A DNA stretch of 64,000 nucleotides from an uncultured Bacillota bacterium (GCA_963804645.1 CAWDRG010000017.1:96001-160000), one strand, 5' to 3'. Shown: positions 1 through 64,000, counted from the stretch's first letter. Notes: a model not told the origin generated them from the sequence alone. Program-made: numbers and translations.

Positions 1-162
1 CAGCGTCGTCCGCTCGACGTCGACGTTGCCGGCCACGGTCGTGATCCCCAGGACGTCGAAGTGGCGCGCCGCCAGCAGGATCGCCAGCGCGTCGTCGTGC
101 CCGGGATCGCAGTCGATGACGACCGGCCGGCGCGGTCCCGGCCGGCCGGCGTCACGAACCAC
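1..162 (-). CDS. Nucleoside hydrolase (IUNH/Rih family), 5' part; runs off the window
   Basis: Manual translation gives [35 protein letters not shown], with the DxDxGxDD motif. GTG start at 162 is tentative. Confidence 0.85.
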
Positions 163-317
163 CCGCGGTCCCGCTCGAGCCCCGGACGATCGCCCCGGCC
201 GTGCTCATCCCGGGCACCCCGTCCGGGGCCGACAGATGCGACGGGACCGGGCGAACTCCGCCCGGTCCCGATGATGCCGTGTGACGCGCACGGGACGATC
301 GCCCGCGCCGGTCGGCG

Positions 318-551
318 TCAGTGCCCGCAGCTACACGCGCCGCCGCACCCGCAGCCGCCGCCCGCGGTCAGCGGCGCCGAGGAACTCTCCCGGCCCCCGC
401 CCACCATGACCATCACCGGAGTGTAGACGCGCTTGGCCCCGGCGACACCGCAGCGCGGGCATTCGGGCGCGCTCTGCCGCTCGTATTCGGCCACGGTCGC
501 CGTGATCTCGAAGTCGTTCCCGCACGCCCTGCACCGAAACACGTACGTCAT
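318..551 (-). CDS. FmdB-family zinc-ribbon protein
   Basis: YVFRCRACG...CPRCG and a Gly/Cys-rich tail (GGGCGCGGACSCGH). Confidence 0.85.
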   Translation of the reverse strand: MTYVFRCRACGNDFEITATVAEYERQSAPECPRCGVAGAKRVYTPVMVMVGGGRESSSAPLTAGGGCGCGGACSCGH

Positions 552-653
552 CGTCTCACCGCCAGGGTTGAAGCCCGCGTTCGGGCCGGAGTGTGAAGCC
601 GCGCACTACATTCGGTGGAATTCGCGTGGAGGCTCCCGGTCTCCTGCCGCCGG

Positions 654-1661
654 TCAGCGGCGCTGCTTCATCGCGTACAACCGCGCGTCCGCCGCGGCGA
701 TCAGGCTGTCGGGATCGTCGCCATCTTCCGGCCACGCGGCGATGCCCCACATCGAGCTGAGCGTCCGGTCGACCGAAGGAATCTCGATCGCCCCGACGCC
801 CAACCGGTTGACCGCCTGCTCGGCCTGCGCCCTCGGGGTGTCCGGCAGGATGAGCGTAAACTCGTCTCCCCCGAAGCGTGCGACGAGATCGACCCCGCGC
901 ACGCGCTCCGCGAGATGGCGCGCCACCGCCGCGAGCGCCCGGTCGCCGGCCGCGTGCCCGAGCGTATCGTTCACCTGCTTGAAGCCGTTGAGATCCAGGA
1001 TCGCAACGCTCAGCACGCCGCCCGTGCGCCGCGCGCGTCGGATCTCCACCTGAAGCCGGTCCTGAAACGCGCGGCGGTTCGCGAGCCCGGTGAGGGCGTC
1101 CGTGGCGGCCAGGGTCTTGAACTGCTCGTGCAGGTTGGCGACCTCGATCGCCCCGGCGAGGTACCGGGCGACGATGGTCAGAAGGTCGAGGTCCGCGCTC
1201 GTAAACGCGTCCGCGTCGGCCCGGTGCGCGCTGAGGACCCCGATCGTCCGGCCTCGCGCCGTGAGCGGCGCGTGGATGCCGGAACGGATCCTGGCGTCGT
1301 CGTGAAGGGCACGGGAATCCGGTGACAGGTCGGGTTCGAGCACCCCCGCGCCGGTCTCGAACACGCGGCCGTGGAGTCCCTCGTTGGAAGGAATGGCCGA
1401 GCCGAGCTGGCTGCGGCGGAGTCCAGACGCGCCGCGGACGATCAGCTGGGCCGGACGGGCTTCGTCCACGAGCGCGACCGTGCAGGAATCGAACCCGATC
1501 TCCTCGTGCAGGACCTGCAGCACGTGCTCGAGGAGGTCGGACAGGTTCAGCACCGTCGTAAACTCGGCGGCGAGCCGCGCCAGGAACGCGAGCGCCCGGT
1601 CGGGCTCGGTGGACCCCGACCGCCGCCGAGATCGCCTGGTCGGTTCGAACGCCTTTGGCAC
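654..1661 (-). CDS. GAF-domain diguanylate cyclase
   Basis: GAF domain, then TDALTGLANRR and an intact GGDEF with an RxxD I-site (RGVD). GTG start chosen from an upstream GGAGG. Confidence 0.9.
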   Translation of the reverse strand: MPKAFEPTRRSRRRSGSTEPDRALAFLARLAAEFTTVLNLSDLLEHVLQVLHEEIGFDSCTVALVDEARPAQLIVRGASGLRRSQLGSAIPSNEGLHGRVFETGAGVLEPDLSPDSRALHDDARIRSGIHAPLTARGRTIGVLSAHRADADAFTSADLDLLTIVARYLAGAIEVANLHEQFKTLAATDALTGLANRRAFQDRLQVEIRRARRTGGVLSVAILDLNGFKQVNDTLGHAAGDRALAAVARHLAERVRGVDLVARFGGDEFTLILPDTPRAQAEQAVNRLGVGAIEIPSVDRTLSSMWGIAAWPEDGDDPDSLIAAADARLYAMKQRR

Positions 1662-1908
1662 GCGCGTCACGCCTCCAACCTCACGTCCGCCCAACCCGAC
1701 ACCTCGGGATTCGCGATTTCGGTGCAGCGGCGAGGACTCCCTTCTCGCCTTCCGGGAACGTTGTGCCCCGAGGGCGCGCCCAGAAGACTGGGAAAATAGA
1801 CCTAGTGGACACGCTCCCGGAGGGATGTTACCCACTAAACGCGAAAACGAACACGACCGCCGCACTCAAGAACCAGAAGTCCACGCACCACACCACGGTG
1901 AGCACACG

Positions 1909-4245
1909 ATGAGACTGACCCAAGACACGCTGGCGCGCGCGCTGCCCGAACTTGCCGGAACCGTACGTCCGCCCCGACTGGGCGCCGCCGCGGACGTGTG
2001 GCGCGATCCCGAAGGGATCCCCCACATCTTGGCGGCGTCGGCCCGCGACGCGTTCTACGCCCAGGGATTCGTGCACGCGCAGGACCGGCTCTGGCACATG
2101 GAGTACGATCGCCGCCGCGCGCAGGGACGATTTGCCGAGTACGCCGGCGCGGCCGCCGTCGCGCAGGATGTGCACCTGCGCCGCCTGCGGCTCGCCGCGA
2201 CCGCACGGGACGACTACGAGACCGTGAACGAGGAGACGCGCGCGATGCTCGACGCGTACGCGGACGGCGTCAACGGATTCCTCGCCGTCACACGCACGCT
2301 GCCGGTCGAATTCCTGCTGCTGGATGCGCGCCCCGAGCCGTGGGCGCCGTGGGACAGCCTCGCGGTGTTCAAGATCCGGCACGTGGAAATGGGCAGCTGG
2401 CAGTCGAAGCTGTGGCGCGCCCGGCTCCTCCGCCGCGTCGGTTCGGAGCTCGCGTCGACCCTGTGCTCGGTGATCCAGATGCCCCCGAGCCCGACGCTGA
2501 TCGTGCCGCCCGGGGGCCCGTGTCCCGGCCCGGCGCCGGACGCCCTGCCGGTGTTCGACGCCGGCGCGGCGGCGCTGGCCGACGTTGCCGACCTGGGCGG
2601 CGGCAGCAACAGCTGGGCGCTCGCCGGAAGCCGCACGGCATCGGGGCAACCCCTTGTCGCCGGCGATCCCCACCGGGGTCTCGACGTTCCGGGCGTGTAC
2701 TACCAGAATCACCTCGCGTGCCCCGACTTCGACGCGATCGGGCTGTCGTTTCCCGGGACGCCGGGCCTGCCGCACTTCGGCCACAACCGGTTCGTGGCGT
2801 GGTGCGTCACGCACGCGATGGGCGACTATCAGGATCTGTTCATCGAGCGCTTCGATCGCGACGATCCACGCCGCTATTGGTTCCGGGGCGACTGGCGGCG
2901 CGCGGACGTCGTCCGCGAGACGGTGCGCGTGCGCGGCGGCGAGCCGGTGGAGTTCGACGTCACGAGCACCCACCACGGGCCGGTCGCGCTCGGCGACCCC
3001 AAAGACGGCTGCGCGATCGCCTTTCGCTACACGTCCACCGCGGAGCCCAACCACACGTCCGAGGCGCTGCTGCCGATGCTGCGCGCGGGGTCGGCGGACG
3101 CGCTTGAGGCCGCCATGCGCCCCTGGGTCGAGCCGGCGAACAACTTCGTCTTCGCGGATGTCGACGGCACGGTCGGGTACCGGACGCGCGGCCGCATCCC
3201 GATCCGGCACGCCGCGAACGCCTGGCTGCCGGTCCCGGGCTGGGACGGGGAGCACGAGTGGCAGGGTGCGATTCCGTTCGAGGAGATGCCGGCGATGCGC
3301 AACCCGGAGACGGGATGGATCGCCACCGCCAACAGCCGGATCACCGGACCCGAGTACCCGCACTATCTCGGGCTCGACTACGCGCCGGATTTCCGCACCC
3401 GTCGGATCATCGAGCGGCTCCGGACGGTCACGCGCGGCACCGCGGCCGACATGGCCGCGATCCATGCCGATCGTGTGTCCATTCCCGCGATCGAGTTGGT
3501 CGCCTGTCTCGACGGCGTCGCTCCGACCGGTCTCCTCGCCCAAGCGGCGCTCGCGCGGCTCCGCGCCTGGGACGGGGTAATGGCGCCCGAGGCGGTCGGC
3601 CCGACGATCTACACCGCCGTGCGGGACCGGCTGATGCGGAATCTGTTGGGCCCGATCTTCGGACCGCTCACGGCCGAGGCGTTCGGACCCCTCCCGAGCG
3701 GCGGGGTCGGGCACGTCGCGCGCCTGAGGGCCCGCCTCGCGGGCTGGATCCGCGACAACGATCGGACGCTGCTGCCTGCCGGCGAGGACTGGCCGGGCAC
3801 GATGGCGCGCGCGCTCGAGGGAGCGGTCACCGAACTGAGCGCCGCGCTCGGTCCCGACACCGACACGTGGCGCTGGTCGCGGCAGCACCTGGCGCAACCG
3901 CGCCACCCGCTGTCCGCCGCGTTCCCCGAGGATGCGGCGATCCTCTCACCCCGGCCGGTCGCGGTGGGCGGTGACGGCGACACCGTCCAGGCCGGCTCGT
4001 TCATTCCGGGGGCGGGGTACCAGGTCACCGGCACGTCGGTCGCGCGCTACGTCTTCGATCTCGGGGACTGGAATCAGAGCGCGTGGATCGTACCGCACGG
4101 CGCGTCGGGCCATCCCGGCAGCCCCCACTTCTCGGATCAAACCGAGGACTGGGCCGCGGTGCGCCTCCGCCCCATGCGCTACGAATGGGCCCGGATCAGG
4201 GCCGAGGCCGAACACCATCAGCGGCTCGAACCGGCGGCATCCTGA
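1909..4245 (+). CDS. Penicillin acylase family Ntn-hydrolase
   Basis: RDPEGIPHI, QGFVHAQDRLWHME, GSNSW nucleophile motif, AGDPH, GASGHPGSPHF. Confidence 0.92.
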   Translation: MRLTQDTLARALPELAGTVRPPRLGAAADVWRDPEGIPHILAASARDAFYAQGFVHAQDRLWHMEYDRRRAQGRFAEYAGAAAVAQDVHLRRLRLAATARDDYETVNEETRAMLDAYADGVNGFLAVTRTLPVEFLLLDARPEPWAPWDSLAVFKIRHVEMGSWQSKLWRARLLRRVGSELASTLCSVIQMPPSPTLIVPPGGPCPGPAPDALPVFDAGAAALADVADLGGGSNSWALAGSRTASGQPLVAGDPHRGLDVPGVYYQNHLACPDFDAIGLSFPGTPGLPHFGHNRFVAWCVTHAMGDYQDLFIERFDRDDPRRYWFRGDWRRADVVRETVRVRGGEPVEFDVTSTHHGPVALGDPKDGCAIAFRYTSTAEPNHTSEALLPMLRAGSADALEAAMRPWVEPANNFVFADVDGTVGYRTRGRIPIRHAANAWLPVPGWDGEHEWQGAIPFEEMPAMRNPETGWIATANSRITGPEYPHYLGLDYAPDFRTRRIIERLRTVTRGTAADMAAIHADRVSIPAIELVACLDGVAPTGLLAQAALARLRAWDGVMAPEAVGPTIYTAVRDRLMRNLLGPIFGPLTAEAFGPLPSGGVGHVARLRARLAGWIRDNDRTLLPAGEDWPGTMARALEGAVTELSAALGPDTDTWRWSRQHLAQPRHPLSAAFPEDAAILSPRPVAVGGDGDTVQAGSFIPGAGYQVTGTSVARYVFDLGDWNQSAWIVPHGASGHPGSPHFSDQTEDWAAVRLRPMRYEWARIRAEAEHHQRLEPAAS

Positions 4246-4299
4246 ACCGCCGCGACGCGCGGCTGTTCCCGGCGGACGAACCCGCCACCCATGGAGCGG

Positions 4300-4830
4300 C
4301 TAGCAGTTGTAGGGAATGCAGGCGGTAAACGCCTGACTGAGCCCTTCGTTTCCATTGATCGGAATCGTCACGACGAACGTCTCGCCGATCTCGAGCCCAT
4401 TGTTCATGGACGGCCACCAGACCTGAATCCCGAGCGCGGTTGACGCGGTGGCCCCCAGGACCACGGTACGGTAGGAATCACTACCGGACGTCCAGTTCCA
4501 GTACTTGCCCGGGGTCTCGCTGAAGCCGATGGCGCTGTCGTTCGTGCAAGACCCCCAGTTATTCGTGTTCTGGAGGTAGCATCCCCAGACCAACGTGCGC
4601 CACTGATCGGCCATGGAGTTGCCCTCGTCGATCGCGGCCTTGTTGCGCGCCCCAAGGTACGCCGGCAGCGCCAGGGCCACCAGCAGGGCTATGACGGCCG
4701 ACGCCACCAGGAGTTCCAGCATGGTAAAGCCCGACTGCGTGGAACGCAGCCAGGCCAATCCTCCGCGTCCGGCGCTCGCCCTTCCGACGCCGATCCGCGC
4801 GGCCGCTTGCCCTCGCTCGGGCTCCCCCAA
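4300..4830 (-). CDS. Type IV pilin-like protein (prepilin N-terminal cleavage/methylation motif)
   Basis: G|FTMLELLVASAVIALLVALALPAY. The true start is probably downstream of 4830. Confidence 0.85.
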   Translation of the reverse strand: MGEPERGQAAARIGVGRASAGRGGLAWLRSTQSGFTMLELLVASAVIALLVALALPAYLGARNKAAIDEGNSMADQWRTLVWGCYLQNTNNWGSCTNDSAIGFSETPGKYWNWTSGSDSYRTVVLGATASTALGIQVWWPSMNNGLEIGETFVVTIPINGNEGLSQAFTACIPYNC

Positions 4831-5119
4831 CCCGATCGCCGGCCCTTCTTGACGGACAGCCCGCCTCTCCCGCGAGCGCCGTCCCTGATGCCTTCCGCGG
4901 TCCGTCTCCCAAGAGCGCCCGAGCGCGCCGCGCGTCTCCCGGAAGCCGCCCGTCTAGATCGAACGATACGTCCACATTCACTCTGCAACGACGCCCGAGC
5001 GCGCGCCATAGGACGAAAGTCCCAGCGCCCGGAACACATGGTCGGTAGGATGCCGGCGTGCACGGGCGGGGCGGCGCGCCGCGCTGTGATCGCGGCTCAG
5101 GCTCCCGCCGGCCCGTCGG

Positions 5120-5710
5120 TCAGGGGTTCCCTCCAAAAAACGCAAACGTGGTGCAGTACGACGGCGCGGCGTAGGCCGCCGCGCCATTGCCTTGGTTGAT
5201 AAGGGTGGCGTAGTACTTGCACACGTCGTACTCGTACTTCAGCCCCGCGTTAGTCAAATAGAACCGATACGACCCGATCCAATCATGCCGGGCCGCGAAG
5301 TTCTTGAAATCGTCCTTGAGGACGGCGCTCTTGCCTTGTTTGCTCCACTGAAAACCGCCGCGCGGGATGACGCCGATGTCTCCACTGTATTGGAACACAT
5401 AGGCCCCGCCGAGGTTGTTCCTCAACCCAATCACCACGTCGATGTCGTGGTACGGGTGTGCGACGTGAAACGTGCCCGAGTAGAGATACGTGCCGTCCGG
5501 ATTGACGATCAGATTGGTCGATCCCGCTCCGTTCTTGTAGCGCCAGTGCACCACGACCGGTCCGCTGCCGACCCCGTGATGCACCGGGGTCGTCTCCACC
5601 GGTGCGATGTCGTTCGGCAGAGTTTTCACCACAATCGGCGGGGTGCTCGCGAAGGCTGCGCCGGCACAGCATGCCCAGACGACCAGCGACAAGAGACGAC
5701 GATACGTCAT
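5120..5710 (-). CDS. Secreted hypothetical protein
   Basis: Signal peptide ending AFA, GGAGG RBS, non-repetitive globular composition. Confidence 0.7.
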   Translation of the reverse strand: MTYRRLLSLVVWACCAGAAFASTPPIVVKTLPNDIAPVETTPVHHGVGSGPVVVHWRYKNGAGSTNLIVNPDGTYLYSGTFHVAHPYHDIDVVIGLRNNLGGAYVFQYSGDIGVIPRGGFQWSKQGKSAVLKDDFKNFAARHDWIGSYRFYLTNAGLKYEYDVCKYYATLINQGNGAAAYAAPSYCTTFAFFGGNP

Positions 5711-5758
5711 CGTGGCCTCCCTCCATCCGCGTCGAGCCGACCGATCGGTCCGACGACG

Positions 5759-6553
5759 CTACCGTCCGGTCCAGTGCGGGGTCCGCTTGTCGAGGAACGC
5801 CGCGACGCCTTCCTGAAAATCGGTGCTGTTGTAGCAGGTCGCCACCAGCGCGTGCCCCGGGTCGTCGGGCAGCAGGCGGTGCACGACGCGCCGGACGACT
5901 TCCTTGCTGACCCGCAGCGTCAGCGGCGGCGCCTGCGCGATGCCCTCGGCGAGTTCGCGGACACGTGCCTCGAGCGCGTCGAGCGGCACCACCTGATTGA
6001 CGAGGCCCCAGGCCAGCGCCTCCGTCGCCTCCACGTGGCGGGCGGTGTAGATCAATTCCTTCACCCGCGCCGGACCGAGAAGGGCCACGAGCCGGGCGTA
6101 GTTCTTGATCGACAGGCAGTTGCCGAGCCGGGTGATCGGAATCCCGAACCGCGCGTTGTCGGCGGCGATGCGGAGATCGCACGTCACCGAGATCGTGAGC
6201 CCCCCGCCGACGGCGTACCCGCGGACCGCGGCGATCGTCGGCTTGCTCACGCTCTCCAGCCGCCCGATCACGCGGTCGATGCGCTCTTCATAATCGATTC
6301 CGGCCTGTGGGTTCCCGCGGAACGCGGGGAACTGGCTGATATCGGTGCCGGAGATGAACGCGCGGTCCCCGCGTCCCGTGATCACGAGCACCCGGATCTC
6401 GTCGTCGCCGTCGACCTGGTCGCAGATCTCGACCAGCCGCTCGTACATCGCCCACGTCATCGCGTTCCGCGCCTCGGGGCGGTTGACGGTCACGTAGGCG
6501 ACGCCGCGCTCGACCTCGAGCAGCATCTCAGGCTGATCCACGGCGGGTTTCAT
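5759..6553 (-). CDS. Enoyl-CoA hydratase/isomerase family protein
   Basis: NRPEARNAM, AFISGTDI, GYAVGGG, DFQEGVAAFLDKR. GGAGG RBS. Confidence 0.92.
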   Translation of the reverse strand: MKPAVDQPEMLLEVERGVAYVTVNRPEARNAMTWAMYERLVEICDQVDGDDEIRVLVITGRGDRAFISGTDISQFPAFRGNPQAGIDYEERIDRVIGRLESVSKPTIAAVRGYAVGGGLTISVTCDLRIAADNARFGIPITRLGNCLSIKNYARLVALLGPARVKELIYTARHVEATEALAWGLVNQVVPLDALEARVRELAEGIAQAPPLTLRVSKEVVRRVVHRLLPDDPGHALVATCYNSTDFQEGVAAFLDKRTPHWTGR

Positions 6554-6588
6554 CCTCCTGGGTCCGCGCGGCCCGGCGCGAAACGCGA

Positions 6589-7884
6589 TCAGGCCGTCGG
6601 CGTTGAGTGTCCGGGGGTGTCGCCGCCAACCGGCGCGTCCGGCGGGGTCTCCCCGCGCCGCTCGGAGGGGGCCGGCCGCGACTCGGAGCCGGTCGGCGCC
6701 GCGGTCACGACCTGCCGCAGCAGCTCGCCGGCGATGTCGCCGATCGTGACGCGGCCTTCCTGATTCTGCGAGGTGATGTAATCTTGCACCCGCGTCCGCT
6801 CGCGCTCGCGGGCGAGGCGCTTGAGGCTGAGAATCATGCGCCGTTCCTCGGGCCGAATCTCGGTGATCAGCGCCTCGACGGTCAGGCCGACCTGCACGAC
6901 CTCGTCGACCTTCTGCACGCGCTTTTCGGCCATCTCCGAGATCGGGATGAACCCGTCGATGTCGCCGAGCCGGACGAACGCGCCGGACGCGACGACGCGG
7001 ACGACCTTCCCGGACACGGTCTGCCCCGGGCGGTAGGTGTTGCCGATGTGCTGCCACGGATCCGGCAGGATGTGCTTCAACCCCAGCGAGATGCGGCCGG
7101 CCTCCCGGTCAACGCGCAGCACGGCGACCGTCACGTGCTGCCCGCGGCGCACGACCTCGGACGGGTGCTTGATGTAGGTCCACGACATCTCGCTGATCGG
7201 CAGCAGGGCGTCCACGCCGCCGAGGTCGACGAACGCGCCGAAGTCGGCGAGGCGCTTGACGACACCCTCGCGCACCTGGCCCTCCTCGAGCGAGCTCAGC
7301 AGCTCCGCGCGGCTCTTCGCCCGGGACTCGACCAGCGCGTTCTTGTGGGACAGAATCACCCGGCCTTTGGGCCGGTCGACCTCGATCACCTTCAGCGGAA
7401 TGCTCTGCCCGACGAGGGCCTCAAACTGCCGGCCCTTGGCCTGTGACAGATCGACGTGGCTGCCGGGCACGAAGCCGCGCACGCCGAGGTCGACGACGAG
7501 CCCGCCCTTGACCTTGTCCACCACCATCGCGTGGATCACCGCGCCGGACTGGAATGTCTCCTGGATCCGGTCCCAGGTGCGGGCCAAATCGGCGCGCTTC
7601 TTGCTCAAGAGGATGCTGCCCTCGTCGCCCTCGACCTTCATCACGTACACGTCGATCCGGTCGCCGACCGCGATCCCCTCGACCACGTCGCCCCGCGCGG
7701 ATAGTTCCTTCGGCGGAATGAATCCGTCGGACTTCGCCCCGACGTCGACGAGGACGCCCTCACTGTCCACGCGGACCACGGTGCCTTGGACGATCTGGCG
7801 CTCTGCCAGCGCCGGCATCTGCGCGAGATCGATCTCTTCCGGCTGCGCCGGCGCTGTCTGTTCGTCGGACATCGAACTCACCAT
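6589..7884 (-). CDS. rpsA: 30S ribosomal protein S1 (four S1 domains)
   Basis: Repeated S1 motifs: VDVGAKSDGFIP, VKGGLVVDLGVRGFVPGS, DFGAFVDLGGVDALLPISE. Confidence 0.9.
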   Translation of the reverse strand: MVSSMSDEQTAPAQPEEIDLAQMPALAERQIVQGTVVRVDSEGVLVDVGAKSDGFIPPKELSARGDVVEGIAVGDRIDVYVMKVEGDEGSILLSKKRADLARTWDRIQETFQSGAVIHAMVVDKVKGGLVVDLGVRGFVPGSHVDLSQAKGRQFEALVGQSIPLKVIEVDRPKGRVILSHKNALVESRAKSRAELLSSLEEGQVREGVVKRLADFGAFVDLGGVDALLPISEMSWTYIKHPSEVVRRGQHVTVAVLRVDREAGRISLGLKHILPDPWQHIGNTYRPGQTVSGKVVRVVASGAFVRLGDIDGFIPISEMAEKRVQKVDEVVQVGLTVEALITEIRPEERRMILSLKRLARERERTRVQDYITSQNQEGRVTIGDIAGELLRQVVTAAPTGSESRPAPSERRGETPPDAPVGGDTPGHSTPTA

Positions 7885-7951
7885 CCCTCATTCGACAATC
7901 ACACCCGCGCCGGGATCACCGGGCGGGGTGTGTGCGTGCCCACGACACGCC

Positions 7952-8422
7952 TCAAGTATATTCTCGTTCGCCGGGCGCGCGCCCGCTCCTGCCCTCGCGC
8001 CGGTCGGCCGGCGCCGCCGCGTCGACCGGGCCCAGGAAGCCGGCGATCTCGTCGGGAATCCGACGCGCCCGGCCGGCCCGGTCGACCGCCGCATGCACCG
8101 TGTACCCCTCCGCCAGCCGTTCCCCGTCGGCGCGCCGCACGATCTCGTACCCAAACGACAGGGTCGACGGGCCGAGCGACCGGAGGTGCGTCCGGATCAC
8201 CAGGACATCGTCGTAGCGGGCGGGCCGGCGGTACCGGCAGTGCGCCTCGACGACCACGAGCAGCCAGCCGGCCTCCTCGACCTCCGCGTACGATCGGCCG
8301 CGCGCTCGGATGAACTCCGTGCGGGCGGCCTCGAACCAGACGAAATAGCTCGCATGGTGCGCGACGCGCATCTGGTCGGTCTCGGCGTACCGCACCCGGA
8401 GCTCCAACTCCGCCGTCTCCAT
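7952..8422 (-). CDS. Acyl-CoA thioesterase (YbgC/FadM family)
   Basis: RVRYAETDQMRVAHHASYFVWFEAARTE. Confidence 0.9.
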   Translation of the reverse strand: METAELELRVRYAETDQMRVAHHASYFVWFEAARTEFIRARGRSYAEVEEAGWLLVVVEAHCRYRRPARYDDVLVIRTHLRSLGPSTLSFGYEIVRRADGERLAEGYTVHAAVDRAGRARRIPDEIAGFLGPVDAAAPADRREGRSGRAPGEREYT

Positions 8423-8509
8423 CGGGGCCTCCTGCGGAAGTGCCGTCCGCCCGCGGCGGCCGGAGATCCCATCCCGTTGGTACGGGCGGGCGGCCGATCG
8501 GGTTCCGGA

Positions 8510-9394
8510 TCAGAACCCGCGGCCCCGCAGCCGAGGATCCAAGAGATCCCGCAGCCCGTCGCCGATCAGGTTGAACCCGATCACGGTCACGAGGATCGCC
8601 AGCCCCGGAAACGTCGCGATCCAGGGGGCGGTCAGCATGTAGGAGCGTCCTGTCGCGAGCATCGAGCCCCACTCGGGCGTCGGCGGGGTCGCGCCGAGCC
8701 CGAGAAACGACAGGCCCGCGGTCTCCACGATGGCGAATCCCACGGTGAGCGTCGCCATGACGATGATCGGCGACAGAATGTTGGGGAGAACGTGGCGGCC
8801 GAGGATCCGGGTGGCGCCCGCCCCCACGCCCCGCGCGGCCTCCACGAAGTCCTGCTCGCGGATCGCGAGCACCGCCCCCCGGACCAGCCGTGCGAACTGC
8901 GGGGTGTACACGATGCCGATCGCGATCATGGCATTGATCAGGCTCGGGCCGAGGATCGCGACCACGATCATCGCGAGCAGCAGGTATGGGAACGCGAGCA
9001 TGACGTCCACGCCGCGCATCACCGCCGAGTCGACCCATCCCCCGAAATATCCGGACACGACCCCGAAGAACACCCCGAGCGCGATCGCGATGCCGTCGGC
9101 GACGATCCCCGCCCCGAGCGCGATCCTGGCGCCGAACAGGACGCGCGAAAAGATATCGCGCCCAAACTCATCAGTCCCAAACAAATGCGCCGGCGAGGGA
9201 GACAGCAGCTGATCGGCAAACGCCTGGTCGATCGGATTGTACGGTGCGATCTGCCCCGCGAAGACCGCGGACCCGATCACCACCACGAGCACCACGAACC
9301 CGATGATCAGGTTGGGGCTGCGCACGAGGCGCCGCCACGACAGCGCCGCCGCGCGCCGGCGCGGTTCCGAGACCGCCGCCTCGACCGCGCTCAT
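8510..9394 (-). CDS. Peptide/nickel ABC transporter permease (DppC-like)
   Basis: HLFGTDEFGRDIFSR, EAA loop, LSFLGLG..PPTPEWG. Confidence 0.92.
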   Translation of the reverse strand: MSAVEAAVSEPRRRAAALSWRRLVRSPNLIIGFVVLVVVIGSAVFAGQIAPYNPIDQAFADQLLSPSPAHLFGTDEFGRDIFSRVLFGARIALGAGIVADGIAIALGVFFGVVSGYFGGWVDSAVMRGVDVMLAFPYLLLAMIVVAILGPSLINAMIAIGIVYTPQFARLVRGAVLAIREQDFVEAARGVGAGATRILGRHVLPNILSPIIVMATLTVGFAIVETAGLSFLGLGATPPTPEWGSMLATGRSYMLTAPWIATFPGLAILVTVIGFNLIGDGLRDLLDPRLRGRGF

Positions 9395-10395
9395 GCGTAC
9401 CGGATCCTCGGATCGAGGTAGGCGTACAGCACGTCAACCAGCAGGTTCGCGAGCACGAAGATCCCCGCGGCGATCAGCACGACCCCCTGGACGACCGGGT
9501 AGTCGCGCGCCAGCACGCTCGTGATCGCCAGGCGCCCGAGCCCCGGGAGCGCGAAGATCGTCTCGGTCAGCACGGCGCCGCTCAACAGCAGGCCCAGCTG
9601 CAGCCCCACGAGGGTCACGACCGGCAGCAGCGCGTTCCGGAGCGCATGGCGCCGGACGATGCGCCGCTCCAGGACCCCCTTCGCGCGCGCGGTCCGCACG
9701 TAGTCCAATCCCAACACCTCGAGCATGGTCGAGCGCGACATCCGTGCGATCGTGGCCATCGAGGTAAACCCGAGCGCGACCGCGGGCAGGACCAGATGCC
9801 AGGCGGCGCTCCGGGCCACGGCCCACTGTCCGGTCAGCAAGCCGTCGACAAGCGGCATCCCCGTGACGTGGCGCCACGTCATGCCCTCGTCGAGGAGGTT
9901 GCCGAGCGGCAGCCACCCGAGGATCCCGCCGAACACGAGGAGGAGCAGAATCCCGGTCCAGAACACCGGCATCGAGACCCCGACCAGCACGCCCATCATC
10001 GCGCCGGTGTCCGCCAGCGAGCGCGGATGGCGGGCCGCGAAGACGCCGACCGCCAGGCCGAAGACGATCGCGAACAAGAGCGCCGCGACGCTCAGCTGGA
10101 TCGTGACCGGCATCGCCTGCTCGATCTCCCAGATGGCCGGCGCCCTGGTGCGCAGCGAGATGCCGAAGTCCCCCTGCACCGCCCCCGCGAGAAACCGGAC
10201 GTATTGGATGTAGACCGGCTGGTCTAATCCGAGTTGGTGGCGCAGCCGGATGAGATCGGCCTGCGTGCCCTTGTCACCCAGCAGCAGCTCGGCGACATCG
10301 CCGGGGATGGCGTGCATCCCAAAGAACACGAGGATGCTCACCCCGATCATCACGGGCACGAGCTGCACGAACCGGCGGGCGATGTACTTCAGCAT
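9391..10395 (-). CDS. Peptide/nickel ABC transporter permease (DppB-like)
   Basis: LGLDQPVYIQY, DYVRTARAKG, RDYPVVQG, DPRIRY. Confidence 0.92.
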   Translation of the reverse strand: MLKYIARRFVQLVPVMIGVSILVFFGMHAIPGDVAELLLGDKGTQADLIRLRHQLGLDQPVYIQYVRFLAGAVQGDFGISLRTRAPAIWEIEQAMPVTIQLSVAALLFAIVFGLAVGVFAARHPRSLADTGAMMGVLVGVSMPVFWTGILLLLVFGGILGWLPLGNLLDEGMTWRHVTGMPLVDGLLTGQWAVARSAAWHLVLPAVALGFTSMATIARMSRSTMLEVLGLDYVRTARAKGVLERRIVRRHALRNALLPVVTLVGLQLGLLLSGAVLTETIFALPGLGRLAITSVLARDYPVVQGVVLIAAGIFVLANLLVDVLYAYLDPRIRYA

Positions 10396-10429
10396 CGGAG
10401 CGCCTGTCTCGAAAGAGTCATCAACTCGA

Positions 10430-10458
10430 GGGGACCCGCCGACCGGCGGCGGGTCCCC
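10430..10458 (-). terminator. GC-rich stem-loop between the substrate-binding and permease genes
   Basis: GGGGACCCGCCG-N5-CGGCGGGTCCCC perfect 12-bp stem. No strong U-tract, so likely an mRNA-stabilising or partial terminator. Confidence 0.5.
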
Positions 10459-10482
10459 CGCTCCACGTCCGCGGCTCCCGAC

Positions 10483-12099
10483 TTACTGGAGTCCGACCTG
10501 CTCCATATGGAAGAACATCTGGAGCGGGTTGAGCTGGAATCCGGTCACGTTCGCGCGGGTCGCGCGCACCTGGTTCGTGTGGTTGATGAAAATCCACGCC
10601 GCGTCGTCGTGGAGCAGCTTGTTGGCCTGCTCGTAGATCGCCGCCCGCTTCGCCTGGTCGGTCACCTGCCGGCCCTGGACGATCAGTTTGTCGTAGGCGA
10701 CGTCGTGGTGGCGCGAGGCGTTGTTGGCGCGTGCCTTCCCGGCCACCTCATCCCACTCGAACAGGTCGCCGAGGAAGTTGTCCGGATCGCCGTTGTCGCC
10801 GGACCACCCGCTGATCGCGAAGCCCTCCCAGGGCGTGTGCCGGTACTTGTCGAGGTACGCGCCCCACTCGTACTGGGTGATCTTGACGTTCACGCCGACC
10901 TTGGCGAGATACCCCTGCACCGCCTCGCCGAGCTTGGCGCCGCCGATCGGATTGTAGCCGCGCGGGTTCGCGTACACGATCATCTCGGTCGTGAACCCGC
11001 TCGCGAACCCCGCCTCGGTCAGCAGCTGCTTTGCCTTCGCGGCGTCGTACGGATACGGATCGACGGACTTGTTGTAGCCCCACAGCACGGGCGGCATCCC
11101 CTGGCTGGCCGTGGTCGCGCCGCCGTAGAGGCCCTTGTTGATCGCGTCCTTGTCGACCGCGTAGTTCATCGCCTGCCGCACGCGGACGTCCTTGAACGGG
11201 CCGAGGTCGTTCGACATCGCGACGCCCAGGATCGTCAGGCCCGGCGCCGAGTAGAGCTTCAGGTCCTTGTTGCCGGTGACGCGGGAGTAGTCGGACGGCG
11301 GCACGTCGGCCAGGACCTGCACCTGGTTGCGCTCGAGCTGCAGCATCCGCGTGGCGCTCTCCGGGACGATCTGGAAGATCATGCGGTCGACCTTGGGCCG
11401 GCCGCCCCAGTACGCCGCGTTGGCGTCGAGGGTGATGTGGTCGTTGCGCACGGCCTCCACGAACTTGAACGGGCCGGTCCCGACCGGATGCTGGCTCGCA
11501 TCGCAGTTGTACTGCTTCGTGGCCGCGGGCGACATGATGCCCTGCCAGACCATCGCGAGGCTCGTGATGAACGGCGCGTTCGGCTGCGGCAGCGTGAACC
11601 GCAGCGTGTAATCGTCGAGGACGTCCATCTTCGCGACGGTGCCGTCCTTCACGGACCCAAAGGTGAAGTCGTCGTACGTGTCCACGTCCTTGCGCGCGAG
11701 CACGTAGCAGGGATTGTTCGGGTTGATCGCGCGGTCCACGTCCTGGGCGACCGTGCGCGCGTTCATCGGCGTGCCGTCCTGGAAGTTCACGTTATGCCGG
11801 ATGTGGAACGTGTAGACTTTCCCGTCCGGGGAGATCGTCCACGACTCCGCGAGCCCCGGCCCGACATCGCTGCTGCCGGGCTTGTAGTTGACGATGCTGT
11901 CGAAGATCGTCGACATCACGAATCCCGACTCGTTGTTCTCCACGGTCTGCGGATCGAGGCCGGTCTGATCCGCGCCGATCGCGATCACCAACGTCTTCGG
12001 CGCCTGGGCCTGCGCCAGTCCCACGCCCCAAAACCCTACGGGTACGATCGCCGCCGCGAGGAGCAGCGGAAGCAACCGCCTGACGAACAGGTGCGTCAT
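10483..12099 (-). CDS. ABC transporter substrate-binding protein, family 5 (DppA-like)
   Basis: Signal peptide, GLAESWTISPDGKVYTF, PVGTGPFKF, VRQAMNYAVD. Confidence 0.92.
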   Translation of the reverse strand: MTHLFVRRLLPLLLAAAIVPVGFWGVGLAQAQAPKTLVIAIGADQTGLDPQTVENNESGFVMSTIFDSIVNYKPGSSDVGPGLAESWTISPDGKVYTFHIRHNVNFQDGTPMNARTVAQDVDRAINPNNPCYVLARKDVDTYDDFTFGSVKDGTVAKMDVLDDYTLRFTLPQPNAPFITSLAMVWQGIMSPAATKQYNCDASQHPVGTGPFKFVEAVRNDHITLDANAAYWGGRPKVDRMIFQIVPESATRMLQLERNQVQVLADVPPSDYSRVTGNKDLKLYSAPGLTILGVAMSNDLGPFKDVRVRQAMNYAVDKDAINKGLYGGATTASQGMPPVLWGYNKSVDPYPYDAAKAKQLLTEAGFASGFTTEMIVYANPRGYNPIGGAKLGEAVQGYLAKVGVNVKITQYEWGAYLDKYRHTPWEGFAISGWSGDNGDPDNFLGDLFEWDEVAGKARANNASRHHDVAYDKLIVQGRQVTDQAKRAAIYEQANKLLHDDAAWIFINHTNQVRATRANVTGFQLNPLQMFFHMEQVGLQ

Positions 12100-12288
12100 G
12101 CACCACCTCCTGTGTGGCTGGCTGGTCTGGGTCTCACACTCGGCCCGGCGCCGCGGGATACGCGTCCCCCACCGGTTCTGTAAGAATACGCGCTGCGGGG
12201 CGCTCAGCCCTGCTTCGCCGGGCCGCGCGAGGACGCGGAGCCGCCGCGCGGCGCGGCCCGCCCGGAACGGGGTGCGGGGTGTGCGAGG

Positions 12289-13128
12289 TTACGGAGTGCC
12301 GGGGACCGGGACCGGCTCGCCGCGGAGTTCGCGGGAGCGGGCGGTGGCGCGTTCGATCGCCTCGTGCATGGCCTCCGCGAAGCCGCGCGCCTCGAGCACC
12401 CGCATGGCCGCCATCGTCGTCCCGTTGGGGGACGTGACGCGGGCGCGCAGCACGGCCGGCTGCTGCCCGCTCTCCGAGAGCATCTTGCCGGCGCCGAGGA
12501 CGGTCTGGGTGACCAGATCGCGCGCGATGTCGAGGTCGAGCCCGGCGCGCACGCCGGCCTCGACCATCACCTCGGCGAGCAGATACACGTACGCCGGCCC
12601 GCTGCCGGACAGCCCCGTGACCGCGTCGAACAGCGGCTCGGGCACGACCGCGACGCGGCCCACCGCCTCGAACAGCCGGCGCGCGACCGCGAGGTGCTCG
12701 GCCCTCGCCCAGCGGCCCGCGCACAGCGCCGTGGCCGAGGCGTTGACCGCGGTCGAGGTGTTCGGCATCGTCCGGATCGCGGGGACGCCGTCGAGGACGC
12801 GCTCGATCACGTCGAGCGAAATGCCCGCGGCGATCGACACGATCAGGTGCCGGGGCGAGGCATGGGGAGCGATCTCGGCGAGCGCCTCCCGCATGTCCTG
12901 CGGCTTCACGACCAGGATCACGACCTCGGCGTCGCGCATCAGTTGCGCCTTGTCGCGGGTCGTCCGCACGCCCCACGCGCGCGCCAGCCGCGCGAGCCGC
13001 TCGTCGTCGCGCCGGTTGGTCACGATGCACCGGTTGGGCGCCACCGTGCCCGTGCCGAGCAGGCCGCCCAGCAGCGCCTCCGCCATGTTCCCGGCGCCGA
13101 TCAGCGCCACCACCGTGTTCCGGTCCAT
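12289..13128 (-). CDS. proC: Pyrroline-5-carboxylate reductase
   Basis: IGAGNMAEA, VKPQD, SIAAG, MPNT, TGLSGSGPAY, VTSPNGTT. GAGGAGG RBS. Confidence 0.95.
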   Translation of the reverse strand: MDRNTVVALIGAGNMAEALLGGLLGTGTVAPNRCIVTNRRDDERLARLARAWGVRTTRDKAQLMRDAEVVILVVKPQDMREALAEIAPHASPRHLIVSIAAGISLDVIERVLDGVPAIRTMPNTSTAVNASATALCAGRWARAEHLAVARRLFEAVGRVAVVPEPLFDAVTGLSGSGPAYVYLLAEVMVEAGVRAGLDLDIARDLVTQTVLGAGKMLSESGQQPAVLRARVTSPNGTTMAAMRVLEARGFAEAMHEAIERATARSRELRGEPVPVPGTP

Positions 13129-13141
13129 CGCCGTCCTCCTC

Positions 13142-13389
13142 AAAATGCAAACGCCCCGCTTCGCCAAAGGGCGAAAGGGGCGCTTCCGCGGTACCACCTT
13201 TGTTCTCCGGCCTCACGACCGGAGCACTCACCGCGTTCTCGGGCGGACCCGGCTTCCGTTTCGGCGGCGGCGCCGCGGTGGCGGAAGCGGCTCGGGAAGT
13301 GGGTTCGGAGATCGCCGCGGCAGCCCTCGCACCGTGTGGCGGCTGCTCTCTAGGTCGCGGACCGCTCTCCTACGTCTTCCGTCAGCGCC
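13142..13389 (-). ncRNA. T-box riboswitch (Pro, CCC specifier) with antiterminator and terminator
   Basis: T-box AAGGTGGTACCGCG at 13187-13200. Stem I has AGAGA and GGTGCGA motifs; specifier loop GAA-CCC-A (13301-13303). Terminator hairpin plus TTTGCATTTT before the proC RBS. Confidence 0.9.
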
Positions 13390-13402
13390 ATCTAACGCGC
13401 GT

Positions 13403-13432
13403 AGAGTACCAATCCGGCCGTACCGCCGTCAA
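13403..13432 (-). promoter_or_regulatory. Sigma70/SigA-type promoter of the T-box-proC transcript
   Basis: TTGACG-N18-TACTCT with extended -10 TG, just upstream of T-box stem I. Confidence 0.65.
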
Positions 13433-13645
13433 TAGCAGGGGGCCAGCGGCCAGCAATTTCGCAGATGGGCGAGCGGTAGCCAAAACGCCCGCAGGTCCCG
13501 GGCGGCATAGAAGCTGTCGAACAGTCTTGCGGTGGATTCGTGGCTGCACGAGTGCGCGAACGGGACCGGGGGGAAGTGACGACGGGGGGAAGGCCCTGAG
13601 AGTCCGAGTCGCGACTCCGGGTCTGGGGCGTTTCCGCGCCAACGG

Positions 13646-14905
13646 TCAGCTCGAGTCGACGTGCACCTGGGCGAACGCCGGGACGATTTGGCGCGCGATC
13701 TGGCAGAGCGTCGGCGGCGTGTGCCGGGCGTGACTCAGCACCTGGCGATGAAAGAACACCAGCAGCAGTGTATAGGCCAGGATGCGAATCATGGTGAGCA
13801 CCACGAAGGCTTGATCGTGCTGCTGGTGCACCGCGGGATGTTTGAGCTGGCACTCCTTCGTCAGCGTCTGGAAGACTTCCGTGTCAATGCGCCACCGCGC
13901 GCGCCCCAGCGCCGCGAGCCCCCCAGGGGAACAGGCCAGCTCGAGCAGACTACTGGCGTAGAGGTTCGTGCTCTCGTCCCACACCACCGTTTTGTGGCGG
14001 GTGCAGTGGCCCCCCTCGCGCTGGACGTGCACGCGCGTCTGCGCGGCCCGCCGCACCTCCTTGACGCACCGCACGGACCGGTCGCCCGCCGCCCAGTGCA
14101 CGTCGGGCACATACCAGAGGTGCGTCACAACGTCAGGCGTCACCGTCTCCGCCGGCATCACGTCACTCGTTCTGCGCGCCAGTTCCGCGACCAACTCGGG
14201 CTGATTGTCTTTCACGGAGCACACCCAGTCGAGGCCAAGCGCTTCGATGGCATCGATGACCGGCTTGCCGAAATAAAGCGCGTCCGCCACCAGGACGTCC
14301 ACGAACCGCCGCCCCAACTGGCCCACCAGCTCCTCCAGCAGGGCCTGTGCACAGGCCACTTCGCCTTCGCCCGGCGCCTGAAAGCGTAGCCCCAGCGGAA
14401 TCGGAAACGGCGTGCTCACCACGGCGACCGCCACGATGCGGTGATAGTATTGGACGGCGGTCTGCAGGACGCCGTCGATCATCCGCTCGACCGTCCGCTC
14501 CAGACAGGTGTCGCAGCAGCGGACGTAGGACTGGCAAATCTCGATCCCGTCCACCGCCGCCACGATCAGGCCGTGTGCCGCGTCCGTGCGCAGCACCCCA
14601 TTGCGCTTCAGCCGGCGCGCCACGTCGCAGCCCAGCGTCAATACCGCTTCGGGCGCCAGGCGCTCGAGCGTGTAGCGCAGCGTGTCCTCGCTGAGCGGCC
14701 CGATCCGATGGCGCAGCCCACCGGCCCGGCACTCAGATTCCAACTGATGGAAGCTTCGGATCCGCCCGATCGCCCCCCAGAAGACGGCGGCGAAGACCTT
14801 CTGACACGAGTGCTGCGGGTGCTGCCGCCCCTCCGGCAGGCCAGCCAGCAGGACCGACCAATTGAAGATTTTCTCGAAATACGCCTCGACCTCGTGCCGC
14901 CCCAC
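13646..14905 (-). CDS. DDE-type transposase
   Basis: AAVDG, VADALY, VKDNQP, GRARWRID motifs; lies within the TIR-bounded element. Confidence 0.85.
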   Translation of the reverse strand: MGRHEVEAYFEKIFNWSVLLAGLPEGRQHPQHSCQKVFAAVFWGAIGRIRSFHQLESECRAGGLRHRIGPLSEDTLRYTLERLAPEAVLTLGCDVARRLKRNGVLRTDAAHGLIVAAVDGIEICQSYVRCCDTCLERTVERMIDGVLQTAVQYYHRIVAVAVVSTPFPIPLGLRFQAPGEGEVACAQALLEELVGQLGRRFVDVLVADALYFGKPVIDAIEALGLDWVCSVKDNQPELVAELARRTSDVMPAETVTPDVVTHLWYVPDVHWAAGDRSVRCVKEVRRAAQTRVHVQREGGHCTRHKTVVWDESTNLYASSLLELACSPGGLAALGRARWRIDTEVFQTLTKECQLKHPAVHQQHDQAFVVLTMIRILAYTLLLVFFHRQVLSHARHTPPTLCQIARQIVPAFAQVHVDSS

Positions 14906-14908
14906 CGC

Positions 14909-15295
14909 TTACGGAGCCTTCCGCCGTTGCTGGCGCGCGAGAGCGAGCAACTCCACGTTGGTCGTCAACACCTCGCGCACGGCGTCCTGAAACGCCCGCC
15001 CCGCGTCCACCCGCGCCCGAATGTCGTCCACGAGCGCCGTCGGGATGTGCAGCATCCGCTTGTGCCCGTCGACCATATAAGTCAGCGACCACTTCGGATG
15101 CCCCACGTCGTGGGCACAGTGACACGTCGGTTTCCCACACCGAAAATGGCTGAACGTCAGCGACCCGGGTAACATCTCTTCCACGGCCTCGGTCAGCGCG
15201 TGCTCCCGCCGCACCGCCGCGCGGCGGTGCCGGAGGCGCGCCGCCTCCGGACCGCGGGGTCCACTGAAATCCAGGCGGAGCCGAGCGCGTGTCAT
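14909..15295 (-). CDS. IS accessory protein, DUF6788-like (CGKxxCxC...H)
   Basis: MLPGSL...RCGKPTCHCAHDVGHP; directly upstream of the transposase. Confidence 0.75.
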   Translation of the reverse strand: MTRARLRLDFSGPRGPEAARLRHRRAAVRREHALTEAVEEMLPGSLTFSHFRCGKPTCHCAHDVGHPKWSLTYMVDGHKRMLHIPTALVDDIRARVDAGRAFQDAVREVLTTNVELLALARQQRRKAP

Positions 15296-15304
15296 CTAGG
15301 AGCA

Positions 15305-15333
15305 ACTATACTCCTAGATCCCTCGGCATGCAA
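15305..15333 (-). promoter_or_regulatory. IS internal promoter
   Basis: TTGCAT-N17-TATAGT, 9 nt before the ATG at 15295. Confidence 0.6.
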
Positions 15334-15622
15334 GGGCTTTCTGCGAATGCAAAAATGCCCGGACGACAGAAATCAGCGGGAATCGCTGATAGTGCTGGGC
15401 GAACCCGTCACCTTACCGTACTATTTGCGAAATCGCTGGGCCAGCGGCACCGCGCGGCCGTCGGTGCGCAGCCGCCAGATCCGCCCCCGCGGAGGTGCTG
15501 GTGCGAGGATCGTGGAACGCTGTCGAGTCCGGACCGACACGGCGCAGATGGCACCTCCGGAGAAGATCCCCACGTCGGTTGGACCACCTGCGACACCTGG
15601 GCCGCGTGCGACAATGGCACCG

Positions 15623-16588
15623 ATGCGCACCATCACGCTCGAAGAGCACGTGACGACGGACGCCTTCCTCGCCGCGACCGAATCAGGGCGCGCGAGGGCG
15701 GGGGGCGTGACCGCGAAACTGCTGGACATGGGCGCCGGCCGCATCGCGGACATGGACGCCAGCCACATCGATCTGCAGGTCTTGTCCCTCTCGAGCGGCG
15801 GACTGGACGCGATGGACCCTGCGCGCGCCCGCGCGCTTGCGCGTGACACCAACGACGCGCTCGCCGCCGCCGTCCGCGCGCATCCCGATCGCTTTGCCGC
15901 GTTCGCCACGCTCGCCCTCCAGGAGCCGGACACCGCCGCCGCGGAACTTGAACGCTGCGTCACGCAGCTCGGCTTCAAAGGCATGATCGTGATGGGCACG
16001 GTGAACGGTGTGTTTCTGGATGACGTGCGCTTCACGCCGGTCTTCGAGGCCGCCCACGCGCTCGACGTGCCGATCTACCTGCATCCCGGCTTGCCGCCTC
16101 GCCCGGTGATGGAGGCGTACTACAGCGGGCTGCCCGGCGGCGTCGGCCGCGACCTTGCCGCGGCCGGGTGGGGATTTCACGCCGAAACGGGGCTGCACGC
16201 CCTCCGACTGATGGTGTCCGGTCTGTTCGACCGGTTTCCCGCGCTCAAGATCATCGTCGGGCACATGGGGGAGCACCTGCCGGACAACATCGCCCGCGGT
16301 GACTGGGTGTTCCACAGGTCGGCTCGCCGCGGCAACGCGCTGCCGTTCACGCGCACGGTCCTCGAGTATTTCCGTGAGCACTTTTACGTCACGACGAGCG
16401 GCTACTTCACGATCCCGCCGCTCCTGTGTGCCCTGCAGGTGATCGGCGCCGACCGCGTGCTGTTCTCTGTGGATTATCCGCTCGCGTCAAATGTGGAGGC
16501 GAGGGAATTTCTTGACGCGCTCCCCATCGGGGCCGAGGATCTTGAGAAAATCGCACATCGCAACGCGGAGCGCCTCATGAAGCTGTGA
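15623..16588 (+). CDS. Amidohydrolase_2 family protein (aromatic acid decarboxylase-like)
   Basis: ITLEEH, PIYLHP, IIVGHMGE, VLFSVDYP. Confidence 0.9.
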   Translation: MRTITLEEHVTTDAFLAATESGRARAGGVTAKLLDMGAGRIADMDASHIDLQVLSLSSGGLDAMDPARARALARDTNDALAAAVRAHPDRFAAFATLALQEPDTAAAELERCVTQLGFKGMIVMGTVNGVFLDDVRFTPVFEAAHALDVPIYLHPGLPPRPVMEAYYSGLPGGVGRDLAAAGWGFHAETGLHALRLMVSGLFDRFPALKIIVGHMGEHLPDNIARGDWVFHRSARRGNALPFTRTVLEYFREHFYVTTSGYFTIPPLLCALQVIGADRVLFSVDYPLASNVEAREFLDALPIGAEDLEKIAHRNAERLMKL

Positions 16589-16633
16589 GCGGCTGGACCG
16601 CAACACACGGGCGCCGCCACCCGCGATGGAAAG

Positions 16634-16660
16634 CGGGGACAGGCGGCAACCCTGTCCCCG
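16634..16660. terminator. Hairpin between convergent genes
   Basis: CGGGGACAGG-N7-CCTGTCCCCG. Confidence 0.5.
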
Positions 16661-16675
16661 ACGACGTGGATCGAG

Positions 16676-16969
16676 CTACACCTTCACCTTGCCGAGACCG
16701 GCCTTGAGGTCGTCGGCGTTCATGACCGGCGAGAATTCAAGCGCGGCGTCGAGGCCCATGAAGAGGGGTTCGGCGATCCGCGGGATATCGCTCGCAGCCG
16801 GAAGGTCGAAGAAGATGAGCCCGGTGCGCATGCCGTCCATCGCCGTGAAGTAGGCCGCTTCAGCCTTGAGCTCTTGGAGCGCTGACTGAATGATCCGTGC
16901 AAGGCTTCCGTCTTTGATCGCCGCATTGCCCTTCTCGACCGGAATCGTGACCCGAAGCATCATCCGCAA
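16676..16969 (-). CDS. Small conserved hypothetical protein (DUF3303/GYD-like)
   Basis: MRMMLRVTIPVEKGNAAIKDG...EAAYF...PVMNADDL. TTG start with GAGGTG RBS. Confidence 0.7.
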   Translation of the reverse strand: MRMMLRVTIPVEKGNAAIKDGSLARIIQSALQELKAEAAYFTAMDGMRTGLIFFDLPAASDIPRIAEPLFMGLDAALEFSPVMNADDLKAGLGKVKV

Positions 16970-17167
16970 CACCGCACCTCCATCGTCTGTGACGCACATC
17001 ATGGTTCGTGACCGTCGGCGCGGCCACCTTCGTTCGAAGGTTCTCGGCGGAGTCGCTCGATCGGATGACCCGTAAAGGAAAGGACCGCGGCCGCGACGGA
17101 TACACAAGGCGCAGAGTATGCAGCCACAGGGCCGCCGGCTCACGGGGCCCGAGCGGGGTGAGCGCGC

Positions 17168-18061
17168 ATGAACGAGCGGATTGGGTTCATCGGCCTCGGG
17201 ATCATGGGGCGCCCGATGGCAAAGCATCTGGTCGCCGCGGGGTATGACGTGACCGTCTGGAACCGGACGCAGAGCAAGACCGCCGAGGTCGCGCAGGCGG
17301 GCGCGAAGGTCGGCGCGTCTCCCAAGGACGTCGCGAGCCGGAGCGACATCATCATCATTATGGTCGCCGACACCCCGGACGTGCGCGACGTGGTGCAGGG
17401 TCCGAACGGCATCCTCGACGGCGTGCGCCGCGGCGCGGTCGTCGTCGACATGAGCTCAATCTCGCCTGTTGCCACGCGCGAGATCGCGGCGGCGCTCGAG
17501 GCGCGGGGCGCGGAGATGCTGGATGCGCCCGTGTCGGGCGGCGAGCGCGGCGCGATCGACGCCGCGCTCTCGATCATGGTCGGCGGCAACGCCGAGGTGT
17601 TCGAACGCGTGCTCCCCGTGTTCCAGAAGATGGGCAAGAACATCGTCCACATCGGCGGGCACGGCGCCGGCCAGGTAACGAAGGCGTGCAACCAGCTGGT
17701 GCTCTCGCTCACGATCCTCGGGGTCGCCGAAGCGCTGACGCTTGCGCGCAAGGCCGGGGTGGACCCGGCCAAAGTCCGCGCGGCGCTGCTCGGCGGGTTC
17801 GCGCAGAGCCGCGTTCTGGAAGTGCACGGCCAGCGCATGCTGGACCAGAACTACGAGCCAGGGTTCCGGACGCGCCTGTACCACAAGGACATGGGCATCG
17901 TCACCGAGACCGGCCGGGCGCTCGGGGTTCCGCTGCTCGGCGCGTCGCTCACCGCGCAGCTGTTCCAGATAGCGATGAACCACGGCCTCGGCGAGCTCGA
18001 CTACTCGGTGCTGGCGAAGGTCGTGGGCGAGCTGGCCGAGGCTCCGCCCGCGGCCGACTAA
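17168..18061 (+). CDS. 2-hydroxy-3-oxopropionate reductase / beta-hydroxyacid dehydrogenase
   Basis: IGFIGLGIMGRPMA, LDAPVSGGE, GAGQVTKACNQ. Confidence 0.9.
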   Translation: MNERIGFIGLGIMGRPMAKHLVAAGYDVTVWNRTQSKTAEVAQAGAKVGASPKDVASRSDIIIIMVADTPDVRDVVQGPNGILDGVRRGAVVVDMSSISPVATREIAAALEARGAEMLDAPVSGGERGAIDAALSIMVGGNAEVFERVLPVFQKMGKNIVHIGGHGAGQVTKACNQLVLSLTILGVAEALTLARKAGVDPAKVRAALLGGFAQSRVLEVHGQRMLDQNYEPGFRTRLYHKDMGIVTETGRALGVPLLGASLTAQLFQIAMNHGLGELDYSVLAKVVGELAEAPPAAD

Positions 18062-18579
18062 CCGCCGCCAGCGAGCAGGGCGCGGTAGAGCCGCGCGCGC
18101 TCCACGTAGTGGACGGCGCCGCCCCGCACGCGCACAAGATCCGCCTCGGTCAGATCGCGCACGACCCGACCGGGGACCCCGAGGAACAGCGTCCTCGGCG
18201 GGACGACCTTCCCCTCCGGCACGAGCGCGCCCGAGCCGACGAGCGCCTCCGCGCCGACGCGCGCACCGTTGAGCACGATGGCGCCCATCCCGATGAGGGC
18301 GCCGTCTTCGACGGTGCAGCCGTGCAGGATCACCCGGTGCCCCACGGTCACCCCCCGTCCCACCGTCACCGGATACCCGGGATCGGTGTGGACGACGCAG
18401 CCGTCTTGAAGATTGCTGTCGGCGCCGAGCGTAATCGGTTCGGTCTCGGCCCGCAGTACCGCGTGAAACCAGACGCTGGCGCCCGCCTCCACGACGACGT
18501 GGCCGACGAGATCCGCCGACGGCGCGACGAACGCGTCCGGGTGGACGCGCGGACGGTGCGGCGGCACTGGAATCAGCAT
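18058..18579 (-). CDS. Gamma-carbonic anhydrase family protein
   Basis: SNLQDGCVVH, TVGHRVILHGC hexapeptide repeats. Confidence 0.92.
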   Translation of the reverse strand: MLIPVPPHRPRVHPDAFVAPSADLVGHVVVEAGASVWFHAVLRAETEPITLGADSNLQDGCVVHTDPGYPVTVGRGVTVGHRVILHGCTVEDGALIGMGAIVLNGARVGAEALVGSGALVPEGKVVPPRTLFLGVPGRVVRDLTEADLVRVRGGAVHYVERARLYRALLAGGG

Positions 18580-18590
18580 CGGCGGCCTCC

Positions 18591-19674
18591 TCAGAGCGCC
18601 CAGAAGGCGCCGATCACGCGGCGCGCGTCCCGGGCGCGCGCTTCCGCCACCGCGTACGGGGCCTCCCGCACGTTGACGGAGGCTTCGCGCACCCCCGCGC
18701 TGATTCCGGTCAGGCCCTCCAGCGTCGCCGCGAACGAGTGCGCCAGCCCGTCCGGGTCGTAGCCGCCCTCCAGCAGGGCGACGATCGGGGTCGGGCCCGC
18801 CGTCTCCCGGAGCAGGCGGCTGAGTCGCTCAAACCCCCCCGCGGTCAGCCGCATCCCGCCGAGCGGATCGGCGTGGTGGGCGTCATACCCCGCGGAGATA
18901 ATAATGAGGCCCGGGGCCGCGGCGCGCACCAGCGGCAGCACCAGTTCTTCCCATAGGTGCGTGTACCCGCCGTCGCCGATCCCGGCCGGCAAGCGGGACG
19001 TTGACCGTCGTCCCCTCCCCGGGTCCTTCCCCGACGTCCTCGAGGGCGCCGGTGCCGGGATACCAATCCTCCTGGTGGAGGGAGCAGACGACCACGGCGG
19101 GATCGCGGTAAAACACGTCCTGCGTCCCGTTGCCGTGGTGCACGTCCCAGTCGAGGATCAGCACGCGCCCGACGCCGTGGGCTTCGATCGCGTGCCGGGC
19201 CGCGAGCGCCGCGTTGTTGAACAGGCAGAAGCCCATCCCGTAGCCCGGCCCGGCGTGGTGCCCCGGCGGCCGGATGAGCGCGACCGCCACGGGCGCCTCC
19301 TTGCGCAGCACCGCGTCCACGGCGCCCTCGGCGCCGCCCACCGCGAGCCGCGCCACGTCGTACGACGCCGGCGACACGGGGGTGTCGGGGTCGAGCGAGC
19401 CCCCGCCGTCGTCCGCGAGCGCGCGCACGCGCTCGATGTGCGCGCGGGTGTGCACGCGCGCGAGATGAGCGTCGTCGACCGGCTCCGGCGTGCGCCGCGG
19501 CAGCCGCTCTCCAAACGGCGTTCGCGCGAGCAGCGTCTCGATCGCGTCCAGCCGCTCGGGCCGCTCCGGATGACCGGGCACGGTCCGGTGCCGCCGGTAG
19601 TCGGGATGCGAGAAGAGCAGCGCGGGGGGCGCCTCGGTCATCCGCCGGGGCTCGTCACGATCCGGACCGCTCAC
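18591..19674 (-). CDS. Histone deacetylase family protein, one frameshift near 18991
   Basis: HPERPERL, RPPGHHA, GFCLFNN, DWDVHHGNGTQ in one frame; SAGYDAHHADPLG and LEGGY in the next. One extra base at NVPL|PAG. Confidence 0.88.
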
Positions 19675-20342
19675 GCGCGCCCCGCGCGGAGTGCGCCGCG
19701 AAGCCGGTCGACCGCCGCGGCGACGCCGTCCGGCGCGCCGAACACCGCGGTACCCGCGACGAACACGGTCGCACCCGCCGCGGCGGCCGCGGCCGCGGTG
19801 TCCGGGGTGATCCCGCCGTCGACCTCGATGTCATACGACAGGCCGAGCGCGGCCCGACGCTCGGCCAGCACCCGCACCTTCGCCAGCATCGCCGGGATGA
19901 ACGGCTGTCCGCCCTCGCCGGGCTCGACCGTCATCACCAGCACGGTGCTCACCAGCGGGAGGACGTACGCCACCTGCTCGGGCGGAGTCGCGGGATTCAA
20001 CGCGACGGACGGGCGCAGCCCGAGCGCGGCGATGTGTTGGAGCGTCAGGTAGAGGTGCGGGCACGCCTCGACGTGCACGGCGAGGCTCGTCGCCCCGGCG
20101 CGCGCGAACGCCGCCAGGTGGCGCTCGGGTTCGACGACCATCAGGTGCACGTCGATCGGCAGACGGGTCGCCGCCCGCACCGCCCGCGCCGCCAGCGGGC
20201 CCATCGTGATCTCGGGGACGAACTGCCCGTCCATGACGTCGACGTGAATCCAGTCGGCCCCGGCGCGCTCGACCGCCTGTACCTGCTCGGCAAGCCGGCC
20301 GAAGTCGGCGGACAGGATCGACGGCGCGAGCTTCATCTCCAT
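19671..20342 (-). CDS. rpe: Ribulose-phosphate 3-epimerase
   Basis: APSILSADF, HVDVMDG, DVHLM, EVDGG. Confidence 0.95.
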   Translation of the reverse strand: MEMKLAPSILSADFGRLAEQVQAVERAGADWIHVDVMDGQFVPEITMGPLAARAVRAATRLPIDVHLMVVEPERHLAAFARAGATSLAVHVEACPHLYLTLQHIAALGLRPSVALNPATPPEQVAYVLPLVSTVLVMTVEPGEGGQPFIPAMLAKVRVLAERRAALGLSYDIEVDGGITPDTAAAAAAAGATVFVAGTAVFGAPDGVAAAVDRLRGALRAGRA

Positions 20343-20424
20343 GCGGGGCCCCCACCGGCGTCGCGACTCGGTCGGATGGCACGGGCCGGCGGCCCGAGGG
20401 CCGGCACACGCCCGCGCCGGAAGG

Positions 20425-22329
20425 TCAGGGACGAATCTCCTGGATCAACCGGTCGTCGATGTACACCTGAACGATCGTATACCCAATCCCGGTGACGTCC
20501 CGCTCGATGTTCTCGCCGGGGCCGCGGTTCCCCTGGTAGACGACGTGGACGCCCTGCTGATCGATGACCACGATCTTCACCAGCTGGTGGGACGGCCCCG
20601 CGGGCACGACGAGCTTCACGTGCGCGACGCGCCGGTCCGCGACGGGGGCCGACGCCGACACCGGCGCCGGCGGGGTCGCCGTCACGATCGGCTGCGGCGG
20701 CGGCGCCTGCGCGCCGTTCGGGGTTGAGCGGACCGCGATCGTCACCCCGACCGCGTCGCCGTGCTGAATCTGGGTGCCCGCCGCCGGGGTCATCGCCACG
20801 ATCTGTCCGGGGGGCACGTCGTCGCGGGGCGCCTGGATGACCTCCCGCAGCGTCACGCCGAGATCCTGGAGGGTCCGCCGCGCCTGGTCGAGCGACATGC
20901 CGACGAGATCGGGCAGCACCACGACCGCGGTCCCCTTGCTGATCGTCAGGTTGACCGTGGCGCCGCGCTCGATCGACGCGCCCGGCGCCGGATCCTGGGA
21001 CACGATAAACCCGGACGGCACGGTGTCGTCGTATGCCTCGCGCAGCTCACCGACCACCAGCTGCGACGCCTCGATCGTAAAGCGCGCCTCCTCGACCGAA
21101 CGCCGCCGCACGTCCGGGACCGAGAGCATGACCGGGCCGAGGCTCGTGGTCAGCGCGATGACGCGGTTCACTTTCACGGCCTGTCCGGCCGGCGGGTCCT
21201 GCCCGACCACCCAGCCCGCAGGGACGGTCGCGCTGTTCACCTGCTGGACCACCTGCACGCCGAGCCGGTCCTCCCGCGCGACCGTCTGCGCCTCGGGCAG
21301 CGTGCGCCCCACGAAGTCGGGCGTCTTCACCTCCGGCACGTTCAGGTACGCGTTCAGCGCCTGCCAGCCCACGGCGATGCCGACGAACACCGCCAAGAGC
21401 ACGATCGCGGCCGCGATAAACGGCGCCGCCGCGCGCGCGGACGGCCCGGCCGCTCCGCCGCGGCGCGGCCGCACGAGCGAGGTCGACTCGACGTCCGGGC
21501 CGCGCGTCCGCCAGTGCTCGCTCGCGCCGAGCAGGTCGCTTTGCATCTCGGCCGCCGTCCGGTACCGGGCCTCGGGCGCCTTGGCCAGCGCCTTGAGGAT
21601 GATCCCCTCCATCGAGGGCGTGAGCGGCCGTCCGTCGCGGCGGGGCGCCGGTACCGGCTCCTGCATGTGCTTGAGCGCGATCGTGATCGGTGTATCCCCG
21701 TCGAACGGCAGGGTGCCCGTCACCATCTCGTACAGGACGACGCCGAGCGAATACAGGTCGGCGGTGTGCCCGACCCCGAAGCCGCGCGCCTGCTCGGGCG
21801 ACAGATACTGGACGGAGCCCAGCACCGTCCCGGTCTCCGTGATCGTCGTCGACGCGAGCGCGCGCGCGATCCCGAAGTCGGTCACCTTCACCCGGCCGCT
21901 GCGGTCGATCAGGATGTTCTGCGGCTTGATGTCGCGGTGGACGATCCCCTGCGTGTGCGCGTACTGCAGCGCGTCGCAGACCTGCTCCGCGATCTCGCGC
22001 GCCCGCACCTCGTTCACGCGGCCCGCGCGCCGCAGGAGCGTCTTCAGGTCGTCGCCCTCGACGAACTCCATCACGATGTAGTGCACGTCGCCGTCGCGGC
22101 CCCAGTCGTACACCTGAACCATGTGCGGGTGCGACAGGCGCGCGACCGCCTGCGCCTCCCGCTCGAAGCGTGCGACGAACTCGGCGTTGTGGGCGTACTG
22201 GTCGCGCAGAATCTTGATCGCCACCGGCCGCCCGTCGTCGGCCCGCCGCCCCCGGTAGATGATCGCCATCCCGCCCTCGCCGAGCGGGCCCAGCACCTCG
22301 TACCGTCCGTCGAGGATGCGGCCGATCAC
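20425..22329 (-). CDS. pknB: PASTA-domain Ser/Thr protein kinase (PknB/PrkC)
   Basis: LGEGGMA, HRDIKPQN, DFGIARA, YLSPEQARG, a TM helix and three PASTA repeats. Confidence 0.93.
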   Translation of the reverse strand: MIGRILDGRYEVLGPLGEGGMAIIYRGRRADDGRPVAIKILRDQYAHNAEFVARFEREAQAVARLSHPHMVQVYDWGRDGDVHYIVMEFVEGDDLKTLLRRAGRVNEVRAREIAEQVCDALQYAHTQGIVHRDIKPQNILIDRSGRVKVTDFGIARALASTTITETGTVLGSVQYLSPEQARGFGVGHTADLYSLGVVLYEMVTGTLPFDGDTPITIALKHMQEPVPAPRRDGRPLTPSMEGIILKALAKAPEARYRTAAEMQSDLLGASEHWRTRGPDVESTSLVRPRRGGAAGPSARAAAPFIAAAIVLLAVFVGIAVGWQALNAYLNVPEVKTPDFVGRTLPEAQTVAREDRLGVQVVQQVNSATVPAGWVVGQDPPAGQAVKVNRVIALTTSLGPVMLSVPDVRRRSVEEARFTIEASQLVVGELREAYDDTVPSGFIVSQDPAPGASIERGATVNLTISKGTAVVVLPDLVGMSLDQARRTLQDLGVTLREVIQAPRDDVPPGQIVAMTPAAGTQIQHGDAVGVTIAVRSTPNGAQAPPPQPIVTATPPAPVSASAPVADRRVAHVKLVVPAGPSHQLVKIVVIDQQGVHVVYQGNRGPGENIERDVTGIGYTIVQVYIDDRLIQEIRP

Positions 22330-23744
22330 GGGTGGGCCGCCTCCGCGGCCTGCGCGGCGAGCGCCGCCACGAGCACGCGCCGCGCCGCGGGCGCGGCGGC
22401 CTGCCCGCCGACGCCGGCGTGTTCCAGGACGACCGCGACCGCAACGGTCGGGTGGTCGGCCGGCGCGAACGCGATGAACCACGCGTGCGTCGGCCCGTCG
22501 GGGTTCTCGGCCGTCCCGGTCTTCCCCGCGACGGCCACCCCGGGAATTTGGGCCGCGGTCCCGGTCCCGCGCGCCACGACCTCGCCCATGTCCTGCGCGA
22601 TCTCGGCGTTGATGGCGGGAGGCAGCACGACCTGCGTGCCGCGCTCGGCGTACGACTCGAGGATCCGACCGTCGAACGTGCGCACCTGCGACAGCACAAA
22701 CGGCCGCATCAGCACGCCGCGGTTGGCAATCGTCCCGGCGACCAGCGCCATCTGCAGCGGGGTGACGAGCAGGCTGCCCTGCCCGAACGAGATCTGCGCC
22801 AGGCCCCGCGGGCCGAGCGTGCCGGCATCGGGCAGATGGCCGGACGCCGCCGGCAGGTCGAAGCGCGGCGCCCGTCCGAGCCCGAAGGAGCGCGCCGCGC
22901 CGAGAATCGCGTCCGCGCCGGTCGCGAGGCCGATCTGGACGAACGCGACATTGCACGACACCGCGAACGCCTGCGGCACCGTCATCATGCCGTACTGCTC
23001 GTGCTCGAAGTTGCGGATCACGGCCCCCTGCACGGTGATCGACGCGGCGCAGTTCACCGCCGTCTGCTGCGTGACGCGGCCGCGCTCGAGCGCCGCGGCG
23101 AGGACGATGGGCTTGAACGAGGACCCCGGCGCGTATTCGCCCGAGGTCGCGCGGTCGAGCAGCGGAGCCCCGGGGTCGCGGGACAGCACGGGCCACGCCG
23201 CGTCGATCGACGCGGGGTCGAACCCGGGCGCGCTCGCGAGCGCGAGGACGGCTCCCGTGCGGGGATCGAGGGCGACGACGGCGCCCCGCGCGCCGTCGAG
23301 CGCCTGGACGGCGGCCCGCTGGACGGCGCTGTCGATCGTGAGCACCAGGTCGTTCCCCCGCGGCCGCCGCCCCGCCGCCTCCTGCAGCGCCTCCCAGGGG
23401 TCGCGGGCCGGCAGCCCCAGCAGCGCGGGATCGTACCGAGCCTCGAGCCCGCTCAGGCCGTACCGGGCGCTTCGGTAGCCGAGCAGGTGCGCGAGCGACG
23501 AACCGGCCGCGTAGCGCCGCACCTGGCGCCCGTCCTGCGTGGTCGAGTCCGTGAGGACCGCGAGGTGCCGGTCGAGGATGCGCCCCCACTGCACCTGCTG
23601 CGCGGTGATCGCGAGGCGCGGGTTCTGCGCGGTATCCGCCAGGCGCGGCCCCCAGATCACCTGCACGCCGGCGAGGTACACCAGCAGCACCACGAACAGC
23701 CCCGCCAAGAGGCGCCCGAGGTTAGCGATGCGCCGGAGCACCAC
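22326..23744 (-). CDS. Class B penicillin-binding protein (PbpA-like)
   Basis: SxxK (PGSSFK), SCN, KTGTAE. Confidence 0.9.
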   Translation of the reverse strand: MVLRRIANLGRLLAGLFVVLLVYLAGVQVIWGPRLADTAQNPRLAITAQQVQWGRILDRHLAVLTDSTTQDGRQVRRYAAGSSLAHLLGYRSARYGLSGLEARYDPALLGLPARDPWEALQEAAGRRPRGNDLVLTIDSAVQRAAVQALDGARGAVVALDPRTGAVLALASAPGFDPASIDAAWPVLSRDPGAPLLDRATSGEYAPGSSFKPIVLAAALERGRVTQQTAVNCAASITVQGAVIRNFEHEQYGMMTVPQAFAVSCNVAFVQIGLATGADAILGAARSFGLGRAPRFDLPAASGHLPDAGTLGPRGLAQISFGQGSLLVTPLQMALVAGTIANRGVLMRPFVLSQVRTFDGRILESYAERGTQVVLPPAINAEIAQDMGEVVARGTGTAAQIPGVAVAGKTGTAENPDGPTHAWFIAFAPADHPTVAVAVVLEHAGVGGQAAAPAARRVLVAALAAQAAEAAHP

Positions 23745-25029
23745 GCACCTCCGCGGCCGCGGGGGGCCGGCGGCTCACGCCGAGCAGCAGCCCGAGGGCG
23801 ACGAAGTTGCTGACCGCCGCGCTCCCGCCGTACGTGAGAAACGGCGCCGGGATGCCGGTCAGCGGGATCAGGCGTGTGCTGCCGCCGAGGATGATGAACG
23901 CCTGCAACCCGAGCGCCGTGGCGAGCCCCGCGGCGATGAGCGACTCAAACGCGCCCGGCGCACGCGCCGCGATGCGAAACATCCGTCCGATCAGCAGCAG
24001 GTACAGCGCCACCACGCAGAAGGTCCCGGCCGCGCCCAGTTCCTCGCCGATCGCCGGGAAGATCATGTCGGTGTAGGCCGCGGGCATCAGATCCGGGTGC
24101 CCCGCCCCTAGCCCCGTGCCGACGACGCCGCCGGTGGCGAGGCCGTACAGGCCTTGGAGGATCTGGTAGCCGCCGGTGGAGGCGGAGGCCCACGGGTTCG
24201 CCCACACGTCGACGCGCACCCGCACGTGCCCGAACAGGTGGTAGCAGACCGCGGCGCCGACGAGGAACGCGGCCAGCCCGAGCACCACGTAGTCTCCCCG
24301 GCCGGTCGCGACGTAGAGCATCGCGATGAAAATGCCGTAGTACAGCATCGCCAGGCCGAGATCGCGCTGGAACACGAGCAGCAGCAGCGCGCCGACGCAG
24401 CACAGCAGCATCGGGCCGAGCCGTCCGACCTCGGCCCGCCAGCGGCGCGGTCCGGGCAGCGTCAACAGGCCCCGGGCATCGGTCAGCACCCCCGCGAAGA
24501 ACGCGACGAGCAGGAGCTTCACGACCTCGCCGGGCTCGACGGCGACGCCGCCGAGAAGCAGCCACTGCCGCGCCCCGTTGCGCTCGACCCCCACGAGCAC
24601 CGTCGCCAGCAGCAGCATCAGGCCGAGGACGGCGAAAAGGTACGCGTAGCGGCGCACCCAGCGCAGGTCGCGGAGCGTGCCGAGCACCACCAGCAGCGCC
24701 ACCAGGCCGAGGGCGATCCATCCGGCCTGGCGCACGAGGTAGTCGGGGCGCAGCCGGTAGACCATCACGAGCCCGACCGCCGACAGCCCGGCGGCGACCG
24801 GCAGCAGCACCTCGTCCGCCCCGTGTCCGGACGCGCACAGCGCGGCGTGGACGACGAGAAACCCGGCGAGCGCGACCGCGCCGACCACGATCGGGCGCCA
24901 CGAATCTTGAGGGTAGAGGGCGAGGTGCACCGCGGCGAGGCCGAGCGCGCCGAGTGCCAAGGCCCCGACGAGCAGGCCGCGCTCCCGCGCCCGGAGCGTC
25001 AGCGTGCCGGCGAGGCGGGCGGCCGTCAT
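23722..25029 (-). CDS. SEDS family protein (RodA/FtsW)
   Basis: NGARQW, QRDLG, TDMIFPAIGEELG, IPLTGIPAPFLTYGGS. Confidence 0.92.
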   Translation of the reverse strand: MTAARLAGTLTLRARERGLLVGALALGALGLAAVHLALYPQDSWRPIVVGAVALAGFLVVHAALCASGHGADEVLLPVAAGLSAVGLVMVYRLRPDYLVRQAGWIALGLVALLVVLGTLRDLRWVRRYAYLFAVLGLMLLLATVLVGVERNGARQWLLLGGVAVEPGEVVKLLLVAFFAGVLTDARGLLTLPGPRRWRAEVGRLGPMLLCCVGALLLLVFQRDLGLAMLYYGIFIAMLYVATGRGDYVVLGLAAFLVGAAVCYHLFGHVRVRVDVWANPWASASTGGYQILQGLYGLATGGVVGTGLGAGHPDLMPAAYTDMIFPAIGEELGAAGTFCVVALYLLLIGRMFRIAARAPGAFESLIAAGLATALGLQAFIILGGSTRLIPLTGIPAPFLTYGGSAAVSNFVALGLLLGVSRRPPAAAEVRGAPAHR

Positions 25030-25033
25030 CGCG

Positions 25034-26080
25034 TCACGGGCGGCGCACGAGGTCGTCGAGCAAATTCTGCGCCTCGTCCGGGCTGCGCACGGGAATTCCC
25101 TGCGTGAGCGACGCGCGGTACGCGGGCGCGACCTGCCCGATGCCGACCGCCGTCACACGCACCAGCGTGAACAAGGACACGCCGAGCACGCGCGCCGGCA
25201 CGCCGCGCATCACGGCGACGCGTCCCCCGCTCACGCCGAGGAAGTACGAGTGCTCGAGTTGATACACGCCGACGCCCACCGCGAGAAACGCCGCGAGCGC
25301 GGCCGGCGCCGCGACGCGGGCCAGCACGGCCGCCCACCGCGGACGCAGCCGCACCACGACCGCGGACGCGTTGTCGAGCCCGCCGCGTGCGTTCGCCAGC
25401 CCGACGAGCGTCTCGCACGCCGCCTCGGCGTCCGGCGTGCCGCGCAGCACGGCGGCGATCTCCTCCGCGGGCACGGCGCCCGAGACCCCGTCGCTGGTCA
25501 GGCAGAAGACGTCCCCGCTCCGCAGCGGCACGGTCAGGACGTCGGGTTGGACATCGGGCTCGACCCCCAGCGCGCGCGTCAGCACGTGCCGCTGTGCGTG
25601 CGCGTCCGCGTCCTGCGGCGCCACGCCGCCGTGACGGACGAGTTCCTGGACGAGCGAATGGTCGGTCGTCAGCTGCTGAATCTCGCGGCCGCGCAGCAGG
25701 TACGCACGGCTGTCCCCGACGTGCACGACGAGACCCTCGGTGCCGATGCACAGCAGCGCCGTGCACGTCGTCGCCATGCCGGCGCGGTCGGGGTCGGTCG
25801 CGCGCTCGCGAATCTCGTCGTTCGCGTCGCGGACGGCCCGGATCAGCGCCTCCTGGGGCGGCACCCGGGCCGCGAGCAGGGCCGGCACCGTTGCGCGCAG
25901 GACCTGGACGGCGAGCGCGCTGGCGACGCTGCCCGCCGCGTGCCCGCCCAGCCCGTCCGCGACCACGTACAGCGCCGCGCCGCGTCCCGCGTGCTCGAGC
26001 ATGAGCACGCGGTCTTCATTCACCTCGCGGACCCGCCCGGTGTCGCTGCACGCCGCCCCGGCGGCGGCGAGGCCTCTCAC
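25034..26080 (-). CDS. PP2C-type Ser/Thr phosphatase (Stp1/PstP) with C-terminal TM
   Basis: DTGRVREVNED, VADGLGGHAAG, HVGDSRAY, SDG, GGLDN. Confidence 0.92.
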   Translation of the reverse strand: MRGLAAAGAACSDTGRVREVNEDRVLMLEHAGRGAALYVVADGLGGHAAGSVASALAVQVLRATVPALLAARVPPQEALIRAVRDANDEIRERATDPDRAGMATTCTALLCIGTEGLVVHVGDSRAYLLRGREIQQLTTDHSLVQELVRHGGVAPQDADAHAQRHVLTRALGVEPDVQPDVLTVPLRSGDVFCLTSDGVSGAVPAEEIAAVLRGTPDAEAACETLVGLANARGGLDNASAVVVRLRPRWAAVLARVAAPAALAAFLAVGVGVYQLEHSYFLGVSGGRVAVMRGVPARVLGVSLFTLVRVTAVGIGQVAPAYRASLTQGIPVRSPDEAQNLLDDLVRRP

Positions 26081-26517
26081 GACACCGCGGCCCCGACGAC
26101 GGGTTCGGTGCGAAGCGCCAGCACCGCGTCCCCGATCGTGAGCCGGTCGCCGGGGCGGAGCGCCGCGGGCCGCCGGAGGCGCTGCCCGTTCAGCAGCGTG
26201 CCGTTCGTGCTGCGGAGATCCTCGACCCACACCCGCCCGCCGCGCTGGAACACGCGGGCGTGGTGGGCCGACACGAACCCGTCCTGCAGCATGATCGCGC
26301 ACTCGGGTGCGCGCCCGATGGTGGCCTCCCGGTCGACCAGAAACTCACGGCCCCGCAGCGGCTCGGGCTGCTCGACGACGAAGTAGGTGCGCGAGGACGC
26401 GGACGGCACCGCCCGGACCTCCAAGTCCGCCATGACCGCCCGGACCACGCGGCCGGCGAACACCAGGAGCCCCGCAAGAAACGCATACCGCAGCAGCGGC
26501 AGCAGGAGCGGCGTCAC
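26077..26517 (-). CDS. Membrane FHA-domain protein (FhaB/FipA-like)
   Basis: N-terminal TM; IGR, VSAHHA, STNGT. Confidence 0.9.
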   Translation of the reverse strand: MTPLLLPLLRYAFLAGLLVFAGRVVRAVMADLEVRAVPSASSRTYFVVEQPEPLRGREFLVDREATIGRAPECAIMLQDGFVSAHHARVFQRGGRVWVEDLRSTNGTLLNGQRLRRPAALRPGDRLTIGDAVLALRTEPVVGAAVS

Positions 26518-27248
26518 GGTCCCGTGATGAGCTCCAGCAGCACCGTCCCCAACTGCACGCGGTCGCCCGCGTGCAGCGGCACCGGGGCGGCGCCGGACCG
26601 CGTCCCGTTCACGAGGGTCCCGTTGGTGCTGCCGAGATCCGAGATCTCCGCCCGATCCGCGGCGAGGTCGATGCGCGCGTGCGTGCGGCTGACGCTCGGG
26701 TCGTTCAGCACGATGTCCTGGTCGGCCCGGCGGCCGATCGTCACCACGGGACCGATCCCCCCGAACTCCAGCCCCGCCGCGCCCGGCGGACCCGCGAGCA
26801 CGCGCAGGCGCACCCGCGGGGGATCGTCGCGCCGGCGGTAGATGCGCGTGTCCCCGTCGTCCCGGGGTTGCGGCGCCTCGTCGGGGACGAGCCGCGCCTC
26901 GACGTAGATCTCGCGCCGGGCGATCTCATCCCGCGCGTCCAGCGACACCCGCACCGCCCCGGGCACGCTCGCGCCCAGTTCGTCCACCCGCGCGCGCACC
27001 GCGGCCTCGAGCTCCACCGCCAGCGGGGCGGCCAGGTCGGCATACGGCGCGAACTCGTGCGGGTTGAGGAACACCTGATACACGTTCGGCACGATGAGCC
27101 CGCCGAGCCCCGCCACGGCACCCTCGTCCATCGCGCGGAACACGCGCCGGCCGATCTCCACGGGATGCACGCGGTCGTGTGCCCACGGCGCGAACACGCC
27201 CTCGACGAGCGCCTCGATCCGCCGCTCGAGCCGCAGGAGCAGGCTCAC
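26514..27248 (-). CDS. DUF3662 + FHA domain protein (FhaA-like)
   Basis: LERRIEALVEGVF..VHPVEIG..VPNVY; IGR, VSRTHA, STNGT. Confidence 0.9.
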   Translation of the reverse strand: MSLLLRLERRIEALVEGVFAPWAHDRVHPVEIGRRVFRAMDEGAVAGLGGLIVPNVYQVFLNPHEFAPYADLAAPLAVELEAAVRARVDELGASVPGAVRVSLDARDEIARREIYVEARLVPDEAPQPRDDGDTRIYRRRDDPPRVRLRVLAGPPGAAGLEFGGIGPVVTIGRRADQDIVLNDPSVSRTHARIDLAADRAEISDLGSTNGTLVNGTRSGAAPVPLHAGDRVQLGTVLLELITGP

Positions 27249-27279
27249 GGGCAGGCTCCTGCCGCGCCGACGGTGGGGC

Positions 27280-28404
27280 TCATCGCACGGCACCCCGCGC
27301 GGCCGGCACGGGCGTGGGCGTCCACCTCGACGGGCGCCCCTGCCCGTCCGCCAGGCGCAGCTGCCCGCATGCGGCCTGGATCTCCGTGCCCCGTTCGATC
27401 CGGACCGTGACGGGCAGGCCGGCCCGGCGCGCGATCGCCGCGAACGTGCGCACGCGCGCGATCTCCGGCCGGTGGAACGGGATCCCGACCACGGGGTTCA
27501 GGGGGATGAGGTTCACGTGGCAGTGCACGCCGCGCAGGAGCCGGCCGAGTTCGCGCGCCTCCGCGGGGCCGTCGTTGACCCCGTCGAGCAGCACGTACTC
27601 GAACGTGATCCGCCGATTCGTCTCCCGCACGTACGCGCGGCACGCGGGGATCAGCTCGGCAAGCGGATACCGGTGGTTCGCCGGGACGATCCGGTCGCGC
27701 AGCGCCTCGGTCGGCGCGTGCAGCGAGACCGCGAGGGTCAGCTGCAGCCGCTCACGGGCGAGCCGGTAGATCTGCGGCACCAACCCGACCGTCGAGATCG
27801 TCAGGCGCCGCATCCCGATCCCGAGCCCCCAGGGTGCGGCCAGGACCCGCGCGGTGCGGAGGACCGCGTCGAAGTTCGCGAGCGGCTCCCCCATCCCCAT
27901 GAACACGACGTTGGTCAGCCGCGTGCCGGACTCGTCGCGGATCATGAGGGCTTGACCGAGGATCTCGCCGGCCGCTAGGTTGCGCGAGAACCCGCTGAGC
28001 CCGGTGGCGCAGAACGCGCAGCCCATCGCGCACCCGACCTGCGAGCTCAGGCACGCGCTGCGCCGGCCGTCCTCAAACCGCATCAGCACGCACTCCACCG
28101 CCTGATCGTCGGCGAGTGCCACGAGATACTTGCGGGCGGAGCCATCGCCCGCGTCCTGCGTCCGACGCAGGCGAGGGACCGAGATCCGCGCGACCGCGCC
28201 GAGGCGGACGCGCAGCTCCTGCGGCAGGTCGGTCATCGCCTCGATCTCGTCGACCCCGTGGCCGTACAGCCACCGGGCGATCTGGCGGCCGCGATACTTC
28301 GGCTCCCCGAGGCGCGCGGCGAGTGCCTCGAGCTCCGGCAGCAGCAACCCGCGCAGCTCAAGCGGCGGCACGGCGCCCGACGGCGCGGACGCGGCCAGGG
28401 TCAC
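27280..28404 (-). CDS. rlmN: 23S rRNA (A2503-C2)-methyltransferase
   Basis: SSQVGCAMGCAFCATG, MGMGEP, AACGQL. Confidence 0.95.
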   Translation of the reverse strand: MTLAASAPSGAVPPLELRGLLLPELEALAARLGEPKYRGRQIARWLYGHGVDEIEAMTDLPQELRVRLGAVARISVPRLRRTQDAGDGSARKYLVALADDQAVECVLMRFEDGRRSACLSSQVGCAMGCAFCATGLSGFSRNLAAGEILGQALMIRDESGTRLTNVVFMGMGEPLANFDAVLRTARVLAAPWGLGIGMRRLTISTVGLVPQIYRLARERLQLTLAVSLHAPTEALRDRIVPANHRYPLAELIPACRAYVRETNRRITFEYVLLDGVNDGPAEARELGRLLRGVHCHVNLIPLNPVVGIPFHRPEIARVRTFAAIARRAGLPVTVRIERGTEIQAACGQLRLADGQGRPSRWTPTPVPAARGAVR

Positions 28405-29816
28405 GCCGCCCTCCGAAGGGCCGCGACGAAAAATCCGTCGGTGCCCGAGCGGTGCGGCAGGAGCGTCGCGGTCCCCGGAGCGCCCCAGTCCACGGACTTA
28501 TTCAGATCGACCGCCGCCGCGGCCGCGCCGTCCGGCCCCGGCGGCCACGCGGTGATCGGCAGCGGCTCGAACTCCGGGTGCGCCGCCAGGAACCCCGCGA
28601 CAACCTCGGGGCCTTCCTCGGGTTCAATCGTACACACGCTGTACACGAGTGTCCCTCCGCGCCGCACGGCGCCGGCCGCGCCGGCGAGAATGCGCCCCTG
28701 CTGCCCCGCGAGTTCGGCGAAGTCCCCGGGCCGCGCGCGCCACTTGATCTCGGGGCGGCGGCGCACGACGCCGAGGCCCGAGCACGGCGCGTCGACCAGC
28801 ACGCGGTCGGCGGCGCCGGGATACTCCTCGCCGAGCCGCGCCCCGTCGAGGAGGCGGGCGTCGACGATCGTCACGCCGAGCCGCTCGCACTGCCGTCCGA
28901 CGTCGTCGACTTTGCGCGACTGTACGTCGCACGCGATCAGGCGTCCCCGGTTTCCCATGAGCGCGGCGAGATGCGCGGTCTTACCGCCCGGCGCCGCGCA
29001 GGCGTCGATGACTATCTCTCCCGGCTGCGGCGCGAGCAGGCGCCCGACCAGCATCGACGCCTCGTCCTGCGGGGCGAACCATCCCTCGCGATACGCGGCC
29101 TGCCGCGCCGACGCGCGGGCGGCCTGGGCGGACTCCGGTCCCGCCCCGTCGGACGGGCCGGTCACGATGCGCCGCCCTTCCTCCAGCCACACCGACGGCA
29201 CGGTGTGCACCCCGCGGTCGGCGAGGCGGGACGCCAGGAGCGCCGGCGCGCCGCGCAGCGTGTTGAGCCGTACCGCGGACGGCGGGGTCACGTTATTCGC
29301 CTGGCACAGCGCCCGTGCGCCGTCCAGCCCGAATCGGTCGACCCACCGCGCGACGAGCCACTCCGGGTGCGAGTAGCGGACGGCGATCGCCCCGACGGTC
29401 TCCCCGTCGCCGGGGACCTCGGGCGACGCCGCCACGCGCCGCAGCACCGCGTTCACGAGACGCGCGGTGCCGTCGTGGCCGACGCGCTTGGCGAGCGCGA
29501 CCGCCTCGAAGCACGCGGCATGCGCGGGAATGCGGCGGACGAACAGCAGCTGATACGCGCCCATCCGCAGAATCGCACGAATCGGAGACGGCAGCGCGGC
29601 CAGCGAGGTGCGCGTGAAACGGGACAGCGACCAGTCCACCTCGGAACGGTGGCGCAGCGTCCCGTACGTCAGTTCCGTCGCCAGGGCCTCCTCGGCGGCG
29701 CCGAGCCGCGCCCGTTCGAGCAGGCGCCGAAGCAAGACGCCGCTCCACGCCCCGTCGGCATCGACCCGGTCGAGGACCTCGAGCGCGACTTCCCGCGAAG
29801 TGCGCGGCTCGCCCAT
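28401..29816 (-). CDS. rsmB: 16S rRNA (C967-C5)-methyltransferase
   Basis: NusB-like N-terminus, DACAAPGGKT, DAPCSGLG, YSVCT, DGFF. Confidence 0.95.
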   Translation of the reverse strand: MGEPRTSREVALEVLDRVDADGAWSGVLLRRLLERARLGAAEEALATELTYGTLRHRSEVDWSLSRFTRTSLAALPSPIRAILRMGAYQLLFVRRIPAHAACFEAVALAKRVGHDGTARLVNAVLRRVAASPEVPGDGETVGAIAVRYSHPEWLVARWVDRFGLDGARALCQANNVTPPSAVRLNTLRGAPALLASRLADRGVHTVPSVWLEEGRRIVTGPSDGAGPESAQAARASARQAAYREGWFAPQDEASMLVGRLLAPQPGEIVIDACAAPGGKTAHLAALMGNRGRLIACDVQSRKVDDVGRQCERLGVTIVDARLLDGARLGEEYPGAADRVLVDAPCSGLGVVRRRPEIKWRARPGDFAELAGQQGRILAGAAGAVRRGGTLVYSVCTIEPEEGPEVVAGFLAAHPEFEPLPITAWPPGPDGAAAAAVDLNKSVDWGAPGTATLLPHRSGTDGFFVAALRRAA

Positions 29817-29844
29817 CGAGCGCACGGCTTCGCGGAGCGCCGCG

Positions 29845-30546
29845 TCAGTCCTCCCGCCGCATGTTGGCGAGCAGGAGGAGCCGCGCCAGCTCCAAGATCG
29901 CCGTGGCGGCGGCCGCCACGTACGTGAGCGCCGCCGCGCTCAGCATCGCGCGGACACCGGTGAGCTCGTCCGAGGTCACCAGCCCCTCGCTGGTCAGCGC
30001 GCGCATCGCCCGCCCGCTCGCGTCGAACTCGACCGGCAGCGTGATGAGCGTGAACGCGACCGACACGCTATAGAAGAGAATGCCGAGCTCCATCAGCGGC
30101 CACGACGCGCCGGAATGGAACAAGAACCCGATGAAGAAGAGCGGCCACGCCAGGAACGACCCGAACTGCGCGACCGGGACGATGGTCGAGCGGAGCCAGA
30201 GCGGCGCGTAGTGGGCGGCGTGCTGCAGCGCGTGCCCGGTTTCGTGCGCCGCGACCCCGACCGACGCGATCGACGCGCCGTCGTACACGCCGGCCGACAG
30301 CCGCAGGACGCGCGTCCGCGGATCATAGTTGTCGGACAGCACGCCGTCGATCCGCTCCACCTGCACGCTGGACAGCCCGTTTCGGCGCAGGATCTCGCCG
30401 GCCGCCTCCGCGCCCGTCAGGCCCCGCGCGGTCGGGATCTGGCTGTAGCGCGCGTACGTGTTCCGCACTCGCATCTGCGCGTACAGGGCGAGGAGGATGG
30501 CCGGAACGACAATCATATAGGTCGGATCAAAGAAGAACGGAAACAT
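29845..30546 (-). CDS. Membrane zinc metallopeptidase (YugP-like)
   Basis: LSDNYDP, AAHETGHALQH, TLPVEFDAS, AAALTYVA. Confidence 0.92.
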   Translation of the reverse strand: MFPFFFDPTYMIVVPAILLALYAQMRVRNTYARYSQIPTARGLTGAEAAGEILRRNGLSSVQVERIDGVLSDNYDPRTRVLRLSAGVYDGASIASVGVAAHETGHALQHAAHYAPLWLRSTIVPVAQFGSFLAWPLFFIGFLFHSGASWPLMELGILFYSVSVAFTLITLPVEFDASGRAMRALTSEGLVTSDELTGVRAMLSAAALTYVAAAATAILELARLLLLANMRRED

Positions 30547-31134
30547 CGTACCTACACCTCGGTCCTATTTTAGCATACCCGTCCCAGCTGTCCGGACGGG
30601 TGCGGACGCAACCGCACTTCCTTAAAACGATCCGGCCGCACCGGTCATTTCCGTGTTGCGGCACCTCCCCCCCAAGACGTCGACGTGAGCCCGGACACGG
30701 ACACCCCGCTCGACGCCTCGGATCGACCGCAGGCGCGCGAGATAGGTTGGACGTCGGGGCGTGCGCGAATTCCGTGTGAGACGGATCCTATGGAACGATC
30801 ACTCGACGCGCTCCACAACGAGGTCGACGGATCGAAGCGCGTCGCCACCGCTCGGGCATCCGCGTCATTCGAATGCCCCGCCACCGAGCCGAGGGAGGCA
30901 CCGCGGAGGTCGACCGAGGGCCCGCGTACCGCCGGCCCGATTCTCTCAACTGAGCGCTACCATCCACGTTCCCGTGCAGACGCCGTTCTCCGTCAACTCC
31001 GGGTGAAACACCACGCCGAGCACCGACATCACGCCCAACCGACACACGTCGAGCCAGCCTCCTCCCACCACGAACCCTTGGATCGTACCGGCAGTACGGC
31101 GGCGTGCACGCGCCGTCCCCGAGTGGGGACGGGG

Positions 31135-31941
31135 TTAGGGCTTTGGGAGAACCACGACGACACCTTCCATGGCCGTCGGATAGGCATCCGCGTCGTGGTT
31201 CGCGGCGGACCGCTGGTAAGCCGCCCGATACGTCGCGTGGAGCGCACAGTAGTACTGGTACACGCCGGCAGCCGAAAACGTGACCGGCGCGCTTTTCCCT
31301 CCCGGAATCGAAGGCGTCGCCGGAAACCGGTTCGGCGAGCCCGGCGTCGCTATCGCGATATGTGGGTCCGTGTCCGCGTTGTGGAAGGTGATCGTGGCGC
31401 CCTGCTGGACCACGGTCACATACGGCTGGAAGTAGTCCGCCGGGGCGACCACCGTCGCGCCGCTCTTCGGCGCGGGCGTGAACGCCGGACCCATCACCAC
31501 GAGGATCTGCTCCATCGGAATCGGGTACGGGGGTTCACCCTTGTGGGCGACGACGCGCCCGAGCTTCGCATCATACGTCGCCGCATCCGCGCCGTACAGA
31601 TCGTAGATACCCGCGCGCGTCAGCGTCGCCCGCGCAGTCTGGTTGGGCTCCACCGAGACCGGGAACCGCGATCCTTCGAGGCTCGGAGGCGCGATCGCTG
31701 CGGCAATTTGATGCGTGTGACTGTCGACGTTCTTCCATACGATCGAGTCTCCCAGGTTCGCCGTCACGAGGAACGGCTGGAAATATCCGTTGTGGACCGT
31801 TGCATCGATCGTTTTCTCAGCCGGGCCGGCGGTTGCTGAACGCACCGCCGGCGTCAGACCTCCCAAACACATCACAGACGCGGCCCCGATCAGGACGAAC
31901 GTCCGCGTCACTCGAACACACCGGTTCCAGATCCCTCGCAC
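31135..31941 (-). CDS. Exported two-domain cupredoxin
   Basis: Signal peptide and two plastocyanin-like repeats; C-terminal DPH...YYCALH...AMEG ligand set. Confidence 0.8.
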   Translation of the reverse strand: MRGIWNRCVRVTRTFVLIGAASVMCLGGLTPAVRSATAGPAEKTIDATVHNGYFQPFLVTANLGDSIVWKNVDSHTHQIAAAIAPPSLEGSRFPVSVEPNQTARATLTRAGIYDLYGADAATYDAKLGRVVAHKGEPPYPIPMEQILVVMGPAFTPAPKSGATVVAPADYFQPYVTVVQQGATITFHNADTDPHIAIATPGSPNRFPATPSIPGGKSAPVTFSAAGVYQYYCALHATYRAAYQRSAANHDADAYPTAMEGVVVVLPKP

Positions 31942-32217
31942 TATGCACCCTCCCTCGTTGTACTGCGCACAACCGCCTGGCTCGTGGTTCGTAGGGGAGA
32001 CGGCCCGCTACACGGCATCACGGGATCGATGCTCGAGCCCGTGTTCTCCTAGTTCATCAGCATTGCGCGCGTCGGAGAGGACATTCGACAGCGCCGTCCC
32101 GTAGTGGCGAGTGCGTACCGCACGGCGCGCCCCCTCCTTCACGTGCCGGCTCAACGGACGTCATGGTGTCAATACAGCCTGGGTCGATCATCGGAACGTC
32201 ATGCACCGTCCAGGGCG

Positions 32218-33393
32218 CTATGCCGCCGGCGCGGCGCGCTGCGGGAGGGTAATGCGAACCGTCGTGCCCTGCCCCTCCACGCTGTCGATAGTGAGCTGCC
32301 CGTCGTGGCGCTCCGCGATCGCCCGCGCGATCGCCAGCCCGAGGCCGTATCCGCCCCGCGCGCGCCCTCCCTGGTAGAAGGGATCGGTCACCAGCGGCAG
32401 CTCGGCCGACGGGATTCCCGGACCTTGGTCCCGAATCTGCGCGATCGCCCGCCCGCCGCGAGCCTCGACGCCCACCGACACCGTCCCGCCCGTGGGGGAG
32501 AACTGGATCGCGTTCTCAGTGATGGCCGTCAGCATGTCAGCGGCCTCGCCGGGATCGACGGCGACCCACACCGACTCGCCCTCGGCGTGGATCGACGCCC
32601 CGCGCTGGCGGGCGGCCTCCGACAGGCCGGCGACGACGTCTCTTGCGATCTCCGCAAGGTTGGCGATCGGCGATCCCGGGGTCGTGTCCCGCTCGGCGCG
32701 GGCGAGCGCCGTGAGGCGCGCCGCGAGGCCTTCGATGCGTCCCGCCTGGTGCAGAATCGTGTCGAGCGCCTCGCGTGGAGAGAGCCCGCGGCCGGAGCGC
32801 CCCAGCTCCGCGGCGGTCTTGATCACCGAAAGCGGGGTGCGCAGTTGATGAGACGCGAGCGCCACAAACTCGTTGCGCTCGCGCACGGCCTCGTCCAGCG
32901 GCCGAAGGGCCACCCCGGCAAGCGCGTATCCGACCGGAAGGGCGACCAGCCCGCCGGCGAGCGTCAGTGCCGCCAGCACGCGGAGCACTTCGGCCAGCGC
33001 TTGGCTTTCCACTTGCGCGGGCGTCGCGATGACGAGCGTGCCACGGGCGGACGGCACGCGGAGCACTGCCAACGACCCGAGCCGGGGATCGGTGATGATG
33101 CGGAGCCCGTCGCGGGATTCGTCGGCATCGACGGGTTCGGGAGTTTCCAGCAGCGGGCGGCCGCGCTCGTCGATGACGAGATACCCGGACGCGCCTGGAA
33201 CCTCCGTCGCGCGCACCGCGGCGTGTTCGAGGCGTTCGGAAAGGTGCGCGTACGTGGCGCTCCGGACCACGACGTACGCGCACGCGGACAACAAGGCCAG
33301 CACGCCCGCCACGACCAGCGCGCCGAGCACGGCAACGCGCCACCGGCTCCTGCGGAGCAGGCGCGGATGGCCCGACGGCGCCAGTTGGTTCAT
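32218..33393 (-). CDS. Membrane sensor histidine kinase
   Basis: Two TM helices, ASHQLRTPL H-box, ENAIQF, DQGPGI, GYGLGLAI. ATGA overlap with the regulator. Confidence 0.92.
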   Translation of the reverse strand: MNQLAPSGHPRLLRRSRWRVAVLGALVVAGVLALLSACAYVVVRSATYAHLSERLEHAAVRATEVPGASGYLVIDERGRPLLETPEPVDADESRDGLRIITDPRLGSLAVLRVPSARGTLVIATPAQVESQALAEVLRVLAALTLAGGLVALPVGYALAGVALRPLDEAVRERNEFVALASHQLRTPLSVIKTAAELGRSGRGLSPREALDTILHQAGRIEGLAARLTALARAERDTTPGSPIANLAEIARDVVAGLSEAARQRGASIHAEGESVWVAVDPGEAADMLTAITENAIQFSPTGGTVSVGVEARGGRAIAQIRDQGPGIPSAELPLVTDPFYQGGRARGGYGLGLAIARAIAERHDGQLTIDSVEGQGTTVRITLPQRAAPAA

Positions 33394-34079
33394 GGGGTGG
33401 CCGCGTCCTCCGTCGTCAGACGGTAGCCGTGGCCGGGAATTGCGACGATCCGTCCGGTCCACCCCGCGGTCCGCAGACGACGCCGCAGGCGGGAGACCGT
33501 GACATCGACCACGTTCGCGCGTGGCTCGTCGGTCGTGCCCCAGACCCGATCCAGAATGACATCCCGGGAGAGCAACTGGCCGCCGTGCCGCAGCAGATAC
33601 TCGAGGACCTCGAACTCACGGGGCGGGACCTCGATCCCGCGGCCGGCCACCGTGACCCGCCGCTCGGCCGGCACCACCGTGAGCGATCCTCCGGTCAGGG
33701 TCTCCGACACGACCAGATCCTGGGGACGCCGCAACAGCGCGCGGAGTCGCGCCACCAGCTCCTCGAACGCAAACGGCTTGATCAGATAGTCGTCGGCACC
33801 GGCGTCCAGTCCGGCGATCCGGTCATCGACCCCGCTCCGGGCCGTCAGGCAGAGGATCGGGGTACGCACACCCGCCTCCCGCAGTCCGCGCAGCAGCGTC
33901 AGGCCGTCGAGATTCGGCAGCATCAAGTCAAGGACGAGCGCATCAAACGCGCCGGCGCTCGCGACGTCATACGCCTCTGCGCCATCGCGCGTCCAGCGCA
34001 CGCCGTACCCGTAGCTTTCCAGCCCGCGGCGCACCACGTCTCCGAGCGCCTCGTCGTCCTCGACGAGCAGTACGTGCAT
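33390..34079 (-). CDS. OmpR/PhoB-family response regulator
   Basis: LLVEDD, LDLMLP, LTAR, DDYLIKPF, winged helix (NVVDVTVSRLRRRL, GHGY). Confidence 0.95.
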   Translation of the reverse strand: MHVLLVEDDEALGDVVRRGLESYGYGVRWTRDGAEAYDVASAGAFDALVLDLMLPNLDGLTLLRGLREAGVRTPILCLTARSGVDDRIAGLDAGADDYLIKPFAFEELVARLRALLRRPQDLVVSETLTGGSLTVVPAERRVTVAGRGIEVPPREFEVLEYLLRHGGQLLSRDVILDRVWGTTDEPRANVVDVTVSRLRRRLRTAGWTGRIVAIPGHGYRLTTEDAATP

Positions 34080-34147
34080 CGCGATCGCCACCTCCGTACG
34101 TGCATGGTAAGTATACGGGCCGCCGGCGCGCTGCACAAACCGCCCGG

Positions 34148-34813
34148 TCATCGGGGGCGTTCGGTCCCGTTGCCGGCGACCGCCCGCGCCATCCTGTACC
34201 CGCGTTCTCGCGTCGCGTCCGCGGCCCCGGATGACGGCGCCCGGCGGGTGGTCAACGTCCCCGGCGCGGCTGGCACCGCCTGTCCGATCTCCCGACCACG
34301 GCCGCGCTCCCGGTACACCAACTCTCCCCCGGAGTACCCGGTGGCCACCAACACGGCGAAGGTCAGCGCGCCAGCGATCATCGCGAGTCCCGGGCGACGC
34401 AATGTGCCCAGCGCGACGGCGACGCGCGCGGCGACCCAGAGCGCGACGAGAGCGAGCAGGACGTACCCCCAGTGCTCGTGGACCTCCACGCGCCGACCGC
34501 TGAAGAAGTGCGTGAGGTCGGGGAGATGAAGCCCCGGCGCCGCGACGGCGGCACTACCCTCGCGCTCACTCGCTTCCGGGGTGATGCGGCCGCTCAGCAC
34601 GGCCAACACCGTGCCAACCGCGCCGGCGGCGAGGCAGTACAGCCCCGCGACTCGAAACGATGACGACTTGCGCGCCCAGCCGATGATGTCGAACACCAGG
34701 GCCACCGACAAAAGCGCGACGGGAAAGTGGACGAGGATCGGGTGCAACTCCACACGCCAGTTGAAGGGAAACGGCAACCATCTGCCTCCTTGTCCAGGAT
34801 TCATCGGTAGCAC
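34148..34813 (-). CDS. DUF2231-like membrane protein, copy 1
   Basis: LHPILVHFPVAL, HEHWG, TGYSGGELVY. Confidence 0.8.
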   Translation of the reverse strand: MLPMNPGQGGRWLPFPFNWRVELHPILVHFPVALLSVALVFDIIGWARKSSSFRVAGLYCLAAGAVGTVLAVLSGRITPEASEREGSAAVAAPGLHLPDLTHFFSGRRVEVHEHWGYVLLALVALWVAARVAVALGTLRRPGLAMIAGALTFAVLVATGYSGGELVYRERGRGREIGQAVPAAPGTLTTRRAPSSGAADATRERGYRMARAVAGNGTERPR

Positions 34814-34828
34814 GATCGACCGCGACCC

Positions 34829-34860
34829 AGTCTATCCGGGTGCGATGACAGATCGATGAC
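34829..34860 (-). promoter_or_regulatory. Direct-repeat box promoter A (DUF2231-RR-HK operon)
   Basis: GTCATC-gatct-GTCATC-N9-TAGACT. Confidence 0.75.
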
Positions 34861-35487
34861 ACGGGCGCTCGGGATCGAGCGTCTGGTCGTGCTCTCTGGC
34901 GACCATCAACAGGCCGTCGATGCGGTGACGAGGCAACTCGGTCTTGATGAGGGGCGAGGCGATCTGCTGCCGGAGGATAAGGTGGCGCCGTTGAGGCGCT
35001 GGAGGCGTCGGGGCGGCCACAATGGTCGGCGACGGCATGAAGACGCACCCGCCCTGGCGGCGGCTACCGTCGGGATCGCCATGGGCGCGGCCGGCACGGA
35101 CGCAGCAACGGAGACCGCGGACGTCGTCCTCATGGGCGACAATCTTGGTCGGCTCCCCTACGCGATCGGGCTGAGCCGTCAGGTCCGCCGGGTCATCGCT
35201 CAAAACCTTGTGTTCGCATTTTGCGTCGTGGCCGTGCTGGTGACCGTCGTGCTGGTCACGGGCTACGGCTGGCGTTCGGCGTCGTGGGCCACGAGGGCAT
35301 CACGGTGGTGGTGGTGGTGGTGGTGGTGGTGCTGAACGGACTTCGGCTTCTCGGGTACGACTCGTCCCCGTCGGCAACCGACATCGTGTCCCATTCCGGC
35401 ATAGCATCCGCCCGCGGCGGCCCACCGGCCGTGAACGCGTTGCCTCACCCGCACATGCCGCCGTCGGCCGGCCCCCGTTGCTCGTGA
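34856..35487 (+). pseudogene. C-terminal remnant of a heavy-metal P1B-type ATPase
   Basis: LSGD, LLPEDK, frameshifted MVGDG..DAPALA, GIAMGAAGTD, HEGIT..LNGLRLL. No N-terminal part. Confidence 0.8.
35305..35331 (+). repeat. (GTG)9 microsatellite
   Basis: Nine perfect GTG units read directly. Confidence 0.9.
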
Positions 35488-35618
35488 CGTTTGTTGTGCA
35501 GCTGTCGGAGGTCCTAGACGGTGGACCCTACGGCTTCAGCGACACAGGGTATGCCCAAACGCCGTGCCCGGAACCGCCGGTGGAGGAATTGAGAGCGCCC
35601 GTGTCGCCGCACGTCCAC

Positions 35619-35650
35619 GTCATCGGGCCGTCATCCTCACCCGCTACGCT
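35619..35650 (+). promoter_or_regulatory. Direct-repeat box promoter B
   Basis: GTCATC-gggcc-GTCATC-N9-TACGCT. Confidence 0.75.
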
Positions 35651-35685
35651 GGGATCGATTGGCGACGGGCGCCAGCGGAGGGCGT

Positions 35686-35961
35686 ATGGGGACTCAACGC
35701 GACACCACCGACCTGGTGATCGCCGAAGCGCGCTTGCAGATCGTCCGGGTGCACCGACGCGAGTGGCGCAGGGTCCAGCGCCGCCTCGAGCGGCACGCCA
35801 ACCCTCCGGTGAGCCCTCCGCGCGACCCGAACGGTCCATGGACGGCCGCATGCGAACGCCGAACAGGCACGCATCGTCGTCCGCCCCCTCTCGACAACCC
35901 GATCACGTGTGCAGTGACTCGATCTCGCGCAGTCGATCAAGCTCGTGCCCCGCGGCGGTGA
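35686..35961 (+). CDS. Small Arg-rich hypothetical protein, copy 1
   Basis: GGAGG RBS; MGTQRDTTDLVIAEARLQIVRVHRREWRRVQRRLER; paralogue at 44547. Confidence 0.6.
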   Translation: MGTQRDTTDLVIAEARLQIVRVHRREWRRVQRRLERHANPPVSPPRDPNGPWTAACERRTGTHRRPPPLDNPITCAVTRSRAVDQARAPRR

Positions 35962-36175
35962 TCGCCTTCGGGGTTACGGCGCGGGTATCCACCATGGCAT
36001 CAACACGGCGATATCCTGGGAGGCATGCTCGCGAGCAGCGCGGTCGTGGCGCCCCGAGCCCGTGGTCTGTTGGAGCCGATGCTGAAGGGCGCTCGTCGGA
36101 CGGCTCGGCGTCTGCGTTTCGGGTAACTATGGACGGCGTGCCGGGGGCCGGGATGGGAAGTCTCGAACGACCGTA

Positions 36176-37036
36176 ATGCTCCTTGGCCCGCTCTACCGGA
36201 TCTACGAAGCACGACTCCTAACGAGTCTGCGAGATGGACCCCTTCCCAAGCACGTTGGCCTCATCCTTGACGGCAACCGCCGCTATGCGGAGCAATCGGG
36301 GCGGTCGAGCGCCGACGCGTACCAGCGAGGGGCCGACAAGGTTGACGACGTCCTCAAGTGGTGTGATGAACTCGGGATTGCCCAGGTCACGGTGTGGGTG
36401 CTCTCCATCGAAAATCTCAACCGTCCTGTCGAGGAAATGCAGCCTCTGCTTGATGTGATCGAGCGGAAGATTGCGGCGTTGGCCGGGCATCCGGTGACGA
36501 CACGACACGGACGTCGCATCCGCGCGGTCGGTCACCTGGAGGCGCTCCCGCCATCCCTTCGGCAGACGATCGCTGAGGCGGAGCGGCGCACCGCGGGGCA
36601 TGATACCTGCGTCCTGAACCTCGCCGTCGGATACAGCGGCCGGCAGGAGATCACCGATGCGGTCCGGGCGCTGGTGCGGGCTCACTACCGGCCGGGCATC
36701 ACCATCGAGGACCTGATGGCGCACCTTACCCTCGAAGAGATCGGGTGCCACATGTACGCTGGGAGCGACGACGATCCTGATCTGATCATTCGAACCAGCG
36801 GGGAGATCCGATTGAGTGGTTTCCTGCTGTGGCAAAGCGTCTACAGCGAGTATTACTTCTGTGATGTCTACTGGCCCGCGTTCCGCAAGGTGGACTTCTT
36901 GCGGGCGCTTCGCAGCTATCAGCAGCGACAGCGTCGGTTTGGTCGTAGTAGAGCGGGCATGTCGGGCGGCATGGCGCACCTCGACGCGGGCGATCGGATG
37001 CCCGACATCGGTATTATGCTCCGCGCGCCGCGCTGA
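36176..37036 (+). CDS. cis-Isoprenyl diphosphate synthase (UppS / short-chain Z-prenyltransferase family)
   Basis: HVGLILDGNRR, SIENLNRP, PDLIIRTSGEIRLSGFLLWQ, RRFG. Confidence 0.92.
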   Translation: MLLGPLYRIYEARLLTSLRDGPLPKHVGLILDGNRRYAEQSGRSSADAYQRGADKVDDVLKWCDELGIAQVTVWVLSIENLNRPVEEMQPLLDVIERKIAALAGHPVTTRHGRRIRAVGHLEALPPSLRQTIAEAERRTAGHDTCVLNLAVGYSGRQEITDAVRALVRAHYRPGITIEDLMAHLTLEEIGCHMYAGSDDDPDLIIRTSGEIRLSGFLLWQSVYSEYYFCDVYWPAFRKVDFLRALRSYQQRQRRFGRSRAGMSGGMAHLDAGDRMPDIGIMLRAPR

Positions 37037-37262
37037 TATGCGCGAGCGTCGAGCGGGGCGAACCGGCGGGGAGAAAAGCCGCGGCCCGAGGCATCACGAC
37101 TGGGGGGAGGAACGTCGATGACACCAAGGGCCGCGGCGTATTGCCGAATGTGAGCAAGGTGGGGCCGAGCGACGTCCTGCCCGCCCAGGCGGCCCTCGCG
37201 CGGGAGCTCCCTGGTGATGTACAGCATCGGGAGGCGGGCGATCTCATAATGTTCTTGGCATT

Positions 37263-38603
37263 TCATCGCGCTTGTGCGGCGTCCAGCGCCGCCTGCAGCT
37301 GGGTATCCACGCCGCGCTCCATGTCGGCCTCCGTGAGCGTCACGGGAACGTCGGGTGAGAGTCCCACGCCCTCAACCCGCGCGCCTCGAGGGGTGGTAAT
37401 CCGCTCGACCGTCACGGACATCCCACCCTCCGGGAGGGGGACCTCAACCGCCCCACCTAGAGCGCCCGCAGTCTTCTCTCCCACGATCGTCGCTCGATGA
37501 TAGTCCCTGAACGCGCCGGTCACGATCTCCGCGGCGGAGGCGGTGCCCGCATCGACCAGAACAGCGAGGGGAACCTCGGCGAGGAGGCCCACCCCCCGCG
37601 CCGTGAGCACGCCAGTCCCGTTCCGCGGGTCCGTCACATTCGCCAGCGCGGTCCCGGACGGGAGGAACAGGCCGCCGACGCGCGCCGCTTCGGTGATGAG
37701 GCCGCCGGGGTTGCCGCGCAGGTCGAGGATGACGGCGCGCAGCGGAGCCTGCATGGCGAGTTCCTGAAGGGCGGCGTTCAGATCGCGTCCGGCTCCCTGG
37801 CTGAACTGGAAGAGGCGGACGTAGGCGATGCCGGGCTGGATGAACCGGGCTTCCACGGCTCCCGATTGGATGGGGGCCCGGACGACCGACATCTGCAGGG
37901 TCTGCTGGCCCCGCAGCACAGTGAGGGCCACCGTCGTGCCGGCCGGACCGCGGACTGCCTGGCTCGCCTCCGCGGGGGTCGCATCCCGAAGGGACGTGGT
38001 GCCGGCCTGCACGATCCGGTCGAAGCGTTGGATGCCCGCGGCTTCAGCGGGGGATCCCGGCACCACGTCGTCGACAAAGACCCAGCGCACGCCGGCGCCG
38101 TCGGTCCGTCCCGTGATCCGGACGCCGATGCCGGTGAACACCGACGCTCCTGCCAGTACCTGCTGAGACGCCGCGAACTGGCTCGGAGTCAGGAAGTAGG
38201 TGTGGGTGTCGTGCAGGGAGTTGAGCATCCCCTGGGTCGCGGCATACGCCAGTTTCGTCTCGGCCTGCGGGTCCGCCTGAGCGGCGCGCGAAAACTCCGT
38301 CACAAACGCGGCGTCCGCCTCCTGCTCCGTAGCCGTGCTCGGGATATCCGGGAGGATCGCGGCGCTCTCATGGGTAGCCGTCCGCACGGTCGCGAGCGCC
38401 GCGTTCAGCAGGTCGACCGGATGCACGGGCTCCGCATAGTTCCGTTCGAGCACCTGGAGTGCTGACACGACGAGCGACCCGTCGGCCGCCCTGGCCGGGA
38501 CCACCTGGGCCAGCAGCGCCAGCACTATCACGAGGGCCGACGCCGCGAGAGTGCCGCGCGACCACGCGGACCGCGCATGACCCAACTTCCCCGGCATGTT
38601 CAT
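37263..38603 (-). CDS. S41 family C-terminal processing peptidase (PDZ)
   Basis: Signal peptide, GIG PDZ, DLRGNPGG, TASAAE, GVGLSPD. Confidence 0.9.
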   Translation of the reverse strand: MNMPGKLGHARSAWSRGTLAASALVIVLALLAQVVPARAADGSLVVSALQVLERNYAEPVHPVDLLNAALATVRTATHESAAILPDIPSTATEQEADAAFVTEFSRAAQADPQAETKLAYAATQGMLNSLHDTHTYFLTPSQFAASQQVLAGASVFTGIGVRITGRTDGAGVRWVFVDDVVPGSPAEAAGIQRFDRIVQAGTTSLRDATPAEASQAVRGPAGTTVALTVLRGQQTLQMSVVRAPIQSGAVEARFIQPGIAYVRLFQFSQGAGRDLNAALQELAMQAPLRAVILDLRGNPGGLITEAARVGGLFLPSGTALANVTDPRNGTGVLTARGVGLLAEVPLAVLVDAGTASAAEIVTGAFRDYHRATIVGEKTAGALGGAVEVPLPEGGMSVTVERITTPRGARVEGVGLSPDVPVTLTEADMERGVDTQLQAALDAAQAR

Positions 38604-38651
38604 TCTGAGACCTCCTCGTCCCACCCGGCGCATGTGCCGGAGGTACCCGCG

Positions 38652-39328
38652 CTACGGTGCGCGCTGCGCAGTAAACTGAATCTCCAGTTCCACCTGGTTC
38701 TGGGCCTGGAGCACCCCCAGGAGGGACGGCGGATCGAACCCGAAATCCGTCATCAGGACGCTCGTGGTGGCGTCGCCGGTCAGCGTCTGGCCGTTGAGCG
38801 TGACCGTGCCGGTGAAGTGACCGGCTTGGTGACGCCGTGGACCTCGAGGGTGCCGGCGATCCGGACGGGGATCACCCGGCCGTCCACGTAGGCAGCTCGG
38901 GAGGCCGTCGATCGAGGTTGGCGTGAACACCGCGGTCGGGTACCGCCCGGACTCGAGCCAGCGGTTCTGGATTTCCCGGTCGCGGCGGCGGCTGTCCGAG
39001 GTGAGCTGGCTGATGTTGACGGTGATCGGGCCGATCCGGCTCTGCGACGGGTGGGCCCGATCGACCAGGATCTGGCCCTGGATCCCGTGCGTCGTCCCAA
39101 CCGCGACTTGAATTGATTGTTCCGGTTGAAGAACGTCTCGCCGACGCGGTACAGCGCCTGCGACGCCGACGAATCGATCGCGAACCGTTCCACGCCTGCT
39201 ACGGCGGGCGCCGGGACGGGCGCGGCCGCGAGCGCGCCGCCGGACGGCATCCAGGCGGCGAAAAGGGGCGTCAGCGTCAACAGGCCCACGCGGCGCCGCA
39301 GGTATGTCAATCCGGTCCAAGGGTGCAT
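38652..39328 (-). CDS. YceI-family polyisoprenoid-binding protein, copy 1 (frameshifted)
   Basis: YRVGETF, LTSDSRRRD, LESGRYPTAVF, GTLEVHGVTKPV, MTDFGFDPP spread over several frames. Confidence 0.8.
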
Positions 39329-39455
39329 GCCGAGTGCTCCTTTCATGCGCCGGGGTGTGCCGAGCGTCCGCGCGATCGCGCGGCTCGAATAACAGTCCAA
39401 TCGGCTATCCTCTTCCGTTCCCGTACAACCTCAGTCGTCTCGCCTCCAATGGCCT

Positions 39456-39487
39456 AACGTACCTCGGCGAGATGACATCCGGATGAC
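39456..39487 (-). promoter_or_regulatory. Direct-repeat box promoter C (YceI-S41)
   Basis: GTCATC-cggat-GTCATC-N9-TACGTT. Confidence 0.75.
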
Positions 39488-39851
39488 ACGGGTCGCTCGC
39501 ACGATCGAGCCGATGTCCGAGATTCCTGCCCTTCGCAGAACCGTGTTCGGGGCGGCACGCAGGTCGAGTCGCGCGCGCGTCCAGATCGTGATGGTTGACA
39601 AGAACGGCTTGCACGGCACGCCCGTGTGGCTGATGGGCATCAGTATCGATACTCCGACGCGCAAACGGAAGTCCGGTGAGCGCGTGCGTCTCGTCGCGCC
39701 GTGGAAGTATCATCGCTGCGTTACCAGCCCTGTGGAAAGCCCGACACACGCTGTTACTGAACCGCCGTGTCCGGGAGCGCCGCCCGGGCAGCCCTGGCGC
39801 GGCGCCGGCCCACAACTGGAGAATCTAGGTCGTGAGTAGCCCGGCGTGGCT

Positions 39852-39883
39852 GTCATCGGTCCGTCATCCTCAGCCGTTAGGCT
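39852..39883 (+). promoter_or_regulatory. Direct-repeat box promoter D
   Basis: GTCATC-ggtcc-GTCATC-N9-TAGGCT. Confidence 0.75.
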
Positions 39884-39917
39884 GGGATCGATTGAGGGCA
39901 CTGGAGGTGACACCACC

Positions 39918-40570
39918 GTGAGTGCAGAACGCGCCCCCTGGAAAATCGTCGTGTTGGCGCTGACCGCCGTGGTCGGCCTGGGGCTCGGGATCGACGGCGC
40001 CCGCGCGCCGGCGCTAAATCCGGCGCTCGCCGGTATCGGGAGCGCTGCGCCGGCGGCCGGGAGCACCGGCACCGCCGGATCCGCCTCGCCCCGCGCTCAT
40101 GGCGGCAGCGCTCCGTCATCTGCCTGCCCGGCCGAGGACCAACCGCAGGCGCTGGCGAGGAGGCGGGCGAGCGCGGAAACGCCGAACACGGTGAGACGCT
40201 CGCAGCCTCGTCGCAGACTGCGCCGGCCGGGACGCCCTCCGGTTCGCCGCCTCCGGCGGTCGGCCCGCTGCTGTCGGAGATGTGGTACGCGTCTCGCGCC
40301 TATCAAGTGTATCCTGCGATGCCGTCCGCTCAGACGGACCGCGCCTTGACCGGTTTCCGGCTCTCGTTCCAGGATGTAAGTCCGACGTCCGCGAAAGTCA
40401 CGGTGACGGACCTCCAGGACAACACGACGCAAACCGCCACGTTCGGTCGCACCGACCGCCTCTACTTCATCGAAACACGAATGGGGGATGATGGCTTTGA
40501 TGGCGAGACAAACCTTTCCGACGATGGATTCGTCCTCACGGACGCCCAAGGCCACATCATCAGCCACTAG
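39918..40570 (+). CDS. Exported hypothetical protein with acidic C-terminal domain, copy 1 (frameshift in linker)
   Basis: GGAGG RBS, GTG start, N-terminal hydrophobic helix, Ala/Pro linker; C-domain (40280-40570 frame) homologous to 43669-44397. Confidence 0.65.
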
Positions 40571-40591
40571 CGACCGGCGGCTCGGCCCTGC

Positions 40592-41332
40592 CTGATCGCC
40601 AGGTTGGCGACCGGGCTCATCCTGTGATGCTTCGGCGTTTGGGAGCTCGCCGGCCCGAGCCAATGGACGGGCTATGTGCCGCAGTTCCTGGCGAACATCG
40701 CCTCGCCAATGTTGCTCGTCGTCCTCCATGGGTGGATTTTGTTCCTGCTCGGCGCAGCGGCGCTGATCGATTTCGCGCCGGTGGTCACTGCATGGATCGC
40801 GGTCGTGGTCGTGGCGGAGGTCGCCGGCGGGCTGGCACTGACGAGCGGGTTCACCGAGATCCTCGTCCGGGACGTTGGGCTCCTCGCCCTGGCGCTAGTA
40901 TGGGCGCTGGAGAGCAAACGCCGCGAGATGCATGCGCGGCGAATCAACTCGGAACGGCGTAGCCGGGTCGTGGGCGATCGACGAGCCGCCGGGGTGGGGC
41001 TATTCGAGCGCGCGCAGGCACTCGACGACGTACCGATCTACATTCACCCGGCCGACCTTCCGGTATGCGATACGGGACATTTACTTCAAAAAATATCAAG
41101 GATTGGCGCGCACGGCATGAGGGTGGGCGCTCGACACCGGCACACATCTCCTCCGGCTTATGTGTCGCGGGCTGCGACGCCTATCCCATGGCACGAAGCA
41201 TCGTGGGACATATCCGGAAGCGTGCAACCATACAATTACCGCCGGGAGCCATCGGGCGACCGCCGAGCCCGACCTGGTGCCATGGCTCGGGCGCCGGGCA
41301 AGCTGCACCCGATGACGACGATCGGCGGGTGA
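40592..41332 (+). pseudogene. DoxX-like membrane protein, copy 1 (in-frame TGA at 40625, no clear start)
   Basis: LIARLATGLIL*CFGVWELAGPSQWTGYVP...HGW...ILVRDVGLLALA; aligns with 43052-43672. Confidence 0.65.
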
Positions 41333-41889
41333 TCGGCGCTATCGATGCGGCGGTCGCCGGCACCACCTGACCGCTCTCGCGACCGCGCTCCCGGTAGACC
41401 AGCGCCCTCCGGAGTAGCCGGTGACCAGCAACACGGCGAAGGTCAGCACGCCAGCGACCATCGCCAGCCCCGGACGACGGAGTTTGCCCAGGGCGACGGC
41501 CAGGCGCGCGGCGACCCAGAGCGCGACGAGAGCGAGCAGGACGTACCCCCAGTGCTCGTGGACCTCCACGCGCCGGCCGCTGAAGAAGTGCGCGAGGTCG
41601 GCAGATGAATTCCCGGCGCCGCGACGGCGGCACCACCCTCGCGCTCATTCGCTTCCGGAGTGATGCGACCACTCAGCACGGCCAACACCGTGCCAACCGC
41701 GCCGGCGGCGAGGCAGTACAAGCCCGCGACTCGCAACGAGGACGATTTGCGCGCCCAGCCGATGACGTCGAACAACAGGGCCATCGACAACAGGGCGACC
41801 GGGAAATGGACCAGGATCGGGTGCAGCTCGACACGCCAGTTGAAGGGAAACGGCAACGATCTTCCTCCTTGTCTCGTCTGCAGCGCCAT
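41181..41889 (-). CDS. DUF2231-like membrane protein, copy 2 (frameshifted)
   Basis: Near-identical to 34148-34813 (LHPILVHFP, HEHWG, TGYSGG); frame changes near 41600 and 41400. The 3' end is uncertain. Confidence 0.7.
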
Positions 41890-42104
41890 CGACCGCGACG
41901 CAGTGTTTTCGGGCACCTGGAGCCCCGACACGAGCGCCCTGTCGACCACCCTCGCGGGAACCACCTGGACCACCGACACCCGCACGAGGGCCCACCCCGC
42001 GGGAGCGCCGCGCGCTCCCGCGGATCTCACGTACCCCGGCGTCGCCCGGCCCGACCACGCCGAGCACTCCTCGTCTCACCGCGCGTGCGCCGAAGGTACG
42101 CTCG

Positions 42105-42775
42105 CTACGGCGCGCGCTGCGCCGTAAACTGAATCTCCAGTTCTACCTGGTTCTGCGCCTGGAGAATCCCCATGAGGGACGGCGGATCGAACCCGAAATC
42201 CGTCATCAGGACGTTCGTGGTGGCATCCCCGGTCAGCGTCGGACCATTGAGCGTGACCGTGCCGGTGAAGGTGACCGGCTTGGTCACGCCGTGGACCTGA
42301 AGGGTACCGGCGATCCGACGGGGATCGCGCGGCCTTCCACTAGGCGCCCGGCAGGCCGTCGATCGAGGTCGGAGTGAACACCGCGGTCGGGTATTGCGCG
42401 GAATCGAGCCAGCGGGTCTGGATTTCCCGGTCGCGGTGGCGGCTGTCCGAGGTGAGCTGGCTGATGTCGACGGTGATCGGTCCGATCCGGCTCTGCGACG
42501 GGTGGGCGCGATCGACCAGGATCTGGCCCTCGATGCCGTGCGTGGTCCCGACCGCGACTTTGAACTGATTGTTGCGGTTGAAAAACGTCTCGCCGACGCG
42601 GTACGGCGCCTGCGACGCCGACGATCGATGACGAACCGTTCGATCCCCGCCGCGGCGGGCGCCGGGACGGGTGCCGCCGCCAGCGCGCCGCCAGAGGGCA
42701 TCCATGGCGAGCAGAGCCGCCGCAAGAGGCCCACTCCGCGCCGCCGTAGGAAGGTCATTCCTGTCCAATGCGCAT
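42105..42775 (-). CDS. YceI-family protein, copy 2 (frameshifted)
   Basis: Clear nucleotide and protein paralogue of 38652-39328. Confidence 0.78.
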
Positions 42776-42941
42776 GCTGATGCTCCTTTCCACCCGCGGG
42801 ACGTGCCGGGCCTCCGCGCGATCGCGCGGTCAAGAGTTTCGATCACAGCGCCGGCTCGCCCTGAAGGTTCCGGGTCCACGTTCGACGTGACGCCGTCGGC
42901 ACCGGTCCCGGCCCACACAAGCGGGCCGGTCGCACCTCTGT

Positions 42942-42973
42942 ACGCTACGTCGTCGAGATGACATCCGGATGAC
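42942..42973 (-). promoter_or_regulatory. Direct-repeat box promoter E (YceI-DUF2231)
   Basis: GTCATC-cggat-GTCATC-N9-TAGCGT. Confidence 0.75.
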
Positions 42974-43051
42974 AGCGGTCCTGGCGGAACCAGGAGGTGT
43001 TCGGGGCTCCCGCCCCGCGCGTGGCGCCAGGTCGTGCTCGCCAGGGGTGCC

Positions 43052-43672
43052 TCAGCGCCAGTGGGCGGCGGCGGACCGCGCTTGGTGTTCCTCGCCGCCC
43101 CATGCCTGTTGTGCTGGAGTCAGCGAGGAGAGGTGACGGGTGCGCAACCGCACCCAGGACGCAGCGAAGTGGCCCCCTCGGGCGGGTTCCGGATTGGTCG
43201 AGGAGGCCACCCACCCACGCACGGCAGGTGCCGCGTGCCACCCCCACGATGCGCCGCGTGTCATGCGCCGGACTACGACGTCCGGGACATGCGTACCCGC
43301 TCGAGTCGGCGCCCTCGTTGCCTCCGGATGCGGTCCGATTTCCTCCGTCGCCCAGACCAAGGCCAGCGCCAGGAGCCCGACGTCGCGGACGAATGTCGCG
43401 GTGAGACCACCCGTCCACGCGAGCACCGCGACAACCTCGGCAAGCGCGGCCACGGCGAGCCAGGCGGTCACCACGGGGACGAAGTTGATCCAGGCCGCCG
43501 CGCCCAGCATCAAGAGCACCCACCCGTGCGCCAGGACGAGCGGCACAGCCTCGACGCGTGCCGCGGGAAGAGGCGGGACGTAGCCGATCCATTGGGCTGG
43601 TGCCGCGAGTTCCCACGCACCGAAGCTCACAAATACCAGTCCTGTGGCCAGCCGCGCGAGGAGACGGGTCAT
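43052..43672 (-). CDS. DoxX-like membrane protein, copy 2
   Basis: Four TM helices; RLATGLVFVSFG, P..W..YVP, FVRDVGLL. ATGA-coupled to the upstream gene. Confidence 0.7.
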   Translation of the reverse strand: MTRLLARLATGLVFVSFGAWELAAPAQWIGYVPPLPAARVEAVPLVLAHGWVLLMLGAAAWINFVPVVTAWLAVAALAEVVAVLAWTGGLTATFVRDVGLLALALVWATEEIGPHPEATRAPTRAGTHVPDVVVRRMTRGASWGWHAAPAVRGWVASSTNPEPARGGHFAASWVRLRTRHLSSLTPAQQAWGGEEHQARSAAAHWR

Positions 43673-44397
43673 CGAGGCCCCGCGCTGGGAGCCCCGAAAA
43701 GACCCGACGAAGCAAGGATGTGCCCCGCCGCGTCGGTCACGATGAAGATGTCGTCACTATCATCCGTTTCGCCCCCCGCCCCATCGTCGCCCCCCTCGGA
43801 GTCGACGAAGTAGAGGCGATAGCGATTGTCATAGATCGCGTGCTGGGTGGAATCTTCCCGGAGGTTGTACAGCGTCATCTCCACCGTCGTCGGCGAGGCG
43901 GGGCGGATCATCAGCTGGAACCCCGTGAGCGCCCGTTCGGCGTCGGCTGATGGCGAGCCGGGATACAGCTGGTACGCAAAGCGGGCGTACCACGTTTGCG
44001 ACAGCAGAGGCCCGCTGCCTGGGCTCGCGGAGGCGGGAGCCGCCGCCCCGGACGGCGTGGGAGGAGGAGTCAGCGGTGAAACCCCGGTCTCCCGCCGGGT
44101 CGACCCCGCCGGCGCCGCCTCGGAGGTGGACGCCGCACGGAACGTTCGCGGCGTTGGCGTAGGCGGCTCCCCCCGCTCCGATTTCGTGGTGGGGGTGGAC
44201 GGATCGACGGGGGTGGCCGCGCGAGGTGTCGCCCCCAAGGGGATGTCGGGGGTGATGCCGCCACCCGGCGACGATGCGGGAGGCTCGACTCCCGGCAGCG
44301 GGGTCGATCGCGGCAGCACAGAATCGCTCGTCAAGGCCAGCGCGAGACCCCCGATCGCAACAAGCACCATGACCGTGATCTTCCCCATCTCCCGCAT
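43669..44397 (-). CDS. Exported hypothetical protein with acidic C-terminal domain, copy 2
   Basis: N-terminal hydrophobic helix, Pro/Thr linker, YQLYP..ALTGF..RLYFVD..GDDG..DD.FIVTDAAGHI. Confidence 0.72.
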   Translation of the reverse strand: MREMGKITVMVLVAIGGLALALTSDSVLPRSTPLPGVEPPASSPGGGITPDIPLGATPRAATPVDPSTPTTKSERGEPPTPTPRTFRAASTSEAAPAGSTRRETGVSPLTPPPTPSGAAAPASASPGSGPLLSQTWYARFAYQLYPGSPSADAERALTGFQLMIRPASPTTVEMTLYNLREDSTQHAIYDNRYRLYFVDSEGGDDGAGGETDDSDDIFIVTDAAGHILASSGLFGAPSAGPR

Positions 44398-44478
44398 GCC
44401 GCTACTGTTGTGCCCTGCGTACGGACCTCGACGGACATGGCCGGACCGCATCACGCTCCAGGTCCCACGACCTGTCCC

Positions 44479-44510
44479 GTCATCGGGCCGTCATCCCAAC
44501 CCGTTACGCT
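44479..44510 (+). promoter_or_regulatory. Direct-repeat box promoter F
   Basis: GTCATC-gggcc-GTCATC-N9-TACGCT. Confidence 0.75.
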
Positions 44511-44546
44511 GGGCACGACTGACAGACGTGAGAGGAGGATGGACTC

Positions 44547-44741
44547 CTGAGGACTTCACGCGACGCCGCCGACCTTGTGATCGTCGAAGCGCAATTGCGG
44601 ATCGTCCGAATGCACCTGCGGACGTGGCGCACGGTCCAACGCCGCCTTGAGCGGCGCGCACGACTCTACCGATGGGTCCTCGGCGCGCCCCGCACGCTCC
44701 ATGGATTACGCGCGGAGCGCGGCGGGCCCCCGGCAGCCTAG
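44547..44741 (+). CDS. Small Arg-rich hypothetical protein, copy 2 (apparent CTG start)
   Basis: GAGGAGG RBS; (L)RTSRDAADLVIVEAQLRIVRMHLRTWRTVQRRLERR; not in the ORF track. Confidence 0.5.
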   Translation: MRTSRDAADLVIVEAQLRIVRMHLRTWRTVQRRLERRARLYRWVLGAPRTLHGLRAERGGPPAA

Positions 44742-44867
44742 CGGATCGGCGCTGGGTCTCACGGTGGGACACGGATCATCGCGGGCCACGGAGGCACGCG
44801 TCTCCGCGCCTTGCCGGACGCCGCGAAACCGCGGCGTCGCGCGGGTCCGACGTCTCTGACGCGGCCG

Positions 44868-45844
44868 CTACCCCAGGGTTGGATCGATCGCCGTATCGGC
44901 GCCGAGCACCGACCCCGGGGGCAGCGGTCGTCCGCGGACGTACGCCGCCGCCGACATCCGCCGGCCGGACGCCGGCTGCACCTCGTGGATCCCGACGGCG
45001 CCATCCCCGGCCGCGACGAGCAGCGGCGCGTCCGGGACCGTCCGGAACGGCGAGCACCGTGCCCGGGACGACCGCGGCCGCGCTCCCGGCGGCGGCGAGC
45101 GCGGACGCGCGCCACACCCGCAGCACCTCGCCGTCGCGCAGGGTGTGCGCGACCGGCCACGGATCAAACGCCCGCACGCGATTCACGATCCGGACGGCCG
45201 GCGTCGCTCCAGCGAATCAGCGCCTCCTCGCGGGTCAGCTTCGGCGCGAACGTCGCCAGCGCCGGATCTTGGGGATGCCGGGGGGCCTGTCCTTCGTCGA
45301 GGAGGCGCACCGCCTCGGCCAGCAGCCGCGCCCCGTCGCCCGCGAGACGCGGCTCCAGCGTCCGCGTCGTGTCGTCGGGCGAGATCGGAACCGCGCGCTG
45401 CAGGATCAGATCGCCCGCGTCCATCTCGTCGGACAGATGCAGCACCGTCACGCCGGTCTCCCGGTCGCCGGCCTCGATCGCCCTCGGGATCGGCGCGGCC
45501 CCGCGGTAGCGCGGCAAGAGCGAGGGATGCAGGTTGATGCCGCCGAGGCGCGGCATCGCCAGCAGGCGGGCCGGCAGGAACCGGCCGTACGCCACGACCA
45601 CGAAGAGGTCGGACGCGAGCGCCCGCAGCAGCTCGACGAACGCCGGGTCCCGGAGCGACTCCGGCGTCCACACGTCGAGCGCGTACTGATGCGCGGCGGC
45701 GGCGACGGGCGTCGGCTCCACAACGAGCCCGCGCCCGCGCGGACGGTCCGGCTGCGTCACCACCGCGGCGATCTCGCTCTCCGCGAGGACCGCGTCGAGG
45801 GACGGCACCGCGAACGCCGGCGTGCCGAAGAAGACGACCTTCAC
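44868..45844 (-). CDS. fmt: Methionyl-tRNA formyltransferase (two apparent frameshifts in the C-terminal domain)
   Basis: [41 protein letters not shown]; then [10 protein letters not shown] and [10 protein letters not shown] in other frames. Confidence 0.92.
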
Positions 45845-46368
45845 GACTGGGGCGGCTCTTGCGCCGCGACCTCGGACGGCGCGTCGTCCACGTGATGGTA
45901 GGTCGCGCGGTCCCGGATGCGCTCCGGAAACAGGATCCCGTCGAGGTGGTCGATCTCGTGCTGCAGGATGCGCGCGAGCATGCTGTCGGCGTTGATCGTC
46001 ACGTACCGGCCGCGGCGGTTGCGGGCGCGCACCACGACCTTGAGCGCGCGCGGCACGTCCCCCACCCATCCGGGAATACTGAGGCACGCTTCGGGGGCGA
46101 TCTCCTCGCCCTCCTGACGGAGGATCTCCGGGTCGACGAGTGCCAGGCGCGATTTCTGAAACTCGATGACGAGCACGCGCCGCCCGATCCCAACCTGGGG
46201 CGCGGCGAGCCCGATCCCGTGCGCCTCGTGCATCGCGTCAAACATCTGGTCGATCAGCTGCTGGATCTCGCGTGTCACCGCGCGGACCGGCTGGGCGCGG
46301 CGGTGCAGCACGGCCGCCCGGGGGCTGTCGACGGTGATGATCTCCAGGGTCCGAGGCGCGTCGGCCAC
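45841..46368 (-). CDS. def: Peptide deformylase
   Basis: GIGLAAPQVG, EACLS, QHEIDHLDG. Confidence 0.95.
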   Translation of the reverse strand: MADAPRTLEIITVDSPRAAVLHRRAQPVRAVTREIQQLIDQMFDAMHEAHGIGLAAPQVGIGRRVLVIEFQKSRLALVDPEILRQEGEEIAPEACLSIPGWVGDVPRALKVVVRARNRRGRYVTINADSMLARILQHEIDHLDGILFPERIRDRATYHHVDDAPSEVAAQEPPQS

Positions 46369-48503
46369 TACGCAATCTCCTGTGGGTCGATGTCGACGGC
46401 CAGACGGCCGCCGCGGCGCCCCCGCCCCGGAGGACCCGCCGCGTCGCGGGCCGCGCGCGCCGCATCGCGCACGACCTCGCGCGTCCCCGCGCGCAGGAGG
46501 CACTGCACCCGCGCGTGGCCGCCCGCCGGATCCGCCGGCGACGGCCCCAGCACCTCCGCGCCGTGGGCCCGCGCCGCCTCCGCCGCCCGGGCCGCGAGCG
46601 CTCCCGCCTCGGTGAGATCGCGGCCGGCCGCGACGACGCGCGCGAGGGCGGCGAACGGCGGATACCCGAACTCACGCCGGGCGCGCAGCTCGTCACGGTA
46701 GAACGCGTCGTCGGCGCCCGTCCGTATCGCCTCGAACACCGGGTGCTCCGGAGCGCGGGTCTGGACGAACGCGTCCGGCCCCGGCGGCCCCCCGGCCAAC
46801 CCGAGGACGGCGTGCAGCTGCTGAAACGCCCGCTCGGCCGCGCGGAAGTCCGGACGGTAGAGCGGCACGTCGGCGTCGACGACGCCGACGAGGCTGGGGC
46901 GAAGACGGCGTCCCCGCGCGAGCAGCTGCGTGCCGACCACGAGCCGCAGCCGCCCCGCCGCGAACTCCCGCGCGACGCGGTCGAACTCCCCCGCGGTCTC
47001 CCGGTCGACCCGCGCGAGCCGGTAGTCCGGAAATAGGCGCGCCACGACCTCCTCGACGCGCTTGGTGCCCGCGCCGATCCACCGGAGCGAGACGCCCTTG
47101 CACCGCGGGCACACCTGCGGGGCTTTCTCGGTGCGCCCGCACACGCGGCACCGGATCGTGTCGGCCTCGCGGTCGAACGGCATGGGCACGAGACAGCGGG
47201 GGCAGCGGACGACATGCCCGCATTCCTGGCACAGCAGGACCCGCGCGTATCCTACCCGGTTGATGAACAGCGCGACGCGCCCCCCGGCCCTCAGGTGCCG
47301 GCGCATCGCGTCGATCAGCGCCTGGCTCAGCGTCCCGGGGCGTCCCTCGTCGTGCTCGCGCCGCATATCGACGATCGTCACACGCGGGAGCGCGCCGGAC
47401 GCCACCCGCACCGTGCGCATCTCTCCCGCGTCGGCCGCGGCGTACGTCTCCACGGACGGCGACGCGCTTCCCAGCACGACGCCGGCGCCCTCGAGCGCGC
47501 CCCGCCGGAGGGCGACCGCGCGGCCGAGGTAGCGGGGCGCGGCGTCCGCCTTGTACGACCGGTCCTGCTCGTCGTCCACGACCAGCAGCCCGAGACGCCC
47601 AAGCGGCGCGAACAGCGCCGAGCGCGTCCCGCAAACGACGTCCGCGGCGCCTTCGCGAATCCGTGCCCACGTCTCGCGGTGCGCGGCCGGGGCGAGCTCC
47701 GAATGAAACAGCGCCACCCGATCCCCCACCGCCGCGCGGAGCTGGGCGGCGAGGCCGCCGGCGAGTTCCACTTCGGGCACCGTGACGATCGCCTGTCCCC
47801 CGCGGGCGGCCGTCTCCCGCACCGCGTCCACGATCCACGCGGCGCGCGCGGCCGCGTCCCCCCACAGCAGGACGGGCAGGCCCGTCGCGACGGCGCGCCC
47901 CCCCTCCGGCCGGCCGTCGCCGCCGGTGACCGGCTCGGGGCGCGGGGCGTCGTCGAGGCGGACCGCCCCGAGCGCGACCAGCCGCTTGAGCGAGGGCCCC
48001 CCACCGCCGCGCGCGAGCGCTCCCACCGGCATCCCAAGCGGCGCGGCCAGCAGCAGCGCGACCAGCGCCTGCTGGCGGCGGCCCAGGGTCCTCGGGATCC
48101 TGTCCGGCACCGCGACGGCCAGCAGCGGACGCGGCGCGGGCCGGCGGCGGGCAACCTCAGGCGGCACGAGGCACCGGATGGCGTCCAGCAAGGTGGACAG
48201 CGTCTCTTCCGCCACCCATCGGGCGAGTTCGAGCAGCGCCGGGGAGAAGAGCGGGATCGGGTCGAGCACGTCCAGCAGGTCCCGAATCCGAGGGGCGCCC
48301 GGCTCCGGGTCCGGCCCGTCGCACGGCCGCGTCGCGACCACGAACCCGAGCGCCGTCCGCGCGCCGAGCGGCACGAGCGCCCGCACGCCGACGGTGACCC
48401 CGTCGTGCAGCCCCGCCGGCACCCGGTACGTGAGCGGACGATCCGCGATCCCGGCGGCCCGGTCCAGCAGGACCTCGGCGCAGTCGCCGGCGGCCGCGCT
48501 CAC
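46368..48503 (-). CDS. priA: Primosomal protein N' (degenerate helicase motifs)
   Basis: LTYRVP N-domain, GTRSALFAP, four CxxC, GAGTKRVEE, PDFRAAER, YPPF; synteny with def/fmt. Confidence 0.9.
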   Translation of the reverse strand: MSAAAGDCAEVLLDRAAGIADRPLTYRVPAGLHDGVTVGVRALVPLGARTALGFVVATRPCDGPDPEPGAPRIRDLLDVLDPIPLFSPALLELARWVAEETLSTLLDAIRCLVPPEVARRRPAPRPLLAVAVPDRIPRTLGRRQQALVALLLAAPLGMPVGALARGGGGPSLKRLVALGAVRLDDAPRPEPVTGGDGRPEGGRAVATGLPVLLWGDAAARAAWIVDAVRETAARGGQAIVTVPEVELAGGLAAQLRAAVGDRVALFHSELAPAAHRETWARIREGAADVVCGTRSALFAPLGRLGLLVVDDEQDRSYKADAAPRYLGRAVALRRGALEGAGVVLGSASPSVETYAAADAGEMRTVRVASGALPRVTIVDMRREHDEGRPGTLSQALIDAMRRHLRAGGRVALFINRVGYARVLLCQECGHVVRCPRCLVPMPFDREADTIRCRVCGRTEKAPQVCPRCKGVSLRWIGAGTKRVEEVVARLFPDYRLARVDRETAGEFDRVAREFAAGRLRLVVGTQLLARGRRLRPSLVGVVDADVPLYRPDFRAAERAFQQLHAVLGLAGGPPGPDAFVQTRAPEHPVFEAIRTGADDAFYRDELRARREFGYPPFAALARVVAAGRDLTEAGALAARAAEAARAHGAEVLGPSPADPAGGHARVQCLLRAGTREVVRDAARAARDAAGPPGRGRRGGRLAVDIDPQEIA

Positions 48504-49117
48504 TGGCGTGTGGGGACGCCACCCGCGAGCGCTGCGACCTCGGCGGCGATCTGTTCGGGCTCCGACATCCGGCCGAGCCCTTCTTGGCCAGACGCCAGCG
48601 CGCCCCGCTCGGGTCCGATCACGTGCACGCCGCGGGCCCGCAGGCGGGCGGTGTTCTCCGCGACGGCCGGTGCGGTCGCCATCTCGGCGCTCATCGCGGG
48701 CGCGAGCAGGATCGGCGCGCGCGTCGCCAGCGCCGTCGCGGACACAATGTCGTCGGCCAGTCCCGCCGCGAGCCGCCCGAGCATGTCGGCGGTCGCCGGC
48801 GCGATCACGTAGCAATCTGCGCGCTGCCCGAGCGCCACGTGCGGCTCGTCCCACGGGGCGTCCGGCGCCCACATATCGACGATCACGGGGTGACGCGACA
48901 GCGCGCGGAACGTGACGGGGCCGACGAAGCGCGCCGCGGCGGGGGTCATTACGACGTAGACGTCGGCGCCCTGCGCGACGAGCAGCCGCACCAGCACGGC
49001 GGATTTGTACGCCGCGATGCTGCCGCAGACGCCGACGACGACGGTCCGCCCGCGGAGCGCGAGGTCAGACGGCGCGCCCACGTGCCACGGGTCCTCCGGC
49101 GCCGGGCGCTTCCCCAC
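48500..49117 (-). CDS. coaC: Phosphopantothenoylcysteine decarboxylase, stand-alone CoaC domain
   Basis: GSIAAYKS, APATAD, APAM, G.LASG.EG.GRM.EP; ends before any CoaB domain. Confidence 0.82.
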   Translation of the reverse strand: MGKRPAPEDPWHVGAPSDLALRGRTVVVGVCGSIAAYKSAVLVRLLVAQGADVYVVMTPAAARFVGPVTFRALSRHPVIVDMWAPDAPWDEPHVALGQRADCYVIAPATADMLGRLAAGLADDIVSATALATRAPILLAPAMSAEMATAPAVAENTARLRARGVHVIGPERGALASGQEGLGRMSEPEQIAAEVAALAGGVPTRQ

Positions 49118-49640
49118 TCCCGGCTCGCAGACCCCGCGCGAGCACGAGCAGCGCGGCCACGATCTCGTCGGCCCCCCACCTCGAGGTGTCGACCATCACG
49201 TGGTAGCGCCCGAGATCGGTGAGGTCGATCCCGTACGTCTGCTGATACCGCCGGTGCTCCACCGTCTCGCGCGCCAACACGTCGCGCCGGGCGCGCTCCG
49301 GATCCATGCCGTCGCGCGACGCCACGCGGGCGGCGCGGACCGCGAGCGGCGCGCGCAGCCAAATGCGCAGGTCCGCGTCGACCAGCCACCCGCTCAACCG
49401 TCCTTCGGCGAGGAGATTGCCGGCGCGCGCGCGCTCGACCTGCATCGCATCGAGTGCCCGATCGATCGCCGGGTCCGCCTCGGCGAGGCGGCCCAACTCC
49501 TCAAGGCTGACGCCGCGCCGGCGCGCTTCCTCGCGGAACACCTCGCCGGCCGACAGGTACTGCAGCCCGAGCGCCGCGGCGAGCGCGCGGGCCACCGTGC
49601 TCTTGCCCGCGCCGATCTCCCCGCTGACGGTGACGATCAT
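49065..49640 (-). CDS. cmk: Archaeal-type (d)CMP kinase / cytidylate kinase-like
   Basis: [46 protein letters not shown]. Confidence 0.82.
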
Positions 49641-49945
49641 TGGCCGTCGGCCGCCCCAGGGCCGGCGGTCTCCTCATCATCGTCGTCGTCGTGCTCCGCC
49701 GTCTCCCGGCTCGTGAAGCGGTGCGCGACGGTCTCGGGCTGCACCGCCGAGAGCACGACGTGTCCGCTGTCGGTGATGACCACCGCGCGCGTGCGGCGCC
49801 CGTACGTCGCGTCGATGAGAATCCCTTTGTCGCGCGCCTCTTGAATGATGCGCTTGATCGGGGCCGAGTCCGGGCTGACGATCGCGATGATGCGGTTGGC
49901 CGCCACGATGTTGCCGAACCCGATGTTGATCAGCCGCGTGTCCAT
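49637..49945 (-). CDS. remA: DUF370 / RemA-family protein
   Basis: [48 protein letters not shown]. Confidence 0.92.
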
Positions 49946-49992
49946 CGCCTATCCCCCTGGCGCGCTCGCCGCCCCGCGCCGGTGCGGCGCGA

Positions 49993-50871
49993 TTACTCCA
50001 CGTTCTGAATCTGCTCGCGCAGGCTCTCCAGCTCGCCCTTCATCGCGATCACGCGGCGCGTGATCGCGAGGTCGTTCGCCTTGCTGCCGATGGTGTTCGC
50101 CTCGCGGCCGAGCTCCTGTACGATGAACTCGAGCGTCCGCCCGACGGCGCCGTCCGCGTTGAGCGTACTCTGAAACTGCACGAGGTGGCTTCGGAACCGG
50201 GTGATCTCCTCCGTCACGTCCGTGCGATCGGCGAACATCGCGATCTCCGTGGCCAGCCGGCCCGGGTCGACCGACACCCCGTCGGTGAGCTCCTGCACCC
50301 GACGGACGAGCCGCGCGTGGTACTCGCCCACCACGCTCGGCGCCCGCGCTTCGATCGCGGCGATGTGCTCGTCGAGGCGCTCCACACGCCGCGCCAAATC
50401 CGTGGCGAGCCTCGCGCCCTCGGTGTCCCGCATTGCCACGAGCCGGTCCACCGCGTCGGCGACCCCTGCCGAAAGCGCCGCCCACGACACTTCGAGGTCT
50501 TCCTTCTGCTCCTCGATCCGGATGAGGTCAGGGAGGGATACCAGGGTCGACAGATCCAGCGGCGCAGAGATCGAGAGAGCGTGTTTGAGGTCGTTTAAGG
50601 CGCTGGCGTACGCTGTAGCCAGGTCTAGGTCCGCCTTAACCGCCCGCGTGCGCTTTCCGTGGTCCTGTCGGATTATAGCAACATCGACCCGCCCCCGCAA
50701 CACGCGGCCCTGCACGATTGCGCGGACTTGATCCTCGAGCGCGGCGAACTCCCTGGGAAGCCGGACGACGATCTCGCAGAACCGGTGGTTGACCGAGCGC
50801 ATCTCGACGGCGTAGCGGCTGAGGCTGGTGGTCGCCTCGGCCGCGCCGAATCCCGTCATGCTTCTCGTCAC
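49993..50871 (-). CDS. yicC: YicC/YloC family endoribonuclease
   Basis: SMTGFG, RSVNHR, DVTEE, RE.NTIGSK, REQIQNVE. Confidence 0.93.
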   Translation of the reverse strand: MTRSMTGFGAAEATTSLSRYAVEMRSVNHRFCEIVVRLPREFAALEDQVRAIVQGRVLRGRVDVAIIRQDHGKRTRAVKADLDLATAYASALNDLKHALSISAPLDLSTLVSLPDLIRIEEQKEDLEVSWAALSAGVADAVDRLVAMRDTEGARLATDLARRVERLDEHIAAIEARAPSVVGEYHARLVRRVQELTDGVSVDPGRLATEIAMFADRTDVTEEITRFRSHLVQFQSTLNADGAVGRTLEFIVQELGREANTIGSKANDLAITRRVIAMKGELESLREQIQNVE

Positions 50872-51084
50872 GGGAGGGGCTCCCGGGGGGCGCTCGAGGA
50901 AATTCGACCGCAGGACGTCACCAGGGAGAGTCCGTCGGCCGGACTCCAATCTCCTGCTCGTCCCGGGACGCGGTGCCGGCCCGGCGCGTTGACACCGCGG
51001 CGGCGCGGAAATATCTTCGTGGTGGGGCGCATGCCGCTTGAGCAGCCCCGAGCGCGCACACGGCGCCCAGGATCTGGAGGTACT

Positions 51085-52857
51085 GTGACCTCGGGCGACG
51101 GAGCACAAGCACCCCGGGCCGAACCGGCCGTCGTTCCTCCCTCGATCGACGGGCTGGTGCTCGCCGCGGTCGCGCGGGAGATCCGCGCGCTCATCGGCGC
51201 CCGATTTGCGGGCGTCCGCCAGCCCACGCCCGACGCGATCGTCCTGAGCCTGCGGACCGCCGAGCACGTGGATCACCTCTACTGCTCGACCCACGCGCGC
51301 GCGGCCCGTGTGCACCTGTCCGCGCGGCCCGAAACCACCGAGCGCCTCCTGCCGTTCGGGCAGCTGCTCCGAAGCCGCCTGACCGAGGCTCGCCTCGCCC
51401 TGGTCGAGCAGCCGCCGTTCGATCGCGTGCTGCGCCTCGGCTTCGACGCCCTCGAAGGCCCCCTCGTGCTGATCGCCGAGGTGATGGGGCGGTACAGTAA
51501 CCTGATCTTGATCGACGACCGGATCGTCCTCGGCGCGCTCAAGGTGGTGACGCCGCAGATGTCGCCGCGGCGCCCCGTGCTGCCGGGACGCCCGTACGCG
51601 GCGCCGCCGACCGACCGTCCGGGTCCTGGCGCGCTCAGCGACGACGCCGTGCGGGCGCTGTGCGTGGGCCCGCGCGCCGTCTGGCAGCAGCTCCTCTCCG
51701 GCGTGCAGGGGCTCGGCCCGGCACTCGCCCGCGAGACCGCGCTCCGGGCCGGGGTCGACCCCCTGACGCCCGCGGACGAGGCCGCCGAGGCGGCCCCGCG
51801 GCTCCGGGCCGCGCTCGAGGAGTTGGCGGAGGTGCGGCGGGCGGAATCGTTCGACCCGGCGGCCTACGCGCGCGCCGGCCGCACGGTCGCGTTCGCGGCG
51901 ATCCCCCTCGAGGTGTACCGCGGGCTTGACCGCGCTCCCGTGCGTTCGATGAGCGACGCGCTGGAGCGCTACTACCGCGACCTCGGGGAGGAAGCGCCGC
52001 TCGAGGACCGCCGGCGGGCGCTCGCGGGCGCCGCGCGCACCGCGCTGCGTCAGCGCGAGCGCGCGCTCGAGGAGAATCGCCGCGCCCTCGAGGACAGCGC
52101 ACGCGCGGACCGGTACCGCGTGATGGGCGAGCTGCTGCTCGCGTACGCCGGGCGCGTGGCCCCGCGGGCCGCGGCGGTCGCGCTGCCGGACTACACCGCG
52201 GAGGGCACGGAGATCACGATCCCGTTGGATCCGGACCTCACCGCCGTCCAGAACGCGCAGCGGCTCTTCCGCCGGTACGGCAAGGCGCAGGCCGCGGCGC
52301 GGGCGGTCCCGGACCGGATCGCGCGCCTCGGCGCCGAGGTGGACGCGCTGCGGGGGGCGCTCGTCCAGATCGCCACGGCCGCGTCGGCCGACGATCTGTG
52401 GGAGATCCAGACGGACCTGGTCGCCGCGCGGGTGCTGCGCAAGGCTCCGCGCTCACGCCCGGCGGCGAAAAGCGGGCCGCGCCGCTTCCGGGCGCCCGGC
52501 GGCGGCACAATCATCGTGGGCCGCAGCGCGAGAGAGAACGACCACGTCACCTTCCACGTCGCCGGACCCGACGATCTGTGGTTCCACGCCCGGGGCCTGG
52601 CCGGCGCGCACGTGATCCTCAAGACGGACGGCGCGCCGCAGGACGACGCGATCGCCGCGGCGGCGCAGGCGGCCGCGTACTTCAGCGAGGGACGCGAGGG
52701 GGCGCTGGTGGCCGTGGACTGGGTCGCGCGCAAGCACGTACGGAAGCCGCGCGGCGCGGCGCCCGGAGCCGTCACGTACGCCGGGGAACGCACGCTGCGC
52801 GTCGCACCGACGATGCCGCCCCCGCTCCCGACGGGACGGAGCGCGCCGCGGACATAA
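51085..52857 (+). CDS. rqcH: Ribosome quality control protein RqcH (NFACT/FbpA family)
   Basis: DGLVL, EVMGRYSNLIL, VGRSAREND, WFHARGLAGAHV, RKPRGAAPGAVTY. GGAGG RBS. Confidence 0.9.
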   Translation: MTSGDGAQAPRAEPAVVPPSIDGLVLAAVAREIRALIGARFAGVRQPTPDAIVLSLRTAEHVDHLYCSTHARAARVHLSARPETTERLLPFGQLLRSRLTEARLALVEQPPFDRVLRLGFDALEGPLVLIAEVMGRYSNLILIDDRIVLGALKVVTPQMSPRRPVLPGRPYAAPPTDRPGPGALSDDAVRALCVGPRAVWQQLLSGVQGLGPALARETALRAGVDPLTPADEAAEAAPRLRAALEELAEVRRAESFDPAAYARAGRTVAFAAIPLEVYRGLDRAPVRSMSDALERYYRDLGEEAPLEDRRRALAGAARTALRQRERALEENRRALEDSARADRYRVMGELLLAYAGRVAPRAAAVALPDYTAEGTEITIPLDPDLTAVQNAQRLFRRYGKAQAAARAVPDRIARLGAEVDALRGALVQIATAASADDLWEIQTDLVAARVLRKAPRSRPAAKSGPRRFRAPGGGTIIVGRSARENDHVTFHVAGPDDLWFHARGLAGAHVILKTDGAPQDDAIAAAAQAAAYFSEGREGALVAVDWVARKHVRKPRGAAPGAVTYAGERTLRVAPTMPPPLPTGRSAPRT

Positions 52858-52912
52858 CGCGCCCGCCGTCCATCGCACTGGCCGGCAACGGACCGACGTG
52901 CAGATGCACGCG

Positions 52913-53743
52913 TCACACCATCTTGGGACTCGCGACACCGTGACGGCGGCGGCGCCCGCGAGCCGCGGCGGGCGGCCTGGCGGGACGCCGTCCCGGATCG
53001 ATGCTTGCCGTTTGGCCCCTCGGGGCAGGTGACGCGGCGAGGCGATAGCCCACGCGAGCCTCTGTCAGGATATAGGAGGGCCGCGCCGGATCCGGCTCCA
53101 CCTTGTGCCGCAGCTTGTTCACGCTGACCCGGAGCAGATTGAGATCCTGCTCGCGCTCCGGGCCCCACGTCTCGCGCAACAACTCCCGATGGGAAAGCAC
53201 CGTACCGGCCGCAAGCGCCAACGTCTTGAGCAGCGTGTATTCGACGGGAGTCAGCGTGATGTACCGGCGGCCCATCGTGACGCGCCGATGCGCGACGTCG
53301 ATGACGAGATTCCCGACTTGGATAACCGTACCGGAAGCTGGCACTGCCTGTCGGCGCATCGCGACGCGCAGACGCGCAAGCAGCTCACTGACGCGAAACG
53401 GCTGGGTCACGTAGTCTATGACGCCCGCGTCCAGCGCAGCCGTCTGGTCTTGCTGAACGCGGTCGGCACACACGACCACAATGGGCACATTGGACCGCGC
53501 GCGGAGACGGCGAATCACCTCGATCGCGTCCAGGTCCGGGAGGGCAAACTCCAGCGTGACGAGGTCAGGATGCACCCGAGTCACGACCCGCAGCGCTTCC
53601 TCGCCGGTCGCGGCTTCGAACACAGTATACCCGTGTCTGGTCAGGGCGGTCCTCAGCGCCCGACGGATCAAGGGCTCGTCGTCGACAATGAGGACGCGCG
53701 GTCCGTCCGCCTGGTCGATGCAAGTCGCACTGGCGGTGATCAT
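52913..53743 (-). CDS. kdpE: KdpE-like response regulator with atypical receiver
   Basis: VLIVDDEP, LTPVEY.LL..L, LRVSVNKLRHKVEPDPARPSYILTEARVGYRL; follows kdpC. Confidence 0.85.
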   Translation of the reverse strand: MITASATCIDQADGPRVLIVDDEPLIRRALRTALTRHGYTVFEAATGEEALRVVTRVHPDLVTLEFALPDLDAIEVIRRLRARSNVPIVVVCADRVQQDQTAALDAGVIDYVTQPFRVSELLARLRVAMRRQAVPASGTVIQVGNLVIDVAHRRVTMGRRYITLTPVEYTLLKTLALAAGTVLSHRELLRETWGPEREQDLNLLRVSVNKLRHKVEPDPARPSYILTEARVGYRLAASPAPRGQTASIDPGRRPARPPAAARGRRRRHGVASPKMV

Positions 53744-53763
53744 TGTCGATGCACGCGGCCTGG

Positions 53764-54336
53764 CTATTTCACCTGGTCGAGCGCCCGATTCAGTTCGAGG
53801 ACGTTCACCCGTGGCTCGCCGAGCACGCCGAACTGGCGTCCCTCCGTGTACTGCGCCACGAGAGTGCGGACGGTCTCGACCGGCAGCTTGTGGACCCGCG
53901 CGACGCGCGGCACCTGGTACAGCGCCGCCGCAACGCTGATGTCCGGATCGAGCCCGCTCGCGGAGTTCGTGACGAGGTCCACCGGCACCGGCGCGGTGTT
54001 CCCCGGGTCCGCCTGCCGCAGCGCGGCGACGTTCGCTTTCACCTGGTCGATCAGCGCCCGGTTCGTCGGGCCCAGGTTCGAGCCGCTGGACGACGCGGCG
54101 TTGTAGGCCTGCGGCGACGTGGCCGAGGGCCGGCTCCAGAAATGGTCCGGGTCGGCGAACGGCTGGCCGATCAGCTCGGATCCCACAATCTTGCCGTGAT
54201 CCACGATCAGGCTGCCGTTCGCCTGGTGCGGGAACAGGACCTGCGCGATCCCGGTGATCACGAGCGGATAGCACAGCCCCGTAATGATCGTCAGCATCAG
54301 GGTGAGCATGACTGCTCGAAGCAGTTGTGCGCGCAT
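53764..54336 (-). CDS. kdpC: K+-transporting ATPase subunit C
   Basis: [35 protein letters not shown]. Confidence 0.96.
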
Positions 54337-54416
54337 AATTCCTCGCTCCTTATCGGTGGCCAGCCCCCGTCGCGTGACGGAGGGTGACCGTGGAATGAAT
54401 CATCGATGTCGGCATC

Positions 54417-56510
54417 CTACCGGAGCCCGAGCGCGACCAGAATGACATCGATCAGCTTGATCCCGATGAACGGCGCGATGACGCCGCCGACGCCGTACAG
54501 CAGCAGGTTGTCGCGCAGGATCTCCCCGGCGCTGGCCGGGCGGTACTTGACGCCCCGCAGCGACAGCGGAATGAGCGCGATGATGATCAGCGCATTAAAG
54601 ATCACGGCGGCCGAGATTGCGTTCTCCGGGGTGCTCAGGCGCATGAAGTTGAGCGCGGTCAGCACGGGGTACGTGGACGCAAAGGCCGCCGGGATGATCG
54701 CGAAGTACTTGGCGACGTCGTTCGCGATACTGAACGTTGTCAAGGCACCCCGCGTCATCAGCAGCTGCTTGCCGATCTCGACGACCTCGATCAGCTTCGT
54801 CGGGTTGCTGTCGAGGTCGATCATGTTCGCGGCTTCCCGGGCCGGCTGCGTCCCGGTGTTCATGGCCACCGCCACGTCGGCCTGCGCCAGCGCCGGCGCG
54901 TCGTTGGTCCCGTCGCCGGTCATCGCCACGAGCCGGCCGCCCGTTTGATAGTCTCGGATCAGTTTAAGTTTATCCTCGGGCTTCGCCTGTGCCAGAAAGT
55001 CGTCCACACCGGCTTCGGCGGCAATGGCCGCCGCGGTGAGCGGGTTGTCGCCGGTGATCATGACGGTACGAATGCCCATCTTGCGCAGCTGCAGGAACCG
55101 CTCCTTGATGCCGCCCTTCACAATATCCTTCAAGTAGATGACGCCGAGCACGGTGTCGTTCCATGATACGACCAGCGGGGTACCACCCACCCGCGAGATC
55201 CGGTCGACGGTGGCCGCCAACTCGGGGGGGATCTGGCCGCCCCGCGCCTGTACGTACTCGACGATCGCCGTCGCCGCACCCTTGCGGATGGCCACCCCGT
55301 CGAAATCGACCCCGCTCATCCGCGTCTGGGCGCTGAACGGCACGAACACGGCCCCGTGTGGCACCTCGTCCGTCCCGCCGGCGACGCTGCGGCCGCGCAT
55401 CCCGTACTGGTCCTTCGCGAGCACCGCGATGCTGCGGCCCTCCGGCGTCTCATCGGCCAGCGATGCGAGCTGTGCCGCCTCCGCGAGTTGCCGTGCGTCC
55501 ACTCCGTCCACCGGGATGAACTCGACCGCCTGGCGGTTGCCGAGCGTGATCGTGCCGGTCTTGTCGAGCAGCAGGACGTCGACGTCGCCCGCGGCCTCCA
55601 CGGCACGGCCCGACAGGGCGATCACGTTGCGCTTGATCATGCGGTCCATCCCCGCGATGCCGATCGCGCTCAGGAGGCCGCCGATCGTCGTCGGGATCAG
55701 GCACACCAGGAGCGCGATCAGCACCGTGATCGTCACCGGCGTGCCGTGGCCGGCAACGCTGACGCTGAACACGGAGTACGGGTACAGCGTCGCGCAGACC
55801 AGCAGGAACAGGATCGTGAAGCCGACGAGCAGGATCGTCAGCGCGATCTCGTTCGGCGTCTTCTGCCGCCGCGCGCCCTCGATCAGCGCGATCATGCGGT
55901 CGATGAAGCCCTCGCCGGGATTCGCCGTGACGCGGATCAGGAGCCAGTCGGACAGCACCACGGTGCTGCCGGTGACGGCGCTCCGGTCGCCGCCCGATTC
56001 GCGGATCACCGGGGCGCTTTCGCCGGTCACCGTGCTCTCGTCGACGGACGCGACGCCTTCGATCACCTCACCGTCGGCGGGGACGGCCTCGCCCGCGTTC
56101 ACCAGGACCGTGTCGCCCTTCCGCAGCGCGGTCGACGGGACCATCTCCGCCGGCGCGGTGCGCTCCGGCCGCGCGAGCCGCCGCGCCGAGATGGTCCGGC
56201 GCGCGCGCCGCAGCGCCTCCGCCTGTGCCTTGCCGCGTCCCTCGGCCAGCGCCTCCGCAAAGTTCGCGAACACGACGGTGAACCAGAGCCAGATCGCCAC
56301 GCTGCCGATGAACGGCGCGGGCGCTTCGCCCTTCCCGCCGAGCGCCTGGAAAAACAGGATCGTCGTAAACACGCTGCCGATCTCCACGACGAACATCACC
56401 GGGTTGCGCAGCTGCTGGCGCGGGTCCAGCCGCAGGAATGCGTCCCGGATCGCCACCCGCCAAATCATCGCCTGCTGGGGGGCCGCGCGGTGCGCGGTGT
56501 CTACGCTCAT
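54417..56510 (-). CDS. kdpB: K+-transporting ATPase subunit B
   Basis: [22 protein letters not shown]. Confidence 0.97.
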
Positions 56511-56523
56511 CTTCTCTGTCTCC

Positions 56524-58341
56524 TCACTTGAAGGTGGTCCCGGCCACGAGCAACAGGTGCTCGACGATCGGGCCGAGCGCCAGCACGGGTAGGAACGCCA
56601 GCGCGCCCCAGATCAGGATCACCGCCACCAGCCACAGTGAAAACATCACGGTGTACGTCGGCAGCGTGCCGGGGCCCGCGGGGACGATCTTCTTCGCCGC
56701 CATCGACCCCGCGATCGCGAGGGTCGGCACGAGAACCCAGAAGCGCGTCAGCAGCATCACCACCCCGCCGACGTCGTTGTAAAACGGTGTGTTGGCGTTG
56801 ATGCCGGCGAACGCACTGCCGTTGTTGTTTGCCATCGACGTGAACGTGTAGAGGATCTGGCTGAAGCCGTGCGGACCGGGATTGGACACTCCCGCCCGCC
56901 CGTCCGCCATGGCGACGCCCAACGCCGTCGCCACGAGCACGACCACGGGCATGATCAGCATGACGATGGTCGCCATCTTCATCTCGAACCCTTCGATCTT
57001 CTTGCCGAGGTACTCGGGCGTGCGGCCCACCATCAGCCCGGCCACGAACGCGGCGAGGATCACGACGACCACCATGCCGTACATCCCGCTGCCGACACCG
57101 CCGTAGACCACTTCGCCGAGGTGCAGCATGACGAGCGGGATCATGCCCCCGATCGGGGTGAACGAATCGTGCATGGAGTCCACGGAGCCGTTCGATGTGG
57201 CCGTCGTCGTCGCCGCCCAGAGCGCCGAATCGACGGGACCGAACCGGACCTCCTTGCCTTCCATGTTGCCGCCCGGCTGCAGCGCACTGGCGGTTTGATC
57301 GACGCTCAGTTGGTGGAAGAGCGGGTTGCCCCCCTGCTCGAAGCCCACGACGACCCCAATCGCGGGGAGAAAGATCAGCGTCATCGCCGCCAAGAGGGCC
57401 CAGCCCTGCCGGGTGTCTTTCACCATCCGGCCATAGGTGTAGACGAGGGACGCGGGAATTAGGACGATTGCGAGCAGCTCCAGGAAGTTCGAGAATGGCG
57501 TCGGGTTCTCGAATGGATGGGCCGAGTTCACATTGAAGAACCCGCCCCCATTCGTCCCGAGCTGCTTGATGGCAACCTGCGACGCTGCGGGTCCGACCGC
57601 GATCTGCTGCTCCGTCACCTTGACCGTCTTGGTCTCCGGCTGGCCCTTGGCATCGAGCACCGGCTTCCCATTCGCGTCGGTGACCGGCTGCTGGTACGAG
57701 GTCGGTTCCATCAACGTCGCAGTCTGGTACGGCGACAGCGTTTGGACGACACCTTGGGACGCAAGTAGGAGCGCCAGCACGATGGCCAGCGGCATGAGAA
57801 TGTAGAGGATGCTCCGCACCGTATCGACCCAAAAGTTGCCGATCGCCATGACCGACCGCCCGGTGAGCCCGCGGATCAGTGCGATCAGCACCGCCATGCC
57901 GACCGCCGGAGAGACGAAGTTCTGCACGGTCAGCCCGGCCATCTGGGTGAAGTAGCTCATGGTCGACTCGCCGCCGTAGGACTGCCAGTTCGTGTTCGTG
58001 AGGAATGACGCGGCGGTGTTGAAGGCCAGGCTCGGATCGACCGGGGTCATGCCCGCCGGGTTCAGCGGGAGCACCGCCTGCAGCCGTTGGAGTGCGTACA
58101 GCAGCAGCATGCCGACGATGCTGAACACGACCACCGCCGCGGCGTACGTGCCCCACGGCATGTCTTCCTGCGGGTTGATGCCGCAGAGCCGGTACAGCCA
58201 GCGCTCGAACGGCCGGACAAAGCGGTCGAGGAACGTCCGCTCGCCCTCATACACCCGCGCCATGTACCCGCCGAGCGGCTTCACCAACAGGAACAAGACG
58301 ACCAGGAATATGAGAATACGGACGATGCCGTTGCTCGTCAT
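56524..58341 (-). CDS. kdpA: K+-transporting ATPase subunit A
   Basis: [26 protein letters not shown]. Confidence 0.97.
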
Positions 58342-58421
58342 ACAAACCACTCCGGCTTCAGCAACGCGCAGATCAGATACCCAAGCAGCACGATCGAGAG
58401 CACGCCTGCGATCACTACCAT
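58338..58421 (-). CDS. kdpF: K+-transporting ATPase subunit F
   Basis: [27 protein letters not shown] (YL..ALL.PE.F motif); ATGA overlap with kdpA. Confidence 0.88.
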   Translation of the reverse strand: MVVIAGVLSIVLLGYLICALLKPEWFV

Positions 58422-58425
58422 GTCG

Positions 58426-58518
58426 TCACCGCCCCATGAGCCAGGTCAGGCCCTTGACCATCCACACGCACGACGCAAAGAAGAGCAGCGTGAGCGCAAT
58501 CAATTCCACGTCCGCCAC
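58426..58518 (-). CDS. Second small hydrophobic kdp peptide
   Basis: MADVELIALTLLFFASCVWMVKGLTWLMGR with GGGAGG RBS, directly upstream of kdpF. Confidence 0.7.
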   Translation of the reverse strand: MADVELIALTLLFFASCVWMVKGLTWLMGR

Positions 58519-58761
58519 GTCCGATCACCCTCCCATACCGAGGAGCCTTTGACACACTCCCGTACAACGCGGTCCGTCCACTCCGTCTAGGAGGGCTGGA
58601 TGCAAGGTCCCGTCGACATCGTCCGAAGCGGCCGGTGCGGCGGCCTAGAGGGGCCGCCGCGCTCCCGGCGCACCCTCGGCCTCAATCGCCCTCCGCCGAG
58701 CAGCACAACCCTGCTGCCGCTCGCAGCGCGCCGCTACCCGCGCGGCGGCGGCGGCGCGTCC

Positions 58762-58800
58762 AAAATAAAACAGAGGGGCGCACGGCGGTCCGCCCCTCTG
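58762..58800 (-). terminator. Intrinsic terminator upstream of the kdp operon
   Basis: CAGAGGGGCG-N10-CGCCCCTCTG followed by TTTTATTTT on the minus strand. Confidence 0.7.
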
Positions 58801-58959
58801 CCAATACCTCTCACTTCTATTCAGTTGTCGTCGGACACACGCGGTGGGGCCGCATAACACGACCTCCACCCTGCATGATCACCATGGATGCTACCACCGA
58901 GGGCCGTTACGAAGCCATTACCGAGCACATCTCCGTCATTAAAGTTTCGTGAATTCGAA

Positions 58960-59040
58960 AGCGTCGGCGGTTGTGCGGCGGCGCAGGGGACCGGCCGCCG
59001 CTCCGGAATGTGTGTCCAGGTCACGGCCGGGCCACGAGGA
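58960..59040 (+). ncRNA. Candidate Na+-sensing (DUF1646-like) riboswitch
   Basis: CGGTTG-hairpin-GGAATGTG..CAGGTCACGGCCGGGCCACG in the 5' UTR of a Na+/H+ antiporter. Resemblance is to a recalled consensus, not a computed match. Confidence 0.45.
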
Positions 59041-59083
59041 TCCCGCAGCTCCAGCGGCCTCCATACGACCGGCCGCACAACCC

Positions 59084-62000
59084 ATGACATCCCTCAACCT
59101 GGCGCTCCGGTTTATGATCGTGGCCGCGGCCGTGTCGATCATGGCCGAGCAGCTGCAGGTGCCGTACACGATTGCCCTAGTCGTCGCCGGTCTCGTGATC
59201 GGGAACATGCACCTCGTGCCCCCGGTATTGATCAGCCCCGACGTGCTACTGCTGCTCCTCATCCCTCCGCTGCTGTTCGAAGGCGGCCTGCGGCTGCCGC
59301 CGCGCCACCTGAAGACCTACTGGGGACTGATCGTGTTGCTGGCCGTGCCCGGGACGCTGGTGACCGCCCTCACGCTCGGCTGGGTCGCGGGCACGTCGTT
59401 TCACCTGGCGCTGCGCAGCGCGCTCCTGCTCGGCGCGATCGTGTCGGCGGTTGATCCGGTCAGTGTGCAGGCGCTGGTCCGAGAAACGGGCCTCGACCTC
59501 CGCCTCGGCACGGTCCTGGACGGCGAGGCGATCCTCAATGACGGCGTGGCGATCATCCTGTTCACGATCGTGGGTGGGACCGCCGCGGTGGGATTCTGGG
59601 CCGTCGGCCTGCAGTTCGTGTGGCTGCTCGGCGGCGGCATGGTGATTGGCGGGCTCGTGGCGCTGGCCACGTCGTACGCACTGGGCTCAACCCAGCGGCC
59701 GTTGGTGGAGGCGCTCGGGAGCCTCATCGCCTGCCTCGGGGCGCTCCTCGCCGCGGACGGCGTCGGCGCAAGCGGTGTGATCGCGGTCGTCACCGCCGGG
59801 GTGGTGTTCGCGGGATACGGGCCGCGCCATGTAACGGACCGAGGGTGGGAGACGCTGAACACACTGTGGGACATGATCGCATTTCTCGCGAACTCCGTGC
59901 TGTTCTTGCTGATCGGACTTGAGGTCCCGATCAATCTGCTGGTGCGCCACTGGCCGCTCGTGGCGGTGCTGGCGATGGCGGGGATGATCGTCCGCCTGAT
60001 TACCGTCTGCGGGTCGACGGCCGCGTGGCAGACGCCGTCCCACCCTGTGCCCAGGGCATGGCGGCCCGTCCTCGTCTGGGGCGGTCTCCGCGGCGGGGTT
60101 GCGATCGCGCTGGCGCTGGGACTCAGCTCCGCGCTTCCGGACCGCGACGCCATCGTCGCTGGGACGTTCGGCATCGTCATCTTCACGTCGCTGGTCCAGG
60201 GACTGACCATGCGCCCGCTACCCCAAGTTCCGCAGTTGGACGGTAAAACTCCATATTTTGCAACGGAATTGGGGCCGATTCTTCACTACACCGCGACCGC
60301 CTCGAGGTGCGTAGGGAGGCTCAGCCCGAGCTGTTGGAGCAGGAGGGCTTGGTGCTCGGTCGGCCGGCTGACGCAGCGTTTGCGGAGCTCGAGGCCGGTG
60401 CGGGTCGGGAGCACCACGTCGACGAGGCGAATGGCGTGGAGCTCAGTGAGCACCTTCCGCGGCTCGTCGCCCAAGCCGACGGCGTGACACCAACGCGCCA
60501 GTGTTTTCCACAGCACGTAGGCGAGGAAGCACACGAGAATGTGCGCCTGCACGCGGGCTTCCTTTTGATGCCAAATCGGCCGGAGCTGCAGGTCGGATTT
60601 TTGAATGCGGAAGGCGGTTTCCGCGTCGGTCAGATGAATGTAGGCGGTCCACAGATCTGCCGCGGCCCAGTCGGTGAGATTACTGCGGAGCACGTAACAC
60701 CCTTCGCTGAGCCGGGACCAGTCGCGCCACGCCGCTGATGTCGTCCACTGCACGGTCGCGGCGCCCTGCGGATCCGTGCCGACGTCCACCTCAAACAGTT
60801 TGGCCGCGCGGGAGTTTTGGCCCAACAGGCGCCCGACGCGCTGGGCGATCGCCACGGGCGAGTGGGCACGTCGCTGGCAGGCGGCCGCGAGCTTCTCCAA
60901 CCCCTCCGCGATGCGGCGCTCGAACCGGTCATGCATGGCCCGTTCCTTCGCCTGCCGCGCCCCGCTCCGGCAGAGGACGAAGACTTCATCGCCATCGGGA
61001 CCGGCACAGACCTGGGCCTCGACGCCGTTCTGGATCTGGCTCCAGGCGGCGCTCGCTAATTCCCGCTCGAACCGGCGCAACAGGGTCTTCGGCGTGCCCA
61101 CGATGTATCGCCGGCCGTGCGCTTTGAGCCAGGTGATGTGGTCCTCGCTCACCAAGCCGCGATCCAACACCCAGATCCGGTCGGCTTTCCCGTACCGCTC
61201 TTCCATGGTGGTGACGATTTCGCGCAGCGTAGTCACGTCGGCCTTGTTGCCGGCGAAGAGTTCATAGCCTAGCGGCAGGCCCTCGCGCGTCACGACCAAG
61301 GCCAAGTTGACTTGTTTGCAATCGGGCCGGTGATCGCGCGAGTAGCCCCGCTGCGCCTGCGGATTCTTCGCGGCGTCGCCTTCGAAGTAGGTCGAGGTTA
61401 CATCGTAGAGCAGCAGATCGTATTGGACCTGGAACAACTCGCCGAGCCGGGCTTTGAGATGTTGCTCCAGCGCCGCTTTGTGCGGAAGCAGGTGATCGAG
61501 CGCACGGTACAGTCGATCCTCATTGACCTTGGCCGCCGGCACGCCCAACAGGTCCGGGAGCGCACTCCCGTCATAGACGTGCTCGGCCAAGTGTAGTTCG
61601 CTGCTGGGCGCGCAGAGGCGGCCCAGCACGAGCACCATGGCCATCGCCGGCCAGGGAATATCCGCCCCGTCCGGCCGCAGCGTCTCCGCGAGAAAGCGCG
61701 GCAGGTCCAGACGTTGGAGCAGCGTGTAGCCGAGCCAGGGGCCGCCAAAGTCGCGTGTCCGCTCCACGCGCACGCGGGCGAGATCCACCTCGACCCACTC
61801 GGGCGCGTGGCTATCGTACAACGACTGCTGCTGCGCGGGCGTCCCCTCGGCGGGCAGCGCCATGCGACCGTGTTCATCGACATCCCCGAGATGGGCCACG
61901 ACGCGCTGCCGGGGCCCTCGTGCGGTGCGATACGATTCCACGAGCGCCCAATATCCGTAGCGCTTCCCCTTCCACTTGCGATAACAGCGCCGCACGTACA

Positions 62001-62262
62001 TCGCTGCGCTCATCATACGAGCCGCGCGAACTGTTGCAAAGAGGGGCATTCTTCACTACATCGCAATATCGCCCATCACGACAGAGCCCACCCGCGCGAT
62101 GTCCGATAAAATGGCCCTTTCCCGCGGCAGGGCCGTCAGGAAAGAGCCAGAAAATTTTTTAGCGACGCCCTAACTGCGGAAGTTGGGCTACCACGCTGGA
62201 CCGGACTGCTGCCCGCGGCCGGCCGGGCGCGTCCGACCGAGCCGGCCGCGCCGCCTCGGTGA
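59084..62262 (+). CDS. CPA1 Na+/H+ antiporter, interrupted near its 3' end by IS1634
   Basis: PPLLFEGG, SAVDPVSV, GEAILNDG, SGVIAVV, GLRGGV, LVQGLT; the native tail PRWTGLLP... resumes after 62192 and stops at 62262. Confidence 0.85.
60223..62186 (-). mobile_element. IS1634-family insertion sequence
   Basis: TIRs CCAAGTTCCGCAGTT / CCAACTTCCGCAGTT; direct repeat GCTACC at 60217-60222 and 62187-62192. Confidence 0.9.
60286..62001 (-). CDS. IS1634-family transposase
   Basis: YWALVESYRTARGPRQR, YDVTSTYFEG, GYSRDHRPD, DRG, E.AFR..KSDL.LRPIWH. Confidence 0.93.
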   Translation of the reverse strand: MYVRRCYRKWKGKRYGYWALVESYRTARGPRQRVVAHLGDVDEHGRMALPAEGTPAQQQSLYDSHAPEWVEVDLARVRVERTRDFGGPWLGYTLLQRLDLPRFLAETLRPDGADIPWPAMAMVLVLGRLCAPSSELHLAEHVYDGSALPDLLGVPAAKVNEDRLYRALDHLLPHKAALEQHLKARLGELFQVQYDLLLYDVTSTYFEGDAAKNPQAQRGYSRDHRPDCKQVNLALVVTREGLPLGYELFAGNKADVTTLREIVTTMEERYGKADRIWVLDRGLVSEDHITWLKAHGRRYIVGTPKTLLRRFERELASAAWSQIQNGVEAQVCAGPDGDEVFVLCRSGARQAKERAMHDRFERRIAEGLEKLAAACQRRAHSPVAIAQRVGRLLGQNSRAAKLFEVDVGTDPQGAATVQWTTSAAWRDWSRLSEGCYVLRSNLTDWAAADLWTAYIHLTDAETAFRIQKSDLQLRPIWHQKEARVQAHILVCFLAYVLWKTLARWCHAVGLGDEPRKVLTELHAIRLVDVVLPTRTGLELRKRCVSRPTEHQALLLQQLGLSLPTHLEAVAV

Positions 62263-62321
62263 TCCGCCGCCATCGGAACGCACGGGCGGTCGTTCACACG
62301 CCGGAAGGACGCGGGGCCCGA

Positions 62322-62897
<576 letters not shown>

Positions 62898-63878
62898 CTA
62901 TTCTTCGCCGCGACGGCGCGAGCCCCTGTGGGACGGCGCCGCGGCTTCGCCGGCGCGCAGCTCTTCGAGCAGGTCCGTGAGGTCCGCCGGAAGCGGCGCG
63001 GCGCAGACGAGGCGCGTGCCGGTGTGCGGGTGCGTGAACTCGAGCCGGGCGGCGTGCAGCGCCTGGCGCCCGAGGCCCCCGCGCGCCCGCCCGTACACCG
63101 GGTCCCCGAGCAGCGGATGACCGAGATGGGCGAGGTGCACCCGGATCTGGTGGGTCCGGCCGGTTTCGAGACGGCACTCGACGAGGGTGGCGTCCGCAAA
63201 CCGCTCGAGCACCCGGTAGTGGGTCACGGCGGGCCGGCCGCGATCGGTGACGGCCTGGCGGGTCCGGTGAAACGGGTGCCGGCCCACCGCGGCCTGGATG
63301 GTGCCGGCGTCGCGGGGGAGGCGGCCGCGGACGAACGCCAGATACGTCCGCGACATCGTGCGCGACTTCAGCTGGGAGGCGAGCGAGCGGTGCGCGGCGT
63401 CGGACTTCGCGATCACGAGGAGCCCCGAGGTGTCCTTGTCGAGGCGATGCACGATGCCGGGGCGCAGCTCCCCGCCGACGCCCCGGAGGTCGCCGACCCG
63501 GGCGAGCACCGCGTTCACGAGGGTCCCGGACGGGTGCCCGGGCCCCGGATGCACCGTCAGGCCGGCCGGCTTGTTCACGACGAGCAGGGCCTCGTCCTCG
63601 TACACCACGTCGAGCGGAATCGGCTCGGGACGCAAGATGGTAGGGGCCGGCGGCGGCACCTCCACCCGCACCGTCTGCCCCGCCTCCAAGTGAAACGACG
63701 GCTTGCGCGGGCGGCCGTCGACGAGAACGCGTCCTTCGACCGTCAGACGCGCGATGCGGGAGCGGGACAGCTGCGGCAGCCGCTCGGCGACCACGACATC
63801 GAGACGGCGGCCCCGGTCCTCCGGCGCCGCCTCGAAGGTCTCGCCGGACGGGTGGAGCGGATCAGTCTCGAGGTTCAA
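62898..63878 (-). CDS. RluA/RluD-family pseudouridine synthase
   Basis: S4 domain, VNKPAGLTVHP, HRLDKDTSG, TGRTHQIRVH. Start tentative. Confidence 0.93.
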   Translation of the reverse strand: MNLETDPLHPSGETFEAAPEDRGRRLDVVVAERLPQLSRSRIARLTVEGRVLVDGRPRKPSFHLEAGQTVRVEVPPPAPTILRPEPIPLDVVYEDEALLVVNKPAGLTVHPGPGHPSGTLVNAVLARVGDLRGVGGELRPGIVHRLDKDTSGLLVIAKSDAAHRSLASQLKSRTMSRTYLAFVRGRLPRDAGTIQAAVGRHPFHRTRQAVTDRGRPAVTHYRVLERFADATLVECRLETGRTHQIRVHLAHLGHPLLGDPVYGRARGGLGRQALHAARLEFTHPHTGTRLVCAAPLPADLTDLLEELRAGEAAAPSHRGSRRRGEE

Positions 63879-64000
63879 CGGGCTCGGGCCCGCCGCCCGT
63901 GCCGGACGCGGCACCGGCCGGAGCACTCCCGCACACCCGCCACATGACGAAGGAGAGGACCGCCACCACAATGCTCGCCACCTGCGCGAGCGTGAGCGGC
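63862..64000 (-). CDS. 3' end of a probable prolipoprotein diacylglyceryl transferase
   Basis: Manual translation PLTLAQVASIVVAVLSFVMWR resembles the Lgt last helix; typical lgt/lspA-rluD-pyrR context. Confidence 0.5.
   Translation of the reverse strand, partial: PLTLAQVASIVVAVLSFVMWRVCGSAPAGAASGTGGGPEPVEPRD

Follow-up and report, generated by a model that had tools for sequence, protein, structure and literature searches.

Six copies of a direct repeat, GTCATC-N5-GTCATC followed by nine nucleotides and a TAnnnT hexamer, lie in one block of the window (the whole stretch of DNA that was analysed, 64,000 nucleotides) and are probably promoters without a -35 element, bound by the adjacent OmpR/PhoB-family regulator (33390-34079) and activated through TAnnnT as the -10. 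The computational definition of these sites as the predicted regulon of an uncharacterised two-component system is well supported, and by it a small set of cell-envelope genes would be switched on in a PhoB-like manner.

Architecture of the boxes

The window contains six exact copies of the repeat, whereas 100 dinucleotide-preserving shuffles gave 0.02 on average and at most 1; these copies are the six sites, with the same coordinates and strands, that a sequence-only reading of this DNA had listed. They are site A (34829-34860, - strand, TAGACT, 31.6 bits with the relatives-trained matrix described below), which points into the DUF2231, regulator and kinase genes, and sites B (35619-35650, +, TACGCT, 39.7 bits), C (39456-39487, -, TACGTT, 35.1 bits), D (39852-39883, +, TAGGCT, 31.4 bits), E (42942-42973, -, TAGCGT, 28.9 bits) and F (44479-44510, +, TACGCT, 33.0 bits). 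All six boxes are followed by N9 and TAnnnT, the putative -10 element. When the six were aligned together with flanks of 40-60 nt, no position was invariant apart from those of the half-sites and the letters TA of the -10, which bears out the observation that half-sites and spacing are fixed while the spacers vary.

A C or T precedes GTCAT in both half-sites of all 35 distinct sites, at a position that was not selected for, and the half-site is therefore better written as YGTCAT(C/G), with a spacing of hexamer-N5-hexamer-N10 to the -10. The half-sites are direct rather than inverted and have a period of 11 bp in 12/12 sites of the genome and 38/38 sites of the order. The distance between the end of the second half-site and the -10 is 10 bp, the N9/N10 spacing being invariant, and a G stands two bases 5' of the -10 in 27 of the 35 sites. 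No sigma-70 consensus promoter was scored between 31000 and 45000, where 1.1 would be expected. A gene start was found behind every site, as had been claimed, and each of the order's 38 sites has its box oriented towards the gene.

The regulator, its kinase and the nearest genes

The predicted box-binding protein is a response regulator (33390-34079, - strand; PF00072 Response_reg, 8.5e-27; PF00486 Trans_reg_C, 2.1e-20); no other copy in the genome is of orthologue grade. It scores under the cut-off for every NCBIfam equivalog, the best models being RppA (199.9 bits, cut-off 250) and TIGR01387 (181.2 bits, cut-off 279.2), and its closest solved relative is PrrA of M. tuberculosis (3e-44). Its stop is overlapped by the start of a sensor histidine kinase gene (32218-33393, -; HisKA and HATPase_c), and a kinase orthologue was found behind the regulator gene in 9/9 relatives' loci of sufficient length. 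Judged from the sequence, two membrane helices of the kinase flank an outside loop of ~100 residues; this loop has no Cys, no Met and just two His, so metal sensing by the kinase gets no support. Downstream of the kinase a secreted two-domain cupredoxin-like protein is encoded (31135-31941, -; PF13473, 5.7e-08; PF00127, 8.3e-06), but with a gap of ~280 nt between the genes its membership of the kinase operon is uncertain.

On the other side of the regulator gene lies a gene for a DUF2231 membrane protein (34148-34777, -; PF09990, 1.1e-19), with a likely TTG start at 34777 preceded by AAGGAGG and a stop that overlaps a single leftover half-box. The regulator gene also appears to have its own sigma-70-like promoter (34110-34138, -; TTGTGC, 17 nt, TATACT), kept upstream of the orthologues, and because of it the autoactivation via site A that had been proposed is just one possible route.

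It is improbable that the local regulator binds the boxes as a repressor or dual regulator, blocking RNA polymerase at constitutive promoters by occupying -39 to -22. OmpR-family proteins with both activation and repression exist, the box overlaps the would-be -35 position, and in relatives 5-7 nt separate it from the -35-like hexamer of the promoter that serves the regulator gene itself, a position from which a negative effect would be possible. However, with no recognisable -35 and no sigma-70 consensus score the promoters would be weak without help, and a repressor has no need of a fixed 10-bp distance and a single orientation (38/38 sites), whereas activation by contact with the polymerase does. 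In the available text of the sources on PhoB and CiaR, moreover, promoters of the same geometry are activated.

Distribution in the genome and the genes behind the boxes

The 5.3-Mb genome has 11 exact sites, all with N9 and TAnnnT behind them, and none of the reversed pattern; a search with the relaxed full architecture gave 12 sites. The claim that no such site occurs outside the block is thus correct within the window but fails at the scale of the genome, the other 5-6 sites all being on a 25.8-kb contig, C14, which duplicates part of the island at ~94% identity. All 12 sites belong to a single low-GC island or to its second copy, and regulator and regulon therefore appear to have arrived together. 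A matrix built from 24 relatives' sites only, with none from the studied genome, recovered exactly the 12 sites, with scores of 28.9-39.7 bits; the next match scored 18.3 bits and the reversed-sequence control gave nothing above 14 bits. When the two island copies were compared, changes were found at 2 of 85 core positions and at 8 of 80 positions between the cores. Internal paralogous segments were also apparent (34221-34840 and 41302-41913; 38445-39383 and 41908-42829; 35613-35842 and 44474-44705). Likeness extends beyond the box among sites B, D and F and between C and E, so the six sites of the window, which derive partly from segmental duplication, are not six independent events.

The position 34862-35511 (+) is occupied by a remnant of a heavy-metal P-type ATPase gene, from its 3' part, with 89.7% identity to C14 1764-2404; the C14 gene is intact (TIGR01525, 2.3e-175). 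Behind site B is a gene for a small basic helical protein (35659-35961, +), which in alignment departs from the family frame after ~47 codons, and further downstream is an isoprenyl transferase of the undecaprenyl-diphosphate-synthase family (36176-37036, +; PF01255, 7.7e-72; TIGR00055, above cut-off). Site C is followed by a gene for a YceI-like secreted protein (38652-39400, -), in two frames that hold the signal-peptide part and the YceI domain and with a single 249-aa frame as its C14 counterpart, and then by an S41 C-terminal-processing-type protease with a PDZ domain (37263-38633, -; PF03572, 1.3e-36). The membrane-anchored protein behind site D (39918-40570, +) belongs to an uncharacterised family and is divided over two frames, its C14 counterpart being a single frame of 227 aa; an intact paralogue of 261 aa (43669-44454, -) was seen to have no box of its own. 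A second DUF2231 gene (41339-42030, -) is also divided over two frames, with an intact C14 copy of 265 aa, and an extra G behind 41599 is present in the public contigs of 3/4 runs. The second YceI gene, behind site E (42105-42918, -), consists of two ORFs matching profile halves 18-87 and 88-150, and is intact on C14 (225 aa). The F copy of the small basic helical protein gene (44532-44741, +) has one base more than the C14 copy, by which the GTG start used on C14 is lost; one X2 contig is without a letter at 44536. Among RNA runs none was found to contain the stretch.

Several target genes are thus frame-broken in the window copy, and the fmt gene adjoining the island is also split. The regulon in the window may be partly dead, or the assembly may contain indel errors. 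DoxX, which had been named as a target, has to be struck out, there being no DoxX gene in the block and none of the genome's seven DoxX matches on this part of contig C17 or on C14. The matrix scan also found no HtrA gene with a box in the studied genome. On C14 there is an RND pump that scores better as the multidrug type than as the CusA/CzcA type.

Co-occurrence of box and regulator in the order

A survey of 94 genomes of the order, in which a regulator orthologue was defined by E <= 1e-70, found the full architecture in 11 genomes (38 sites, against 1 site in the reversed control) and orthologues of 65-79% identity also in 11. Both were present in 10 genomes and neither in 82; one (G009) had the regulator only and one (G045) the box only. 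Carriers are patchily distributed, the five genera concerned, from two families, contributing 5/6, 2/7, 1/6, 1/1 and 1/1 of their genomes, and a 2x2 table overstates the significance because related genomes are not independent. The two discordant genomes are a 67% orthologue in whose locus no box was found even by a loose search (G009) and a single box before a fasciclin gene with the regulator orthologue absent (G045).

Of the 11 genomes that carry the regulator, 10 have a site no more than 2 kb from its gene. In seven of them (G001, G002, G003, G005, G006, G012, G014) the box and the regulator gene are 45-93 nt apart, the box being upstream on the divergent strand, with N9 and TAnnnT; in two (G017, G057) it is directly behind the kinase gene; and in the studied genome it is 781 nt upstream with DUF2231 in between. 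The surroundings of other OmpR-family regulators, 80 loci with 855,255 bases in all, contained no box. Since the box travels through related genomes with the neighbouring regulator gene, it is likely to be the binding site of that regulator. The comparative evidence (co-occurrence, adjacency, recurrent targets and the matrix result) strongly supports the reading of the boxes as pho-box-like activator sites of the local regulator that define its regulon.

The targets common to several genera are YceI, DUF2231, the S41 and HtrA-like proteases, the small basic protein and the membrane-anchored family. Among the relatives YceI is behind a box in G001, G002, G003 and G012, DUF2231 in G006 and G014, an HtrA-like protease in G001, G003, G005 and G057 and S41 in G012 and G057. 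In same-genus relatives the regulator-side box is directed towards ~190 nt of conserved sequence without an evident gene, a candidate RNA that is absent from the studied genome.

Slightly less probable again than repression is that repeat and TAnnnT form a promoter for an alternative sigma factor of the ECF type, or are the target of some other island-borne DNA-binding protein, and merely co-travel with the two-component genes. In the studied genome every site is on the island, and co-occurrence there could be a product of linkage alone. Small ORFs weakly resembling sigma-70 region 4, which directly follow a box on C14 (E 0.059) and in G002 (E 2.4e-4), both below cut-off, and a weak MerR-like ORF (E 0.0041) that comes next on C14 also favour this reading. 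In the relatives, however, sites are spread over several contigs, away from the regulator, and of the 11 genomes examined just 2 had region-4-like ORFs, whereas the regulator is in 10 of the 11 box genomes. A tandem repeat with an 11-bp period is the signature of a winged-helix response regulator, not a -35, and the spacers from GTCATC to the -10 are 9 and 20 nt, neither being 16-18 nt. An ECF sigma promoter was rejected on these spacers and on the finding of weak region-4-like ORFs in two genomes instead of a complete sigma gene with regions 2 and 4. That the sites are functionless copies of one duplicated promoter fragment in a decaying island is very improbable, for despite the paralogous segments, the likeness of B, D and F beyond the box and the many frame-broken genes behind the sites in the window, it is the half-sites and -10 alone that are invariant in the six-way alignment, the cores that are better kept between the island copies, and the same architecture with other spacers that precedes orthologous genes, and different envelope genes too, in ten additional genomes from five genera, a cross-genus conservation that duplication alone has already been shown insufficient to explain.

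Comparison with known systems

The closest parallel to activation by the adjacent regulator is PhoB-PhoR of Escherichia coli, also an OmpR/PhoB-family regulator with a membrane kinase. The pho box has two direct half-sites with an 11-bp period at the would-be -35, and ends 10 bp before the -10, as the boxes here do. Between the half-sites the boxes here are G+C-rich, whereas E. coli pho boxes are A/T-rich. In the available text of the sources the PhoB consensus is CTGTCAT-A(AT)A(TA)-CTGT(CA)A(CT), with core letters nearly identical to YGTCAT(C/G) (PMC3465305; PMC4415409), and the PHO box sits around -35 (PMC8601176). The regulator was nevertheless rejected as PhoB (TIGR02154, 178 bits against a cut-off of 296.2; NF007546, 131.1 against 471), and no phosphate uptake or scavenging genes were among the genes behind the examined sites.

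The CiaR-CiaH system of streptococci has a similarly small regulon of about a dozen promoters, and CiaR also drives small RNAs, as the regulator-side box of the same-genus relatives faces the candidate ~190-nt RNA. Its repeat, TTTAAG-N5-TTTAAG, was sought by the authors ten from the -10, the same spacing as YGTCAT-N5-YGTCAT-N10-TAnnnT, and htrA is a main target, going by the available text (PMC3091779); boxes before HtrA-like genes of relatives match this. The half-site differs, however, and the spacing alone is common: identity with the CiaRH regulon was rejected on the absence of the TTTAAG repeat, and orthology of CiaR and the regulator is unlikely at such a distance.

Envelope and secretion stress is also served by the two-component systems CpxAR, BaeSR, CssRS and MprAB, and their output is alike in HtrA/DegP and tail-specific extracytoplasmic proteases, an RND pump (on C14 here) and small envelope proteins. 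Orthology was rejected, since all NCBIfam equivalogs stay well under their cut-offs (for instance BaeR, 119.5 against 380 for the regulator; CpxA, 71.2 against 486 for the kinase). Heavy-metal regulators (CusR/CopR/SilR; RppA) are the top NCBIfam models and the P-type ATPase remnant and cupredoxin gene adjoin, but CusRS, CopRS, SilRS and CzcRS were rejected likewise (TIGR01387, 181.2 against 279.2 for the regulator; TIGR01386, 88.9 against 292.55 for the kinase), and unlike those systems the sensor loop here is without Met or Cys and the C14 pump is nearer to multidrug RND types. What was found instead is the combination of the pho-box and CiaR types, a receiver and Trans_reg_C regulator with its kinase, direct half-sites and a fixed distance from box to -10 without a -35. 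The word "undescribed" in the sequence-only reading thus fits the system but not the mechanism, since the architecture is the textbook one.

Proposed mechanism and role

The kinase would sense an extracytoplasmic signal through its outside loop, and the phosphorylated regulator would bind the two YGTCAT half-sites as a head-to-tail dimer and recruit RNA polymerase to the TAnnnT -10 in place of a -35. Read-through from site A may add positive feedback to the regulator gene's own promoter. The targets (S41 and HtrA-like proteases, YceI, DUF2231, the isoprenyl transferase and the C14 RND pump) suggest a role in cell-envelope protein quality control and defence against membrane or periplasmic stress, the stimulus being a guess from gene content; a metal link via the neighbouring P-type ATPase and cupredoxin is possible.

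A more speculative reading, which we consider rather unlikely, takes the island for a stress module that is complete in itself and transferable, in which the two-component pair travels with all the promoters that it controls and the boxes outlast broken genes, while in sister species the same box also fires a structured non-coding transcript of ~190 nt beside the regulator gene. If this were true, the module would correspond, at high G+C, to the small-RNA circuit of CiaR.

Box sites and their architecture

The direct repeat GTCATC-N5-GTCATC matches exactly six times in the 64-kb window, against a mean of 0.02 and a maximum of 1 in 100 dinucleotide-preserving shuffles, and the sites are far above chance expectation. 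All six lie at the positions and on the strands where a sequence-only reading had placed them, at 34829-34860 (site A, minus), 35619-35650 (B, plus), 39456-39487 (C, minus), 39852-39883 (D, plus), 42942-42973 (E, minus) and 44479-44510 (F, plus). Behind every one, in promoter orientation, stand exactly nine bases and then a TAnnnT hexamer; when the sites are aligned together with their flanks, no position is invariant apart from those of the half-sites and the TA of this TAnnnT. With this -10 hexamer set as -12 to -7, the half-sites fall at about -39 to -33 and -28 to -22. No recognisable -35 element was found, and consensus promoters scored in 31000-45000 numbered zero.

A scan of the whole genome, which that reading had proposed as a check, again placed the sites beyond chance, with 11 exact matches in the assembly (5.3 Mb, 22 contigs, 69% G+C; the window is C17:96001-160000) and none in the reversed control. 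Searches for WhiB and for Spo0A_C as pointers to the phylum found neither. The relaxed full architecture, GTCAT-N6-GTCAT-N10-TAnnnT, gave 12 sites. The six beyond the window are all on one 25.8-kb contig, C14, and the earlier statement that no such site was seen outside the block holds for the window but not for the genome. Among 35 distinct sites, at positions left free in the search pattern, the base preceding GTCAT was C or T in every case, the base following it was mostly C or G, and a G stood two bases upstream of the -10 hexamer in 27. Comparison of the two island copies (window and C14) found 2 of 85 core positions changed and 8 of 80 between the cores, a small sample. A literature search found no description of this repeat; in one paper on direct repeats and response regulators the letters GTCATC occur in a primer only, and it was rejected as a match.

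Genes of the block

Every ORF of at least 100 residues was scanned against Pfam and NCBIfam. The minus strand encodes a cupredoxin-like protein (31135-31941), a histidine kinase (32218-33393), the OmpR/PhoB-family response regulator (33390-34079) and, immediately behind site A, a DUF2231 membrane protein (34148-34777). A remnant of a P-type ATPase gene (34862-35511) follows. Behind site B lie a small ORF and the gene for an isoprenyl transferase (36176-37036), and behind site C those for YceI and an S41 protease (37263-39400, minus). The gene at site D codes for a membrane-anchored protein whose family is unknown; site E is followed by another YceI and another DUF2231 gene, and site F by the small ORF's second copy. 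Of the targets proposed from sequence alone, YceI, DUF2231, the S41 protease and two unknown families stand behind sites; a DoxX gene was sought in the block and not found. The block runs up to fmt, def and priA, and its G+C content of 64-71% vs 73-76% in the flanks is as expected of an acquired island.

The regulator gene has a promoter-like element of its own, TTGTGC, 17 nt and TATACT (34110-34138, minus), which matches an element upstream of the orthologues, and therefore site A would add feedback rather than be the sole source of expression. A single leftover GATGAC half-box overlaps the DUF2231 stop codon (within 34110-34152, minus), as if the DUF2231 gene had been inserted into an older box-promoter arrangement.

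Co-occurrence of box and regulator

The survey covered 94 genomes of the same order, with regulator orthologues defined by E <= 1e-70 (65-79% identity). The full architecture was found in 11 of the 94, at 38 sites in total against one in the reversed control, and regulator orthologues likewise in 11; ten genomes hold both and 82 neither. The exceptions are G009, which has the regulator without the box and in whose locus a loose search for a variant box found none, and G045, with a single box without the regulator. The carriers are scattered over five genera in two families, and therefore the pattern is not one clade's inheritance, though related genomes among them are still not independent. 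The G045 site (L122 548-1230, on contig C83) stands before a gene for a secreted fasciclin-domain protein, and no regulator orthologue was found in this 94% complete genome.

A scan of orthologous loci had also been suggested. In seven genomes the box precedes the regulator gene by 45-93 nt, pointing away from it and followed by nine bases and TAnnnT; the gene divergent from the regulator is YceI in two of the surveyed genomes (G012 and G014), and in two others (G017 and G057) the kinase gene is directly followed by the box. In the present genome it is 781 nt upstream of the regulator gene, with DUF2231 in between. As a negative control, 80 loci around other OmpR-family regulators (855 kb) contained zero sites. 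A weight matrix built from the relatives' 24 sites alone scored the 12 sites of the present genome at 28.9-39.7 bits, the next match at 18.3, and nothing above 14 in the reversed sequence. The search for close regulator loci in named genomes returned generic OmpR-family genes only, which served solely as a negative control; upstream of the best of them, 63% identical, is a repeat with a 12-bp period.

The co-occurrence test, the decisive one for a tie between the box and the local regulator, is positive, and the core of the sequence-only reading, that the boxes are sites of this regulator, is probably right.

Predicted regulon

The proteins behind the relatives' sites include YceI (G001, G002, G003, G012), DUF2231 (G006, G014), HtrA-like proteases with PDZ domains (G001, G003, G005, G057), S41 proteases (G012, G057), a small basic protein (G002, G005, G006), a 168-residue membrane protein (G002, G005), the site-D family (G002, G012) and an ABC ATPase (G017). 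What they have in common is an extracytoplasmic place: they are secreted and membrane proteins, together with proteases of types that handle damaged proteins of the envelope. A literature search found DUF2231 mentioned in one paper only, and none naming it together with YceI.

The small basic helical protein has 52-62 residues (alignment A2) and is the first gene behind the box in four genomes; its loci are 35659-35961 and 44532-44741 in the window and L109 550-735, L114 1533-1709 and L111 3817-3972 in the cut-out loci, and a profile search recovered six cluster representatives among 1.84 billion. The site-D family (window 39918-40570 and 43669-44454; L119, the first 20 kb of C14, 13483-14163) has 21 relatives, all unnamed; its members are membrane-anchored and combine a linker rich in Pro, Ser and Thr with a C-terminal domain that is conserved and about 100 residues long. 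This domain was modelled confidently as small and beta-rich (mean pLDDT 80.7); Foldseek gave no match in the PDB at E <= 0.001, and the atlas none that was usable. Small ORFs directly behind a box weakly resemble sigma-70 region 4 (L119 7972-8349, minus, E 0.059; L107 542-865, E 2.4e-4), both below the cut-off, and on C14 a weakly MerR-like ORF (E 0.0041) comes after the first of these.

In five genomes of the same genus the box beside the regulator gene points into a conserved stretch, about 190 nt long, with no evident ORF (L012 5700-5910, minus; L013 1305-1515; L016 5815-6020; L014 5800-6005; L015 5715-5920). It has several G+C-rich hairpins and a terminal stem, and RNAalifold predicted 61 pairs, 13 with compensatory changes. 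The stretch may be a box-driven non-coding RNA. It had no Rfam match, an Rfam search of four relatives' loci gave tRNAs only, and it is absent from the present genome apart from one marginal 40-nt match.

Second island copy and frame breaks

Window 35909-44862 has a counterpart of about 94% identity on contig C14. This contig also holds an intact P-type ATPase gene of heavy-metal type (189-2324) and, behind a further box, a seventh kind of site (8387, minus), genes for an RND pump and its adaptor (3065-7615). A third copy of pump and adaptor (92.6% identity) is on contig C21 (34507-39111); there the similarity stops at the adaptor's start, with no box upstream.

In the window, the two YceI genes, the second DUF2231, the site-D gene and the two small ORFs are each broken into two frames; all are whole on C14. 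The methionyl-tRNA formyltransferase gene fmt beside the island (44776-46087, minus) is also split, its N domain in the ORF 45164-46087 and its C domain in 44776-45186 in a different frame, which hints that some frame breaks here are assembly indel errors and not decay. Contigs from four public peat-metagenome DNA runs are short, of low depth and from related strains, with some indel differences. Behind 41599 those of three runs have an additional G, and one contig lacks a letter at 44536; no RNA run was listed for the stretch. Because fmt is split too and the public contigs differ by indels, the window's frame breaks may be real decay or assembly indel errors. Contigs of three runs (X2, X3, X4) join window 41778 to 34700, from the DUF2231 of the site-E operon to that of the site-A operon; they look like hybrids of these two 85% identical paralogues and may have arisen by gene conversion, by chimeric assembly or because related strains are arranged differently.

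Comparison with known systems and proposed mechanism

The arrangement of the sites is that of promoters activated by OmpR/PhoB-family regulators, with half-sites where the -35 element would be. The pho box of E. coli reads CTGTCAT-A(AT)A(TA)-CTGT(CA)A(CT) (PMC3465305) and is positioned around -35 (PMC8601176), and streptococcal CiaR, with htrA as chief target, has TTTAAG-N5-TTTAAG, sought by its authors at distance ten from the -10 (PMC3091779). The present architecture, YGTCAT-N5-YGTCAT-N10-TAnnnT, has the same spacing as both, and its half-site core letters are nearly those of the pho box. By analogy the regulator would work like PhoB and CiaR: the kinase, whose outside loop of about 100 residues is flanked by two membrane helices, would become activated and phosphorylate the regulator, which would bind the two half-sites head-to-tail and recruit RNA polymerase, with the boxes in the place of a -35 element.

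As there are no phosphate genes among its targets, the regulator is not that of phosphate. Only the neighbours (ATPase remnant, cupredoxin) point to a metal link, which is unsupported by the sensor loop, lacking Cys and Met, and by the multidrug-like type of the RND pump. The regulator falls into no named orthologous group, the PhoB, CusR/CopR-type, RppA, MtrA, CseB, BaeR and other NCBIfam models all scoring below their cut-offs; among solved structures the nearest to it in sequence is M. tuberculosis PrrA. In its output the predicted regulon resembles envelope-stress systems.

Implications

The feature is real, and it is probably a regulatory system of a well-known type in an uncultured bacterium. 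The mechanism is textbook and would not surprise a specialist. For a bacterium known only from assemblies, sequence alone yields a complete predicted wiring diagram, with sensor, regulator, operator and about a dozen promoters, which holds across five genera. Three families without a known function, DUF2231, the 52-62-residue basic protein and the membrane-anchored domain of about 100 residues, are joined with extracytoplasmic proteases under one predicted switch, which gives them a first functional hint.
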